DNA of 52,372 bases from a virus (lineage: Duplodnaviria; Caudoviricetes): IMG/VR virus record IMGVR_UViG_3300032229_000930, positions 1 to 52,372 of that record, one strand, 5' to 3'. Shown piece by piece: positions 1 to 52,372 of the stretch (the first letter of the stretch is position 1; the number at the start of each line of letters is the position of its first letter). The notes under the pieces are model-generated. The model saw only the letters and a list, made by a program, of their open reading frames with translations, did not search any database and was not told the origin of the DNA. The position numbers and the translations under genes are program-made.

Positions 1-111
1 CGGTTTATTGCACCGGTCTTGAACCCTGCGAATGGGATGAGCAGGTAAGACTGCCGAAGGCAGCCCCGTAAGGGGCGAGACGAGCGGGGGCGAGCGAGTC
101 CAAACCGGAGA
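1..111 (+). pseudogene. Partial duplicate of tRNA-Ser(TGA) (D-arm to start of variable arm) interrupted by a ~79-nt hairpin-rich insert in the anticodon loop; truncated by window edge
   Basis: 1-23 is identical to tRNA 196-218 (CGGTTTATTGCACCGGTCTTGAA); after the insert the sequence resumes AACCGGAGAG and then diverges. Confidence 0.75.
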
Positions 112-180
112 GAGGTTTTCGGTGATATTCTTTGCCTCGCAATTCTGGCTGGTTCCGATTAAACAAGAACATAGCAGAAA

Positions 181-269
181 GGAGGGGTGGTAGAGCGGTT
201 TATTGCACCGGTCTTGAAAACCGGAGAGGTCACAAGCCTCCGTGGGTTCGAATCCCACCCCCTCCGCCA
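181..269 (+). tRNA. tRNA-Ser, anticodon TGA, CCA encoded
   Basis: Acceptor stem GGAGGGG/CCCCTCC, anticodon stem CCGGT-CTTGAAA-ACCGG, long variable arm, GGTTCGAATCC T-loop, ends GCCA. Confidence 0.97.
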
Positions 270-270
270 T
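249..270 (+). repeat. attL core (22-bp direct repeat CGAATCCCACCCCCTCCGCCAT)
   Basis: Exact copy at 52171-52192. Confidence 0.95.
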
Positions 271-300
271 ACCACTTCATCGCCTGCTGAACCAGGACAG

Positions 301-389
301 GAGGTTTGGGAGAGGTGGAAACAGCCGGAAAGATCCGGAAGTACCCTGTTAGAAGGTGAATTTCCAGCCAGCGCCAAGGTTTGGGAGAA
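301..389 (+). repeat. Left-end putative transposase binding sites (GAGGTTTGGGAGA 301-313; AGGTTTGGGAGAA 377-389)
   Basis: Inverted copies at 36421-36454; spaced arrangement recalls Mu end sites. Confidence 0.8.
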
Positions 390-754
390 CTTGGATGGAA
401 CATGGCATTAAGACAAAGGTTCGCTACAAATTTCAGCGGCCTGCCTGACCACTGCAGCGCTGAAGCATCACGAGTGCAATGCCCTTGCAGGCCATCCATC
501 GCAGGGGTTAGAAAGCTCCCATGACTTCCCCCATGACTTCTTATTGCGAGCGGAGGCGCGGGAATGATGATCCCTGAGTTGGGAGAGCGCCCAGGAAGCC
601 GCAGGTCAATGGATCGGTGAGCAGCACCTAGGAAGAGATCTAGCAGGCAAGGTGATCGACCTGAGCGGAGTCCCACTCCCCCATGAGGGGCTATTCCGTA
701 AGATGGTCCTCAATGCCATTGAGAGGAAGCTACGTCGACGAGGTGCCAGGGATA

Positions 755-1543
755 TCACCCTGCCGTCGGCGGAAGGATGATCAGTTCCTTATAGGTCTTT
801 CCATTCGTGTGGTTGATCCCCTTGGCCCGCTCCACGGATTTGATCTGGCAGTCTGAAAAGACCCTCCGGATCTCCGGGGCATCGTTCAAAGTGACGATCC
901 AGCGCCCCTTCAGGCGGTCGAGCCGCTCCCGGAACCTCTGAACGTCGGCCACCGTCCAGGCGGAATAGATCCCGGCGTCGCATCCCGTATAGGGAGGGTC
1001 ACAGAAGAAAAACGTCCCCTCCCGGTCATAGAGGTCGAGGCATCGCTGCCAGTCGAGATTCTCGACGGTGACGCGGTCCAGCCGGACATTGAGCTGTCGG
1101 ATTTGATCAAGTCTGGCGCTCCTGGAACCGGAGGCCGCACCGCCCGAGGAAGCTGATGTCCCAAAAGATCCCAGGGAAGCCCCCCGGAAGCAGTTCCGGT
1201 TCCGGAACCACCACCGGGCCGCCCGCTGGATGTCAGTGAGGCCAGGCTGCTGGATAAATTCAGAAAATTCCTGCCGTGAATTTAGCACGAACTCCAACTC
1301 TGTCAGCAGGGCATCCGTGTGAAAGCGAACGCAACGGTAGAAGGTCACCAGATCCCCGTTGAGATCATTGACGACCTCGATCGAGGAACGTGGCTTGGCG
1401 AGCAGGACGGCAAGGCCACCGGCAAAGGGCTCCACGTAGCAGGAATGCTTCGGGATCTTGGGGAGGATGTGCTGGAGGAGGCGGGATTTTCCTCCCGGCC
1501 AGGTGACGGCGGGCTTGCAGGCGGTGGGTGCTGTGGTGATCAT
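755..1543 (-). CDS. dam: DNA adenine methyltransferase (Dam/D12 class)
   Basis: WPGGKSRL, YVEPFAGG, VVNDLN and DPPY motifs; start taken at MITTAP. Confidence 0.9.
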   Translation of the reverse strand: MITTAPTACKPAVTWPGGKSRLLQHILPKIPKHSCYVEPFAGGLAVLLAKPRSSIEVVNDLNGDLVTFYRCVRFHTDALLTELEFVLNSRQEFSEFIQQPGLTDIQRAARWWFRNRNCFRGASLGSFGTSASSGGAASGSRSARLDQIRQLNVRLDRVTVENLDWQRCLDLYDREGTFFFCDPPYTGCDAGIYSAWTVADVQRFRERLDRLKGRWIVTLNDAPEIRRVFSDCQIKSVERAKGINHTNGKTYKELIILPPTAG

Positions 1544-1736
1544 GCCGCACACCCTACTCGGAAACCGTCGGATCGTTCCGCGAGAGCTTTCTGGAGCTTT
1601 TGGAGTGCCCTTTGTTCGATCCGGTGAATCGTGGACTTCGAACAGCCGCACCAAGCGGCGATTTCCGCGTGGGAAAGGGCGACACCGAGACGGGCTCGGC
1701 GGGAAAGAAGGGCTAGGCCGAGATCGATCCGGCGCT

Positions 1737-1982
1737 TCAGGTCTGGGGGTTACTGCCTTCCCTAGCCTTATTTGATAAACGAAATACGAATCTGTTGTTC
1801 AAAAAATCATCGAAGAACAGAAGATCATTTTCCATGGCCCATTGAGCGAGTTGCTCAGATTTTGAAAGATGCGAGTAGCCAGCGATATAACACCCTTGCT
1901 GATCGTAAATATCTTTATCAACCATCAGGGGAATAGGGTGCAGCCTGGCAGTTTCTTTCTTGATGATATCTGTGAAGGACAT
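1737..1982 (-). CDS. Hypothetical protein, AT-rich accessory gene
   Basis: 81-aa ORF co-oriented with early operon, visibly lower GC. Confidence 0.55.
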   Translation of the reverse strand: MSFTDIIKKETARLHPIPLMVDKDIYDQQGCYIAGYSHLSKSEQLAQWAMENDLLFFDDFLNNRFVFRLSNKAREGSNPQT

Positions 1983-2002
1983 AGTTCAATGGAGGCGGTG
2001 CG

Positions 2003-2305
2003 TCAGATCTGTGGATTACCGCGCCACCCCGCTTTTTCTAAAAAATCCTTTGGAATTTGCAAATAAGTTAATGATCCCTTGTAAGCAGGGTATATGAGGG
2101 TGCTTAACGGGCCAACATACCGGAGCTCGACCACACCAGTTCGTTCGATGAGATCATCACTCTCGGTATTAAACCTTGCATTTACAAAAACAAATTCTCC
2201 ATCGAGCGATTTGCCTATTACATCTGTGAAGTTCGAGGGGTCGCACGGAACCGTTATCGGGTTGGGCATCGTTTTCCCACGGAAAGTGCATGTTTGAGGG
2301 ATCAT
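2003..2305 (-). CDS. Hypothetical protein, AT-rich accessory gene
   Basis: 100-aa ORF, lower GC than flanks. Confidence 0.6.
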   Translation of the reverse strand: MIPQTCTFRGKTMPNPITVPCDPSNFTDVIGKSLDGEFVFVNARFNTESDDLIERTGVVELRYVGPLSTLIYPAYKGSLTYLQIPKDFLEKAGWRGNPQI

Positions 2306-2314
2306 GATTAAAAC

Positions 2315-2674
2315 TTATACCGCGAAGAGCAGCGCCTGACCACCGTGAACCTCGCGGAGGTCGGGGCGTTTTCCGGTCAGGCAGTTGTGGCGTGAGAGAC
2401 GCCAGTGGCGGACTTTCTTGAGCTCGGCGATTCCATGCTGGCGGAGCCGGTTTTCGATCTTTTTCCAGTCGGATTCGGGAAGGTGCCGGTGATGGATGAA
2501 GCCATGGGCTCCCTCCGAGGTGGATGAGACGGCGAAGTCGTCCAGGAGACCAGCCTTGCCCTCCTTGGCGCGGAGCTCGCGGTCAGAAAGATCGAAGCGC
2601 TCGCAGATTTCCTTGGTGGAAACAAAACCCCCGCGCTCCAGCAGGAAGAGTTCGATGCGGAGCGCGAGATCCAT
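2315..2674 (-). CDS. Putative winged-HTH protein (possible transcription regulator)
   Basis: N-terminal GGFVSTKEICERFDLSDRELR resembles an HTH; phage codon usage. Confidence 0.55.
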   Translation of the reverse strand: MDLALRIELFLLERGGFVSTKEICERFDLSDRELRAKEGKAGLLDDFAVSSTSEGAHGFIHHRHLPESDWKKIENRLRQHGIAELKKVRHWRLSRHNCLTGKRPDLREVHGGQALLFAV

Positions 2675-2676
2675 GA

Positions 2677-3153
2677 TCAGAAGGGGCAGTCAGCCCGCTC
2701 CGGTTTGAAATCCGGCTTGGTGAACTTCGCCGCCATGCCTGGGATGAAATCCACGTCCGTCGGATTGTGGGCGTAGGCGCGGTTGTGGACCGTATTGCGG
2801 AACTTCTCCAGGTCATCAAGCGAGAGATCCTGCCAGCAGCCCAGCCCGTAAAGATCGCGGGAGAGCTGTTCGAGATACTGCTCGGTGAAGCCAGCGTCGG
2901 AGGCATCCTTGCGGACCCTCCAGACCATCTTCTCACGCTCCGGATCGCGGAATTTCTTCTCGCCGGTGATCGAGTCACAGAACTTCAGATAGCGGTCGAG
3001 ATCCTTGTTGCCGAACTCCTTCATGCTGGCGGGGCATCCGGCCTCCTTGTGGAGGGCATATCGGCGGGCGGAGTCGGAATTCTTCCAGCCCATGAATTCA
3101 CAGACCTTCGCCCATTGCCGCCAGTAGAGAGTGGTCTGTTTGGAAGAGAGCAT
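2677..3153 (-). CDS. GemA (Mu gp16)-like early protein
   Basis: RYALHKEAGCPASMKEFGNKDLDRYL resembles the GemA-family pattern; early-region position; start at MLSSKQ. Confidence 0.5.
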   Translation of the reverse strand: MLSSKQTTLYWRQWAKVCEFMGWKNSDSARRYALHKEAGCPASMKEFGNKDLDRYLKFCDSITGEKKFRDPEREKMVWRVRKDASDAGFTEQYLEQLSRDLYGLGCWQDLSLDDLEKFRNTVHNRAYAHNPTDVDFIPGMAAKFTKPDFKPERADCPF

Positions 3154-3158
3154 GGGGA

Positions 3159-3380
3159 TTAAAAAGCGGATGAAATGAACCGCTTTCCGCGCATCATTTT
3201 CTTGAGCTTGGCGACGAGCGAGCGGTCGACATTGGCGAGAGACTGGTGGTAGGAAAGCTTCTCCTTGGCAGCATCGAATCGCTCGGGAGTCATCCAGGCT
3301 TCGCGTCCCTTGCAGTAGCCCCAGAAGCGCATACTCAGATCGGCTTTCCACTCCCCACGTGTCAGTCGTCGCTCGCTCAT
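3159..3380 (-). CDS. Hypothetical phage protein
   Basis: 73 aa, tightly packed in early operon. Confidence 0.65.
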   Translation of the reverse strand: MSERRLTRGEWKADLSMRFWGYCKGREAWMTPERFDAAKEKLSYHQSLANVDRSLVAKLKKMMRGKRFISSAF

Positions 3381-3821
3381 TCAGTTGCCTCCCTGCAGAT
3401 TCCGCCGGAGCTCGGCCATCCCTGCCTCGAACTCCTCTGGGGACACGGAGGGCTCCTCGGGGACAGCAGGGGATGGCGCGGTGATGGTGGCACGGCGTTC
3501 CTTGAGGCGGCGTTCCCGGCGCTTGGAGCGGAAGATCAGGACCATGTCGCGGAAGGTCTCCGGATTGCGCAGGATCGTCGAGGGACGGAGAGCCCATCCG
3601 GCCTTTCCATCGTTCTTCTCGCGGCGCATCTCCCGGACTGCCCCCTCGATGTCGATCGAGGAGAGAGGGCCGCTCTCATCACCAGAGAGGGGCTCCATCT
3701 CCTGCAGGAAATCCCACCATGCCCGCTCATCCCCCATGGATGGTCGGAGTGCAGGAAGGCCGCAGGCCGTGTGCAGCGTATGGTGAAACTCGGCAACGAG
3801 CTCGCGAGTGATGGGATTCAT
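3381..3821 (-). CDS. Hypothetical phage protein
   Basis: Start at MNPITRE with ATGA overlap; abuts next gene. Confidence 0.65.
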   Translation of the reverse strand: MNPITRELVAEFHHTLHTACGLPALRPSMGDERAWWDFLQEMEPLSGDESGPLSSIDIEGAVREMRREKNDGKAGWALRPSTILRNPETFRDMVLIFRSKRRERRLKERRATITAPSPAVPEEPSVSPEEFEAGMAELRRNLQGGN

Positions 3822-3991
3822 TTGCAGAAGGGAACAAGGATCACGGAGAAGGTGGTCTTGGGGAGCGATCCCTTGAGCAGGTCGGCCTCCATGCGCGCCC
3901 TGATCAGGTCGCTGAAGACCATGATCGGAGTCGTCCGGATCCCGAAGAAGTGACGCTTGTGCTGGAGCAGAACGTAGGAGGATCTCTTCAT
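3818..3991 (-). CDS. Small hypothetical protein (57 aa, below ORF-track cutoff)
   Basis: MKRSSYVLLQHKRHFFG...; ATGA overlaps at both ends. Confidence 0.55.
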   Translation of the reverse strand: MKRSSYVLLQHKRHFFGIRTTPIMVFSDLIRARMEADLLKGSLPKTTFSVILVPFCK

Positions 3992-4191
3992 GGTTTGGTG
4001 ATGACGCTGGCGAGAGCGAAGAAAGCCGCTCCGCCAATGATTGATAAAAACCCGACGGGAGCCTCATGGATGGCAATCCCCACAAGACCCATCACCATCA
4101 GCGCGAAGCCAAAGGAGGCTACGATGCCTGCCACAAGGCCGGTGAGCACTGCATTGGAGCGGCGCAGCTGGAGTGATTCCTCGGGGCTCAT
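3988..4191 (-). CDS. Small 2-TM membrane protein
   Basis: MSPEESLQL... two hydrophobic stretches; coupled overlaps. Confidence 0.65.
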   Translation of the reverse strand: MSPEESLQLRRSNAVLTGLVAGIVASFGFALMVMGLVGIAIHEAPVGFLSIIGGAAFFALASVITKP

Positions 4192-4394
4192 CGGAAGCAC
4201 CTCCCGATTGCGACACCTGTCATCACGAGGACCGGGATCCACCAGCAGAAGGAAAGCAGGAAAAGGGGTAAATTCCCCATGTCCCACCAGTTGCTTGTGC
4301 TTGGGCCAGCCTTTTTTGCCGTCCTGAACCATCCGATGAGGCAGACGACAAAGACGAGGGCGAACAGAATCGGAAACGTGATGGTGATGCTCAT
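4188..4394 (-). CDS. Small 2-TM membrane protein
   Basis: 68 aa, two hydrophobic segments, ATGA-coupled. Confidence 0.65.
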   Translation of the reverse strand: MSITITFPILFALVFVVCLIGWFRTAKKAGPSTSNWWDMGNLPLFLLSFCWWIPVLVMTGVAIGRCFR

Positions 4395-4966
4395 TTGCCC
4401 TCCTTTCCGACCTGAGCCGTGGTAACTTGCTTACCCTCTGTATCGCTGATGAAGGGATCGACGAAGAAGGTCTCCTCCTGGTCGACACGGACACCGATCT
4501 CGCGCAGCTCGGAGCTGGAGATGTTCTTCGAGGTGAAGGCCGAGATGAGTCCTTCCTTGTCGACCTCCTCCTTGACGCGGGTGAAGGCAGCACCCCACTT
4601 CACAGAGCTGAGCATGTGCAGCACGCGTGCGAAGGTGAATCCCGAGAGCGTCTTGAGCTTCGGCATGCCGGTGCGGAATCCAATGACCCCCTGGGAGAAC
4701 TCGATGGACTTCTTCTTGCCGAACTCCTCGGGATTAGCGAGCGCCCAGTCGCGGACCTGCTCGGTGAGCGAATCGATCCTGCCTGAGAGATTGCCGAGGG
4801 TCGCCTCGTAGCGGGAGCGCACTCCGGCGATCTCGGTATCAAGGTCAGCGGTGAGGCTATTATGCTTGATCGTCAGATCCGTGATCTGGCTGACGATGGT
4901 CTCGGCCTGATCTCGGGAGATGGCGGCAGGGAGAGCGGTGGTTTTGATGCGGGTTTTCTTACTCAT
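4391..4966 (-). CDS. gam: Mu Gam-like host-nuclease inhibitor / DNA end-binding protein
   Basis: Coiled-coil N-terminus then FGKKKSIEFSQGVIGFRTGMPKL and VRVDQEETFFV, typical Gam pattern, downstream of MuB. Confidence 0.85.
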   Translation of the reverse strand: MSKKTRIKTTALPAAISRDQAETIVSQITDLTIKHNSLTADLDTEIAGVRSRYEATLGNLSGRIDSLTEQVRDWALANPEEFGKKKSIEFSQGVIGFRTGMPKLKTLSGFTFARVLHMLSSVKWGAAFTRVKEEVDKEGLISAFTSKNISSSELREIGVRVDQEETFFVDPFISDTEGKQVTTAQVGKEGK

Positions 4967-4975
4967 GGGATGGGT

Positions 4976-5173
4976 TCAGTGGGATTGGGTGTTGTTTTTG
5001 GGAGTTGAGAGGAGCGTTGTCAGACCGGAGGCCTTGAGAGCATTCTCGGCATTCATGGCCTCGTTACGGCAGAGGTAGCAGATGGTTCCGAGCGCTGGAT
5101 CGTGAAGGTCAGTATCGGTTGGATCTTCGCAGATGCAGCAGAGGGGCTGCTCCTTGTTCATCACTTCAGTCAT
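4976..5173 (-). CDS. Small Cys-rich (zinc-finger) protein
   Basis: CCICED...ICYLC. Confidence 0.55.
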   Translation of the reverse strand: MTEVMNKEQPLCCICEDPTDTDLHDPALGTICYLCRNEAMNAENALKASGLTTLLSTPKNNTQSH

Positions 5174-5324
5174 GGGGTTCGGTGGCTGGCTTGAGGATTG
5201 GAAGCTCTTTGCCGCTCCCCTTGCAGTCCTGACACTTCATGCCTCGGGCAGTTCCATTCCGCTCCATCCAGGTATGGATGCCCTTGCCCTCGCAGGAAGT
5301 GCAGGCCTTAGGTTCCTTGCTCAT
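5166..5324 (-). CDS. Small DnaJ-type CxxCxGxG zinc-finger protein
   Basis: CTSCEGKG and CQDCKGSG. Confidence 0.6.
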   Translation of the reverse strand: MSKEPKACTSCEGKGIHTWMERNGTARGMKCQDCKGSGKELPILKPATEPHD

Positions 5325-5539
5325 GCGGCCTCCTTGACGGGCTCGGTCCATGTGGCGACCCACGGTCCTGCGCCGATGCGCTCGACCTTCAGATCGCGTG
5401 GCGTGTAGCCGTAGATCTTTTTAATCAGGCGTTCTGCGGCGAAGTGGTGGGAGTTTGTGGATGTTGCCTTGTATCCTCCTGCACGGGCCGTGTAGGTGCT
5501 CATGCCCTCGCTGAAGGTGATCGTGAGTGATTCTTTCAT
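5321..5539 (-). CDS. Hypothetical phage protein
   Basis: Start at MKESLTITF; coupled to neighbours. Confidence 0.6.
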   Translation of the reverse strand: MKESLTITFSEGMSTYTARAGGYKATSTNSHHFAAERLIKKIYGYTPRDLKVERIGAGPWVATWTEPVKEAA

Positions 5540-5543
5540 CGCC

Positions 5544-6734
5544 TTACTCCCAGGAGGCCTCCGGTTGGGCGTTCGACTTGATGAGGAGGTCGGCGGCGAC
5601 GAAGTGTTCCCAGCGGATATCCTCCTCACGCTTGTCGGCGAGCTTGTGGGCGTAGCGGATGCGCTCGGTGATGGCTAGGAGCCCATCCACTTTCGCCAGC
5701 TGCTTGAGCAGATCGTAGGGCTTCTCCGTGAATCCCTGGACGACCACCTCGGCCTTCTTGGCAGGGAAGTCGAGGCCGTTGCGGTGGAGGATCTTTTCCA
5801 GATCTCCCTTGGTCGGCATGGAGGGGAGGATGAGCTTGTGGACTCCCCGCCGCACCAGCTGCTCCATCTCGGTGTGCTGGCCTCCCTTGATCTTCTCCAT
5901 CAGGAGTTGGGTACCACAGAGGGCGATGCCAGCGCCGGTCTCGTCATGGATCTCGCGGATGACTTCGAGGCAGGCAAAGAAGCTCCCGATCCTGTAGGTG
6001 TACATGAGCAGGTGCAGCTCGTCGAAGATGAGCAGCATCTCGGGGGAGATCGCGCGCTTGATATAGTCGATCAGCTGGGCCGTGTTCCCCTTGTCGGAGA
6101 CGCCGACCTGTGAGGCGATCCTCTTCACCATGCCACCGAGACCGCTGGCAGCCTTCATGCGGATGTAGGGAGTGCCGCCGTGGTTATTGTGGACCGCGTA
6201 GTTCTCAAGCGCCCAGGTCTTCCCGATGTGGGATGGGCCGATGATGTAGGAGACCGTTTTTGACTCGCGTGCGAGATCGAGGACCGTCCAGATCCTCTGC
6301 GCCGTGGGAGTGAGGACGAATTCCTCCCGTCCCTGGAAGCGCTTCTTCTGGCGTGCGAGGAACTCGCGCGCTGCCTTGGCCATTTTCTCGGGGACATCGA
6401 GGCGCTTCCCGTCCGGGCCGGTATACTTTCCCTGATAGATACGGGAGACCGTTGTCTTGTCATAGCCAACGGCGGCGGCGAACTCTGGAAGCGTCACCGG
6501 ATGACGCGGATCGATCGACCAGAGGAATGAGTCGATGAGCAGCTTCTTCCGATCCACCGAGCAGTGATGCATGTTCGTGCGCACGTCATGGAGCGAGAAG
6601 TTCCAGGAGGCGCGGACATTGTTGCCGGTATTGGGGGCTATCTGCTGCTCGGAGGGGATAATCTCTCCTCCTGAGCTTGCAGGGTTGTCTTCCAAGTTTT
6701 CTTTGTGGGTTTCTTGTGTGTCGGTTTTGCTCAT
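5544..6734 (-). CDS. MuB-like transposition AAA+ ATPase
   Basis: N-terminal HTH, Walker A GPSHIGKT, Walker B LLIFDE, directly downstream of transposase. Confidence 0.9.
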   Translation of the reverse strand: MSKTDTQETHKENLEDNPASSGGEIIPSEQQIAPNTGNNVRASWNFSLHDVRTNMHHCSVDRKKLLIDSFLWSIDPRHPVTLPEFAAAVGYDKTTVSRIYQGKYTGPDGKRLDVPEKMAKAAREFLARQKKRFQGREEFVLTPTAQRIWTVLDLARESKTVSYIIGPSHIGKTWALENYAVHNNHGGTPYIRMKAASGLGGMVKRIASQVGVSDKGNTAQLIDYIKRAISPEMLLIFDELHLLMYTYRIGSFFACLEVIREIHDETGAGIALCGTQLLMEKIKGGQHTEMEQLVRRGVHKLILPSMPTKGDLEKILHRNGLDFPAKKAEVVVQGFTEKPYDLLKQLAKVDGLLAITERIRYAHKLADKREEDIRWEHFVAADLLIKSNAQPEASWE

Positions 6735-6764
6735 GCGTTCGGGGTGTTTGCTTGGGTTTGGGTG

Positions 6765-8660
6765 TTAGAGCAGGTCTTCTGCGCTAAAATTGGTGGTGGC
6801 ATGCGAGGCGGCAGCCATGGCGAAGTCGTCGCCCTCCCCTGACTCTTGGCCGGAGGCATCGAGCAGGCCGGAGGCATCCACTGAGCGGAGCATGCGGACT
6901 CGGGCTCGCTCCTCGGAGGTCACCGGTGCACCGGAGACCACGGAGGCGTTGTGGCGGGCATTGGCGGCCTTGCTCCTGGCCTCCTTGAGGTGGCGGGTGC
7001 GGAAGGGAGCAAGGGCCTCGGCCTCTGCCTTGGCAGCCCGTCCGCATGCCTCCTGCACGGCGGTGATATCGGCGCGATCGACGGAGGTGATGCGCGGGCA
7101 GGCGGCGACGAAGCGTCCCTTGGCATCGAAGGCCCAGATGGTGTCCGGAGCGTAGGGGTTGAGGATCGTCGAGTACCGCTCCCCATCGGAGAGGAGGCGT
7201 GCATCGTAGCGGAGCACATCACCCGAGATCGCCCCGTCGCGGGTCTCGATCATCCCCCGGCGGACCGAGCGCTCCTCACCCATGTCGGGGAGCAGGATGG
7301 AGGCGATCGCCTGGGGGCGGAGACGAGTTAGCTGACGTGCACCTGGACGGAAGATCTCATTGGGCGACTTGCGGCGCATTCCGCCTCTGCGGAGATCGGG
7401 CACATAGTGCATGTCCCAGCCTTCGAGGTCATGGTCGGTGCGGTCATTGATGCGCTGATAGATCTCGGAGGCGATCGCCTGGAACTGCTGGATCGAGAGG
7501 AGCGGCCAGCGGAGCATCTCGACACGCTCGGGGGGGAGGTAGGCGATCGCTTTGAGCAGGGCATCGTTGCTTTTGAGCAGGCCGTCGAGTTGCTCGGGGC
7601 GGTGATCGACATCCTTGCCGGTCTGGCCGGGGAGAGCGGCCATCTCGTTGTGGATGAGATTGCCGAGGGTTTCCAGAGCGGCCTTGAAGCGGAAGTTACC
7701 CTTCGCACGTCCCGCATACTGGTGGGCGGCGGCGGCGGCTCCCTCCATGCCGGAGCGTGCGACCGTGATCAGCCCACCCGATTCATCCCGGAGGAATGCC
7801 TCGAGATCCGAGCGGATCGCGGCGGTGCCATGCTCGACCACGAGTGTGGTTCCCTGGGCAGAGTATCCGAAGTTGCCCAGGACATGAGCGAGGAGGAAGC
7901 GCATGTCGGCCTCCTTGAGACCATCCATGATGCCATCCTCGCGCTCCGTGCGGACACGCATTCCCCAGGCGAACTTGTTGGCGCTGTAAAGATCGAGCGC
8001 GTGGAACTCCAGAGGACGGCCGCTCTTACGCTGATCGAGGTGGTTGACGAAGTGATCGTGCCACATGTCATCGAAGAGGTAGTGGGATCCGACCCAGAGG
8101 TTGGCACGGGTCGTGTAGACCAGCTGCCGCTCACTTGCAGCGGCGCTGCGGCCGATGCGGGCATTCTTGAGCTCGAAGCGTGTGGGGATATGGCGGGTCA
8201 GATTGCGCTCGGTCCAGCCGTAGGGGAACCCGGTCTCCGGAGAGATGGCGGTTGAGGTCGTAACGAGACCCTTGACCCAGTCACCACGGAGAGAGCGGAT
8301 CGCGGCGGCGCTGGAGCGCTGGTAGCGCTCGCAGTAATTCTTGAGCAGCTCCTTGTCGGCGGCAGAGAGAGTGGTGGAGGTATCAGCGCGGCGATTCCAG
8401 GCCGATGGACCGCAGTAGCGGCGGTCGATGAGGGCACCCCACCCCGACTTCTTGACTGCGTAGAACTTCTTGCGAATCGTCCCCTCGCTCTGGGAAATCG
8501 AGCGTGAGAGATTGGTGATGGCCGAGGAGACGCCGCGTTCCAGTTCCAGAAGTGGCTCCAAGTGGGTGCGCCAGAAGTTGAACTCCTCGCGGGCACGGGC
8601 CGGGAGCGTTGCCAGATCCGAGGGGCGTAGTTCTGGGGAGTTGAGAAGTGCGGTGGTCAT
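6765..8660 (-). CDS. MuA-like DDE transposase
   Basis: 631 aa; YLFDDMWHD, VVEHGT and KAALE catalytic-core-like motifs; HDLEGW...SPNE; paired with MuB. Confidence 0.85.
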   Translation of the reverse strand: MTTALLNSPELRPSDLATLPARAREEFNFWRTHLEPLLELERGVSSAITNLSRSISQSEGTIRKKFYAVKKSGWGALIDRRYCGPSAWNRRADTSTTLSAADKELLKNYCERYQRSSAAAIRSLRGDWVKGLVTTSTAISPETGFPYGWTERNLTRHIPTRFELKNARIGRSAAASERQLVYTTRANLWVGSHYLFDDMWHDHFVNHLDQRKSGRPLEFHALDLYSANKFAWGMRVRTEREDGIMDGLKEADMRFLLAHVLGNFGYSAQGTTLVVEHGTAAIRSDLEAFLRDESGGLITVARSGMEGAAAAAHQYAGRAKGNFRFKAALETLGNLIHNEMAALPGQTGKDVDHRPEQLDGLLKSNDALLKAIAYLPPERVEMLRWPLLSIQQFQAIASEIYQRINDRTDHDLEGWDMHYVPDLRRGGMRRKSPNEIFRPGARQLTRLRPQAIASILLPDMGEERSVRRGMIETRDGAISGDVLRYDARLLSDGERYSTILNPYAPDTIWAFDAKGRFVAACPRITSVDRADITAVQEACGRAAKAEAEALAPFRTRHLKEARSKAANARHNASVVSGAPVTSEERARVRMLRSVDASGLLDASGQESGEGDDFAMAAASHATTNFSAEDLL

Positions 8661-8674
8661 GAGAGTCAGAGGGC

Positions 8675-8944
8675 TTAGAGAGTGGAGTTGGCTGGGAAGA
8701 CCGAGCTGATCGGCTTCATGGACATCGGCTCACCAGATCCTGAAATGGTTTTCCAGATGACCTCCAGAGAGGGTGGGTGATGCAGGAAGATCCCCGAGCG
8801 AAGGAGCCCGAAGGAGACGGCTGCACCATGCACATGCACCGCGCAGCCCCATACCTCGACATACTCCTTCGAGCCGTCGGGGCAGATCCCCACAGCGACC
8901 CGCTGAGCGCGGGCGATGTAGACGAGATTCTCGGGAAGCTGCAT
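8675..8944 (-). CDS. Hypothetical phage protein
   Basis: 89 aa in early operon. Confidence 0.5.
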   Translation of the reverse strand: MQLPENLVYIARAQRVAVGICPDGSKEYVEVWGCAVHVHGAAVSFGLLRSGIFLHHPPSLEVIWKTISGSGEPMSMKPISSVFPANSTL

Positions 8945-8949
8945 CGGGA

Positions 8950-9720
8950 TTACTTGGAGATGGCCTTCAGCTTCTTTCCTGTACGCTCAGCGCGCGGCAG
9001 GGCGATCCACTCACGCATCTCCTTGCCTAGAGTGAGGAGCAGATCGACCGCGAGACGGGCCTCCTCATCCTTGAGTGTGTGCCAGTCGGCATGCTCCTTG
9101 TGGGAGAGGAGAGTCGTCAGCGTGCGGAGCACCTCCTGGCGGCGCATCTCCTCGGCCTCCTCGGGAGACTTGTTGAGCACCCCAGCGAGGGGTGAATCTG
9201 AGGGAACTCGTTGATTTCCTCCGACCGGCTTCGGAGGGGAGAAGCGGTCGAGCCAGCTGCGCTGCGAGGTGCCGTTGACGAACTCCCAGAGCTCGCTCTG
9301 CTTCTGCTGCAGCTTCTCCGGGAGCTTGGAGAACTCAGTGGTGGCTAGCTCGATGAAGGAGACCTTGGCGGGAAGCTGGAAATCTCGTGCAACTGCCTCA
9401 GCGACATGGAGAAAGCGGTAGGCTGTGGCGCGTTTGATCTCTGGGGCGTTCTGCTCAAGCCAGCCATCGATTCCACCGTCCTTTGATGGGCCACGTTTAA
9501 TTTGTCCACGCGTGGACAAATTCGACCTTAGCCCCATCATCATCGCTCCGAAGCGAAGGACTTCGGTCATGCCGCCGACTGCCTTGCGGTACTGATCGGT
9601 AAGCTGAGCTCCCATCTGTTCATCGGTAAAGGTTCCCGGTGCGACGAGTGTGGATGCCGAGGTAGGCTTGTCGCTTAGTGCGCCGCCGGGAGCGGCTAAA
9701 GTGGTGGAGGTGTTTTTCAT
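8950..9720 (-). CDS. DUF3102-like DNA-binding phage protein
   Basis: GWLEQNAPEIKRATAYRFLHVAE HTH-like motif; position upstream of transposase. Confidence 0.6.
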   Translation of the reverse strand: MKNTSTTLAAPGGALSDKPTSASTLVAPGTFTDEQMGAQLTDQYRKAVGGMTEVLRFGAMMMGLRSNLSTRGQIKRGPSKDGGIDGWLEQNAPEIKRATAYRFLHVAEAVARDFQLPAKVSFIELATTEFSKLPEKLQQKQSELWEFVNGTSQRSWLDRFSPPKPVGGNQRVPSDSPLAGVLNKSPEEAEEMRRQEVLRTLTTLLSHKEHADWHTLKDEEARLAVDLLLTLGKEMREWIALPRAERTGKKLKAISK

Positions 9721-9776
9721 GGTTCGGGGTGTGGTGGGTTAGGACTGCTGAGACAGGGGGATCGGGAGGACTTGAT

Positions 9777-10034
9777 TCAGCCACGTGATGGCGTCGTCGG
9801 ACTCGGGTTGCTGGTCTTTGTTGTCTTCTTTGTGGTCCATGCGTTCGGGGTGTTAGGTTGGGGTTTTTGTTTGGGTGAGGTGCGGCGGTTGAGGAGAGCC
9901 TCGATCTCGGAGCGCTTGGCTTCGATGGCATCGAACTCCGCGTCTGTTAGCAGTCCGTGGCGTGCGGCCATTCCGTCGTAGATTGCGTCGATCTCCTTAA
10001 AGAGTTTTCCGATGAGATTTTGTTTATGACTCAT
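9777..10034 (-). CDS. Hypothetical phage protein
   Basis: Start at MSHKQNLIGK with ATGA overlap. Confidence 0.5.
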   Translation of the reverse strand: MSHKQNLIGKLFKEIDAIYDGMAARHGLLTDAEFDAIEAKRSEIEALLNRRTSPKQKPQPNTPNAWTTKKTTKTSNPSPTTPSRG

Positions 10035-10171
10035 GAGTTCATGAGGTAGGCGATGCGTGCCGCGAGGATCGCGAGCAGGGCAGTAAGGATGAGGCCGAGG
10101 AAGAAGAGCTGCCGGAGTTGTTTCCTGCGGTTCCAGTCGAGGATGACGTCGGATGGGGTATGGGTATTCAT
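10031..10171 (-). CDS. Small single-TM protein (46 aa)
   Basis: MNTHTPSD...FFLGLILTALLAILAARIAYL. Confidence 0.55.
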   Translation of the reverse strand: MNTHTPSDVILDWNRRKQLRQLFFLGLILTALLAILAARIAYLMNS

Positions 10172-10176
10172 GGGGG

Positions 10177-10437
10177 TTAGATGGTTTTTTTGTTGAGGAA
10201 GGCGATGAGCTCCGCGCGTGGGACCCGGTACATGGTCTTGGAGGCATTGGGGGAGCGGAGGTCGGTGGCCTTGAGCGCTCCCGAGTCGATGAGGTTGATC
10301 CAGTGCTGCATGGATGTTTTGAACCACATGGAGAGCCAAGGAATGGTGAAGCTCTCCATCCCGGCAGGGAGATGGTGCTGGAAGTCGAATTCCGGTGCGG
10401 TCGCGGCGTTGGTCTTCATTGCGAGCTTCACGGTCAT
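10177..10437 (-). CDS. Xis/AlpA-like HTH DNA-binding protein
   Basis: LIDSGALKA...YRVPRAELIAFL pattern of the excisionase-type HTH family. Confidence 0.7.
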   Translation of the reverse strand: MTVKLAMKTNAATAPEFDFQHHLPAGMESFTIPWLSMWFKTSMQHWINLIDSGALKATDLRSPNASKTMYRVPRAELIAFLNKKTI

Positions 10438-10440
10438 TCG

Positions 10441-10641
10441 TCAGGCAGCGGATGTTGCTCCCAGTCCGGAGCGTTCAAGTTTTTCGCGGCAAGCGGCCCG
10501 GAGGAACTTGGAGCGGTCCAGATCCATTGTCCGGACGGCGAGGTCAATCTGAACCACGAGATCCTTGGGTATCCATGTGGCGACAAACTCCGAGTCCTCC
10601 CTGCGTACTGCTCCGCGCTTCATTGGCTTCCGTTCTTTCAT
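10441..10641 (-). CDS. Ribbon-helix-helix regulator, first early gene (Ner/Cro role)
   Basis: FVATWIPKDLVVQID...DRSKFLRAACREKL, CopG/Arc-like. Confidence 0.75.
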   Translation of the reverse strand: MKERKPMKRGAVRREDSEFVATWIPKDLVVQIDLAVRTMDLDRSKFLRAACREKLERSGLGATSAA

Positions 10642-10728
10642 ATCTCAAGTAAACTGAGTTTAACCGAGATAGTCAAATAAAAATATGGGTTTTTTTGTGG
10701 ATGGGGTTAAACTGAGTCTATGAGAGAT
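10641..10728. promoter_or_regulatory. Divergent promoter region with two operators: TATCTC-AAG-TAAACTGAGTTTA-ACC-GAGATA (10641-10671) and TAAACTGAGTCTA-TGA-GAGAT (10708-10728)
   Basis: Near-palindromic repeats each abutting or overlapping the start codon of a divergent RHH gene. Confidence 0.75.
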
Positions 10729-11010
10729 CGGAAAGGCCAAGTCCTCGTGGGCTTCAAGTGCGATCCAGGATTACAGCTTGAGATTTCAAAAGCCTCGGGA
10801 GGCATTCCTGTGTCTCAGTTTCTGCGCGAGGCAATCGTCGAAAAGTTACACTCGATGGGCTTTAGTATTGATCCCACGCTGGCAAAAGCTCCCTCCCGTG
10901 CTGGGGTAGGGGGGCCAAAACCTAGGCCGAAAAAGTTAAAAAAGAAGAAATCTGCATTGGTCAAAAAACCGGAATTGTCAGACACTAGTCATATAACAGA
11001 ACCAGAATGA
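10720..11010 (+). CDS. Ribbon-helix-helix putative prophage repressor
   Basis: LVGFKCDPGLQLEI...VSQFLREAIVEKL; divergent from early operon. Confidence 0.7.
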   Translation: MRDRKGQVLVGFKCDPGLQLEISKASGGIPVSQFLREAIVEKLHSMGFSIDPTLAKAPSRAGVGGPKPRPKKLKKKKSALVKKPELSDTSHITEPE

Positions 11011-11717
11011 AAACCCTCATCACATTAATAGTTCTTTCATGGGCGTGCATCCAAAGTGCAGAAGCTCAGACGCCATCCCCAAGCATACAGATTCCTTCAA
11101 CTCTCAGCGTGGGTTCTCATGACTATAACGGCTGCATCTACAAGAAGCATGATACAGTCTATCTTTACTTCTCGCACGATGCAGGGGCAGGCAGGGTAGA
11201 GATTGCCAAGCTCCCGCCAGACATACAGAAAGGTCTTGGTTTTGATTCTGCAAAAGCTGATGAGCAGAAATCGCAGGATAGGAGCGCTGTTCTCATGCAA
11301 GTGAAATACTTGAAAGAAATTGATGCCCTAAAAAAAACTGAGATCACCTTAGAAGGTGAATACTTTTACTACCCTGAAAAACCGGAGATTGCAGGTGCCT
11401 GGATAAGGCCAAATCATGTGACACTAAGAGATGATGCGATTGTTAGCTCATCCGTAATGTTAAAAGGAGTCAGGTGCCGTTTCCGTACTTCAATACCACG
11501 AGTTTTTGTTGCTGGCATTAAGGATGCCTCAGAGGGTGAAGCATTCGAACAGTTGATCTATCCGACAGGAAGAACTGTAAGTAGGAACGATGTTCCATAC
11601 CGTCTCTTTGCAGCAACTCCTGAACTTGCTCTTTCCCTGATCAATGAAGGCAAGCTGGATGTTGCACAGGTTATTTCAGCCTGCAAAAGCACTCTTGTCC
11701 GCTCTGAGGATCTTTAA
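11007..11717 (+). CDS. Exported protein with signal peptide, co-transcribed with repressor (lysogenic-conversion candidate)
   Basis: MKTLITLIVLSWACIQSAEA signal peptide; lower GC; ATGA overlap with repressor. Confidence 0.7.
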   Translation: MKTLITLIVLSWACIQSAEAQTPSPSIQIPSTLSVGSHDYNGCIYKKHDTVYLYFSHDAGAGRVEIAKLPPDIQKGLGFDSAKADEQKSQDRSAVLMQVKYLKEIDALKKTEITLEGEYFYYPEKPEIAGAWIRPNHVTLRDDAIVSSSVMLKGVRCRFRTSIPRVFVAGIKDASEGEAFEQLIYPTGRTVSRNDVPYRLFAATPELALSLINEGKLDVAQVISACKSTLVRSEDL

Positions 11718-11968
11718 TTTTAGATCCCCACCAGGCTGCCAGTGCACCCCCCTGGTTCCAACGCGTCTTTTCCCTTATAGTTCCCACGGTTTCAAGGGTG
11801 CCCTAACCCCTTTTTGAGAAGCACGGTAATGCTTCTCTCGTGATAAACGAGTCCCCGAATTCCACAAGCACGAACCGCGCTAGCGGGGGATTCCTTTTGT
11901 CTGCCGGTCGTCCCCGACCAGGCATCATCGGCTCTGCTGAGCCTCAGACTGCGCGCCCTGCGGCGCGC

Positions 11969-12592
11969 ATGACTAAGCTGCGCACCCTGCGCACCTTTTG
12001 CCAGCGTCGCGTTCACAATGCGTTCGGGGGAACTCATGCGGCGCTGGCTCTTTTTGTTGGCGCATCCCTCCGCGTCCTGGCGGTGGCCGGACTTGTCATC
12101 ACGGCCACCGCCGCCCTCTTGCTCACCGGATGTGCCCATCCGGTTCCGATGGGCTACACCACCCCATCGGTGGCACCCGTTGCTACTGCGCTCTCGACGA
12201 CTCGCGGTGAGATCGAGCGGACGCGAGTAGCCATTGCCAAGGCAAGCGCCCGCGCAGCACGTCTTGCGATCTCTGCCCCAGAGCGTGAGGAGTTGCAGTC
12301 CTACATCGCGCAGGCTGCCGCCTCAGTGCAGGCCGCTGACAATGCCGCTTCGCTCACGCTGACGAACCTCGGGACCTTCAACGCAAGCGTCACCAACCAG
12401 ACGGCTGTGCTCAATAAGACCAGCGCACGTCTCGACTACATCGAGCCGAAGTATCAGCACTCGGTGGCTCTGATCTGGAAGTGGCGGCTGATCGCCTTCT
12501 CAGTCATCGGGGCGATCGTCGCCTTCCTCATCATCAAGTACGGCAGCCGCCTGCTCGCTACTGCCGCAGCCCTCGCCGCCCGAGTCCCATGA
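11969..12592 (+). CDS. Putative unimolecular spanin (lipoprotein with C-terminal TM)
   Basis: Lipobox LLLTG-C, helical periplasmic region, C-terminal TM (LIAFSVIGAIVAFLII); first gene of lysis cluster; start uncertain. Confidence 0.6.
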   Translation: MTKLRTLRTFCQRRVHNAFGGTHAALALFVGASLRVLAVAGLVITATAALLLTGCAHPVPMGYTTPSVAPVATALSTTRGEIERTRVAIAKASARAARLAISAPEREELQSYIAQAAASVQAADNAASLTLTNLGTFNASVTNQTAVLNKTSARLDYIEPKYQHSVALIWKWRLIAFSVIGAIVAFLIIKYGSRLLATAAALAARVP

Positions 12593-12933
12593 AGATCGTT
12601 GAGGCTCTCCTTTCCCATTAAATCCTTGTCAGCCTCGTGCTCTGGACAGTGCTGGCTTTCTGCTGGGGCATATTGCTTGCGGCGTGGAGATATGTGCCAC
12701 GAGCCGCGACGTTCGTTCGTCGTTCTATGGATGCATCCGATACCGCCTCGTCAATGCGTCTTGGGTTTTTGCAGACAATCAGCTGCTGCAGCATCTCGGC
12801 CCTGATCGGAGTCTGCCTGGAGTTTGACTGCACGGCTTTCTGGTCATGTCTCGGAGGCACCTTTGCCGCCGCCTTTGCTGCGAAGGGGTGGCAGCGTGAA
12901 ATCGAACTCTCCAACGAGGCACCCTCCGCATGA
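12589..12933 (+). pseudogene. Holin-like membrane protein with in-frame TAA at 12619-12621 (alternative GTG start 12637)
   Basis: ATG 12589 overlaps upstream stop; reads MKIVEALLSH*ILVSLVLWTVLAF; several hydrophobic segments; directly upstream of endolysin. Confidence 0.55.
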
Positions 12934-13388
12934 AGATTCTGACAGGCACACGCTATCCATGGACGGTGGAGGTGATCGACGAGGATCTCGTCGTGCGCGG
13001 GCAGGAAGCCACGTGGTTCGGCGGATCTGATGACCCGGAGGACAACGGGGAGACTGCCAGCGGTATCTCCACCAGGGCCAATACCTCCTTCCTCGGCTGC
13101 GCTCTCCCGATGGATCTCAATAGGAAGACCAATAACCCCTGCGCCGGATCCCCGCTTCCAAAGCTCCCCTGGTACACCCCGGTCGTCGTCACCAATTTGC
13201 AGAATGGGAAGACGCTCACCGTGAAGCTCATCGACCTCGGCCCCTCGGCACCACCTCGTGCCACGGCGGCGATCGATCTGACGCAGGCGGCATTCAGGGC
13301 GCTCGGTGGGAAACTCATTCAAGGCCGGCTCAAGGTCGACTTCCGCATTCCTGGAGGTTCCAAGCTCATCACCAGGAGGGTTGCATGA
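12930..13388 (+). CDS. Endolysin candidate, RlpA-like double-psi beta-barrel lytic transglycosylase
   Basis: ATWFG...GETASG...VVVTNLQNGKTLTVKLIDLGP...IDLTQAAFRALG. Confidence 0.8.
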   Translation: MKILTGTRYPWTVEVIDEDLVVRGQEATWFGGSDDPEDNGETASGISTRANTSFLGCALPMDLNRKTNNPCAGSPLPKLPWYTPVVVTNLQNGKTLTVKLIDLGPSAPPRATAAIDLTQAAFRALGGKLIQGRLKVDFRIPGGSKLITRRVA

Positions 13389-13768
13389 TCATGGCTACTG
13401 GAATCAGCGACGCTGACTTGCTCTGGCAGATCGTGAAGATCGCCATCCCGCTCGTAGGATTTGCCATCGTGCTCTGGAAGTTGGGCCGTGTGGAGACACG
13501 GAATGTCGGTCCTCAGCCATTTATCACCAAGAAGGCGGTCGAGTATGCCCTCCATGAGGACCTTCTCCGGCATACCGAGGCCAATGAGCTCCACCACCAG
13601 CGACTTGAGGAACGCCTCGCAGCATTGGAGCGCCGCCGCGAGGCCGATAAGGAAGCCATCATCTCGGCCGGGGAAGAGCGCTCACGTGGCATCCACAAGC
13701 GCATCGACATGCTCGTCTCGGCCGTCGGCCAACTCACCGGCGAAGTGAAGCACCTTTCTAGCAAATGA
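13385..13768 (+). CDS. Membrane-anchored coiled-coil protein (Mu-like pre-terminase gene)
   Basis: N-terminal TM plus coiled coil; synteny with Mu-like phages. Confidence 0.65.
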   Translation: MIMATGISDADLLWQIVKIAIPLVGFAIVLWKLGRVETRNVGPQPFITKKAVEYALHEDLLRHTEANELHHQRLEERLAALERRREADKEAIISAGEERSRGIHKRIDMLVSAVGQLTGEVKHLSSK

Positions 13769-13998
13769 TCACCACCGCGATTTTACAAACCCTCTTCAAC
13801 TGCTCCGGCAGCCCCCTGGCAGAATCCGTCCTGCTCACAGAAGTACGCTTAAGCCTCGGCAAGTGCGGTGAGCGCGAGTTCCAGTCGGCACTCGCCCGTC
13901 TGCGACTCGACAACTGGGCAGTGTCCAAGAGCGATGAACTCACCGGAGACACCCTCTGGAGCATCACCAAAAAGGGCGCTGCCCGCATGAACCCCTGA
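13765..13998 (+). CDS. Small winged-helix-like protein (Mu gp26 position)
   Basis: 77 aa, ends WSITKKG; synteny. Confidence 0.6.
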   Translation: MITTAILQTLFNCSGSPLAESVLLTEVRLSLGKCGEREFQSALARLRLDNWAVSKSDELTGDTLWSITKKGAARMNP

Positions 13999-14002
13999 AT
14001 GA

Positions 14003-14560
14003 ATGAGCGACTCACGCACCGACTCCCTGGCGGCCCGGCTCAAGCGGGCCTCTCTCTTCGACGAGTACTTCTTGTGGGTCTTCTCGGAGCGACCCTCCTT
14101 TGCAGCGCGCATGGAGTGGCTGGAGAAGCACTCCTGCAGCACCTCTGTCGGGGCAGTGCACAGGCTCCACAGGTCGCCCGAGGCGGCGGTCTGGAGAGCG
14201 GCGGAGGCAGCCAAGGCGCGCAAGGTTATGGACTCCAACCTACCGAAGGATCTGGAGGAGACGTTCCGCAAGTCGCTGCTCAATGCCCGATTCAACGAGG
14301 TGATGGGCGAGCTCTCCCACAAGGAGATGATGGATCACTATCAGCTGGAACTCGACAGCGCCCACCTGAAGCTCAAGGAGCGACAGGTCGCCCTCAAGGA
14401 GAAGATCGATCCGGCCAAGCTCGCGCAGGCCGATCGCAGGATCGCGCTGCTGGAGAATGCCGCCATCGCCGCCAAGGAGAAGCTGGCTGGGATTGTCTCC
14501 AAGGGTGGTCTCTCGCCCGAGACCTTGCAGCAGATCGAGGAGGCCGCAGGATTGCTATGA
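14003..14560 (+). CDS. Terminase small subunit candidate (Mu gp27/DUF3486 position)
   Basis: Helical protein ending GGLSPETLQQIEEAAGLL, coupled to terminase large subunit. Confidence 0.7.
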   Translation: MSDSRTDSLAARLKRASLFDEYFLWVFSERPSFAARMEWLEKHSCSTSVGAVHRLHRSPEAAVWRAAEAAKARKVMDSNLPKDLEETFRKSLLNARFNEVMGELSHKEMMDHYQLELDSAHLKLKERQVALKEKIDPAKLAQADRRIALLENAAIAAKEKLAGIVSKGGLSPETLQQIEEAAGLL

Positions 14561-15951
14561 GGCGCCCGGCCTATGTGTCCAAGGAGTTCGCGGGTGCCTG
14601 CAAGGTCTTCCCCGAGCGCGACACACTGCTGCTCGCCTACCAGGCGAAGTGGGTGCGCGACTGCTCACGCCTCTGCATGGCCGAGAAGAGCCGCCAGATC
14701 GGCTGGACCTGGGCAAGTGGCTACAAGCTGGTCTCCAAGAAATCACTCTCCGCTGCCCGGCTCGACGCCTGGATCTCCTCACGCGACGATATTCAGGCCC
14801 GCCTCTTCCTGGAGGACTGCAAGAGCTTTGCAGGATTGCTGAACCTCGGAGCGCAGGATCTCGGGGAGAAGGTGATCGATGAGTCGGGTCACTCGGCTTA
14901 CGTCCTCGCCTTTGCCAACGGGCTCCGTGCTCACAGCATGTCGAGCAATCCCGATGCCCAAGCCGGCAAGCGCGGAGACCGCGTGCTGGATGAATTCGCC
15001 CTCCATCCCGATCCCCGCAAGCTCTACTCCATCGCCTACCCCGGCATCACCTGGGGTGGGTCGCTCGATCTCTTCTCCACCCATCGCGGCACGGCCAACT
15101 TCTTCAACCAGCTGATTCAGGAGATCCGCCACAAGGGGAATCCCAAGGGGATCTCCCTGCACCGGGTCACCCTCCAGGATGCACTCGACCAGGGCTTCCT
15201 CTACAAGCTCCAGGGCAAACTCCCGCCCGACGATGAGCGCATGGCCATGGACGAGGCCGAGTACTTCGACTTCATCAAGAACGGCTGCGCCGACGAGGAA
15301 AGCTTCGCCCAGGAGTACATGTGCGTGCCCTCCGACGATGCTTCCGCCTTCCTGAGCTATGAACTGATCGACGGCTGCAAGTACAGGGCCGGTGAGAAGT
15401 GGGAACTGACCCTCTCGGAGCTTGCCGCCTGCAAGGATGAACTCTACCTCGGCGGCGACATCGCCCGCGTGAAGGATCTAACCATCTTCTGGGTCATCCG
15501 GAAGGTCGGCAGCTTCCGCCCCACCATCCACCGCATCGCCCTGCGCAACGTGGCCTTCGAGGAGCAGGAGCGTCGCCTCTACGAGTTGCTCTCGCTGCCC
15601 ACCCTCCGCCGGTCCTGCCTGGATAACTCGGGCCTTGGCCGACAGCTCGTCGAGCGTGCCCAGAAGCGATTCGGCACATTCAAGGTGGAGGCCGTGACCT
15701 TCACCGCTGCCGTCAAGGAGGAGCTGGCCTATCCGCTGCGCGCGGCCTTCGAGGACCGCACCGTCCGCATCCCTGATGACCAGACGGTGATCGCATCGCA
15801 CCGGGCCATCCGCAAGGAGACCACCAAGAGCGGGAACGTCCGATTCGTTGCTGAGCACACCGAGGCGGGCCACGCCGATGATTTCTGGGCTCATGCCCTC
15901 GCCCTGCATGCTGGCAAAGCCAACTCCACCTTCCGCGCTGATCTGATCTGA
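14557..15951 (+). CDS. Terminase large subunit (Mu gp28-like)
   Basis: LLAYQAKW, EKSRQIGWTW, VLDEFA, FAQEYMC, GGDIAR and GHADDFWA motifs; start at MRRPAY. Confidence 0.93.
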   Translation: MRRPAYVSKEFAGACKVFPERDTLLLAYQAKWVRDCSRLCMAEKSRQIGWTWASGYKLVSKKSLSAARLDAWISSRDDIQARLFLEDCKSFAGLLNLGAQDLGEKVIDESGHSAYVLAFANGLRAHSMSSNPDAQAGKRGDRVLDEFALHPDPRKLYSIAYPGITWGGSLDLFSTHRGTANFFNQLIQEIRHKGNPKGISLHRVTLQDALDQGFLYKLQGKLPPDDERMAMDEAEYFDFIKNGCADEESFAQEYMCVPSDDASAFLSYELIDGCKYRAGEKWELTLSELAACKDELYLGGDIARVKDLTIFWVIRKVGSFRPTIHRIALRNVAFEEQERRLYELLSLPTLRRSCLDNSGLGRQLVERAQKRFGTFKVEAVTFTAAVKEELAYPLRAAFEDRTVRIPDDQTVIASHRAIRKETTKSGNVRFVAEHTEAGHADDFWAHALALHAGKANSTFRADLI

Positions 15952-18110
15952 TGAACTTTTTCCAGCGCTCACTCTCCATCGGACGGGATGCCATTGCCGC
16001 TGTGCGCCGGTCCTTCATGACCGACTTCACACGCGGCCTCGACATCGAAGGCGGCATGGCCAGTGGCCTGCGCAATCCCTACCGCCACTCGGTCTGGGTG
16101 CAGTCTGCCATCGGGCTGGTCTGTCAGCCGATCAAGGCGGTGGCTCTCAAGTTCTACCTCGGGGAGACCGAGTACGAGGAGCCATCGCTGGCTGCCTGGT
16201 GGAGGAAACCAGCCGAGCGGATGAGCTACGACGAGTTCCTCGACGCCACGGCCGGATGGTTGAAGCTACGCGGGGAGTTCTTCTGGGTGCTCGATGACAC
16301 ATGGCTGGGGAAATCCTCCCGCCGCAGTCCCTTCCTGGTCGCCTCTCCCGATAAGATGCGTCATGTGGTGGTGGGTGGGGAGCTTCTCGGCTGGGTGCTG
16401 ACGGGATCCAACGGCCAGCAGATCCCGCTTCTCCCCGAGCAGGTCATCCACGAGAAGCGGTGGAATCCCGACGACGAGTGGCGCGGCCTCGGTGAGATCG
16501 AGGCGGCACGCCTCGCAGCGGAGACCGACTTCGTGGCCGGACGCTATGCCCGCGATACCTGGGCGAACCAAGGCGAGGGTGGCGAGTACATCTCCGCCAA
16601 GAATGGCTCGCTCACCGATGAGCAGCGGGATCAGGTGACTACCGCCCTCCGGGCCAAGCGGGCAGCGAAGCTGCGTGGCGACTTCCGCCCTCTCTTCTTC
16701 TCAAGCGACATCGAGGTGAAGAGCCCGACGATCACCCCTCCCGATCTGGCCTTTGCCCAGAACCGTTTGCAGTCCCGGCATGAAGTCTTCATCGCCTTCG
16801 GCGTTCCCGCCTCCATGGCGGACGTGCAGGCCAGCTACTCCATCGGCAGCGCCTCCGACTACTTCCGCCTGATCCATGGAACAAGCATCCCAGTGGCCGC
16901 GAAGATCGCTGCCGCCATCTCCCGCCTGCTTGCCATTCAGACAGGCAAGGAGATCGAGGCCTACTTCGACTTTGACGATCACCCAGTCATGCAGCAGGTC
17001 CGGAGTGAGCGGATAGATTCCGCCATCAAGCTCTGGGGCATGGGGATGCCCATGAAGGAGATCAACGGCTACCTCGACATGGGACTCAATGCCTATGCCG
17101 GATGGGAGACCGGCTATCTCCCGTTCTCCGTGCAGCCGACCGGCATTCCCCTTGCAGACCCACAGCCTGAGCCCGGCATGAATCCTGCAGAGCCGTTGGA
17201 TGATGCGGTCTCTCTCATGATCCGCAGCCTAAAGGATCCATCAGCTATAGCCGATCCCATGGCACTCCCAGCTACCCAGGAGAGCCAGGAGAGCGATTGC
17301 GGATGCGGTGATGATCCGATGCTCATCTCCGGCAAGGAGAATGATGCCTGGGCTGCTCATTGGAAAGCTCGTCAAGGCACCATCAAACTCTACCAGTCCA
17401 AGTTCAACCGGGTGCTCATGGAGGCCCGCGCCGAAGTCCTCTCACGGATCAACCGCGCTGCCAAAGCTCTCGGGGATGCAGGTTCGACGATAGTGGCCAA
17501 GGCTGTCTCCGCCGACTTCAACTTCGACCTGCAGGAGTGGGAGGATGGTCTGATCGTCGAGATGAACAAGGCCGGTCGCGAAGCCCTCCAGACGGCAGGC
17601 CAGCAGTGCTTTGCAGAGATCGGGAAGGATGATGCCTGGAGCATGCCACCTGCCAAGGCGATCAACTACCTCAAGAGCCGCGAGAACTTCTTCTCAGACC
17701 TGGCCGACTCCATCCACACCCAGATCATGGGCTCCCTGGAGGAAGGGCTGCGCAGCGGCGACACGATGGAGGAGCTGGCCGGGAGGATCCGCAGCGAGTT
17801 CACCGGGATCTCCGCCCAGCGTGCCATGCGCATCGCCTCGACCGAGACAGGTGCCGCCTACGGGGCAGCACGTCAGGAGGCGCTTTCCCAGTCCGGTGTC
17901 AGCTTCAAGAAATGGCTCTCCAGTGGCAATGCCTCCGTGCGCCCCACCCACCACATGGCCAGCGGCCAGATCGTCAAGGTAAGCGATCCCTTCGTCGTCG
18001 GCGGTGCCAAGCTCATGCATCCGAGCGACGGCAGCCTGGGAGCACCCGCACAGGAAATCATCAACTGCCACTGCGTGGCGATCGCGACACGGGAGAATCC
18101 CCAGTCATGA
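15951..18110 (+). CDS. HK97-type portal protein fused to MuF/SPP1 gp7 minor head domain
   Basis: EQVIHEKRWNP..WRGLG and IAFGVP portal motifs; C-terminal RAMRIASTET, KKWLSS, VRPTH and EIINCHC MuF motifs. Confidence 0.85.
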   Translation: MNFFQRSLSIGRDAIAAVRRSFMTDFTRGLDIEGGMASGLRNPYRHSVWVQSAIGLVCQPIKAVALKFYLGETEYEEPSLAAWWRKPAERMSYDEFLDATAGWLKLRGEFFWVLDDTWLGKSSRRSPFLVASPDKMRHVVVGGELLGWVLTGSNGQQIPLLPEQVIHEKRWNPDDEWRGLGEIEAARLAAETDFVAGRYARDTWANQGEGGEYISAKNGSLTDEQRDQVTTALRAKRAAKLRGDFRPLFFSSDIEVKSPTITPPDLAFAQNRLQSRHEVFIAFGVPASMADVQASYSIGSASDYFRLIHGTSIPVAAKIAAAISRLLAIQTGKEIEAYFDFDDHPVMQQVRSERIDSAIKLWGMGMPMKEINGYLDMGLNAYAGWETGYLPFSVQPTGIPLADPQPEPGMNPAEPLDDAVSLMIRSLKDPSAIADPMALPATQESQESDCGCGDDPMLISGKENDAWAAHWKARQGTIKLYQSKFNRVLMEARAEVLSRINRAAKALGDAGSTIVAKAVSADFNFDLQEWEDGLIVEMNKAGREALQTAGQQCFAEIGKDDAWSMPPAKAINYLKSRENFFSDLADSIHTQIMGSLEEGLRSGDTMEELAGRIRSEFTGISAQRAMRIASTETGAAYGAARQEALSQSGVSFKKWLSSGNASVRPTHHMASGQIVKVSDPFVVGGAKLMHPSDGSLGAPAQEIINCHCVAIATRENPQS

Positions 18111-18342
18111 GCTACCCACCCCTCCGATCCTACTCATCCATGAAGACCCTCAAAAACGCCATCGCGCTGAGCGCCAAAAATAAGCGGATTTCTTATCCCT
18201 CTGCCGTGATGAACCGACTCGGAGGAGAAACGGGCCTTAGCGGGGCTTTGCAGGAGTTGCAGCGCGGGTCACACCCCATGCTCACGACCCGATCCGGCCA
18301 ATAAGCTTCAATTCACCGACTTTGCCCCAAAAAAACCACACC

Positions 18343-19047
18343 ATGAAACAACTCCGCCGCACCATCCACCCGGAGATCAAAGTCCTCGACGCAACCGCCG
18401 GTCTCGTCGAGTACATCGCCAGCGACGAAACCCTTGACCACTACCGCGAGATCATCCGCGCCGATGGCTGGAGGTTCAACTTCTTTAAGAAGAACTCCCC
18501 CTTCGTGGACAGCCACGACACCTCCACCATCGAGAAGCTCCTTGGCAGCGTCCTCGACTTCCGCGTCGAGGGCCGCCAGCTCATCGAGACCTGCAAGTGG
18601 GAGCCCGATGCCTCCCCCCTGGCGAAGATCGGCTGGGCGATGACCCAGGCGGGCCACCTCAAGGCCGTCTCGGTGGGCTTCATCCCCACCAAGGAAGTCA
18701 ACCGCTGGGAGAATGGCGGAGCAGACCTGGCACGGGAGGCCACCATCCTCGGACTCGATACCGCCACGGCGGCACGCGTCTCCTGCATCTACCTGGAGCA
18801 GGAGCAGATCGAGCTCTCGGCCTGCATCATCGGGGCTAATCCCTCGGCTCTCGCCCGCTCGTTCAAGGATGGCGTCCTGAGCGATGCCGACATCGATCTC
18901 CTCTCGGAGAAAGCCATGAAGATTTCCGCAGACACAGAAGCAACCGCCCGGTTGGCAGAGGAAGACGCTGCCGCCATCCGGAAACAGGAACAGCGTCAGC
19001 AAGCCGAGTGGCTACGGAAATTCGAGACCGCAGTCGGTCAACTCTAA
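18343..19047 (+). CDS. HK97-family prohead protease
   Basis: ASDETLDHYREII, FVDSHD, LKAVSVGF and ELSACIIGANP. Confidence 0.88.
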   Translation: MKQLRRTIHPEIKVLDATAGLVEYIASDETLDHYREIIRADGWRFNFFKKNSPFVDSHDTSTIEKLLGSVLDFRVEGRQLIETCKWEPDASPLAKIGWAMTQAGHLKAVSVGFIPTKEVNRWENGGADLAREATILGLDTATAARVSCIYLEQEQIELSACIIGANPSALARSFKDGVLSDADIDLLSEKAMKISADTEATARLAEEDAAAIRKQEQRQQAEWLRKFETAVGQL

Positions 19048-19097
19048 ACCCAAACGCCAGTAACCCAAAAGTCAGTCCAAACCCAAACACCCACATC

Positions 19098-20390
19098 ATG
19101 AAAACATTCCGCAAATTCTTCGGGCTCATGCCCGTCACCCTCCTCTGCCTCGAAGCCGACAAAGGCGCAGGCTCCGGAAGCTCCGACTTCCAGACCAAGG
19201 TCCTCGCCGGAGTCGAGAAGCTCCAGACTGATGCCAAGTCCCTCGCCGATAAGGTCGAGGCTCTTGAAAAGAGCGGTGGAGACATCACCTCGCTCAAGGC
19301 TGAGTTTGACAAGCTCGCTGAGGAAACCCGTCGTCTCCGCAAAGCCCAGCTGGCTAGTTCCACCAAGGCTGCTTCCCGTAATGGTGAAGTGACCGAGGAG
19401 TGCGCCCGTCACCTTGGTGGTCTCGCCATTGTCGCCGGCCTCAAGGGTGGCCAGATCACTGGCGACCGCTACGAAGGCATCGTCAAGGATGTCCTCGGCA
19501 TGGAGGCCAAGGCCGCGCTCACCACAAGCGACATCCCACTGCCCACCGGCTACGGATCTCAGGTGGTGGAGCTGGTTAGCACCTTCGGTGCGGCTCGCCG
19601 CTTCGGCACCGTCATGCCCCTCGGCAACGGCACCGTCAAGCTGCCTAAGCTTACCACCGATCCCACCTTCGGCCTCATCGCCCAGAGCGGTCAGGTCACC
19701 GAGAAGAGCCCACAGATCGGCTGGGTCACCTTCAATCCCGAGAAGTTCGGCGGACTGGTCCGTCTCCCTTCCGAGATCGATGAGGACTCCATCATCGCCA
19801 TCGGCCAGTTCGTGGCGCGCTACAGCGCCCGCCAGCTCGCCCGCGTCGAGGATCACAACTTCTTCATCGGCACCGGTGCCGGTAGCGGAATCAATGGCAG
19901 CGTGAAGGGCATTGCCCTCTCCGTCATCGACAACGCAAAGGTGGTTGTGCAGGCAACTGGGAAGACCAAGACGAGCGACATCACGCTCGCAGGAGCCCGC
20001 GCCATCCGCTCGGTGGTCGATGCTCCCGCCATCCTTGGTGGAGCCTACTACGCCCACCCCTCCATGGAGCAGGCCTTCAGCGGTCTCAACACCGCCGGAG
20101 ACAAACCCTACGTTGCCAACGGCGCACGTGGAGCGACCCTCGACGGCTTCCCCATCAACTGGGTGGACATCATGCCTGCCTACAGCACCACGGCTCAGGC
20201 CGGCAAGACCTACCTCCTCTTCGGAGACCTCTCCTACCAGTACCTCGCCACCCGTGGCGGCGTCCGGTTTGACACCTCCAAGGAAGCTGGCTTCACCACG
20301 GATGAGATCCTCATCCGCGCGCTTGAGCGCTTCACCATCGGCCTCATGGCTGACGGTGCCGTCTCCGGTCTCCAGACCGCAGCCGCCTAA
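19098..20390 (+). CDS. HK97-family major capsid protein
   Basis: N-terminal coiled-coil delta domain, KFGGLVRLPSEIDEDS, LDGFPI, LFGDLS; strongest codon bias. Confidence 0.92.
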   Translation: MKTFRKFFGLMPVTLLCLEADKGAGSGSSDFQTKVLAGVEKLQTDAKSLADKVEALEKSGGDITSLKAEFDKLAEETRRLRKAQLASSTKAASRNGEVTEECARHLGGLAIVAGLKGGQITGDRYEGIVKDVLGMEAKAALTTSDIPLPTGYGSQVVELVSTFGAARRFGTVMPLGNGTVKLPKLTTDPTFGLIAQSGQVTEKSPQIGWVTFNPEKFGGLVRLPSEIDEDSIIAIGQFVARYSARQLARVEDHNFFIGTGAGSGINGSVKGIALSVIDNAKVVVQATGKTKTSDITLAGARAIRSVVDAPAILGGAYYAHPSMEQAFSGLNTAGDKPYVANGARGATLDGFPINWVDIMPAYSTTAQAGKTYLLFGDLSYQYLATRGGVRFDTSKEAGFTTDEILIRALERFTIGLMADGAVSGLQTAAA

Positions 20391-20415
20391 GCGATAGCTT
20401 GCGATTCTTCGCACT

Positions 20416-20443
20416 CTGCATCGGGTCAACAGGCCCGGTGCAG
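20416..20443 (+). terminator. Hairpin downstream of capsid gene (terminator or mRNA stabiliser)
   Basis: CTGCATCGGGTC-AACA-GGCCCGGTGCAG; no clear U-tract. Confidence 0.45.
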
Positions 20444-20502
20444 CAGCGAGGAACTCCTCACGACCTTTCGACCTTTAACCTTCTCACTTTCCAACTCATT
20501 CC

Positions 20503-21120
20503 ATGAACGCCGGATTCTCCAGCCTGAGTGCCCTCAAGCGCGAACTCCTCTTGCCCGCCGACGTGGCCAAGACGGAGAACGACGCCTCCATCCTTGCGCT
20601 CGGCCTCGGAATGGCCTCCCTCTTCGAGAGCCTCTGCGATCGGAAGTTCCGCCGGATGAACATGGTCGATACTTTCGCCGCCGATCGCTCCTACTGGATC
20701 ACGCGTGCCTATCCGATCGAGCAGGTGATCTCGGTCGAGGTCCGCAGGGACTACGCCTCGGGATTCCAAGTGGTGACCGGGCAGCCATCCAACGTGGTCG
20801 AGCTAAGCGGCAAGGTCGACTTCCTGGGATTCCTCGGAGCCTATGGGGAGACCGGCCGCATCACCTATCGCGCAGGCTACTGGTGGGATGAAAGTGAGAA
20901 CGGGAGCGAGACCCTTCCCGAAGGGGCCACGCCTCTTCCCGAGGATCTCCGTGCCGCATGGGTCATGCAATGCCGCTGGTTCTGGGACCGCCGATCCATC
21001 ACCGAGCGGGCCAAGGCAGGATTCGCCAAGGATGGAAGCGATGGCTTCGCCACCCCGAGCGATGACCTGCTCCAGCCGGTGCGCGGGATCGTCGCCACCT
21101 ATCGGAGGATGGCCCCATGA
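20503..21120 (+). CDS. Head-tail connector/adaptor
   Basis: Follows capsid; SLSALKREL, ITYRAGY, LPEDLRAA, ends VATYRRM. Confidence 0.75.
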   Translation: MNAGFSSLSALKRELLLPADVAKTENDASILALGLGMASLFESLCDRKFRRMNMVDTFAADRSYWITRAYPIEQVISVEVRRDYASGFQVVTGQPSNVVELSGKVDFLGFLGAYGETGRITYRAGYWWDESENGSETLPEGATPLPEDLRAAWVMQCRWFWDRRSITERAKAGFAKDGSDGFATPSDDLLQPVRGIVATYRRMAP

Positions 21121-21596
21121 TCATTAACCTCTCACTCGAGGCGCAGGAGGTTCTGCGCTCGCTACAGACGATGCCAGAGCGCCTGAGCATCGCCATGGCG
21201 GCAGCCATGAATGACGAGAACCAATACATTGTTGGCTCCATCCAAGAGAACAAACTTTCCGAAAGTGGCAGCACGACGCTGGCAGTCCGTAGCAACCGAT
21301 TGCGCAAGTCAGTCCGTGCGACGAAGCCAGTGATTAATGGCACCTCCATCTCCTCCTCGATCGGTACGAACGTCAAGTATGCCGCTGTGCATGAGTTCGG
21401 CACTGGTCCCTTCACCATCCGCCCCAAGAACAAGAAGGCCCTCCGATTCAGCGTCGGGGGTGCCTTCCACTTTGCCAAGCAGGTGCGCCATCCCGGCTTC
21501 CCAGCCCGCCGCATGTTCGGAAGCGCTATCGAAGAGCGTGAAGCTGAGTACAACAAGGCTATGAGTGCGGCCATCACCTCCACTCTCCAGTCATGA
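21117..21596 (+). CDS. Virion morphogenesis / tail completion protein (Mu gpG-like)
   Basis: IGTNVKYAAVHEFG and HPGFPARR motifs. Confidence 0.8.
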   Translation: MIINLSLEAQEVLRSLQTMPERLSIAMAAAMNDENQYIVGSIQENKLSESGSTTLAVRSNRLRKSVRATKPVINGTSISSSIGTNVKYAAVHEFGTGPFTIRPKNKKALRFSVGGAFHFAKQVRHPGFPARRMFGSAIEEREAEYNKAMSAAITSTLQS

Positions 21597-22036
21597 GTGA
21601 TCTTCCCAACAACAGCCTGCTCAAGGAGCGGCGCATGCAGGAGGCTATCAAGAATGTCATCCTCTCGCTTCCCGATTGGCCAGCCTCCGCCGAAGTCCTC
21701 ATTGAGAAGAGCGGCGATCTCCTCACCGAGATCGAGACGAAGCTCCAGCAGTTGAGCCTTGTGGCCGTCGTCAATGAGCCCGACATGCTAGAGAGCGTCG
21801 AGGGGGAGGCCACCTTCAATGCCTCGTCCACCTGGACCATCTCCGTCTTTTCCAGCGAGCTACTCAACGGCACCGGCCTCGACAACCTGGAGGCCTGCTT
21901 CCTGATCCGCGCAGCTCTGGCTGATACCAACCCAGAGGGCCTCTGGAGCGAACCGCTCTCCCGCGTGCGCATCCAGCGCGTCGGACTCTCCCCCGTCACC
22001 CGAGACATCACCTTTACCGCCGCTCATCAGTCCTAA
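21593..22036 (+). CDS. Putative tail terminator
   Basis: Size and synteny only. Confidence 0.5.
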   Translation: MSDLPNNSLLKERRMQEAIKNVILSLPDWPASAEVLIEKSGDLLTEIETKLQQLSLVAVVNEPDMLESVEGEATFNASSTWTISVFSSELLNGTGLDNLEACFLIRAALADTNPEGLWSEPLSRVRIQRVGLSPVTRDITFTAAHQS

Positions 22037-22062
22037 AACCCTCCATCCTTCAGCCTGTCCGA

Positions 22063-22932
22063 ATGAAACTCTACCTCGACACCAACTCCTGGCTGCTCTC
22101 CCCAGCACCCGGAGGAAGCAATACCACCGTCATCTTGCAGGCGAAGCAGGGGACTGACCTAGCCATCGAGATCATCCCATCCCGCCCCCTGGAAAGTGGG
22201 GCGCTCGGCTCACTCATTGCCAAGCCCAAGGACGACTATGCCGCCAGCTCTGTCTCCTGGGATCTCGCCTGGGAGAATCCCGCAACCTCCGAGAGTGGCT
22301 ACCGCTTCGATCTCTCTCTCAAGACGGCTGCTCTCGGTGATCTCTTCACAGGGTCAGTCAAGAGCATCCCGCTCATGGCGGAGATCACCATCACCCAGGG
22401 CAGCGAGGTGTCCAAGACGCAGACCTTTGCGATCAACGTCGCCCGTCAAGTCAGCATTGGTGAGGCGGGGACACCTGCTGACCTCCCAGACCTCAAGGCC
22501 AATGAGCAGGAGGCTGTCGAGGGAACCGCAAATAACAAGTGGATGACTCCTCTGCGCACGAAGCAGGCGGTCCTCCAGGCGATCTCCGAAATCGGTGCGG
22601 GGGTAAATGGTGCGTCAGCCTACGAGCTGGCTGTGGAGGCGGGCTTCTCCGGCAGCGTGGAGGAATGGCTTCTGTCGCTTGTGGGGCCTCAAGGCGTCTC
22701 CGCATCCGTCCTTAACCTCCCGACCGATTACGACAATTTCACGCTCACGCGCACTGATGGCAACGTAACGAGCGTCTCGTACTCCAAGAACGGCGATGAG
22801 ATCGGAGTGGCCATTCTCACCTGGGACACAACGGCGACTCCCAACAGGGTGGCCACCGCCTCAGATGGCACGAAGACCGTGACGCTGATCTATGACGAAG
22901 CAGGCCAAGTGACCCGAGGAACAATTTCCTGA
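22063..22932 (+). CDS. Virion accessory/fibre-like protein
   Basis: KWMTPLRTKQA and GASAYELAV..GF.G...EWL.SL.GPQG motifs common in phage fibres. Confidence 0.6.
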   Translation: MKLYLDTNSWLLSPAPGGSNTTVILQAKQGTDLAIEIIPSRPLESGALGSLIAKPKDDYAASSVSWDLAWENPATSESGYRFDLSLKTAALGDLFTGSVKSIPLMAEITITQGSEVSKTQTFAINVARQVSIGEAGTPADLPDLKANEQEAVEGTANNKWMTPLRTKQAVLQAISEIGAGVNGASAYELAVEAGFSGSVEEWLLSLVGPQGVSASVLNLPTDYDNFTLTRTDGNVTSVSYSKNGDEIGVAILTWDTTATPNRVATASDGTKTVTLIYDEAGQVTRGTIS

Positions 22933-22933
22933 T

Positions 22934-24733
22934 ATGAGCCTAACTAACGGACTACTTGCTTATTGGCCGCTGGATACGGCGGGCGGCGCGATTAGCCTTG
23001 CTGATGCAAGCGGCAATAATAAGCACCTCACAAAAATAAATTCCGGAGTTAGTCCTGCAACAGGAAAGGTTGCGGGATGTGCTGGGTTTAACGGTGATCT
23101 CTCTACCCACCTAAAAACCTCTTCCCCGATCTGGTCGGGGAATGAGACACAGGCTTCAATTGCCTACTGGGTAAAGATCCCCGCGACGACGGATTATGCA
23201 TTCGGGTTGATATGCTCAACTGGATATAGATACCAAGTCGGAGGGCCTGGCCTTTCAGAGAATAATTTCACAGTACATCTGAACAATAATAGGAGCCAAT
23301 TTGATCAGGTTGGTTTTCCAAGTGGTCTAAGGGACGGGAACTGGCACCACCTTGTAGGAACATGGAACCGATATGGCCAGATCCGTGTTTATGTAGATGG
23401 TGTTTTGTCGAACAGTAGAACGTCACAAGGGCTACCCATCAACAGCACGATCTCCGAGCCTGCCGTTATTAACGGCAACTCCGATCTTACGTTCGCTGTC
23501 GGGCGCAAGTTCAGTATTGACGAGGTCGTGGTATATAACCGCGAACTTTCCTCGTCTGAAATTGCGGGATTGTATGTCAACGGCCTGATTGGAGTTGGCC
23601 TTTCTGACTCAGCGTACTCAAGCCAAATCTATCAGAATGGAGTTCTATTTTCTGGCATCTACGACGCCGGAAATGGCAACCGATACTACCTAAATAACGG
23701 ACTTGCTGCCTCCGGCTTCTACAACGACGGGGTGAGCCGGTATTACCGAAACGGGGTGCGATTTACCGGCCTCTATAACAGCGGAAGCGGCGACCGCTAT
23801 TACATTGATGGCGCACTTGGAACTGGGGTTTACGGGGGGCGCTACTTTATCGACAGCGTTTTGGCAACTGGGCTTTACGATAACGGTAACGGATCTCGTT
23901 ACTATGTCGGGGGTGTATTTGGAACCGGATACTACCAAGGCACCTACTACATCGTTGGGACGGCTACTGATCTCCCTGCGAGCGGAACTGGCCTCTACGA
24001 TGACGGAAACGGATCTCGCTACTATGTCGGGGGTGTATTTGGAACCGGCTTCTACGAAGGCACCTACTACATCGTTGGCGCGGCTACTGATCTCCCTGAG
24101 AGCGGAACTGGGCTTTACGATGACGGGAATGGATCTCGTTACTATGTCGGGGGCGGACTCGCCAATGGTCTTTATGACAGTGGAAACGGCCCCCGTCTGT
24201 ATGTTGACGGCCTCGTTGCAACCGGAGTGTACGGAGGCAACTACTACCTCGATGGGGTATTTGGAACCGGATTTTACGACGATGGTGTAAACCGATACTA
24301 CGAAAACGGCGTAGCTTTCACGGGCCTCTTCGACAACGGCGATGGAGAGAAACGCTACAGCGACGGCATTCTCCTAACGGGAACCTACGACAGCGGAGAC
24401 GGGGAGAAACGCTACTCAGACGGCGTTCTCCTCACCGGAACCTACGACGACGGGAACGGGGAGAAACGCTACTCAGAAGGAGTTCTGCTAACGGGTGTCT
24501 TTGATGGCAGATATTATGTGGACGGGCTTCCTTCCACCGGCAGCTACGATGGAGGGTATTACGTAGATGGTAACCCCTACTACCCAGCGAGCGCGCTCCC
24601 GCAGCCCTCCCAAGTCCAAGCAGGCGTGAGCTATGGTAACGGACTCACCGGAACGCTTGCCGACTCTAATGCTCCCAAACCCGGCGTCAATCTGGCGCAA
24701 CTTCTTGGTCTCCCGCCATTCATTCAACTCTAA
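22934..24733 (+). CDS. LamG/concanavalin-like domain protein with Tyr/Gly-rich tandem repeats (adhesin or fibre)
   Basis: LLAYWPLD, DGNWHHLVGTW, VYVDG, IDEVVVYNRELS; repeated TGxYDxGxGxRYYxxG. Confidence 0.8.
   Translation: MSLTNGLLAYWPLDTAGGAISLADASGNNKHLTKINSGVSPATGKVAGCAGFNGDLSTHLKTSSPIWSGNETQASIAYWVKIPATTDYAFGLICSTGYRYQVGGPGLSENNFTVHLNNNRSQFDQVGFPSGLRDGNWHHLVGTWNRYGQIRVYVDGVLSNSRTSQGLPINSTISEPAVINGNSDLTFAVGRKFSIDEVVVYNRELSSSEIAGLYVNGLIGVGLSDSAYSSQIYQNGVLFSGIYDAGNGNRYYLNNGLAASGFYNDGVSRYYRNGVRFTGLYNSGSGDRYYIDGALGTGVYGGRYFIDSVLATGLYDNGNGSRYYVGGVFGTGYYQGTYYIVGTATDLPASGTGLYDDGNGSRYYVGGVFGTGFYEGTYYIVGAATDLPESGTGLYDDGNGSRYYVGGGLANGLYDSGNGPRLYVDGLVATGVYGGNYYLDGVFGTGFYDDGVNRYYENGVAFTGLFDNGDGEKRYSDGILLTGTYDSGDGEKRYSDGVLLTGTYDDGNGEKRYSEGVLLTGVFDGRYYVDGLPSTGSYDGGYYVDGNPYYPASALPQPSQVQAGVSYGNGLTGTLADSNAPKPGVNLAQLLGLPPFIQL
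23866..24153 (+). repeat. Imperfect 120-bp tandem repeat (~2.4 copies) in LamG gene; further 60-bp repeats at ~24320-24500
   Basis: Units start at 23866, 23986 and 24106 (AACTGG..TACGAT..GGATCTCG.TACTATGTCGGGGG). Confidence 0.85.
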
Positions 24734-24750
24734 CCAACCCCAGACACCCC

Positions 24751-25170
24751 ATGACTACTACCCAACTTACCACTCCCGTTACCCTTCAGATCGCGGATCG
24801 CCCATCCTTCCCAAACCAGCCAACTCCTGAGACCCGCGCGGTCACGATCACCTCGCTGACCTTGCGCCAGGCCATCGACGATCCCGTTCAGAAGCGGGTG
24901 GCCGTTCTCTTCTACGAGACTCGCTTCCCAGTCACGATCTGGTCGGGAGCTGCCTACGATGCGGCTGGTAACTGGACACAAGAGCAGCTTGAGGCCGCTG
25001 TCGCCGCTGCCATCGTCTCAGACGCCTCGCGCGTCGTTACCACCGCGCTCGCCTTCCCAACGCAGCCCTCCGAGGCCGAGCGCAAGGCCCAGGCCGACCG
25101 ACTCAAAGCCGCCTTCCCGAATGGCCTGCCCCGTCCGGCATGGGTTCCCGCACCCGCACCGAAGAAGTAA
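24751..25170 (+). CDS. Hypothetical structural or chaperone protein
   Basis: 139 aa, phage codon usage. Confidence 0.65.
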   Translation: MTTTQLTTPVTLQIADRPSFPNQPTPETRAVTITSLTLRQAIDDPVQKRVAVLFYETRFPVTIWSGAAYDAAGNWTQEQLEAAVAAAIVSDASRVVTTALAFPTQPSEAERKAQADRLKAAFPNGLPRPAWVPAPAPKK

Positions 25171-25224
25171 GCAACCCAAGGAAGCAATAGCCCTTCACCA
25201 CCTCAAACCAAACCCGCAATAACC

Positions 25225-25962
25225 ATGAAAACATTCGGATCACACATCGAATTCAGCACCGTCAACGCACCTAAGCCGATCTCAGGAATCTGCGAGGGAT
25301 ACTCTTACAAGGACGCCCAGCAGTTCACCGAGATCCCCGGCGAGGGAGAGATTGCTGCCCTCGTGCGCCACGGCCGCAAGGGAGCCATCACCTTCTCCTC
25401 GACGCCTCCCTCTTCGGTCACCTCTCTCGGTGTGCGAGCCGGTGGTGTGATCACGATCACCGGATTAGGCGCGGGCATTGTCCTGGTCACCACAGCCGGT
25501 GCGAAGTGGCAGAAGGGCCAGCCCATGGTCATGGATGCCCAGGCGACGCACTACCCGGACGTGGCAGGCGGTGGTGCAGGCTCGATCGACCCCGCTGACT
25601 TCTCCCTCTCATCAGGCACAGGTGCTCTTCAGCTTCCCACTGGCAAGGTCTGGTGGAGCACGGCCGGGATCGAGCCGATTGTGCCAGGTATCGTGCAGAG
25701 CTGCTCGATCTCCGAGACCGTGCAGGTGCAGGAAGAGGAGGGAAGTGGAGACGACGTAGGCAAGATCGTCTGTCTCGCGGTACACTCCTACAAGGCGACG
25801 GCCTCCATGGAAATCATGACGACGGCAGCCATGCCGGAGATCGGCAGTGCGCTGGAAGTCTTTGGATCCTTCAAGGTCACCGATGCAGAGCCGAAGTTCA
25901 CGCGTGGCAATAGCCGCGTGATCGTGGTCAACGGGATCTGCATCCCTGGGGTCACCGAGTAA
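25225..25962 (+). CDS. Putative major tail tube protein with internal two-fold duplication
   Basis: Upstream of chaperone and TMP; beta-rich; the two halves align by eye. Confidence 0.6.
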   Translation: MKTFGSHIEFSTVNAPKPISGICEGYSYKDAQQFTEIPGEGEIAALVRHGRKGAITFSSTPPSSVTSLGVRAGGVITITGLGAGIVLVTTAGAKWQKGQPMVMDAQATHYPDVAGGGAGSIDPADFSLSSGTGALQLPTGKVWWSTAGIEPIVPGIVQSCSISETVQVQEEEGSGDDVGKIVCLAVHSYKATASMEIMTTAAMPEIGSALEVFGSFKVTDAEPKFTRGNSRVIVVNGICIPGVTE

Positions 25963-25974
25963 GGGAATCCTCCC

Positions 25975-26640
25975 ATGATTGATCTGGAGGCACTGGAAGC
26001 AGAGAGCGAGGCGCTGGCCCGTGAGCGTGAGGACACGCGCACGCCGGCCATCGTGCGCCGTGCATTCCTGCCTCCCTTCTGCGCTCTCACGCCCCGCAGA
26101 CTCATGGAGCTTGAGCAGGTAGAGTCTCCGGTGCTCACGGGAGCATGGCCGTGGGAGGATCCTGCAGGGATGGCGCAGGCCTTCTGCACCTCCTGGGCAA
26201 TCCTCTTCCCTGAGCGTGAGGTGCCTCCTCCTTCGGACATGTCATCCGGTCTGCTAGCCCTGCTAGGCGAGGTGCGGCGGGGATTCACGGCCATCATGCC
26301 GATGAAGGCCCGTCAGATGCCAGGCATGACTCAGCAGGCTCAGCTGAGCGATGGCATCGGATGGCTGCCACGTCTGCTTGCCATCGGACACAAGGCCAAT
26401 CTGCCCAATCCGCTCGATATGCCGCTCGATCAGCTCTTCATCCTAACGGCCGCAGCCGCCTCCCTCGAGGGAATGGAATGCGCAGGAACTGACTACCGCG
26501 ATCGGGAGATCTCAGCGGCTGGCGAGACTGAGTCAGCTATCCCAAGTGATCCCGAGCCAAATGCAAATGATGACAAAGGAAATCATGGGCAGAAGGGGAA
26601 CGACGAACCACCACAGCAGGAAAAGAATCTCCATAGCTAA
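25975..26640 (+). CDS. Putative tail assembly chaperone
   Basis: Between tube and tape measure; LDMPLDQLF motif like GT-type chaperones. Confidence 0.6.
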   Translation: MIDLEALEAESEALAREREDTRTPAIVRRAFLPPFCALTPRRLMELEQVESPVLTGAWPWEDPAGMAQAFCTSWAILFPEREVPPPSDMSSGLLALLGEVRRGFTAIMPMKARQMPGMTQQAQLSDGIGWLPRLLAIGHKANLPNPLDMPLDQLFILTAAAASLEGMECAGTDYRDREISAAGETESAIPSDPEPNANDDKGNHGQKGNDEPPQQEKNLHS

Positions 26641-26645
26641 AACAT

Positions 26646-28550
26646 ATGGCTCCTGAAGTAAAAATCAAGATCACTGCGGCAGCGGAGCTTTCTGCACTCC
26701 GCTCTCTGAATGATTCTCTTGCAAAGCAGGTCATCCAGGCCAAGGCCCTTGGAAAGGATTATCAAGATCTGGAAAAAGATCTTCAGCGTGTCCAGAAGGC
26801 GATGGCTGATATCAAGCCCCCGTCCTTTCTTGATAAGGGGAAAAATGCACTCAGTGAGATTGTCAAAGAGCTGCCTGTCATTGGAGCCATCAGCCGCAAT
26901 TTCAATGGCCAGACCCCATACGTAGGAGCTGCTGTTGGCGGAGCTGTGCTAGGTGTCGAGGCGGCAAAGTCATTTGGAGAAGGAATCGTAAAAGCCGCTG
27001 AGTACGCCGATCAGATGGAAGAGCTCGGTTCGCGGACAGGACAGTCCGCCGCTGACGCCATCGTAATGACGCAGGCATTTAAAAATGTCGGGTTGGAAGC
27101 AGGCAACGTGGGCCAGGCCGTCAACATGCTTCAGATGGCCCTCACGGGTCTGAATGAGGAGGGGCTGCCCACCAAGGGAGTCTTTGACAACCTCGGTCTC
27201 TCGCTTGAGGCACTCAAGGACATGTCGCCGATCGCGGCGCTGCAGGCCATTAGCGAAAAGATCTCCGGGTTGTCGACAGCCGCTGACAAGACTCGGGCAG
27301 TTAAGGATCTGTTTGGTAGAGCGGGAGGCTCCCTGTTACCCCTCTTGGGCGACAATAAGGCATTCGACACGGCCAAGACTCAGGTAGGTGACCTCGGCGA
27401 AATCATCGAAAAGAATTCCGCTGATTTAGGCAGGTTCGCGGATGCCTGGGCAGGGTTGGACGTTAAGAAGATGCAGTTATTTGCAGGGTTTGCTGCCGAA
27501 CTTTCTGGATCTCTAGGCAGTGCTGCTGACCATATCAATGAGATGGATTTCACCAAGATTGGTGAAGGTCTTGCGAACTTTACAAAAGGTGCCGGTAGTC
27601 TAGCCGGAGATTTTTATGATAATAGTCAGATCCTTCAACACGTCGTTGGAGGCTTTAAGGCTGTCGCAGCGTATGGCGAGCTAAGAAAGGTTCAGGAGCA
27701 AACTGCAGCGACTGATAAAACCAATGCCCAACTAGAAGCCGATCTCAAGGAGCGCATGGCTGACCCGGCCAAGCAAGCAGAACACCTGAGATCCATTGCT
27801 GATTCAGGTGGATCTACTGGAAAGGGTACGATGCCTGTAGACGACGGGGGTGCAAATAGCTCGTATCAACGGCTGCGTACTCGCGATGGCGCTACTGAGG
27901 AAGAGTTAAAAAAGGCTCGTGATGCAGACCGCTTCAAGCGGATGACACCCCAAGAACAACTGGCTGGCATTGATAAAAACCTTGAGGAGGCGAGAACTGC
28001 ATCTAGGCGCACAGGCATTTCGGATGAGGATTATAGTTCCCAAGTTAAAAAAGTCGTCGCCCTAGAGCAACAGCGCCTTGAAGTCCTTGCAAAAATCTCC
28101 GAAGAGAAGAAGAAAAACCAAGAGCTTGAGGCGGCCAACTCCACCAAGCGTGAAGCCCTCGATCTGGAGCTCTCCATCAAGGAGGCTCAAGCCGCAGGAA
28201 ACAAGGATCTCGTCGCCAAGCTCCAGTGGCAGAAGGAGTACACGGCTCTCCTGAAGGCCGGTCTCGATGCCAAGGATCCCGATGCCTACAACAAGGCCGC
28301 TCGTGGGGCCAATGCCTCCATGGCGGATCCTATCGCCAGCGCCCGAGACATCGAGAAGCAGGCCACCTCGGCCGTGCCACTCTCCTCGCTCGGCCGTCTC
28401 GGCATGGCGATGGGTGAGAGCAGCAATGCCGCGCAGACGATCTCTAAACTCCAGGAGCTCATCGTGGCCCAGCAAGGGTCTTCCACGGCCCTCTCGAAGA
28501 TCGAGAAGAACACGGCCGACATGGCACAACAACGCGGAGGCTACCAATGA
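26646..28550 (+). CDS. Tail tape measure protein
   Basis: Ala-rich helical 634 aa; VKIKITA N-terminus, FDNLGLS and LFGRAG..LLPLL motifs. Confidence 0.9.
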   Translation: MAPEVKIKITAAAELSALRSLNDSLAKQVIQAKALGKDYQDLEKDLQRVQKAMADIKPPSFLDKGKNALSEIVKELPVIGAISRNFNGQTPYVGAAVGGAVLGVEAAKSFGEGIVKAAEYADQMEELGSRTGQSAADAIVMTQAFKNVGLEAGNVGQAVNMLQMALTGLNEEGLPTKGVFDNLGLSLEALKDMSPIAALQAISEKISGLSTAADKTRAVKDLFGRAGGSLLPLLGDNKAFDTAKTQVGDLGEIIEKNSADLGRFADAWAGLDVKKMQLFAGFAAELSGSLGSAADHINEMDFTKIGEGLANFTKGAGSLAGDFYDNSQILQHVVGGFKAVAAYGELRKVQEQTAATDKTNAQLEADLKERMADPAKQAEHLRSIADSGGSTGKGTMPVDDGGANSSYQRLRTRDGATEEELKKARDADRFKRMTPQEQLAGIDKNLEEARTASRRTGISDEDYSSQVKKVVALEQQRLEVLAKISEEKKKNQELEAANSTKREALDLELSIKEAQAAGNKDLVAKLQWQKEYTALLKAGLDAKDPDAYNKAARGANASMADPIASARDIEKQATSAVPLSSLGRLGMAMGESSNAAQTISKLQELIVAQQGSSTALSKIEKNTADMAQQRGGYQ

Positions 28551-29314
28551 GCATGATCCTTGGGACTCCTCCACCACAGCATGTGGTGTCAGTCGAGCAG
28601 TTGCCGAATGGCTCTTCGCGGCTCGTTCTCTCCATACCGATGCTCTTTGACAAGAGCAATGGTACTGACTATCCGGCACCGCAGAACTTCTCACTTCCAG
28701 GGGGTTTCGGTTTCGCAGGCGCACGCGGCAGACAGGACGCAAGCGGAAGCTGGAACTGGGAGATCACTTGTGAGGGTGGGCCATCCATCTCGCCCGGTGG
28801 AAGCCCAGGCGCTGGCGGGGGAGTGGAGGAAATGGCGGAGTATGCCTTCGAGCCATCTGATCTGGAGCTCCCGATCACGTCGCACCCAGATATCCTGAAG
28901 CTCATCGACACCTATGGAGGACGCGTTGAGGATGGCCGAGTCATCTTCCGCGATAAAGTCCCCAAGACCAAGGAGGGTGACCAGGCGGCAGCCAAAGATT
29001 TGGTTACCAAGAAAGGGGCATCTCCCATGTTCGGTGTCGAGGCCTACACCTCCTTCGCAGGCACCTGGACCAAGAGCTACACCCTTACAAAAGGTGATGG
29101 GCTCAAAGATATCTTTGCAGACGTCGAGAAGATCGTCGAGAACCCGCCCATGCCGGGCTGGATCACGTTCACTTTTGGCAATAATCGGAACTGGCTCAAG
29201 AGGATGCCCAGCATCCGGGTGAAAGGAAACTCGCTGCAGATCACCGAGCGCTATCTGCTCTCCGGTCTGGGAGGGCATAACCCCGCCGTCTACACGGGCA
29301 GACAATCCTTCTGA
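28547..29314 (+). CDS. Tail tip protein (post-TMP)
   Basis: Synteny; ATGA coupling; PITSHP motif. Confidence 0.6.
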   Translation: MSMILGTPPPQHVVSVEQLPNGSSRLVLSIPMLFDKSNGTDYPAPQNFSLPGGFGFAGARGRQDASGSWNWEITCEGGPSISPGGSPGAGGGVEEMAEYAFEPSDLELPITSHPDILKLIDTYGGRVEDGRVIFRDKVPKTKEGDQAAAKDLVTKKGASPMFGVEAYTSFAGTWTKSYTLTKGDGLKDIFADVEKIVENPPMPGWITFTFGNNRNWLKRMPSIRVKGNSLQITERYLLSGLGGHNPAVYTGRQSF

Positions 29315-29316
29315 CG

Positions 29317-29898
29317 ATGAACGATGATCTGACACGGCTGGAGGTGAGACCTGGAGATGACATCCGAGCGGAGGATCATAATGCCCTCGTGCGTGCTATC
29401 AGCCGGCGAACGATCAGGGGGGGCAAGGGTGTCCTCGTGAAGCAATATGATGACCATACGGCCGTCTCCTATCTCGCTCCCCGGCCGATCATCCGCCATG
29501 CCTGGAAGCCGACCATGACCAGCTTCGATGGGAAGCCTGCCGTGAACTTCTCACGCGGCCTCATCAATGGGATCGAGCCGATGATCGATGAGAAGAAGCT
29601 CTCTGATGCTGATCAGAAGCCGCTGGTCCTCTCAGAGTTCGACAAGGATCTGGGTGACTGTCTGATTTACGCCGAGCTGAAGCTCGACCTACAGACTTGG
29701 GCGATCAAGGAGGCCAAGATGATCGCCTCGGCCAAGCCACCTGCCTTCCAGCCCTTCACGGCCCGCAAGCTCATCGCGATCGCGAACTGGGATGGGACAG
29801 TCGAGCCGAGATGTTATTTCGATCTGGGGTTCATCGCTTCCAACCGAAAGCCGAGCGGTATCTTCCGTGCGTGGTGGTTCCAGGGAGGTGTCTCATGA
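29317..29898 (+). CDS. Tail protein
   Basis: VRPGDDIRAEDHNALV N-terminus typical of tail proteins; synteny. Confidence 0.6.
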   Translation: MNDDLTRLEVRPGDDIRAEDHNALVRAISRRTIRGGKGVLVKQYDDHTAVSYLAPRPIIRHAWKPTMTSFDGKPAVNFSRGLINGIEPMIDEKKLSDADQKPLVLSEFDKDLGDCLIYAELKLDLQTWAIKEAKMIASAKPPAFQPFTARKLIAIANWDGTVEPRCYFDLGFIASNRKPSGIFRAWWFQGGVS

Positions 29899-30731
29899 GA
29901 ATGGTCACTCCGCTTGATCCTATCCGTGCTGCCGATCGCAATGCGCTCCTGCTGGCCATGAAGGAGCGGACACCCCGAGAGGGTCCGCGCCCGGTTGCCA
30001 CCGCTGCCTCTCACCCGTGGAAGTGCCGTGTGGAGGCTGGCGAGAAGCCCCGCCAGTGGAAGCTTCGCATGAAGGCTGGCTTCGTGGATGACCGCGAGGC
30101 CCCTGTGGCCTATCTCGCTGAAGCCGACCCACGCGGTTGGAAGATGCCTGAGAGCTTCCCTGCAGCACGTCTGCATGGCGGAGTCTGCGAGCGCTCATGG
30201 AGGGAGAAGGACGATCCTCCGTACCTGCTGCTCGATCTGAAGCGGGATTTCCTTCCCGTGGCCGATGCGGCCCGCCCTCCCTTCTTCATGACGGCCGAGG
30301 CCTGGAAGTTGGATCTCTCCATGTGCTCTGTCTACCTGACGGCGCGGCCTGTGAATCTCATTGCGGGTCGCGTCCTTCCAGCCCGTCATCGCACGTGGGC
30401 TGGGAAGATGCCATCCTCCCGAACGGCCTATCCCTATGGGATCCGAGAGCTTGCCCGCGTCTATGTGCTCGCGGGAAAAGAAGAAGCCGATGCAGCAGCC
30501 TTCGTGCAGCAGCGGGAGTTCTTCGATCTGCATTCTTCCCCAGTGGAGCCAATCATGTTCCTGCCAGACTATCAGCCGATCAATACATCCTTCGGCGGTA
30601 TCGGCTTTGGCCTCGCTGATGGAGCTCTAGCTGGCTTCAACATCGTGAACGACTTACTGACCCGTCAGGTGAATGAGGCCTTGGCCAATATGGCGGTGGG
30701 CACCTCAAGCGTGGAGATGTGGAGCGTATGA
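29895..30731 (+). CDS. Tail protein (N-terminus paralogous to preceding gene)
   Basis: DPIRAADRNAL...HPWK vs DDIRAEDHNAL...HAWK; start at MRMVTP. Confidence 0.6.
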   Translation: MRMVTPLDPIRAADRNALLLAMKERTPREGPRPVATAASHPWKCRVEAGEKPRQWKLRMKAGFVDDREAPVAYLAEADPRGWKMPESFPAARLHGGVCERSWREKDDPPYLLLDLKRDFLPVADAARPPFFMTAEAWKLDLSMCSVYLTARPVNLIAGRVLPARHRTWAGKMPSSRTAYPYGIRELARVYVLAGKEEADAAAFVQQREFFDLHSSPVEPIMFLPDYQPINTSFGGIGFGLADGALAGFNIVNDLLTRQVNEALANMAVGTSSVEMWSV

Positions 30732-30922
30732 GAACCATCGTCGAGAACCCTGCTCCCCTCAATGCCAATGGGAACTTCCCATTTAAGGTGACTCCATTCC
30801 CTGCTGACTGGCTTCTCAAGTTCACCTCCCTCGGAAAAATCAAAGACTCTGCAACCCCCAGATCCTCCCAGGCTGACAAGCCAAGCATCAACAAACTCAC
30901 CTCCCTTGAATCATGGACCTGA
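30728..30922 (+). CDS. Short tail-region ORF, possibly truncated
   Basis: ATGA-coupled start, 64 aa. Confidence 0.4.
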   Translation: MRTIVENPAPLNANGNFPFKVTPFPADWLLKFTSLGKIKDSATPRSSQADKPSINKLTSLESWT

Positions 30923-33510
30923 AACTCGGCCTCGACATCCAAAACAAGGCGCTCCTCTCCCCCGATGGGACGCCGCTCACCCTTCCACCACTGGTCCAAG
31001 GAGACGATATCTCCATCACCATTCAGGGGATGGAACGTCTGCAGAATGGAGGCTACCTGCGGGTCCCGATCAACTTTTCCCGGATTAAGATCGGCATCGG
31101 CCTCGTCGATGCACCACCGCTGGAGGGAACATTTGCCCTCGAAATCGCTGGTGATCGCACTCCTGCCATCGCCTTCAATGCCTCGAAGCAATTCATCGCA
31201 GGAAAGCTCAATGATCTCCCGAGTGTCATCTCACGGGGTGGCTTACGTATCTCCGAAAACGGCGCTCCCAATGTCTATCTCATCGCTTGGAATGACAAGA
31301 CGGTCACCACACCGATCGCGGTCGTGGAGAAGAAGCTCTTCCCCCACTGCTTCTCCCGAGTCGTCATCCTCTCGCAGGATGCCGGAACGCTCTTCATCCT
31401 CAAGATCATCCAGGCCCCGCTGGCATTCACAGATGCCTTTTCCCTGCCGCTAGCTCCCCCTGTCACTGTCGTGGCAGTGCGCTCGGGCACAGGTACCCGC
31501 AATGAGATCCAGCGCATCAATATCCCCCGCGATGCGCAGGGAGAGTTCTCCCTGACCTGGAATGGCCTGACGACCGTCATCATTCCGGTGGCCGAGGCTA
31601 CGGCTGCAACGATTGCCACTGCGCTTAATGATCTCTACTCGGACTCAGTCGCCCGCTTCAGGGTCACCCAGCCCGGAACGGGATACTATTATGTGGAGTT
31701 CATCGGTCCCCTTGCAGCGGCCGCGCAGGCGACGATCTCGGCGACCATGGAGAGTCAACAGCAACTTACCACCCCCACTGGTACTCTCGACCTCAATAGC
31801 GTGGGACTGGAATACCTTCTCGCAGGCAAGTCCTCCCTGCTCATGCGCCTGGAGATTGAAATCACCACGGCAGACGGTGCCATCGGCACACCGATCCAGC
31901 GGGAAGTCACCATCCTCAATGACATGCTCGACTCGACCATGGCCCTGGTTCCAGATCCCAAGTGGATCGAGGAGCAGCGGAGCAAGTCGGTCGTCGTCGA
32001 ATACAACTGGGAGGCCCCACCGACCTTCCTCGGGACCATCGGCTATGCCAACAACGCAGGAGATGCCGTGGCAAGCGACTGGACCTTCGTCCATAACATG
32101 GGCACCCGCGATGTCCACATCAGCGTACGCGACAATGTGACCGGGATCCGCGTGCCGGATAATGAGTACGAGGCGCTGATCCTCGATACGAACACGGTCA
32201 AGATCATCTTCCCGGAAGCTCCTCCTGCTAATCGCTACGCAGTCCTCATCACGGCCGCGAATGTGGGTGAGCACTTCCGCTCCCACCACCATGCCATCAG
32301 TGATATCGACGGCCTGCAGGCCATCCTCGATGTGCTCACAGGCGGAGGGAATCCGCTCGATCTCTGGCCCACCGTCCCAGTCTCCAAACTCCCTCAGATT
32401 CCTTTCTCGAAGCTCATCGGTTCCCTTCCGGATGACAAGGTCCCGGCCAATATCCCGCGACTGGATGAGGAGGGATTCCTGAATCTCTCTCAGCTTCCAC
32501 CCGAGATCCCGCGTCTCTCCGAGGATGGGTCGCTGATCTTTCGCTCTCGCAATGACGAATCGTGGTCCCTCCTGCTCAATGCCAATGGTCAGCTCAACCC
32601 TTCTCGTCTTGGTGATCTCTCCAATTACCCAGGCTTCACCGATTCCGTCCGCAAGGTGATCGGCGGCGGGGGTACCGGGTCGAGTGATCTCTTCCTTGGC
32701 TTCACGATTCCCTCTTGGAAAGAAATCTATCCCGGTCGCGTGGCAGCACCCGCCACGGATGACGCCCTCGATGCGATGGCCCTTCCCAAGCCGGGCGGTC
32801 TCCTTCCAGCCGTCACCACGGCCGCTGCCATCGAAAATCTCCCACTCCCCTTGCCAGCTCCTGCAGGCTATGCCGGGAGAGTCTACCAGCACGGCGGATC
32901 CTCCTCGATCATCCTTCCTGGTGGGGCTGGTCGTAAGGCCGGTACGCTCCTTCCTGGAGAGCATGTTGCAAGCGATGGGCGTTTCTGGTTCAAGGTCTCC
33001 CGCCAGGGATCCACCACAAGCTGGCATCCATCGGACTTCGACCGTGAACTCGTGCTTCTCGACATCAATGAGTCGATGCTCCCGGAGGACGCTCTGGCGA
33101 CCCTGAAGATCGACTTCGAGCTGCAAGTGCTGCGCAGTCAAACCCGATGCCAGTGGGTGCTGGTGATGGAAACAGGCACCTTCTCTTCTATCGCAAGCCC
33201 TGCCGGGACGAACATCTCCGGCATCACCTGGGCTGCACCGATGCTGACTTGCCCTCTGCATCTGACGAGTATCCGGACCCCTCACAGTTTCGGACTGCGC
33301 TTCACGCGAGGAGCAACCGGTATCACAGCCGAAACCAAGCTCTACCGCTCGCCGTGGCAGGCCTCGGCATCGGCTCCGGCTGCCGCTGGATTCCTGATCC
33401 GGGCACGACTCATCCGATTCGACACGGAGGACTCGCTGAGCGATCCGCGCGGCTATGTCTACCTGAACTTCAACCCCACCAAGCAATCCCTCGCCACGAT
33501 CGTCCTATGA
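30913..33510 (+). CDS. Large tail/baseplate-fibre protein
   Basis: 865 aa; NEIQRI..GEFSLTWNG repeat-type motif, HNMGTRDV, HHHAISDIDGLQ fibre motif. Confidence 0.7.
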   Translation: MDLKLGLDIQNKALLSPDGTPLTLPPLVQGDDISITIQGMERLQNGGYLRVPINFSRIKIGIGLVDAPPLEGTFALEIAGDRTPAIAFNASKQFIAGKLNDLPSVISRGGLRISENGAPNVYLIAWNDKTVTTPIAVVEKKLFPHCFSRVVILSQDAGTLFILKIIQAPLAFTDAFSLPLAPPVTVVAVRSGTGTRNEIQRINIPRDAQGEFSLTWNGLTTVIIPVAEATAATIATALNDLYSDSVARFRVTQPGTGYYYVEFIGPLAAAAQATISATMESQQQLTTPTGTLDLNSVGLEYLLAGKSSLLMRLEIEITTADGAIGTPIQREVTILNDMLDSTMALVPDPKWIEEQRSKSVVVEYNWEAPPTFLGTIGYANNAGDAVASDWTFVHNMGTRDVHISVRDNVTGIRVPDNEYEALILDTNTVKIIFPEAPPANRYAVLITAANVGEHFRSHHHAISDIDGLQAILDVLTGGGNPLDLWPTVPVSKLPQIPFSKLIGSLPDDKVPANIPRLDEEGFLNLSQLPPEIPRLSEDGSLIFRSRNDESWSLLLNANGQLNPSRLGDLSNYPGFTDSVRKVIGGGGTGSSDLFLGFTIPSWKEIYPGRVAAPATDDALDAMALPKPGGLLPAVTTAAAIENLPLPLPAPAGYAGRVYQHGGSSSIILPGGAGRKAGTLLPGEHVASDGRFWFKVSRQGSTTSWHPSDFDRELVLLDINESMLPEDALATLKIDFELQVLRSQTRCQWVLVMETGTFSSIASPAGTNISGITWAAPMLTCPLHLTSIRTPHSFGLRFTRGATGITAETKLYRSPWQASASAPAAAGFLIRARLIRFDTEDSLSDPRGYVYLNFNPTKQSLATIVL

Positions 33511-34247
33511 TTCCTGTCATCTCTACTATCACCTCCATCCTCGGCTATGCGGAGCGCGAGTTCTGGGTCTATCAACCCGCCGTCACCCAAGGTGCTCCAG
33601 TCACTGAGTGGAGCTGGAGCGGGCTACCGCCGGGTGTAACGGTCAACACCTCCACAGGAGCCATCACCGGCCCTGCAACCAATACTGGTGTCTATCTGGC
33701 GACCGTCACCGCGACCAACTCCAGCGGCACTGCATCGCTTGTCATCCCCATCGGCATCTTCGCTGCAGGATGGCAGCAGCAGGGGGCAATCGCGGTGGAT
33801 GTCGACCTCAACACAGGCGTGGTCACACCGATCATCTCGGGATATAAGGATGGGTCGCCGGTGATCTATGGTCAGCAGGGAGCCACTCTGATGATCGATG
33901 TGGGCTTCACGCAGAATGCCGGGGTGAGCCTCATCCCTCTCTACCCCTCGGAAGTGGCGATCACGCTGAAACAATTCGACTCCGAGGCCGCACCGATGTG
34001 TGCCTCCGATGGCACCTTCCAAGTCCTCGGTAGCTATCAGTCCACACGCTACCGTCTGCTGCTTCCTCTCACGGGTGATCTGCTCGCATCAGCACTCAGC
34101 GACAATGAGCAGGACAAGGGGACGCTCCTCACGCTGCTGGGTGAAATCCGCTGGGAGCAACCCATTGATTTCAACTCTGAGGCGAAGCTGATCCCGCGCT
34201 CTTCACTGACCTTCTCCGCACAAGTAGGCAAGGCCCTCGCTGCATAA
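33507..34247 (+). CDS. Putative Ig-domain (He_PIG-like) virion protein
   Basis: GLPPGVTVNTSTGAITG..TGVY..TVTATN; start at MIPVIS. Confidence 0.75.
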   Translation: MIPVISTITSILGYAEREFWVYQPAVTQGAPVTEWSWSGLPPGVTVNTSTGAITGPATNTGVYLATVTATNSSGTASLVIPIGIFAAGWQQQGAIAVDVDLNTGVVTPIISGYKDGSPVIYGQQGATLMIDVGFTQNAGVSLIPLYPSEVAITLKQFDSEAAPMCASDGTFQVLGSYQSTRYRLLLPLTGDLLASALSDNEQDKGTLLTLLGEIRWEQPIDFNSEAKLIPRSSLTFSAQVGKALAA

Positions 34248-34258
34248 TATCTCTCTCG

Positions 34259-35179
34259 ATGGAGGCTATCACCACATCAGGGCCATTCGACAAGACGCTC
34301 TACCTGGGACAGCCCATAAGTTTCCGCCTCGCATTCCTAGGGATGTACGGAAAGGCGGTGGTCAGCGTAGCGCTTTCACCCCTCCCTCCTGGATTAACTT
34401 CGTCGCTGAATCCATCAGCCTATGACCAATCTTTCATTTCTGGAGTTCCCACTGAATTAGGTGTTTTTACCGTTACACAGTCTTTTGTACTAAAGAATGG
34501 CAGCTATCCGATTTCCCCAGTTTTTCCGATCACATTCACGGTCACGAAACGTCAGCAGCGCATCGACGACTTCCTGCCTGTCTCACCGAAGCGCCCCGGC
34601 CAGCCTCCCTTCTCAATCGCACTGCCGGTAGCATCCAGCGGATTACCCGTCACGGTCACGGTGAAGAGTGGCCCGGCCACGATCTCTGGCGAGATGATCA
34701 CCCTCACGGGAACTGAGGGATCGGTCGTCCTCGCAGCAAACCAAGCTGGCGATGAGGACTATGCAGCAGCCACAGAGGTGCTGATGACCTTCATGGTCTC
34801 AGACACGAACTCCGCACCTGTGGCCGAGATGCCCGATGCCTACGTCACGAGTGGTGTCTACTTTGGGTGGGCGGTAGCCCGACAGGCCGGTATGGAAGGC
34901 CATCCCGTGCGTCGGTCGGCATGGACTGATCGCTGGCTTTATTTTTACAATGGACTCTGGTGGGTCATGCCGTCATCTGGAACTCCGAGAGTCGTGAGGA
35001 CGGTGGATTTCACAACCGATGACTTTCTGGCCACCGACTGGACCAATCTTTCTGCGACTTGCATCACTTCATCGGCTATCTCAGGCGGCGGCGCGGCACC
35101 CTGCCCGCTACCCTACGACCCGATCTCGCCAGCCATCGGACCTCTTGCCATTTCCGGGGCCTCCACCCTGCCTAAATAA
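34259..35179 (+). CDS. Ig-like virion protein with C-terminal DUF2829/Tad2-like domain
   Basis: LPPGL..ISGVPT and ASSGLPVT Ig-like segments; G.PVRR.AW...DFLATDW. Confidence 0.65.
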   Translation: MEAITTSGPFDKTLYLGQPISFRLAFLGMYGKAVVSVALSPLPPGLTSSLNPSAYDQSFISGVPTELGVFTVTQSFVLKNGSYPISPVFPITFTVTKRQQRIDDFLPVSPKRPGQPPFSIALPVASSGLPVTVTVKSGPATISGEMITLTGTEGSVVLAANQAGDEDYAAATEVLMTFMVSDTNSAPVAEMPDAYVTSGVYFGWAVARQAGMEGHPVRRSAWTDRWLYFYNGLWWVMPSSGTPRVVRTVDFTTDDFLATDWTNLSATCITSSAISGGGAAPCPLPYDPISPAIGPLAISGASTLPK

Positions 35180-36360
35180 TGTCCTCGGGAGTCGTAGCCT
35201 TTAACTTCCAGACCGCCTACTCAGCGGCGATGTCAGGTCATAGGATCCGTCGCATGGCGTGGACCGACCGATGGCTTCGCTTCTACAACGGACTCTGGTG
35301 GGTCTTGCCCTCATCCGGTACGCCGCGCGTGGTGACGACGGCAGATTTTTCAGCGGATGAGTTCAAGGCGCTCGACTGGACACACCTCTCTCCCGCATGC
35401 CTGAGTGCCCTGCAAACCTCTGAGCCAACTAAGTTCCCAGTCTGCCCGCTTCCATACCGCCCCCCGCAGCCTCAGCCTGTACCATCTCAGGGTGGTGGCT
35501 CTGCTGGTGGCTCTGCTGGTGGCTCTGCTGGTGGCTCTCCCCCTTCAGGAGCGCCCGGAGAACCATCCATGCCATTCTCAGGTGGAGGGGGCGGCGGCAC
35601 GATTAGCCCTTCTGGTTCGATTAGTCCACCGCGTCCCGAGCCTACGGAGATTTCATGGCCAACTCTCTCCCTTGAGGCGGCCTCTGTGGAAGAATGCCTG
35701 CTTAATGATGGCACTGGCAAATCCTCTTTCCAAATTGCTGGCTCAGTCAGCCTCGGCACCACCGATGACTCTCATGCTCAGGAATACTATTTTGTGACCG
35801 TCCGGGTCGGAGGGAAGCACCACGGCTTTCTTATGCCGCTTGGGGCAACCCGATACTTTGACGACACGATTGGCCCAGTCCTCATTGGCCATGGGCAAAT
35901 TTCAGTCACGGCCTCCGCAGTCATGAGTCATGGTCCAGGAACCAACATTACGGCCCCTCCCGTCACAATTCCGGTACCTGGTCTGTGCGCAGACCTAGGA
36001 TTTGACAGTGCGAATCCGGAGGATGGGACCGTTCTGCAAATCAAAGAGCAGGGTGTAGAGTCGGCGTTTTATAGCGCTCAGGGCTTTGATGGCACATCAC
36101 TCGGTCTGAGCGTCCGCAATCCATTGAGCCGCTCTATCACCTTGACTGTCTCAGGGAGCGTAGACGATGACGTGTTGTTCGACGGGGAAGTCTTTGAGCC
36201 GGGTATGCACCTCTACGGCGACACGTTCAATGGCGCGCACAACTTCTCGCGGCGGATCACTCTTGCGCCTGGTGCCACGGTGACGATCCAAGGTAAGGAC
36301 AACTTTGAAGGAGGATCCGGAATTTCCTGCACCCTTATTGCCCAAGAGATTTCAGACTAA
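35179..36360 (+). CDS. Protein with N-terminal DUF2829/Tad2-like domain, Pro/Gly linker and beta-rich C-terminus
   Basis: FQTAYSAAMSGHRIRRMAW...DEFKALDW; last gene of prophage. Confidence 0.65.
   Translation: MSSGVVAFNFQTAYSAAMSGHRIRRMAWTDRWLRFYNGLWWVLPSSGTPRVVTTADFSADEFKALDWTHLSPACLSALQTSEPTKFPVCPLPYRPPQPQPVPSQGGGSAGGSAGGSAGGSPPSGAPGEPSMPFSGGGGGGTISPSGSISPPRPEPTEISWPTLSLEAASVEECLLNDGTGKSSFQIAGSVSLGTTDDSHAQEYYFVTVRVGGKHHGFLMPLGATRYFDDTIGPVLIGHGQISVTASAVMSHGPGTNITAPPVTIPVPGLCADLGFDSANPEDGTVLQIKEQGVESAFYSAQGFDGTSLGLSVRNPLSRSITLTVSGSVDDDVLFDGEVFEPGMHLYGDTFNGAHNFSRRITLAPGATVTIQGKDNFEGGSGISCTLIAQEISD
35494..35538 (+). repeat. 12-bp tandem repeat GGTGGCTCTGCT x3.75 (GGSA linker)
   Basis: Directly visible. 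Confidence 0.9.
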
Positions 36361-36420
36361 TCACGCAGGCCAGCTTCAGCGTCTCTGCAGAGATCTTGCA
36401 GCCCTCCTGAAAAAGACTGT

Positions 36421-36454
36421 TTTCCCAAACCTTTGTCATTTTCTCCCAAACCTC
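36421..36454 (-). repeat. Right-end putative transposase binding sites (TTTCCCAAACCT, TTCTCCCAAACCTC)
   Basis: Inverted copies of left-end sites. Confidence 0.8.
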
Positions 36455-36537
36455 GCGTCGCTATACTCCTGCAGACCCGCATAAATACTAGGGTCAGCAT
36501 TTTGATGAGTGGTCAAAAAGGGGCCTTTTTGGGCCAA

Positions 36538-36559
36538 GTGTCCCTAAAAGTGTCCCTCC
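36538..36559 (+). repeat. Putative integrase arm-type sites GTGTCCCTAAAAGTGTCCCTCC (left arm)
   Basis: Exact 22-bp copy at 52053-52074 near attR. Confidence 0.8.
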
Positions 36560-36697
36560 TTGGTGGTTGTTGGGGACTGCTAGAACCAACTCCGGCACTA
36601 GGCGACGACTACTCGCATCTTGCTCCCGGTTGGGTGTCAGGGCATGGGAAATTCCGGTCACGCTGCTCTGCACAACCCGGAGGAAAACACCCCCACC

Positions 36698-37780
36698 ATG
36701 CAGGCACGATATCGGCTCTACCGCCGGTCCAACCGCTCCCACGGTACCTACTACGCCCAGGACAGCACCACCGGCGCTCGCGAAAGCCTTGGCACGAAGA
36801 ACAAGGCCGAGGCCCAAAAACTCCTCCAGGCCAAGAATGACGCGCAGATTCAGCCCGTCCTCAGCCGCGAGCTGGCCAAAGTCTACCTCCACACCCAGGA
36901 CCCCGACTTTGCCACCCGCACCTGGTTCGATGTGGCCCGCCTCATCGACAACTCCTATGACGGCAATACCAAGACCCGCTTCCAGAAGTTCCTGAAGAGC
37001 CAGCCCGTTCGTCGCCTGATGTCTAGGAGACTCATCGAGACCTCAGCCTCGGATTTCCTCAGCGTCTTCTCACACCCGCGAGCCGGGGTCTCCACCAACG
37101 TCCAGCTCCGCATCCTTCACAACCGGGCCCTCGACCTTGAGTGGATCCTCAAGCCCGTCCTCTCCCGGCGAGCTTGGCCCAAGATCCGCTACGCCTCCCG
37201 CCATGGCATCACCCGCGAGCAGCATGAGGCCGTCCTGCGGGTCACACCCAATAAAGAATACCGCATTTACTTCGAGCTCCTCTGGCACACCGGCGGCAGC
37301 CAGACCGACATCGCGAGCCTCACCGCCGAAAACATCGACTGGGGCACCCGCAGGCTCTACTACGAGCGACAGAAACTCCGTTCCAAGGGCATGGGGCACG
37401 CCTGCCTCGTCATCGGAAAGGCCCTCGAAGCCATCCTCCTCCAGCTCCCCAAGGAAGGTCCCCTCTTCCCCAACCTCGGCACCCTCAAGGAAAGCAAACG
37501 CAGCAACTATTTCTGGACCAAGCGGGTCAAGGCTGGCCTGCCCGACGGTATCGTCCTCCACTCTTACCGCTACGCCTGGGCAGAGCGTGCCCAGTCGGCA
37601 GGGATGCCCGAGCGCGAGGCCATGGCCCACCTCGGTCATGGGAGCAAAGCCGTCCACCGTGCCTACGCGAGGTCCGCCGACCGCGTCACCATGCCCCTTG
37701 AGTACTACGAGGAACAGGCCTCTAAGAAGTTCATCGACCTCAGCGCCGAACTAGCCAAGAAGCACCATGCTGTCGCTTGA
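36698..37780 (+). CDS. Tyrosine recombinase/integrase with atypical box I
   Basis: Arm-binding-like N-terminus (RESLGTKNKAEA), LWHTGGSQTDI, HSYR, LGH and HRAY. Confidence 0.88.
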   Translation: MQARYRLYRRSNRSHGTYYAQDSTTGARESLGTKNKAEAQKLLQAKNDAQIQPVLSRELAKVYLHTQDPDFATRTWFDVARLIDNSYDGNTKTRFQKFLKSQPVRRLMSRRLIETSASDFLSVFSHPRAGVSTNVQLRILHNRALDLEWILKPVLSRRAWPKIRYASRHGITREQHEAVLRVTPNKEYRIYFELLWHTGGSQTDIASLTAENIDWGTRRLYYERQKLRSKGMGHACLVIGKALEAILLQLPKEGPLFPNLGTLKESKRSNYFWTKRVKAGLPDGIVLHSYRYAWAERAQSAGMPEREAMAHLGHGSKAVHRAYARSADRVTMPLEYYEEQASKKFIDLSAELAKKHHAVA

Positions 37781-38475
37781 ACCATGCCCCGCATGCCGAG
37801 GATCAGTAGCCGGGCACCCGCTGGATTACACTCGCTCATGGGCTGGGCTTGCGACGTCATCGGGGGCTTGTTGGGTGCCCCGCTCCTGCCTGCCTCACCC
37901 ACCCCATCAGCTCACCATGCAGGAAGGCCATGGATGCCCCCTGAGAGCCCCTTGCCGATCGTTCGGAGGCCAAGGCCATCCTCCTCTTGGCAAGCGGCTC
38001 CTGGACCCTCCTCTCGACCCCGCATTTGGACACCTTGGGAACCATGCTTGGACCCTCAAAACCTCGGGATTTCCCCGCACTCCAAGTCATGCAGGATAGT
38101 GATTTCCCCCGGGGAGAAATCACAGCTTCGCCTTTGCTGTGCAAAGAACATGTTCCTGCGCGTGTCAGGCACGCTCCGGAATCCACCCGGCCTCATCATA
38201 AAAAAAACGATGCCTAGAACACAAAAACCCGGCACTTGCCGTATCGGCTTCAACGCCATTCTCCGGAGCCTTCAGTGACGCGATTTGGTCGAGAAATGAT
38301 GACACTTGAGAAGCCGGAGCGAACTCCTTGAGCACCTGTTTTGCCAGTCACATCCGATCAATAAATCGATCCGTATCCGAGCAGTCGCCTTGAGCAAAAG
38401 GTGAGCGATCTTATCGAGAAAACTGAAATAATAACGTGAGGATTTAGCGATTTTCAGCCTCTAAAGCTCTTCCTT

Positions 38476-38775
38476 TTAGGTGCGGATTCCTAGGCAATTT
38501 ATCTTTTCAGTGAGATTGCGCCAATCTGGAATATGCGCTCGAAGAAGGCTGTAAAATACCCGGCTATGATTGGGATGCTTCAAATGAAGAAGTTCGTGAA
38601 TGATGATGTAGTCTTGAAGGCGGTGCGGCAGTTCAAGCACATCCCGAGCAAAGCAAATTCTGCCCTTATCAGAGCAGGAGGCCCACTTACGTTTCATCTC
38701 CATGATGACTATCTGTTTCGGTGTGGTCCTGAGCTTTTGAGCCCATGCAGAGACGCGCTGTTTGAAATCATTCAT
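38476..38775 (-). CDS. M48/YgjP-like zinc metallopeptidase associated with type I R-M
   Basis: MKRKWASCS, YIIIHELLHL..NHS (HExxH); start uncertain. Confidence 0.85.
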   Translation of the reverse strand: MNDFKQRVSAWAQKLRTTPKQIVIMEMKRKWASCSDKGRICFARDVLELPHRLQDYIIIHELLHLKHPNHSRVFYSLLRAHIPDWRNLTEKINCLGIRT

Positions 38776-38794
38776 ACCCCTGAGGATCACTCTT

Positions 38795-40819
38795 TCAGGA
38801 CGGTCTAGCCGCCATGACTTTCTCGGCAAGATCGATCATCTGCTTTCCAGAAACAATTTTCAGGAGGACTTTGTAGACTTCTGCCTTTAGTTGCCTCATT
38901 TCATCTGGATTAGCTGCTGCATTTGGAAAGCGGTGGTAGGCATCTTCAATTTCTAAAGCCAATTCTTTGGATTGAGCGTCATCAAATCCTTCGCTTTTGA
39001 GTTCCCAATACACCGCGAAGGGTCCGGCATCTAAGCCGCTTTCTTTGCGTGCTTTTTCTGCGGCAAATCGTTCAGTGACTAAAGATTCAAGTTCCTTGAG
39101 GGCCTTCTCCGTTGTTGTCTGCCTCTCATCTAAAGCCTCCATCACTTTGGCAGCGCGTTCAGAAATTGAAATCAGATGGGGTTCCTGTCCTGCGCCATCT
39201 CCTGTCTTTTGAAGTGATCGAATAAGATTGATGACCTTACCCTCATCTGGCCCCTTCTTTTTGCGGAGAGCATTCAAAGCCTCTTCGTCAAATTCCACCG
39301 GTTTTGTGAGACGGTCTAATCCATGAGCGGCAGCATGGGTTTGAACCAGTTTTGCAGTTTTGTTGGCAAGATCTCCGATGAAGCTCGTCGACTTACCATA
39401 CGCCTCTTTCATCATCGCATAGATGTCAGCCAGAGCGTTGTAATTGCCTATGTCGTTAGATAGATCAGGATCAGGAGAGAGGATCTCGTAGAGGGTCTCA
39501 GTTTCTTTGAAAAGCTCCGTGAACTCCTCTCTGGCCTCTTTTGTAAAGAGTGTTTCATAAAGCAGTTTCTCCAACTGCTCATCCCTCGGCAGACCAGAGG
39601 TTGCACTCAGATACTTTTGAGCTGGCCCATCCATCAACGTACGGAAGCGTTGAAACAACATGTCCAAATCCTCAATAACTCCCGAGTAGTCCTCGGAATC
39701 AAATGAAAGGGCTTTTCTCAAGTCCTTGAGTATTCCGACAAAATCAATGATCAAACCACAGGGCTTTTCAACACCACGGGCATCTTCATAGGGACGGTTA
39801 ACACGAGCGACCGCTTGAAGGAGAACATGATCCCTCATCGGTTTATCGAGATACATGCAGTAGAGGATCGGCGCATCGTATCCCGTTAGGAGTTTATCCG
39901 TAACGATCAGAATCTTTGGTTGGCTGGAGGCCTTGGGAAATTCCTTTCGAACTGCCTTCTCTGCATCATCATCAAGTTGCTGTTTAGCGACAAGCGGGCG
40001 TTCCACCGCATCGTTTGAGTTCTTGGTATAAACGGCCTGCGAGAATTCTGTTGGTAAAAGCTGATCGAGGGCCTCCTTGTATTTAGCGCATGCTTCTCGG
40101 TCCACGGCCACGAGGAAGGCTTTGTAGCCCAAGGGCTCAACATTCTCGCGGAAGTGCCTTGCAACAAAGGCGGCCACTTTCTTGATTCGATCATCCGCTT
40201 TTAAAAAGGTCTTCAGATTGACAGCTCGATCCAAAGCACGATTGAGATCGTCGATATCTGAAACTCCCTCTGTTTCGGCAAGTGAGAGGAATTCCTTTTC
40301 AAGGAGAGCCTCCTCCAAGACTACATCACTCGGTGCTAGACTATGGCGCAGCTTCAGTGTCGTGCGATCCTTGATGGATTCAGAAATCGGATATTTGTCC
40401 AGATAACCATCTGGATCCTGCAACCCAAAGGTCTTGAACGTACCTTCACCACGTTCTGTTTTCGCAATAGGAGTACCTGTAAATCCAATGAAAGTTGCAT
40501 TGGGAAGGCCCCCCATTAGGTAATTCCCAAAGTCACCGCCTGTGGAGCGGTGCGCCTCGTCGATGAGCACAAAGACATCCGAGCGCAGATTAATTTTTGC
40601 GGGCATCCCATCGAACTTGTGAATCATGGAGATGATCAACCCCCTGAAATCCGCCTTCAGTAGCTCTTCGAGTTGAGCGCAGGTATCGGCACGGCGCACC
40701 TGAACGCCTGATTGACTCACCTCTCCAAGAATCCGCTCCACCCATCCGGAGAGCTGTCCTTCAAGTTCGTTTCTATCCACCACTAGGAGGACTGTAGGAG
40801 TAGCACTCTGGGTTTTCAT
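38795..40819 (-). CDS. hsdR: Type I restriction subunit R, C-terminal (helicase) part
   Basis: VVDRNEL, IDEAHR, GFTGTPI, LLTGYDAP, LLQAVARVNR. Confidence 0.9.
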   Translation of the reverse strand: MKTQSATPTVLLVVDRNELEGQLSGWVERILGEVSQSGVQVRRADTCAQLEELLKADFRGLIISMIHKFDGMPAKINLRSDVFVLIDEAHRSTGGDFGNYLMGGLPNATFIGFTGTPIAKTERGEGTFKTFGLQDPDGYLDKYPISESIKDRTTLKLRHSLAPSDVVLEEALLEKEFLSLAETEGVSDIDDLNRALDRAVNLKTFLKADDRIKKVAAFVARHFRENVEPLGYKAFLVAVDREACAKYKEALDQLLPTEFSQAVYTKNSNDAVERPLVAKQQLDDDAEKAVRKEFPKASSQPKILIVTDKLLTGYDAPILYCMYLDKPMRDHVLLQAVARVNRPYEDARGVEKPCGLIIDFVGILKDLRKALSFDSEDYSGVIEDLDMLFQRFRTLMDGPAQKYLSATSGLPRDEQLEKLLYETLFTKEAREEFTELFKETETLYEILSPDPDLSNDIGNYNALADIYAMMKEAYGKSTSFIGDLANKTAKLVQTHAAAHGLDRLTKPVEFDEEALNALRKKKGPDEGKVINLIRSLQKTGDGAGQEPHLISISERAAKVMEALDERQTTTEKALKELESLVTERFAAEKARKESGLDAGPFAVYWELKSEGFDDAQSKELALEIEDAYHRFPNAAANPDEMRQLKAEVYKVLLKIVSGKQMIDLAEKVMAARPS

Positions 40820-41859
40820 ACTTCCTCGGTTGATGGAGCTTTCCCCTCAAGCAAAAGACGGGCAGCAGTGATCATGGTAAAAGTTTTTCCCGAGCCCTGC
40901 GTGTGCCAGACAAGCCCCCTTGTTTTCTCTGGATCAAGACAGCGCTCGACGACCTTGGTGGCTGCACGGGTCTGGTGCTGTCTTAGCACTGTTTTCCTTA
41001 ACTCATCATCCTTCATGAAGAAGACAATCCATTCCTTTAGAAGCATCATGAATCTTCTGCGGTGAAAAAAAGACTTTACCTGCGTTCCATAGGAAGGAGG
41101 TGCTACAGGGCTCTCCGCAGCTAGAGGAAGTTCATCAAGCGGATTATCAGAGTGCAGAGCGCTTGTTGGTGGCGGAATATCTGCGTATCCCATTCCTTTC
41201 ATTTCAGTAAGCTGCTGCCTCCAGTTGAAGACACCTTTTCTTTCGTAGCTCCAGGTAACGCCGTAGAAATATTCAATCAGGTGAGTGATATTGAAAACTT
41301 GCGGTGAGGACATCATTTCCGGTGTCTCCACTTCGTAGCGACGCAGCTGGAGTAATGCTTTCTCCATCGCATTTTTCAGCTTTGGATTTTTGCACTCTAC
41401 CAGTGCCACAGGTATCCCATTGATCAGGAAAACGACATCGGGACGATTGCCTTTTTTCCAATGCTTCCTGAAGGCCCATTCCACTGTGACTTGGAAGACA
41501 TTCCTCCCCGGGTCCAGAGGGTGCTCAAAGTCTATCACTTTGACATTGAGAGAACGCTTTTCAGAAGGAACAAAAACTGTTTTCAAGCCCCTGATCCATT
41601 CTAGCAGATGACGGTTTCCTTCCATGGTAGGAGGAACTGCCTCTATGGAGGCGATCACCGAAGCCACATTGTCAGAGGTGACAACTCCAGGGTTCAACCG
41701 AAGGAGTGCAGCTTCCAGGTGTGGATAGAAGAAGAGTCCTTCTTCACCGCGCCGAAAGGCTAGGGCATCGGTTTCCGAGACAAAATCCCATCCGGCATCC
41801 ACCGCATGGCGCACGAGGGGAAACTGGACGGAAGAAGCTTCAAGGGCGAGGCTGCTCAT
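40816..41859 (-). CDS. hsdR: Type I restriction subunit R, N-terminal (nuclease plus Walker A) part
   Basis: RPDVVFLINGIPVALVECK, QLRRY, WHTQGSGKT. Confidence 0.9.
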   Translation of the reverse strand: MSSLALEASSVQFPLVRHAVDAGWDFVSETDALAFRRGEEGLFFYPHLEAALLRLNPGVVTSDNVASVIASIEAVPPTMEGNRHLLEWIRGLKTVFVPSEKRSLNVKVIDFEHPLDPGRNVFQVTVEWAFRKHWKKGNRPDVVFLINGIPVALVECKNPKLKNAMEKALLQLRRYEVETPEMMSSPQVFNITHLIEYFYGVTWSYERKGVFNWRQQLTEMKGMGYADIPPPTSALHSDNPLDELPLAAESPVAPPSYGTQVKSFFHRRRFMMLLKEWIVFFMKDDELRKTVLRQHQTRAATKVVERCLDPEKTRGLVWHTQGSGKTFTMITAARLLLEGKAPSTEEV

Positions 41860-41906
41860 GACATTTCATTGTTGACGCATTTTAACTTCTGGAGAAGGTT
41901 GTAGTT

Positions 41907-41974
41907 GGCTCGGCGTCCACCGAATCCTGACGTTATGCGTCAGGGGTTACTAGGTGACGCGGGGCCCCTTTTTT
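41907..41974 (+). ncRNA. Candidate DUF3800-associated structured RNA, antisense to the 3' end of the DUF3800 gene
   Basis: Outer stem 41907-41921/41953-41966, inner hairpin CCTGACG-TTATG-CGTCAGG, T6 run, TTGACG at 41872. Confidence 0.6.
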
Positions 41975-42801
41975 GTCTTCGTTGAGTCGTGGTGGACATC
42001 GGCAGGGACAAATGCCCAGTGCAGGTAGGGCTCCTGCCACTTGCCAGTAAGCCCCTCCCTCAGACCTGTGCTGATCCCGATATTCAATCTGGGACGGATG
42101 CGTTGGATATGTGTGTAGATGGCCTTGTAGAGCTTTTCCTTGGCGATGGTTCTCTTTCCCCTCCTGCGTTCACCGGGTAGCTTCTCCTTGTGCTTGTCAT
42201 TCAGTCGGAAGCTCATCGAGCCGAGGACAATATCAAGACATTGTGCCAGAACATGATCATGAGAGCGGATCTCCGCGATATCTTCCTCTCTGATCTTGAA
42301 ACCTGCATTGCGGATCCAGGGGTCATTCTGCAGGGCGAGAATAAAGCCCTTAAACTGAGAAGCTCCCTCACGTGTATGGGGGAGCTCATCGAAATGGATG
42401 CGTAGCCAACAAGGAGTGATGCCTCCCTCACGGTGCCTGAATCCGAAGGCATGTTTCAGAAACTGGTAGTAGAGTTTGAAATACCGTTCCTCAAATGAGC
42501 TGCCATCACCGCGACGTGTTTGAGCATTCTGTTGGAACATGATACGAACTCGAACACGCCTTGCCTCGATTTCTTCAAAGAAGGCTTCAATCAATGCCAG
42601 GTATTTATCCAAGTAGCGCTCGGTGACCTTGGACCACTTTACCTCTCCATAGAAATTGAGATCCACTTTCTTCTGCCTGAGCCGATCGGAGACGATATCG
42701 TAGTCGTTTGATCCGATTAGCACGCCTCCATAAAAGTTGGAGAAGAACTCCCCCTTTGCATCGGACTCATCGCAGAAGATGATGTATTCTTTGTGGTTCA
42801 T
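41950..42801 (-). CDS. DUF3800 family protein (RNase H-like fold)
   Basis: IFCDES, EVKWSKV, HFDE and S.DHVLAQCLDIVLG motifs. Confidence 0.85.
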   Translation of the reverse strand: MNHKEYIIFCDESDAKGEFFSNFYGGVLIGSNDYDIVSDRLRQKKVDLNFYGEVKWSKVTERYLDKYLALIEAFFEEIEARRVRVRIMFQQNAQTRRGDGSSFEERYFKLYYQFLKHAFGFRHREGGITPCWLRIHFDELPHTREGASQFKGFILALQNDPWIRNAGFKIREEDIAEIRSHDHVLAQCLDIVLGSMSFRLNDKHKEKLPGERRRGKRTIAKEKLYKAIYTHIQRIRPRLNIGISTGLREGLTGKWQEPYLHWAFVPADVHHDSTKTKKGPRVT

Positions 42802-42828
42802 GCTGGAGCGGCTTTCAGATGACAGAGT

Positions 42829-44229
42829 TTATGACCCCAGATTTACCATGCGGATGCCTTCGGCCTTACGAACAATATGCTCAACCGGTGATCCCCCCAG
42901 GCCAATTTCCTTCAAGAGAATAACCCAAGTCAAAGATTCCAAACACCATGAAAATCGCCCAATTTCCGCGCTGGTGAGCAACCTCTTTTCATCCACGTTT
43001 TCATGATGATGAGTGAGATGATTGCGGGTATAGGCTATTTTTGATGCAGCATTCTCTATATCCCCGATAAGGCGAGGGCTCTCTGCTTTATGTGCTGTAA
43101 AAATATCCAAAAGCTTCTGCTTTAGAGAGCGACTGTTGAGTGAAAGTTTTCCTTTAGCCCAAGGCCAGATCTCATTCGGCAGCACCGCTTCTGCTGCTGC
43201 AACCCGGCTTGCATGTTCATCCTTAGGTAGATCCTTCGATTCAAAGCAAGAGGAACGGGAATGGTAGATTTCAAGCGCCTGAACAAGGAAAAGGAATCGT
43301 GCCTCTAGATAGAGAGAGTGATGGAGGGCCACGGCACTAAACAAGGCGAGCATTGGTTCCAGCTCTGAGCAAACTCGATTCCATTGAACAACCAGTTGAT
43401 CCAACTTATCTTTAACGGTACTGAACGAAGCGATCATCTCATGCGGCAGAGGATCTCGGGATCGGTTTTGTTTGCGCTCCGACTTCCCACTCCGGAGCAG
43501 AAGTCCCTCGCATCCAAACATACTAGACCCCGGTTGATACGGATCTTCAGTGAAAACACGGACCTCAGTCGCATGAACGGAGGTGCCTATCAGCATACCA
43601 AAAAGCCGAATCACCCAGGGAACCCAGTGGCTGGATACCTCTGCCATTGATCGAGGCCCTTCAAAGTGAAAGCACACACTACTCCCATGACGAAATTGAT
43701 CTTCATCCCATGAAGTAGACCTCAAAACACTATCTGAAAATCGGATTTGAACGCCACTCTCTACAAAAAAGGGTAAATCTATCACTTCTACCTGAGAGTA
43801 AGTGGGTTGTTGGTTTTCTGATACACTTGGAATGAGTAAGTTGCGCCCAAACCAGCGGTTCAGTAATTCCAGATTGATTGATACAGCTCGTACAACCGGT
43901 TCGCTCCACGAGTTGATATGCAACCCTTTTACAGCAGCGAGCGCAAAAATCTCCCAATGTTCTAGACCCTGAGAAGAACCATGCTCAGATACACCACATC
44001 CAAAGAGAGTGACCGGACGATTCTCCTCATCTTGTCCATGTATGACCTCAGTAATCTTAAAAGAGTCCCCATTTGCAGATTGAAGTAGGATGTCTTCGAC
44101 TCCTTTTTCACATGGGGACCAAATCGAAAGCTTGGGAGAGCCGGCGCCGACATCCAGGGTTCCTGGAAGAGGTTGCCCCTCTGCTCCATGAATCCACCAT
44201 CGACCTCGAATGGAATCCTGACTTCTCAT
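42829..44229 (-). CDS. ApeA-like protein (ApeA N-terminal domain plus HEPN RNase)
   Basis: GRWW..GTL..IHG....VTL N-terminus; FLFLVQALEIYH; RNHLTH (RX4H). Confidence 0.8.
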   Translation of the reverse strand: MRSQDSIRGRWWIHGAEGQPLPGTLDVGAGSPKLSIWSPCEKGVEDILLQSANGDSFKITEVIHGQDEENRPVTLFGCGVSEHGSSQGLEHWEIFALAAVKGLHINSWSEPVVRAVSINLELLNRWFGRNLLIPSVSENQQPTYSQVEVIDLPFFVESGVQIRFSDSVLRSTSWDEDQFRHGSSVCFHFEGPRSMAEVSSHWVPWVIRLFGMLIGTSVHATEVRVFTEDPYQPGSSMFGCEGLLLRSGKSERKQNRSRDPLPHEMIASFSTVKDKLDQLVVQWNRVCSELEPMLALFSAVALHHSLYLEARFLFLVQALEIYHSRSSCFESKDLPKDEHASRVAAAEAVLPNEIWPWAKGKLSLNSRSLKQKLLDIFTAHKAESPRLIGDIENAASKIAYTRNHLTHHHENVDEKRLLTSAEIGRFSWCLESLTWVILLKEIGLGGSPVEHIVRKAEGIRMVNLGS

Positions 44230-45407
44230 GCCAATGTTTCCCTCAAAAAAGAATCAACCCGCCTCTTGCCGCTTATCAGATCGTGAAGCAGTGATTGAAA
44301 AAGTTCGCGGAGGAGCTTCTGACGCGCTTCGTGGTAAGAGAGCTTCGCGTCGATTGTTTGGAGGATAGAAGCGATTTCTTGCTGTTCATCCAGACAGGGT
44401 AGCAACACCGGAAACGCTTTGAGCTTGGTAGAATTAATGCAGGCTAAATTGGTTGTCTTGTGTGCAACCGATAGGAAATATGATTTTCCGTAAGGACTCT
44501 GGGCAAGGTAGGCAAAGTAACGAGGCAAAAGCTTCAACTGGTCAGTTCGAACGGCAAAAATATGGTTCTGGTGAACACATCGTTCAATCTGCCCCTCCCA
44601 TATAAAACCTCGGCCCAGCTTGTCGAAATCCCCCCCCTCCGTCAGAACCACATCGCCCTCTTGTAAAAGACTCGATTCTATATCCCTCCTAGAAGCTTTT
44701 ATGGTTTTAATTTCACGAAGGTCTAAGTGCCCATCTTGTACGTTTGCTACTCTCAAATAAGGCACTTCAACATCATCAACAGACTGTTTCCTCGTATTCT
44801 TGGCTATGCCTGTTTGTACAAATGCGCATTCGTTGAGGGCCATTTCTTCCCAGGAAACCGGTACTACTCCAAAACGAGTTTCTCGCGGGGCAGTACCATG
44901 AAGCCCCCTACTGAAAAGGTGGTGGAAGGCAGCTTTCTTCAGCTCCCGCGTAACCTTGATAATCTCGGATTCAACTTCAACAGCTTTCCAAGCATTTCTC
45001 AAAACATCTGCTATCTGATTCTGCTCTCCAATTTCTGGAATCCTAACTGGTACCGAATAGGCCGTTTCTCGGTTTAATCCCGGAACCACGGCATGACCAT
45101 TCATCTGCTCCAGTCCTAACGAGAGAAGCAAAAAGTGAAGAAAATCCCAATTATGATTGGCTTTGTTGACCACATAGTAGGTGGTATCAATCGGCCAATA
45201 CGATTTCTCGGTGAAGTTCACCGCGCCAACAGAACCTTTGCGTCCAATAATTATACCTGGTCCGTCTAGGAGGCTTTCATTGTGCCAACCTACAATTCCA
45301 TTGGACCCGTAGACTGGGACTTCACCAGAAGTACGTGCTGATTGGGGTAGACTCTTGCCGTAAGCAAGCTCAATTTCTTCACCCAGAATACTCTCTCTCC
45401 AGCTCAT
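44226..45407 (-). CDS. hsdS: Type I R-M specificity subunit
   Basis: Two TRDs separated by conserved EQNQIA / EQQEIA helical regions. Confidence 0.93.
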
Positions 45408-47260
45408 TGTGTTACAATATGATTAAGAGCTATGGAAAGTGCCTCATCAAGCTGCCGAGCCCTCATATCAAGAGATTTTAAATCGGAGATGATGATCTCC
45501 ATCTCGCGATCTATTCTTTCAATCTCAGCAGCCACATAGCGACTTGGGCTAAGGTTATAATCCTCGGCAACAGCAACCTCTGTTGTAATAACCTTCACAA
45601 ACCCTGGTAGATCTTTAGCAGAATGATAGGCCTCAGCTATTTTTGAAATCGCCTCATCTGGAAGATAGTTTTTAGGTGACCTCTTCTTCGCTTCGCCAGA
45701 GGCATTCACTAGGGTGATTTTGCCAATGCGATCCTTGGGTTTCCCCTTCCGCAAGAAAACGATCACCCCAGGAGCTGTGGTATTGTAGAAAAGATTGTCA
45801 GGCATCAGGACAACACCATCAATCAAATCCTGCTCCACGAACCATTTGCGAATTGCACGCTCTTTATCCTCGTTCTGGCTACCTGAACCACGAGATACGG
45901 CACCAGTATCGAGTATGACAGCAGCGCGGCCTCCCTCTGCCAGACTTGCGGCAGTATGTTGTAACCATGCCCAATCACCCTTGCCTGTGGTCGTCCCTCC
46001 CTGACGCTCGAAGCGGTCGAATCCATCGTTTTCAAAGACCTCGGTTTCGAAGCCTTGATTCCACATCGGGTTGGCTACGATGAGAGGAAATTTCTGAAGC
46101 GTTCCATCCAGAGAGCGGAACTTCGGATTCTTCATAGAATCCCCGCGGACTATTTCCGCCTGAAGGTCATGAATGATCGTATTCATCCATGCGATGGCAT
46201 AGCTGGGGGCTTGGAGTTCCTGACCAAAGAGCTTCAGAGGAACCTTCTTCGCCGCTGGATCGATCCTCTCGGCGACGAGCTGTAGCTTGATCAGAAGTCC
46301 AGCTGATCCGCACGCATAGTCATAGGCCAACTCCCCCGGACGAGGGCGCAAGATCTCCGCCATGAGAAATCCTACTTCGGTTGGTGTAAAAAACTCACCC
46401 GCACTTTGCCCGGAGCCCTCAGCAAACTTTCGGAGGAGGTATTCATAGCACCGGCCAAGAAAATCAGGCTCCACATCACGCAATCCAAGGCGGTATCGAG
46501 GATCCGAGAGGGCCTCAATAATGCCCTTCAGGGCTGCATCGCTGATTTCACGTTCTCCGCCAGCCCCTACATGGTTGAAGTCCACCTGATCAATGATGCC
46601 CATGAGTTGTTGATTCTGTCGGGCAATCATGCGGCAGGCCGTGGTTACATGCTCACCGAGTGTCGTGGGTTTTTTGCCTTCCGGCCACTCGAAGGGAAGA
46701 CGACCAGCAAGAACAGGCCAACGAGCTTCGGGAGGAAGATAAAAACGAACAACACGATCCTTAGCTGCCACCCCTTGCTCAACTTCACCCTCAATAATCG
46801 AGAGAGCCGTCTCTGCTTCACCGTAGGTTTCCGTGAGGCGGGCAACCTCGTCATCGAAGACATCGGAGAGGCGCTTGATGAATAAGAGCGGTAGGATGTA
46901 GTCCTTGAACTTCGGCGCATCCTTTTCACCGCGGATGGCGCAAGCCGCATCCCAGAGCATCTGCTCCATAGGCTTGGTGCCAAGAACCTTACTCGAAGCG
47001 GTCCCTCTCCTTCTTCGACTGCTTGAGACGGTTGCAACTTCAGATGGCGTTTTCGAGCCTTCTCCTGCAACAAAGCCGTTTTCCTCCATCAGTTTTTCGA
47101 TGGCCTGCATCTGCGCTCTTTGAGGCTTGGACTTCCCTCCTTCCCAACGGTTCACGGTTGCAAAAGATACATTGAGCCTGGCCGCAAGCTCCTCTTGGGA
47201 AAGCTGTAGATGACTACGGAGGCGCGAAAGGTCTGAAGATATGTGGGAAGGCATTGACAT
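45404..47260 (-). CDS. hsdM: Type I R-M methyltransferase with N-terminal XRE HTH fusion
   Basis: [21 protein letters not shown]; [24 protein letters not shown]. Confidence 0.92.
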
Positions 47261-47290
47261 TCCTTTATGTATGATATAGCAAATCAATCA

Positions 47291-48238
47291 ATGCAAGATC
47301 GATTTCAAATTTTATCACTGGATGGTGGAGGAATCAAAGGCCTCTTCTCGGCCTACTTATTACAAAAATTGGAGGAAGACCTCCAAATCGATATTGCCTC
47401 TTGTTTTGACCTAATCATAGGAACTTCAACAGGTGGGATAATTGCACTTGCGCTCGGTATGCAGAAGACTCCCGCTCAGATTGTGGATTTATACAGCGAT
47501 CTAGGAACCAGCATTTTCCCAGGTCCGAGATGGCTCGGTGAGTTGAGGCAATATCTAGCGGTTCGCTACAGTTCCAAACCTTTGGAAAATGAACTCAAAA
47601 AATGTTTCCCAGAAGAGCAGCTTCTTGGGCACTCCAAAAAGAGACTTGTCATTCCCAGCTATGATCTTGGCCGAAGGGAGGTGCGCGTATTCAAAACTGC
47701 GCACGATGAAAGATTCACTCGTGACTACAAAGTGCCAGCCTGGCAGATCGCAATGGCAACTAGTGCCGCTCCTACATATTTCCAAGCATTTCGATCAATC
47801 GAAGAGAGGCGTTTAATAGATGGCGGCGTCTGGGCAAACAATCCGGTTATTGCAGGCATTGTCGAAGCTGTTGGTGTTCTGAAAATACCGCTCCCGTCAG
47901 TTCGTGTTCTGAGCATAGGTACTACAGCAGAAGTTACGTACCCACCCGACAAATTGGATCGTGGAGGGTTTTGGCAGTGGAAAAAAGGTGCTGCGGTAAT
48001 TATGGATGCACAATCTTCGGGCGCCACCGGCCAGGCATATCTCTTGCTTGGAAAAGATCGCTTCAAGCGAATCAACCTATCAGTGCCAAAGGACTTGTTC
48101 GCCCTTGATAAACCAGCCCCTGAGAAGCTACGTGCAGCAGCCAGCCATGTCTCGATGCATGAAGCGCCAGACATTAAGAGAATTTTTCTTGATCACGCAG
48201 CTCAGCCCTTCACCCCAAAACACCAACTAGAAAAATGA
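47291..48238 (+). CDS. capV: CBASS patatin-like phospholipase effector
   Basis: DGGGIKG, GTSTGG, SAAPTYF, DGGVWANNP; directly upstream of CD-NTase. Confidence 0.9.
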   Translation: MQDRFQILSLDGGGIKGLFSAYLLQKLEEDLQIDIASCFDLIIGTSTGGIIALALGMQKTPAQIVDLYSDLGTSIFPGPRWLGELRQYLAVRYSSKPLENELKKCFPEEQLLGHSKKRLVIPSYDLGRREVRVFKTAHDERFTRDYKVPAWQIAMATSAAPTYFQAFRSIEERRLIDGGVWANNPVIAGIVEAVGVLKIPLPSVRVLSIGTTAEVTYPPDKLDRGGFWQWKKGAAVIMDAQSSGATGQAYLLLGKDRFKRINLSVPKDLFALDKPAPEKLRAAASHVSMHEAPDIKRIFLDHAAQPFTPKHQLEK

Positions 48239-49443
48239 ACCCAATTCAATCCATTGCCCCCAGACCTTCAAATCCCATATCCAGAAAGAAGTATGTTGGA
48301 GGCTTATTGGAGCTTGCCTGTAGAGATATTGAACTCCCGAAATCGAGATTTGATGCAGCTAAAATCGCGTATGAATCAGTGGGAGAACACCTCAGTGATT
48401 CAACAAAAATAAAAGGATTTGAGCCGCGGATTTTCCCACAGGGGTCTATGTCACTTGGCACAACCGTTAAACCTCTCGATAGGGAAGAATTTGATGTGGA
48501 TTTGATATGCCATCTTCAGCGTTTGAAAAACACTGAATCCCAGGCCGCAGTAAAGACCCTTGTTGGAAAGTGTTTGGAAGAGTACGAAAAGAAGTTTGGA
48601 CCCAGCCTGACAGAACACAAGAGGTGCTGGAGGCTCAACTATGCCGAAGCAAGCCGCTTGCATCTCGATATTACACCTGCCGTACACAATCTAGAATGCC
48701 TGAACAAAGGGCTTGCAGTCCCCGATAAAGATAAAAGGAGATGGGAGCCAACACACCCAGAGGGATATGTAAATTGGTTTGAGCGTAAAGCAGCTCTATC
48801 AGTGAGAATTGGAAGCCAGCAGTTTGCCGCCAAGGAGGCTCTAGCTGTAGATCCTTTGCCGGAGAATGAAAGATTTAAGGGCATCTTGAAAAGATCTGTG
48901 CAACTTCTGAAAAGACACCGAAGTATTATGTTTCAAGGGAATGCTGATTTGGCTCCAATTTCCGTTATCATCACAACCCTTGCCGCTAAATCCTATGAGC
49001 GGATTTGTATTACCGGGCAGAACTTTGATTCTGAATTCGATGTTCTTTTCGCAATAATCAGCGGGCTTCCTCAATTTGTAGAACGCCGGATGATAAATGA
49101 ACGCTCGTTTGAATATTGGGTTCCGAACGAAACAACAGCAGGTGAAAATTTTGCGGAGAAATGGAACAATAATTTTGCATTGTATCAAGCCTTCGATGGT
49201 TGGCAGAAAAAGGCACTTCAAGACTTTGGCGCACTTGCTGAGTCTGAAGATGCACCGAAAACCTTCCACATGCTTGAAGCATGTACAGGCAATACAACAA
49301 GCAGGGTAGTACAGAGTCTGGTAACAGAGCGAATTTCTAGGAACAGAGTTGGAAATCTCCTGCGTACCAGCAGCCTTGGAACAATAAACCTCGCAGCGGG
49401 TGGTTCAGTTAAAGCTAATACCTTTTTTGGCAACCAGGAATAA
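48235..49443 (+). CDS. CBASS cGAS/DncV-like nucleotidyltransferase (CD-NTase)
   Basis: PQGSMSLGTTVKP...FDVDL, HLDITP, ENFAEKW, C-terminal TFFG-NQE. Confidence 0.92.
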   Translation: MNPIQSIAPRPSNPISRKKYVGGLLELACRDIELPKSRFDAAKIAYESVGEHLSDSTKIKGFEPRIFPQGSMSLGTTVKPLDREEFDVDLICHLQRLKNTESQAAVKTLVGKCLEEYEKKFGPSLTEHKRCWRLNYAEASRLHLDITPAVHNLECLNKGLAVPDKDKRRWEPTHPEGYVNWFERKAALSVRIGSQQFAAKEALAVDPLPENERFKGILKRSVQLLKRHRSIMFQGNADLAPISVIITTLAAKSYERICITGQNFDSEFDVLFAIISGLPQFVERRMINERSFEYWVPNETTAGENFAEKWNNNFALYQAFDGWQKKALQDFGALAESEDAPKTFHMLEACTGNTTSRVVQSLVTERISRNRVGNLLRTSSLGTINLAAGGSVKANTFFGNQE

Positions 49444-49446
49444 TCC

Positions 49447-49875
49447 ATGTTAACACAGAAGATTCGATTTACTCCCGCCCAGCAGTGGGCGCATATCAAA
49501 GGCGCATATCCAAGTGCCTGTGGGAGTCTCAATCGAGGAATTATGGATTGTCGGTTATGGCTACAACCAACCCCAATCAGTTGTGATTATCTAGCACGCA
49601 TCGTTTATAAGCAGGGCGATTTACCCAGAGTTTGGATTGAAGAACCTAACTTTAACATTATCGCTTCTGGTAAAATCATCCCTCATTTGTATGACCGAAA
49701 AAAGGTTCAACTGTGCCTTTATCATCCAAAATATAATCCATGGTCTTCTGAAAAGAGCATTTCAAAGACAATCATCCCCTGGGCATCGCTTTGGCTATTC
49801 TTTTTTGAAGACTGGCTGATTTCTGGAGAATGGCGGGGTGGAGGTGAACACTCTACATTAAAGAGGGAAAAATAA
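49447..49875 (+). CDS. Stand-alone prokaryotic E2-like protein (type II-short CBASS)
   Basis: PHLY...LCLYHP...W....I..TIIPW...WL..FE.W...GEW.GGGEH. Confidence 0.8.
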   Translation: MLTQKIRFTPAQQWAHIKGAYPSACGSLNRGIMDCRLWLQPTPISCDYLARIVYKQGDLPRVWIEEPNFNIIASGKIIPHLYDRKKVQLCLYHPKYNPWSSEKSISKTIIPWASLWLFFFEDWLISGEWRGGGEHSTLKREK

Positions 49876-50322
49876 AAGCTTCCTACTACCGGATCTGATG
49901 GCCTCTTCATCAGAACTAATCAGAATACGGAGTTTTGCGATTTTCTAAGGCGCTTCTCTCAAAATCTGCTCCCGAACGGGAGCACCAGGGGGTGATTGAG
50001 GTGCGATACTCTGGGTCATGTTCAACACGAAGAAAGCCATTTCCGGTGAGGAAGAGGCACTCTTCCTCGATGGTCGTCTCCCCGAAGCATTTTGCCACGG
50101 TGGACATCATGGAGGTCGCCCAGAACCGCGAATGGCTATCTATCGCCACCCGCCAGATCTCCCGGTACTGGCAAAGCCGTAACGAGAAGAAGAGGATTCC
50201 TCCTGCCCAGGAGAAAACCCCATGATGGAGGTTCTGAAAGAAAAAGAACCCACGATTTCTTTCAAAAGAAAGGGAAGCTCTCTCGGTAGATCCAAGCATC
50301 CAGGAGATTCTGCGAGTATGGG

Positions 50323-50394
50323 TACCACTCAAAGATAGTAAATAGGATATACTACCTTTAAGTAGTATCTTGCGCATACTACTTTGGAGTGGTA
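50323..50394. promoter_or_regulatory. Three putative HipB operators TACYAC-N6-RTRGTA at 27-bp spacing (50323, 50350, 50377)
   Basis: Palindromic repeats immediately upstream of hipB; analogous to the phased operators of E. coli hipBA. Confidence 0.75.
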
Positions 50395-50403
50395 GAAGAG
50401 ATC

Positions 50404-50685
50404 ATGCATCAGAACTATCCGGTATCCACGCCGATCCAACTTTCTCAGACCCTCAAGGCGCTGAGACATGCTGCTGGATTGAGTCAGGAGGCAGCAGGTC
50501 AGCTGCTGGGGGTGAACCAGAAGCGCCTCGCTAGGATTGAAGCAGCTCCAGAGCGGACGAGTTTTGAGCAGATTTCCCGGCTTGTTACGGCATTGGGTGG
50601 ACGACTGGAGGTGAGTCTAGCCTCTTCGATGCCTGCCAAGCAGTCTGCGGCGAAGGGTTCTCAGAAGGCATCTTCAACCTGGTAG
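50404..50685 (+). CDS. hipB: HipB-like XRE antitoxin
   Basis: LKALRHAAGLSQEAAGQLLGVNQKRLARIE; upstream of hipA. Confidence 0.88.
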   Translation: MHQNYPVSTPIQLSQTLKALRHAAGLSQEAAGQLLGVNQKRLARIEAAPERTSFEQISRLVTALGGRLEVSLASSMPAKQSAAKGSQKASSTW

Positions 50686-50693
50686 GACTCGCC

Positions 50694-52019
50694 GTGGCCA
50701 CCAAATCGCTCAGATCTCAGCTGGTTATCTGGATGAATGGCATCCGGGTGGGTGTCTGGAGTCCTCCGGTTTCCAATGCATCGAGTTTACAATATGACCC
50801 GGCTTGGATTGAGTCACCGGAGAGGAGGGTTCTGTCGCTCTCTCTTCCCTTCACGCCGGGCAATATTCCCCTGCGTGGAAAGATGGTTACGGATTTCTTC
50901 GACAATCTGCTACCGGACACGGAAGAGATCCGCAGAAGGATCATGACTCGTTACGGGACGCGCTCGACGAAGCCATTTGATCTGCTCGCAGCCATAGGCA
51001 GGGAATGCGTGGGTGCAATCCAGTTGCTGCCGGAGAGTGCGACGCCGGAGGGCTTTGATCGGATTGAGGGAGAGGTGCTGGATGAGAAGGGTGTGGAGCA
51101 GGCACTCAATGCGGCTATCTCGGGGAGCCCACTCATGGCCATGGATCAGGAGGACGAGTTCAGGATCTCGATTGCCGGAGCTCAGGAGAAAACGGCGTTT
51201 CTTTTTCATCAGGGGCGCTGGTGGCGTCCCTCTGGATCTACGCCGACGACCCATATTTTCAAACTACCGCTGGGCCTGATCGGAAATCTCCAAGTGGATA
51301 TGCAGGGATCCGTGGAGAACGAGTGGATCAGCTCGCGCATCATGAATGCCTTTGGGCTCAAGACGGCGCAGTGCGAGATTCTGCGCTTCGGAGACAGGAA
51401 GGTGCTTTCGGTGGAGCGATTCGATCGCGCGTTGATGGATGGATCGTGGATCGCCCGTCTTCCTCAGGAGGATTTCTGTCAGGCTCTCGGAGTTCCGGTC
51501 ACGCAGAAATACGAAAACCAAGGGGGCCCTGGCATTGCGAAGATCTTGGGTATTCTCAACGCAAGCTCGACCTCCGTGGAGGACAAGAGGGCCTTTGTGA
51601 AAGCCCAGATCGTTTTCTGGCTGATGGCTGCCACGGATGGACACGCCAAGAACTTCTCCATCTTCCACGAGAGGGGAGACACCTACCGATTAACCCCATT
51701 CTATGATGTGCTCTCCATGTGGCCGGTCATTGGGCATGGCTCAGGGCTGCTTGACCTCAGAAGGGCCACCATGGCCATGGGGTTAAAGGGGAAGAGTCTG
51801 CATCGAAAGATTCAGGAGATTCGTCCTTACCACTGGGACGAGGCTGCGCGGCTTGCCGGACTGGTCAAAGCCTCCGACTTAATCGAGGAAATCATTGAGC
51901 AAGTTCCCGGTGTTCTGGAACATGTGGATCGAGAAACCCCGCCGGACTTTCCCGGAAAAATCCGAGATGCGATCTTTGAGGGAATTCGCAATCAGACGGA
52001 AAAACTGAAGACTGCATGA
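50694..52019 (+). CDS. hipA: HipA family Ser/Thr kinase toxin
   Basis: ISIAGAQEKTA, THIFKLP, VERFDR, QEDFCQ, DGHAKNFS, PFYDVLS. Confidence 0.95.
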   Translation: MATKSLRSQLVIWMNGIRVGVWSPPVSNASSLQYDPAWIESPERRVLSLSLPFTPGNIPLRGKMVTDFFDNLLPDTEEIRRRIMTRYGTRSTKPFDLLAAIGRECVGAIQLLPESATPEGFDRIEGEVLDEKGVEQALNAAISGSPLMAMDQEDEFRISIAGAQEKTAFLFHQGRWWRPSGSTPTTHIFKLPLGLIGNLQVDMQGSVENEWISSRIMNAFGLKTAQCEILRFGDRKVLSVERFDRALMDGSWIARLPQEDFCQALGVPVTQKYENQGGPGIAKILGILNASSTSVEDKRAFVKAQIVFWLMAATDGHAKNFSIFHERGDTYRLTPFYDVLSMWPVIGHGSGLLDLRRATMAMGLKGKSLHRKIQEIRPYHWDEAARLAGLVKASDLIEEIIEQVPGVLEHVDRETPPDFPGKIRDAIFEGIRNQTEKLKTA

Positions 52020-52042
52020 CGCCTTCATGGCAGCAAAAAAGA

Positions 52043-52074
52043 GTGTCCCGAGGTGTCCCTAAAAGTGTCCCTCC
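52043..52074 (+). repeat. Putative integrase arm-type sites (three GTGTCCC) of right arm
   Basis: GTGTCCC at 52043, 52053 and 52065; 22-bp identity with 36538-36559. Confidence 0.8.
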
Positions 52075-52170
52075 GGAGTAGTTTTTGGTAGTCAGCGAGT
52101 AGGTGCTAGTTTTTCTTGAGTACTCTGTAGAGCCCCATAAAATAGGGCTCTAAACCCGCAGATCAGCGGC

Positions 52171-52192
52171 CGAATCCCACCCCCTCCGCCAT
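52171..52192 (+). repeat. attR core (duplicated tRNA-Ser 3' end)
   Basis: Exact match to 249-270. Confidence 0.95.
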
Positions 52193-52372
52193 CTCTTTGG
52201 GTGGGAGCCTAGGCCATCGAGGTGGAAATCAGCCTCAACTCGTATACCATTGCTTTTCCGGCCATTGACTGCACTTCAGTGATGTGTCACTTTGAGCACA
52301 TGATCGCCATCACCATCAGGGATCTTCATATGAAGACGGGGGACTGGGTCCGCAAGGCGGCTCGTCGTGACG

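Follow-up and report, generated by a model that had tools for sequence, protein, structure and literature searches.

A duplicated, reduced Tad2-like domain predicted in two adjacent genes of a prophage tail operon

Tad2 (PF11195/DUF2829; SPO1 gp34.65, ModTad2, HgmTad2/AcrIIA7 and SptTad2) is known as a free, soluble phage protein that acts as a sponge for immune signals. In one study (10.1101/2023.11.15.567273), the phosphates of gcADPR are contacted by the W25-N26-(G27) loop (W21/N22/G23 in HgmTad2), and the site also includes W73 and the S76-Q77-T78-D79 loop (S90/T92/D93 in HgmTad2). That study describes strong conservation of the gcADPR site among Tad2 homologues, of which about 1% are predicted to be non-functional (10.1101/2023.11.15.567273). 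[quoted passage not shown] According to the Tad2 literature, solved Tad2 proteins self-associate into a homotetramer whose interfaces make up the pockets, the insertion carries helix α2, which forms half of a V-shaped dimer contact, and sponges should work early and in large amounts. Tad2 homologues are functionally diverse, and a later report credits them with inhibiting CBASS, Pycsar and three Thoeris types (10.1101/2025.08.24.671296). Hundreds to thousands of homologues are indicated for the supplementary tables of 10.1101/2023.05.01.538930 and 10.1101/2025.08.24.671296, which may already contain members of the subfamily or the fused forms described here.

Canonical DUF2829 is also found at the C-terminus of longer phage proteins, namely AUV59053 of Escherichia phage PMBT57 (161 aa), gp05 of Alcaligenes phage QDWS595 (at least 185 aa) and VVP001_091 of a Vibrio phage (at least 187 aa), and BFVD matches named Tad2-like span 133-270 aa. 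An earlier account made from the letters of this DNA alone (the sequence-only reading) took known Tad2s to be small stand-alone proteins; this holds for the free sponges but is wrong for these longer proteins. As in the two proteins reported below, the Tad2-like domain of the PMBT57, QDWS595 and VVP001 proteins is not free-standing. Unlike the reduced domain of those two proteins, it keeps the canonical WNGK and W.PS..D motifs together with the insertion, and the three records show no annotated tail-gene neighbours for it.

We analyzed a 52,372-nucleotide Caudoviricetes virus record, referred to throughout as the window. Two of its adjacent genes, P0001 (positions 34,259-35,179) and P0002 (35,179-36,360; all features given here lie on the plus strand), overlap in a TAATG at 35,177-35,181, in which the TAA stop of P0001 shares a base with the ATG of P0002. 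P0001 encodes 306 aa with a He_PIG-like Ig domain, a second Ig-like domain, a predicted reduced Tad2-like domain at the C-terminus and a C...CPLPY tail, while P0002 encodes 393 aa with a predicted reduced Tad2-like domain at the N-terminus, a Pro/Gly/Ser linker and a variable β-rich C-terminal part. The two domain copies, P0001 residues 200-271 (34,856-35,071) and P0002 residues 6-77 (35,194-35,409; E 1e-28 with a family HMM built here), align without gaps over about 72 residues with 45 of 72 identical (63%; BLASTP E 7e-31). A DNA repeat search recovered the same stretch (34,892-35,062 against 35,230-35,400, 71%), and a search of the window returned two domain matches in all, with no third copy. 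Across the copies 139 of 216 bases are identical; 24 of the 72 codons are identical, 21 differ synonymously and 27 non-synonymously (dN 0.32, dS 1.55, dN/dS 0.21). The low ratio and the synonymous differences point to an old duplication in which both copies are under purifying selection. Each copy is trailed by the C...CPLPY motif, with CPLPY placed by translation and by the relatives' alignment at 35,102-35,116 (P0001 C282-Y286) and 35,443-35,457 (P0002 C89-Y93). The CPLPY cysteine is the second of two conserved cysteines, and in an alignment of the five closest relatives C76 and C90-P91-x-P93 are invariant. The sequence-only reading had described both the domain common to the P0001 C-terminus and the P0002 N-terminus, followed by CPLPY, and many synonymous DNA differences suggesting selection on the protein, and our analysis agrees on each point.

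Searches with the whole proteins matched no family in Pfam, PHROG or NCBIfam, and none of these collections names either as a tail protein. Residues 31-101 of P0001 weakly resemble the He_PIG domain encoded by the gene upstream (E 0.002); this similarity is marginal, and we rejected the idea that the N-terminal part of P0001 is a recent copy of that gene. The linker of P0002 contains perfect 12-nt tandem repeats encoding (GGSA)n (35,493-35,538; repeat search, family D7). For the C-terminal part of P0002, the ESM Atlas model is poor (pLDDT 0.57), its matches at TM 0.37-0.50 are mostly to Ig-like or β-sandwich clusters, and ESM Atlas feature matches were absent. Neither protein has an obvious signal peptide at its N-terminus by eye, and a scan of 30,500-37,000 for promoters and terminators returned background levels.

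To describe the fold, we modeled an 82-aa stretch of P0001 (34,835-35,080) with AF2 from a 116-sequence alignment, reaching a pLDDT of 89.9 and superseding a poor model from a five-sequence alignment (pLDDT 45.7). Foldseek ranks 1-23 for this model are all Tad2 (TMq 0.58-0.66). VIA-align superposes the model on solved Tad2 with Z-scores of 8.3-9.8 and r.m.s.d. values of 1.6-2.5 Å over 61-66 residues, at 20-21% identity; among 48,161 representative chains, only two reach Z of at least 5, both of them Tad2. The best unrelated structure scores Z 4.5, and the nearest virion entry, from the neck of phage 812 (8qkh_S), scores Z 4.5 with an r.m.s.d. of 4.2 Å. Profile comparison with 15 Tad2 homologues in hhalign gave a probability of 91.5% (pairwise E 8.8e-7), and a profile search of PDB sequences returned three matches at E of 10 or less, all Tad2 and individually weak (E 0.27-1.6). 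The same PDB sequences gave chance-level matches when searched with the domain as a single sequence. The P0001 domain aligns to positions 2-71 of the 73 in PF11195 at 12.9 bits (E 0.17), below the 25-bit cut-off; the P0002 domain has no match to this model even at E of 10 or less, nor does a six-frame search of the window, and only three of 116 relatives reach E of 0.01 or less (best 5.5e-4). Together, structure and profile comparisons support the domain as a remote Tad2/DUF2829 homologue with a predicted Tad2-like core fold, as the signature noted in the sequence-only reading had implied.

The predicted fold combines helices α1 and α3 with an antiparallel sheet of four to five strands, and a tight turn takes the place of the β2-β3 insertion. 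Tad2 shares with it α1, the antiparallel sheet, α3 and the last strand, as well as an N-terminal motif (aromatic-x-x-A...G-x-x-V-x-R-x-x-W) and a C-terminal motif (L-A-x-D-W), and both are phage-encoded. The domain is about 24 residues shorter than Tad2, whose β2-β3 insertion with α2 is reduced to the turn: in the modeled stretch, predicted β2 (residues 33-38) leads to β3 (residues 41-46) through two residues, and hhalign opens a gap of about 22 columns at this position. The long insertion that forms the cyclic-dinucleotide pocket is thus absent. Nor does the domain retain the WNG and SQT motifs for gcADPR. In the hhalign alignment, Tad2 WNGK becomes WTDRW: the W25 equivalent is invariant, N26 is replaced by T, and G-K is deleted (WT--DRW). 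Of the Tad2 W..SQTD loop only the acidic residue is kept, as D63 in P0001 and as E in P0002 and in the family consensus at the position of D79, while the columns of S76, Q77 and T78 are variable and W73 aligns to R or T, in a stretch where the sequence alignment is of low confidence. Across 116 sequences, the columns conserved in at least 90% are R26, R27, W30, W34, D58, D68, W69 and T70.

The domain belongs to a family of 191 cluster representatives, in which it is mostly N-terminal in proteins of 200-400 aa. Among 153 proteins surveyed, it is N-terminal in 105, with no common consensus after it, and C-terminal in 16, while five carry two full tandem copies (P0036, P0040, P0046, P0069 and P0103). 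In two of these tandem proteins, 3-5 He_PIG repeats precede the copies, and P0036 resembles a fusion of P0001 and P0002. Twenty-one family members are no longer than 135 aa and look like free small proteins, although fragments of genes may be among them and P0088 is the upstream partner of a second gene pair described below. A quick tree groups P0001/P0005 with the 111-aa P0006/P0007 and with P0002/P0003/P0004 in a single clade (SH-aLRT 98), separate from the main clade of C-terminal and tandem forms. The C-terminal label needs at least seven changes on this tree, so the domain has been copied repeatedly onto neighboring genes. P0001 and its relative P0005 are about 98% identical from residue 97 onward and diverged over residues 1-96; P0002 and P0003 are 67% identical over residues 1-275, with the last ~115 residues unalignable. 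By these alignments, close relatives have exchanged the outer ends of P0001 and P0002 and kept the domains. Relatives with named hosts come from Verrucomicrobia. Word-based homologue searches found two, two and one proteins only, and a search of 401 genomes of the phylum of one matching genome (G001) found the family in that genome alone. Searches for related loci came back empty for the single domain in viral contigs, for an alignment of the five closest relatives in genome and metagenome contigs, and for two further alignments (A8 and A9) in viral contigs.

In the window, the gene pair closes a distal tail block that starts with a tape-measure-like protein (26,646-28,550; phrog_9483, tail length tape measure, E 2.8e-9). 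It follows a conserved 865-aa distal-tail protein (30,913-33,510), which has homologues in all nine related loci and PHROG matches to its Ig-like region only, and a 241-aa He_PIG Ig-domain protein (33,522-34,247; PF05345, E 4.4e-8). The order of tape-measure-like gene, g28547, g29317, 865-aa protein, He_PIG protein and domain protein recurs in seven related loci (L003-L009, some cut off at the upstream end), and its core in two more (L027 and L028). The P0002-type gene occupies the same place in the tail module in 9/9 of these loci; a He_PIG homologue lies immediately upstream of it in L003-L009 and L028, and upstream of a domain pair in L027. This pair is a second case of adjacent domain genes, which overlap, and seven of the nine loci have a single domain copy. 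A further large gene lies downstream of the domain gene in five loci (L003, L005, L006, L007 and L008); the one in L003 has weak collagen and β-propeller matches below the cut-off, and the one in L008 resembles the window's LamG protein.

Downstream of P0002, the next gene encodes a tyrosine integrase (36,620-37,780; PF00589, E 1.4e-7). A CBASS patatin, CapV (47,267-48,238; PF01734, E 5.4e-26), and a CD-NTase (48,235-49,443; PF18144 and PF21654) lie 10.9 kb from P0002, with the integrase and a type I R-M operon in between. A single pair of 22-bp att repeats at a tRNA-Ser bounds phage, integrase, type I R-M operon, CBASS and HipA. We rejected a tandem order of phage and island separated by a middle att site, as no third copy of the 22-bp core was found within three mismatches. 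The phage had earlier been described as sitting in a CBASS island: the CBASS is real, but it is not an immediate neighbor, and phage and CBASS together form one att-bounded element.

The tail context and the missing ligand-binding parts suggest a connector, not a sponge. We give a probability of roughly 55% to the reading that the domain is a structural junction or docking module between tail proteins, and of the two options raised in the sequence-only reading, reuse of the fold as an oligomerization module joining two tail proteins is the better fit to the tail synteny, the fused forms and the lost ligand parts. In this model, accessory proteins whose genes lie distally in the tail operon of a group of prophages would share the domain as their constant module for assembly. 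Their common, P0002-type form leads from the N-terminal domain through a Pro/Gly-rich linker to an exchangeable β-rich C-terminal part. In this phage, the C-terminus of the Ig-domain protein P0001, encoded immediately upstream and translationally coupled, received a second copy through a lineage-specific duplication. The two copies would bind each other or attach next to one another at a single tail site, and the conserved domains would form a hub. From this hub, two exchangeable parts, the N-terminal Ig domain in P0001 and the C-terminal part in P0002, would point outward as host-interaction tips. We infer the physical pairing, the presence in the virion and the host-interaction role. The second adjacent pair and the five tandem proteins, as fused and adjacent gene forms, suggest that copies pair. 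The seven single-copy loci show that a partner copy is not required, which counts against pairing. Complex prediction for the P0001 and P0002 domains, run without controls, scored 0.02 both times (mark 0.32), and we draw no conclusion from it. Several points also count against the junction reading as a whole: the 21 short, free-looking members, the retained W25 equivalent and acidic D79 position, and the fact that tail fibers are usually trimers while solved Tad2 is a tetramer. Between tail genes and integrase, temperate phages also carry non-structural cargo.

This last point underlies the proposal that P0001 and P0002 are non-virion cargo, for lysogenic conversion or another late accessory role, that simply happens to follow the tail genes. 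In the window, no phage gene lies between them and the integrase, and in L009 the phage-like genes end with the domain gene, followed by ORFs that look host-like by eye, but cargo genes are normally patchy among related phages, whereas this position is conserved in 9/9 loci, with large genes following in five, and P0001 and P0002 are translationally coupled; we consider cargo improbable. Independent docking, in which each copy attaches its own protein to the same tail component (for example the He_PIG or the 865-aa protein) without the copies touching, so that the duplication repeats one address label, is unlikely but merits more weight. It would explain why the domain works without a paralogous partner in seven of nine loci and why the He_PIG gene is always directly upstream of the domain gene or pair. 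Tail fibers anchored by their N-terminus, moreover, usually combine a conserved N-terminal with a variable C-terminal part. Five single-chain tandem proteins are more easily explained by pairing, and self-association of the solved Tad2 relatives also speaks against copies that do not touch. A Trp-rich domain that itself binds a host-surface ligand such as a glycan, with linker and other domains as spacers, would account for the many conserved aromatic and charged residues in so small a domain and for its association with Ig-like domains typical of virion-surface proteins. However, a conserved domain with exchanged flanks is the opposite of what a receptor-binding tip would show, and all matches to carbohydrate-binding modules among the 48,161 representative chains have Z of 2.2 or less, which is weak evidence; we regard this, too, as improbable.

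The other option of the sequence-only reading, a late or virion-borne oligomer that would capture gcADPR-like or cyclic-nucleotide signals and so weaken Thoeris or CBASS, perhaps the CBASS 10.9 kb away, fared poorly and now appears very unlikely. The fold itself, the two retained pocket positions, the small free family members, the CBASS within the same att-bounded element and the inhibition of CBASS, Pycsar and three Thoeris types indicated for Tad2 homologues all favor it. Set against these are the loss of an insertion that is reported to be needed for cyclic-dinucleotide binding, and with it of α2 and half of the dimer contact; the lost or variable WNG and SQT residues and the missing aromatic at W73, in a site described as rarely non-functional; and a P0002-type gene fixed in the tail operon, where a variable early accessory gene would be expected of a sponge. 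SPO1 tad2, for comparison, sits among small genes away from tail genes. Since the W25 equivalent and the acidic D79 position are kept, some pocket is possible. It is conceivable, though highly doubtful, that paired insert-less domains (P0001/P0002 in trans, tandem proteins in cis) form a composite pocket from the invariant Trp, the Arg-Arg pair and the Asp that binds a nucleotide-derived host signal. If so, tail-operon proteins would have a second function as a sponge or sensor, acting late or tethered to the virion, for instance shielding the induced prophage from the CBASS of its own element, and free Tad2 sponges would have evolved from a virion module, or vice versa.

On the junction reading, the core fold of an immune-signal sponge would apparently serve a different role, fused to Ig-like and β-rich domains, in a family that the Pfam cut-off has missed. 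If true, this would provide a first clue to the function of a module that recurs, unannotated, in Verrucomicrobia-type prophage tails, caution against labeling every Tad2-like fold anti-defense, and offer a natural test case of a small oligomerizing fold moving between structural-connector and ligand-sponge roles. With its repeated copying onto neighboring genes and its occurrence both in cis and in trans, the domain lends itself to a direct test of pairing.

Compared with Tad2, known as a free and soluble protein, the domain is mostly fused to long proteins, and its gene is fixed in a late tail operon. We know of no described tail-fiber anchor domain with a Tad2-like fold. The conserved tail-block position, and a constant module combined with exchangeable distal domains, are those of distal-tail accessory or fiber proteins. 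The arrangement resembles that of N-terminally anchored tail fibers and receptor-binding proteins, which likewise combine a conserved N-terminal module, a flexible linker and an exchangeable distal domain; tail fibers of this kind likewise have a fixed place after the distal tail genes and undergo mosaic exchange among close relatives.

Two neighbouring late genes, encoding P0001 (34259-35179, 306 aa) and P0002 (35179-36360, 393 aa), were proposed in the sequence-only reading to share a domain, and our comparisons bore out both open reading frames and the domain itself. P0001 residues 200-271 align without gaps to P0002 residues 6-77 with 45 of 72 residues identical (E = 7e-31), and a C...CPLPY motif lies downstream of both copies. 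At the DNA level 139 of 216 bases are identical; 24 of the 72 codons are the same, 21 differ synonymously and 27 non-synonymously, and dN/dS between the copies is 0.21 (dN 0.32, dS 1.55). Judged by these comparisons, the pair is an old duplication under purifying selection. The P0001 stop and P0002 start overlap (TAATG), and a search of the window found no third copy. In the P0002 linker, perfect 12-nt tandem repeats (35493-35538) give (GGSA)n, and the relatives P0003 and P0004 have Gly/Ser/Pro linkers unlike it; linker length in such proteins may therefore vary through slippage.

The proposed likeness to Tad2 (DUF2829) also held, in structural and profile comparisons that agree, though below the cut-off in Pfam. 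Of the two copies, only that of P0001 touches the Pfam Tad2-like model PF11195 (12.9 bits against a cut-off of 25, E = 0.17, model positions 2-71 of 73), and a six-frame search of the window with this model gave no match. An exhaustive profile search with an alignment of five close sequences returned 191 cluster representatives at E ≤ 0.001, and the AF2 model reached a pLDDT of 89.9 with 116 of these aligned, versus 45.7 with five sequences. Foldseek against the PDB, a comparison suggested in that earlier reading, placed Tad2 chains (SPO1, ModTad2, HgmTad2/AcrIIA7 and SptTad2) at all of ranks 1-23 (TMq 0.58-0.66), with unrelated entries of probability below 0.4 thereafter. VIA-align superposed the model on Tad2 with Z scores of 8.3-9.8 and an rmsd of 1.6-2.5 Å over 61-66 residues (20-21% identity), and a Foldseek-independent search of 48,161 representatives gave Z ≥ 5 for two chains only, both Tad2 (next Z 4.5). 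BFVD matches were mostly "Tad2-like domain-containing" proteins, the only three PDB sequences that the family profile matched at E ≤ 10 were Tad2 proteins, and hhalign against 15 Tad2 homologues from named phage records gave 91.5% probability. From the predicted model and these profiles, we conclude that the domain has the Tad2 core fold and is remotely homologous to Tad2.

Among 153 proteins of the family, the domain is N-terminal in a longer protein in 105 and C-terminal in 16; 21 are at most 135 aa long (some perhaps fragments), five carry two full tandem copies (P0036, P0040, P0046, P0069 and P0103), two show partial double matches, and four have no match to the domain HMM built here. P0022, a repetitive 3328-aa protein in which 40 short stretches scored in the profile search, is probably a low-complexity artefact, since the domain HMM does not match it. 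The family alignment shows no consensus beyond the domain end. PF11195 matches 3 of 116 members at E ≤ 0.01, and other Pfam matches in these are single cases, such as LamG. In P0069 and P0103, three to five He_PIG repeats precede the two domain copies, and P0036, with an Ig-like part, two domains and a beta-rich part in that order, reads as a putative fused P0001-P0002. Six short members (P0030, P0037, P0043, P0126, P0133 and P0139) share a C-terminal tail, W...PPP.P.F, in which a stretch of prolines and a Phe come after a conserved Trp. A similar sequence, PPP.D...P, closes the tandem proteins, and the tail may form an additional small interaction motif.

We compared nine related loci, four from IMG/VR (L003, L004, L027 and L028) and five from metagenome-assembled genomes (Chthoniobacteraceae, Spartobacteria and Verrucomicrobia). 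Seven (L003-L009), some with the upstream end cut off, share the order tape-measure-like protein, g28547, g29317, 865-aa protein, He_PIG protein and domain protein, and L027 and L028 keep the core of it. A further large gene follows the domain gene in five of the nine; that of L003 has weak, below-cut-off collagen and beta-propeller matches. L007 and L009 lie about 40 kb apart in opposite orientation on one Spartobacteria contig, as two tail modules each with a P0002-type gene. L027 holds a second pair: the domain closes a short ORF and opens the ORF that overlaps it. Within the domain, the first of these two ORFs matches the "free" protein P0088 at every residue. In a quick domain tree (77 columns, SH-aLRT support only), the domains of P0001/P0005, of the 111-aa P0006/P0007 and of P0002/P0003/P0004 form one clade (support 98), far from the main clade, which contains 13 of the C-terminal copies, every tandem copy and those of L027. 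Because the C-terminal label requires at least seven changes on the tree and the clades are separate, the domain was copied onto the neighbouring gene on at least two occasions. P0005 and P0001 share about 98% identity from residue 97 onward but have diverged over residues 1-96, and P0003 aligns with P0002 over residues 1-275 (67% identity), the last ~115 residues being unrelated. This mosaicism makes the two domains a constant centre with two exchangeable outer ends.

The window, from an IMG/VR virus record, carries a plus-strand late block of terminase, portal-MuF fusion (15951-18110), capsid, neck proteins, LamG protein (22934-24733) and tape-measure-like protein, then four unnamed distal genes, the 865-aa protein, a He_PIG Ig protein (33522-34247), P0001 and P0002. 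Tandem repeats of 120 nt and 57 nt (23797-24549) give the LamG protein a recurring YY.DG..GTG.Y motif, and the protein is similar to the large gene that follows the domain gene in L008. On the opposite strand, a TniB/AAA_22-type ATPase (395 aa) lies beside a 630-aa protein with no family match (5544-8660); this ATPase and the portal-MuF fusion hint at Mu-like ancestry, in contrast to the tyrosine integrase and tRNA att sites of the element. The integrase (36620-37780) comes next after P0002, followed by a type I R-M operon in which genes for an ApeA-like HEPN protein and a DUF3800 protein (41950-44229, minus strand) lie between hsdR and hsdS. The hsdR gene looks frameshifted or split, occupying two overlapping minus-strand ORFs (38795-41859): 40816-41859 with HSDR_N and the ATPase start, and 38795-40819 with the remainder. 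HsdM (45404-47287) has an N-terminal HTH domain, and its divergent start overlaps by ~20 nt that of a two-gene CBASS (47267-49443, plus strand; patatin CapV and CD-NTase), which is followed by HipA. No Cap2/Cap3-type gene was recognised in the single downstream ORF scanned, which matched no family. The sequence-only reading had placed the domain genes next to this CBASS; in fact 10.9 kb separate it from P0002.

The 22-bp 3' end (249-270) of a tRNA-Ser (tga; 181-269) is repeated exactly at 52171-52192, with no other site within three mismatches, so that phage, integrase, type I R-M, CBASS and HipA form one att-bounded insertion of 51.9 kb. The defence genes may belong to the prophage as cargo and not to an island of the host. 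G+C is ~0.58-0.60 before 38 kb and 0.45-0.51 after. Positions 1-23 are an exact copy of positions 196-218 inside the tRNA-Ser gene; they could have been left behind by a further tRNA copy or by an older insertion immediately upstream. Two stretches of 36 nt, 86% identical and containing GTGTCCCT direct repeats, may serve the recombinase as arm-type binding sites: one (36538-36573) immediately precedes the integrase gene, and the other (52053-52088) precedes the right att copy by ~85 nt.

The model, of an 82-aa stretch (34835-35080), shows alpha1 (residues 12-20), beta strands at 25-27, 33-38, 41-46 and 51-52, alpha3 (61-65) and a short last strand. A two-residue turn joins strands two and three, where Tad2 instead has an insertion with alpha2, and hhalign leaves a gap of ~22 columns there. 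In published work on Tad2, alpha2 and beta2 build the V-shaped dimer, and gcADPR, the Thoeris signal, contacts W25, W73, N26 and D79, plus T78, I63 and T65 (10.1101/2023.05.01.538930); cyclic dinucleotides bind through a 35-41-residue insertion, none of the other cyclic nucleotides tested shifted SPO1 Tad2, whose insertion is short, in gels, and the gcADPR site is highly conserved across Tad2, its binding abolished by W21A/N22A and S90A/T92A/D93A (10.1101/2023.11.15.567273). The equivalent of W25 is kept in our domain and invariant in its family, whereas N26-G27-K28 is replaced by T and a deletion, the S-Q-T positions fall in variable columns, W73 has no aromatic counterpart, and D79 alone survives of the S-Q-T-D loop, as D or E; these correspondences are read from the hhalign alignment, the middle of which has low confidence. 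The known CBASS-signal pocket cannot exist in such a domain, and the known gcADPR pocket could survive only in a strongly changed form. That the domain is a signal sponge, with the W25 and D79 equivalents still in place, seems to us very improbable.

We favour, at a little better than even odds (roughly 55%), a structural role in which the domain is a junction or docking module that links the distal tail with exchangeable tips of Ig-like and beta-rich type. Here it would be used twice, with P0001 and P0002 either joined to each other or sharing one site. Pairing of the copies is suggested by fused forms, as in a Rosetta-stone argument, and by adjacent ones; a single copy is present in seven of the nine loci, and independent docking without pairing strikes us as unlikely. 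There is a small chance that the domain binds a surface ligand, and about as small a one that P0001 and P0002, which follow the tail genes and directly precede the integrase, are non-virion cargo.

In the literature on Tad2/DUF2829, judged mostly by titles and the opening lines of abstracts, we found no tail-associated or insert-less Tad2 domains. Canonical DUF2829 domains also occur as parts of longer proteins. We regard the family as a divergent branch of the Tad2 fold that escapes the Pfam cut-off and is set in a structural context.
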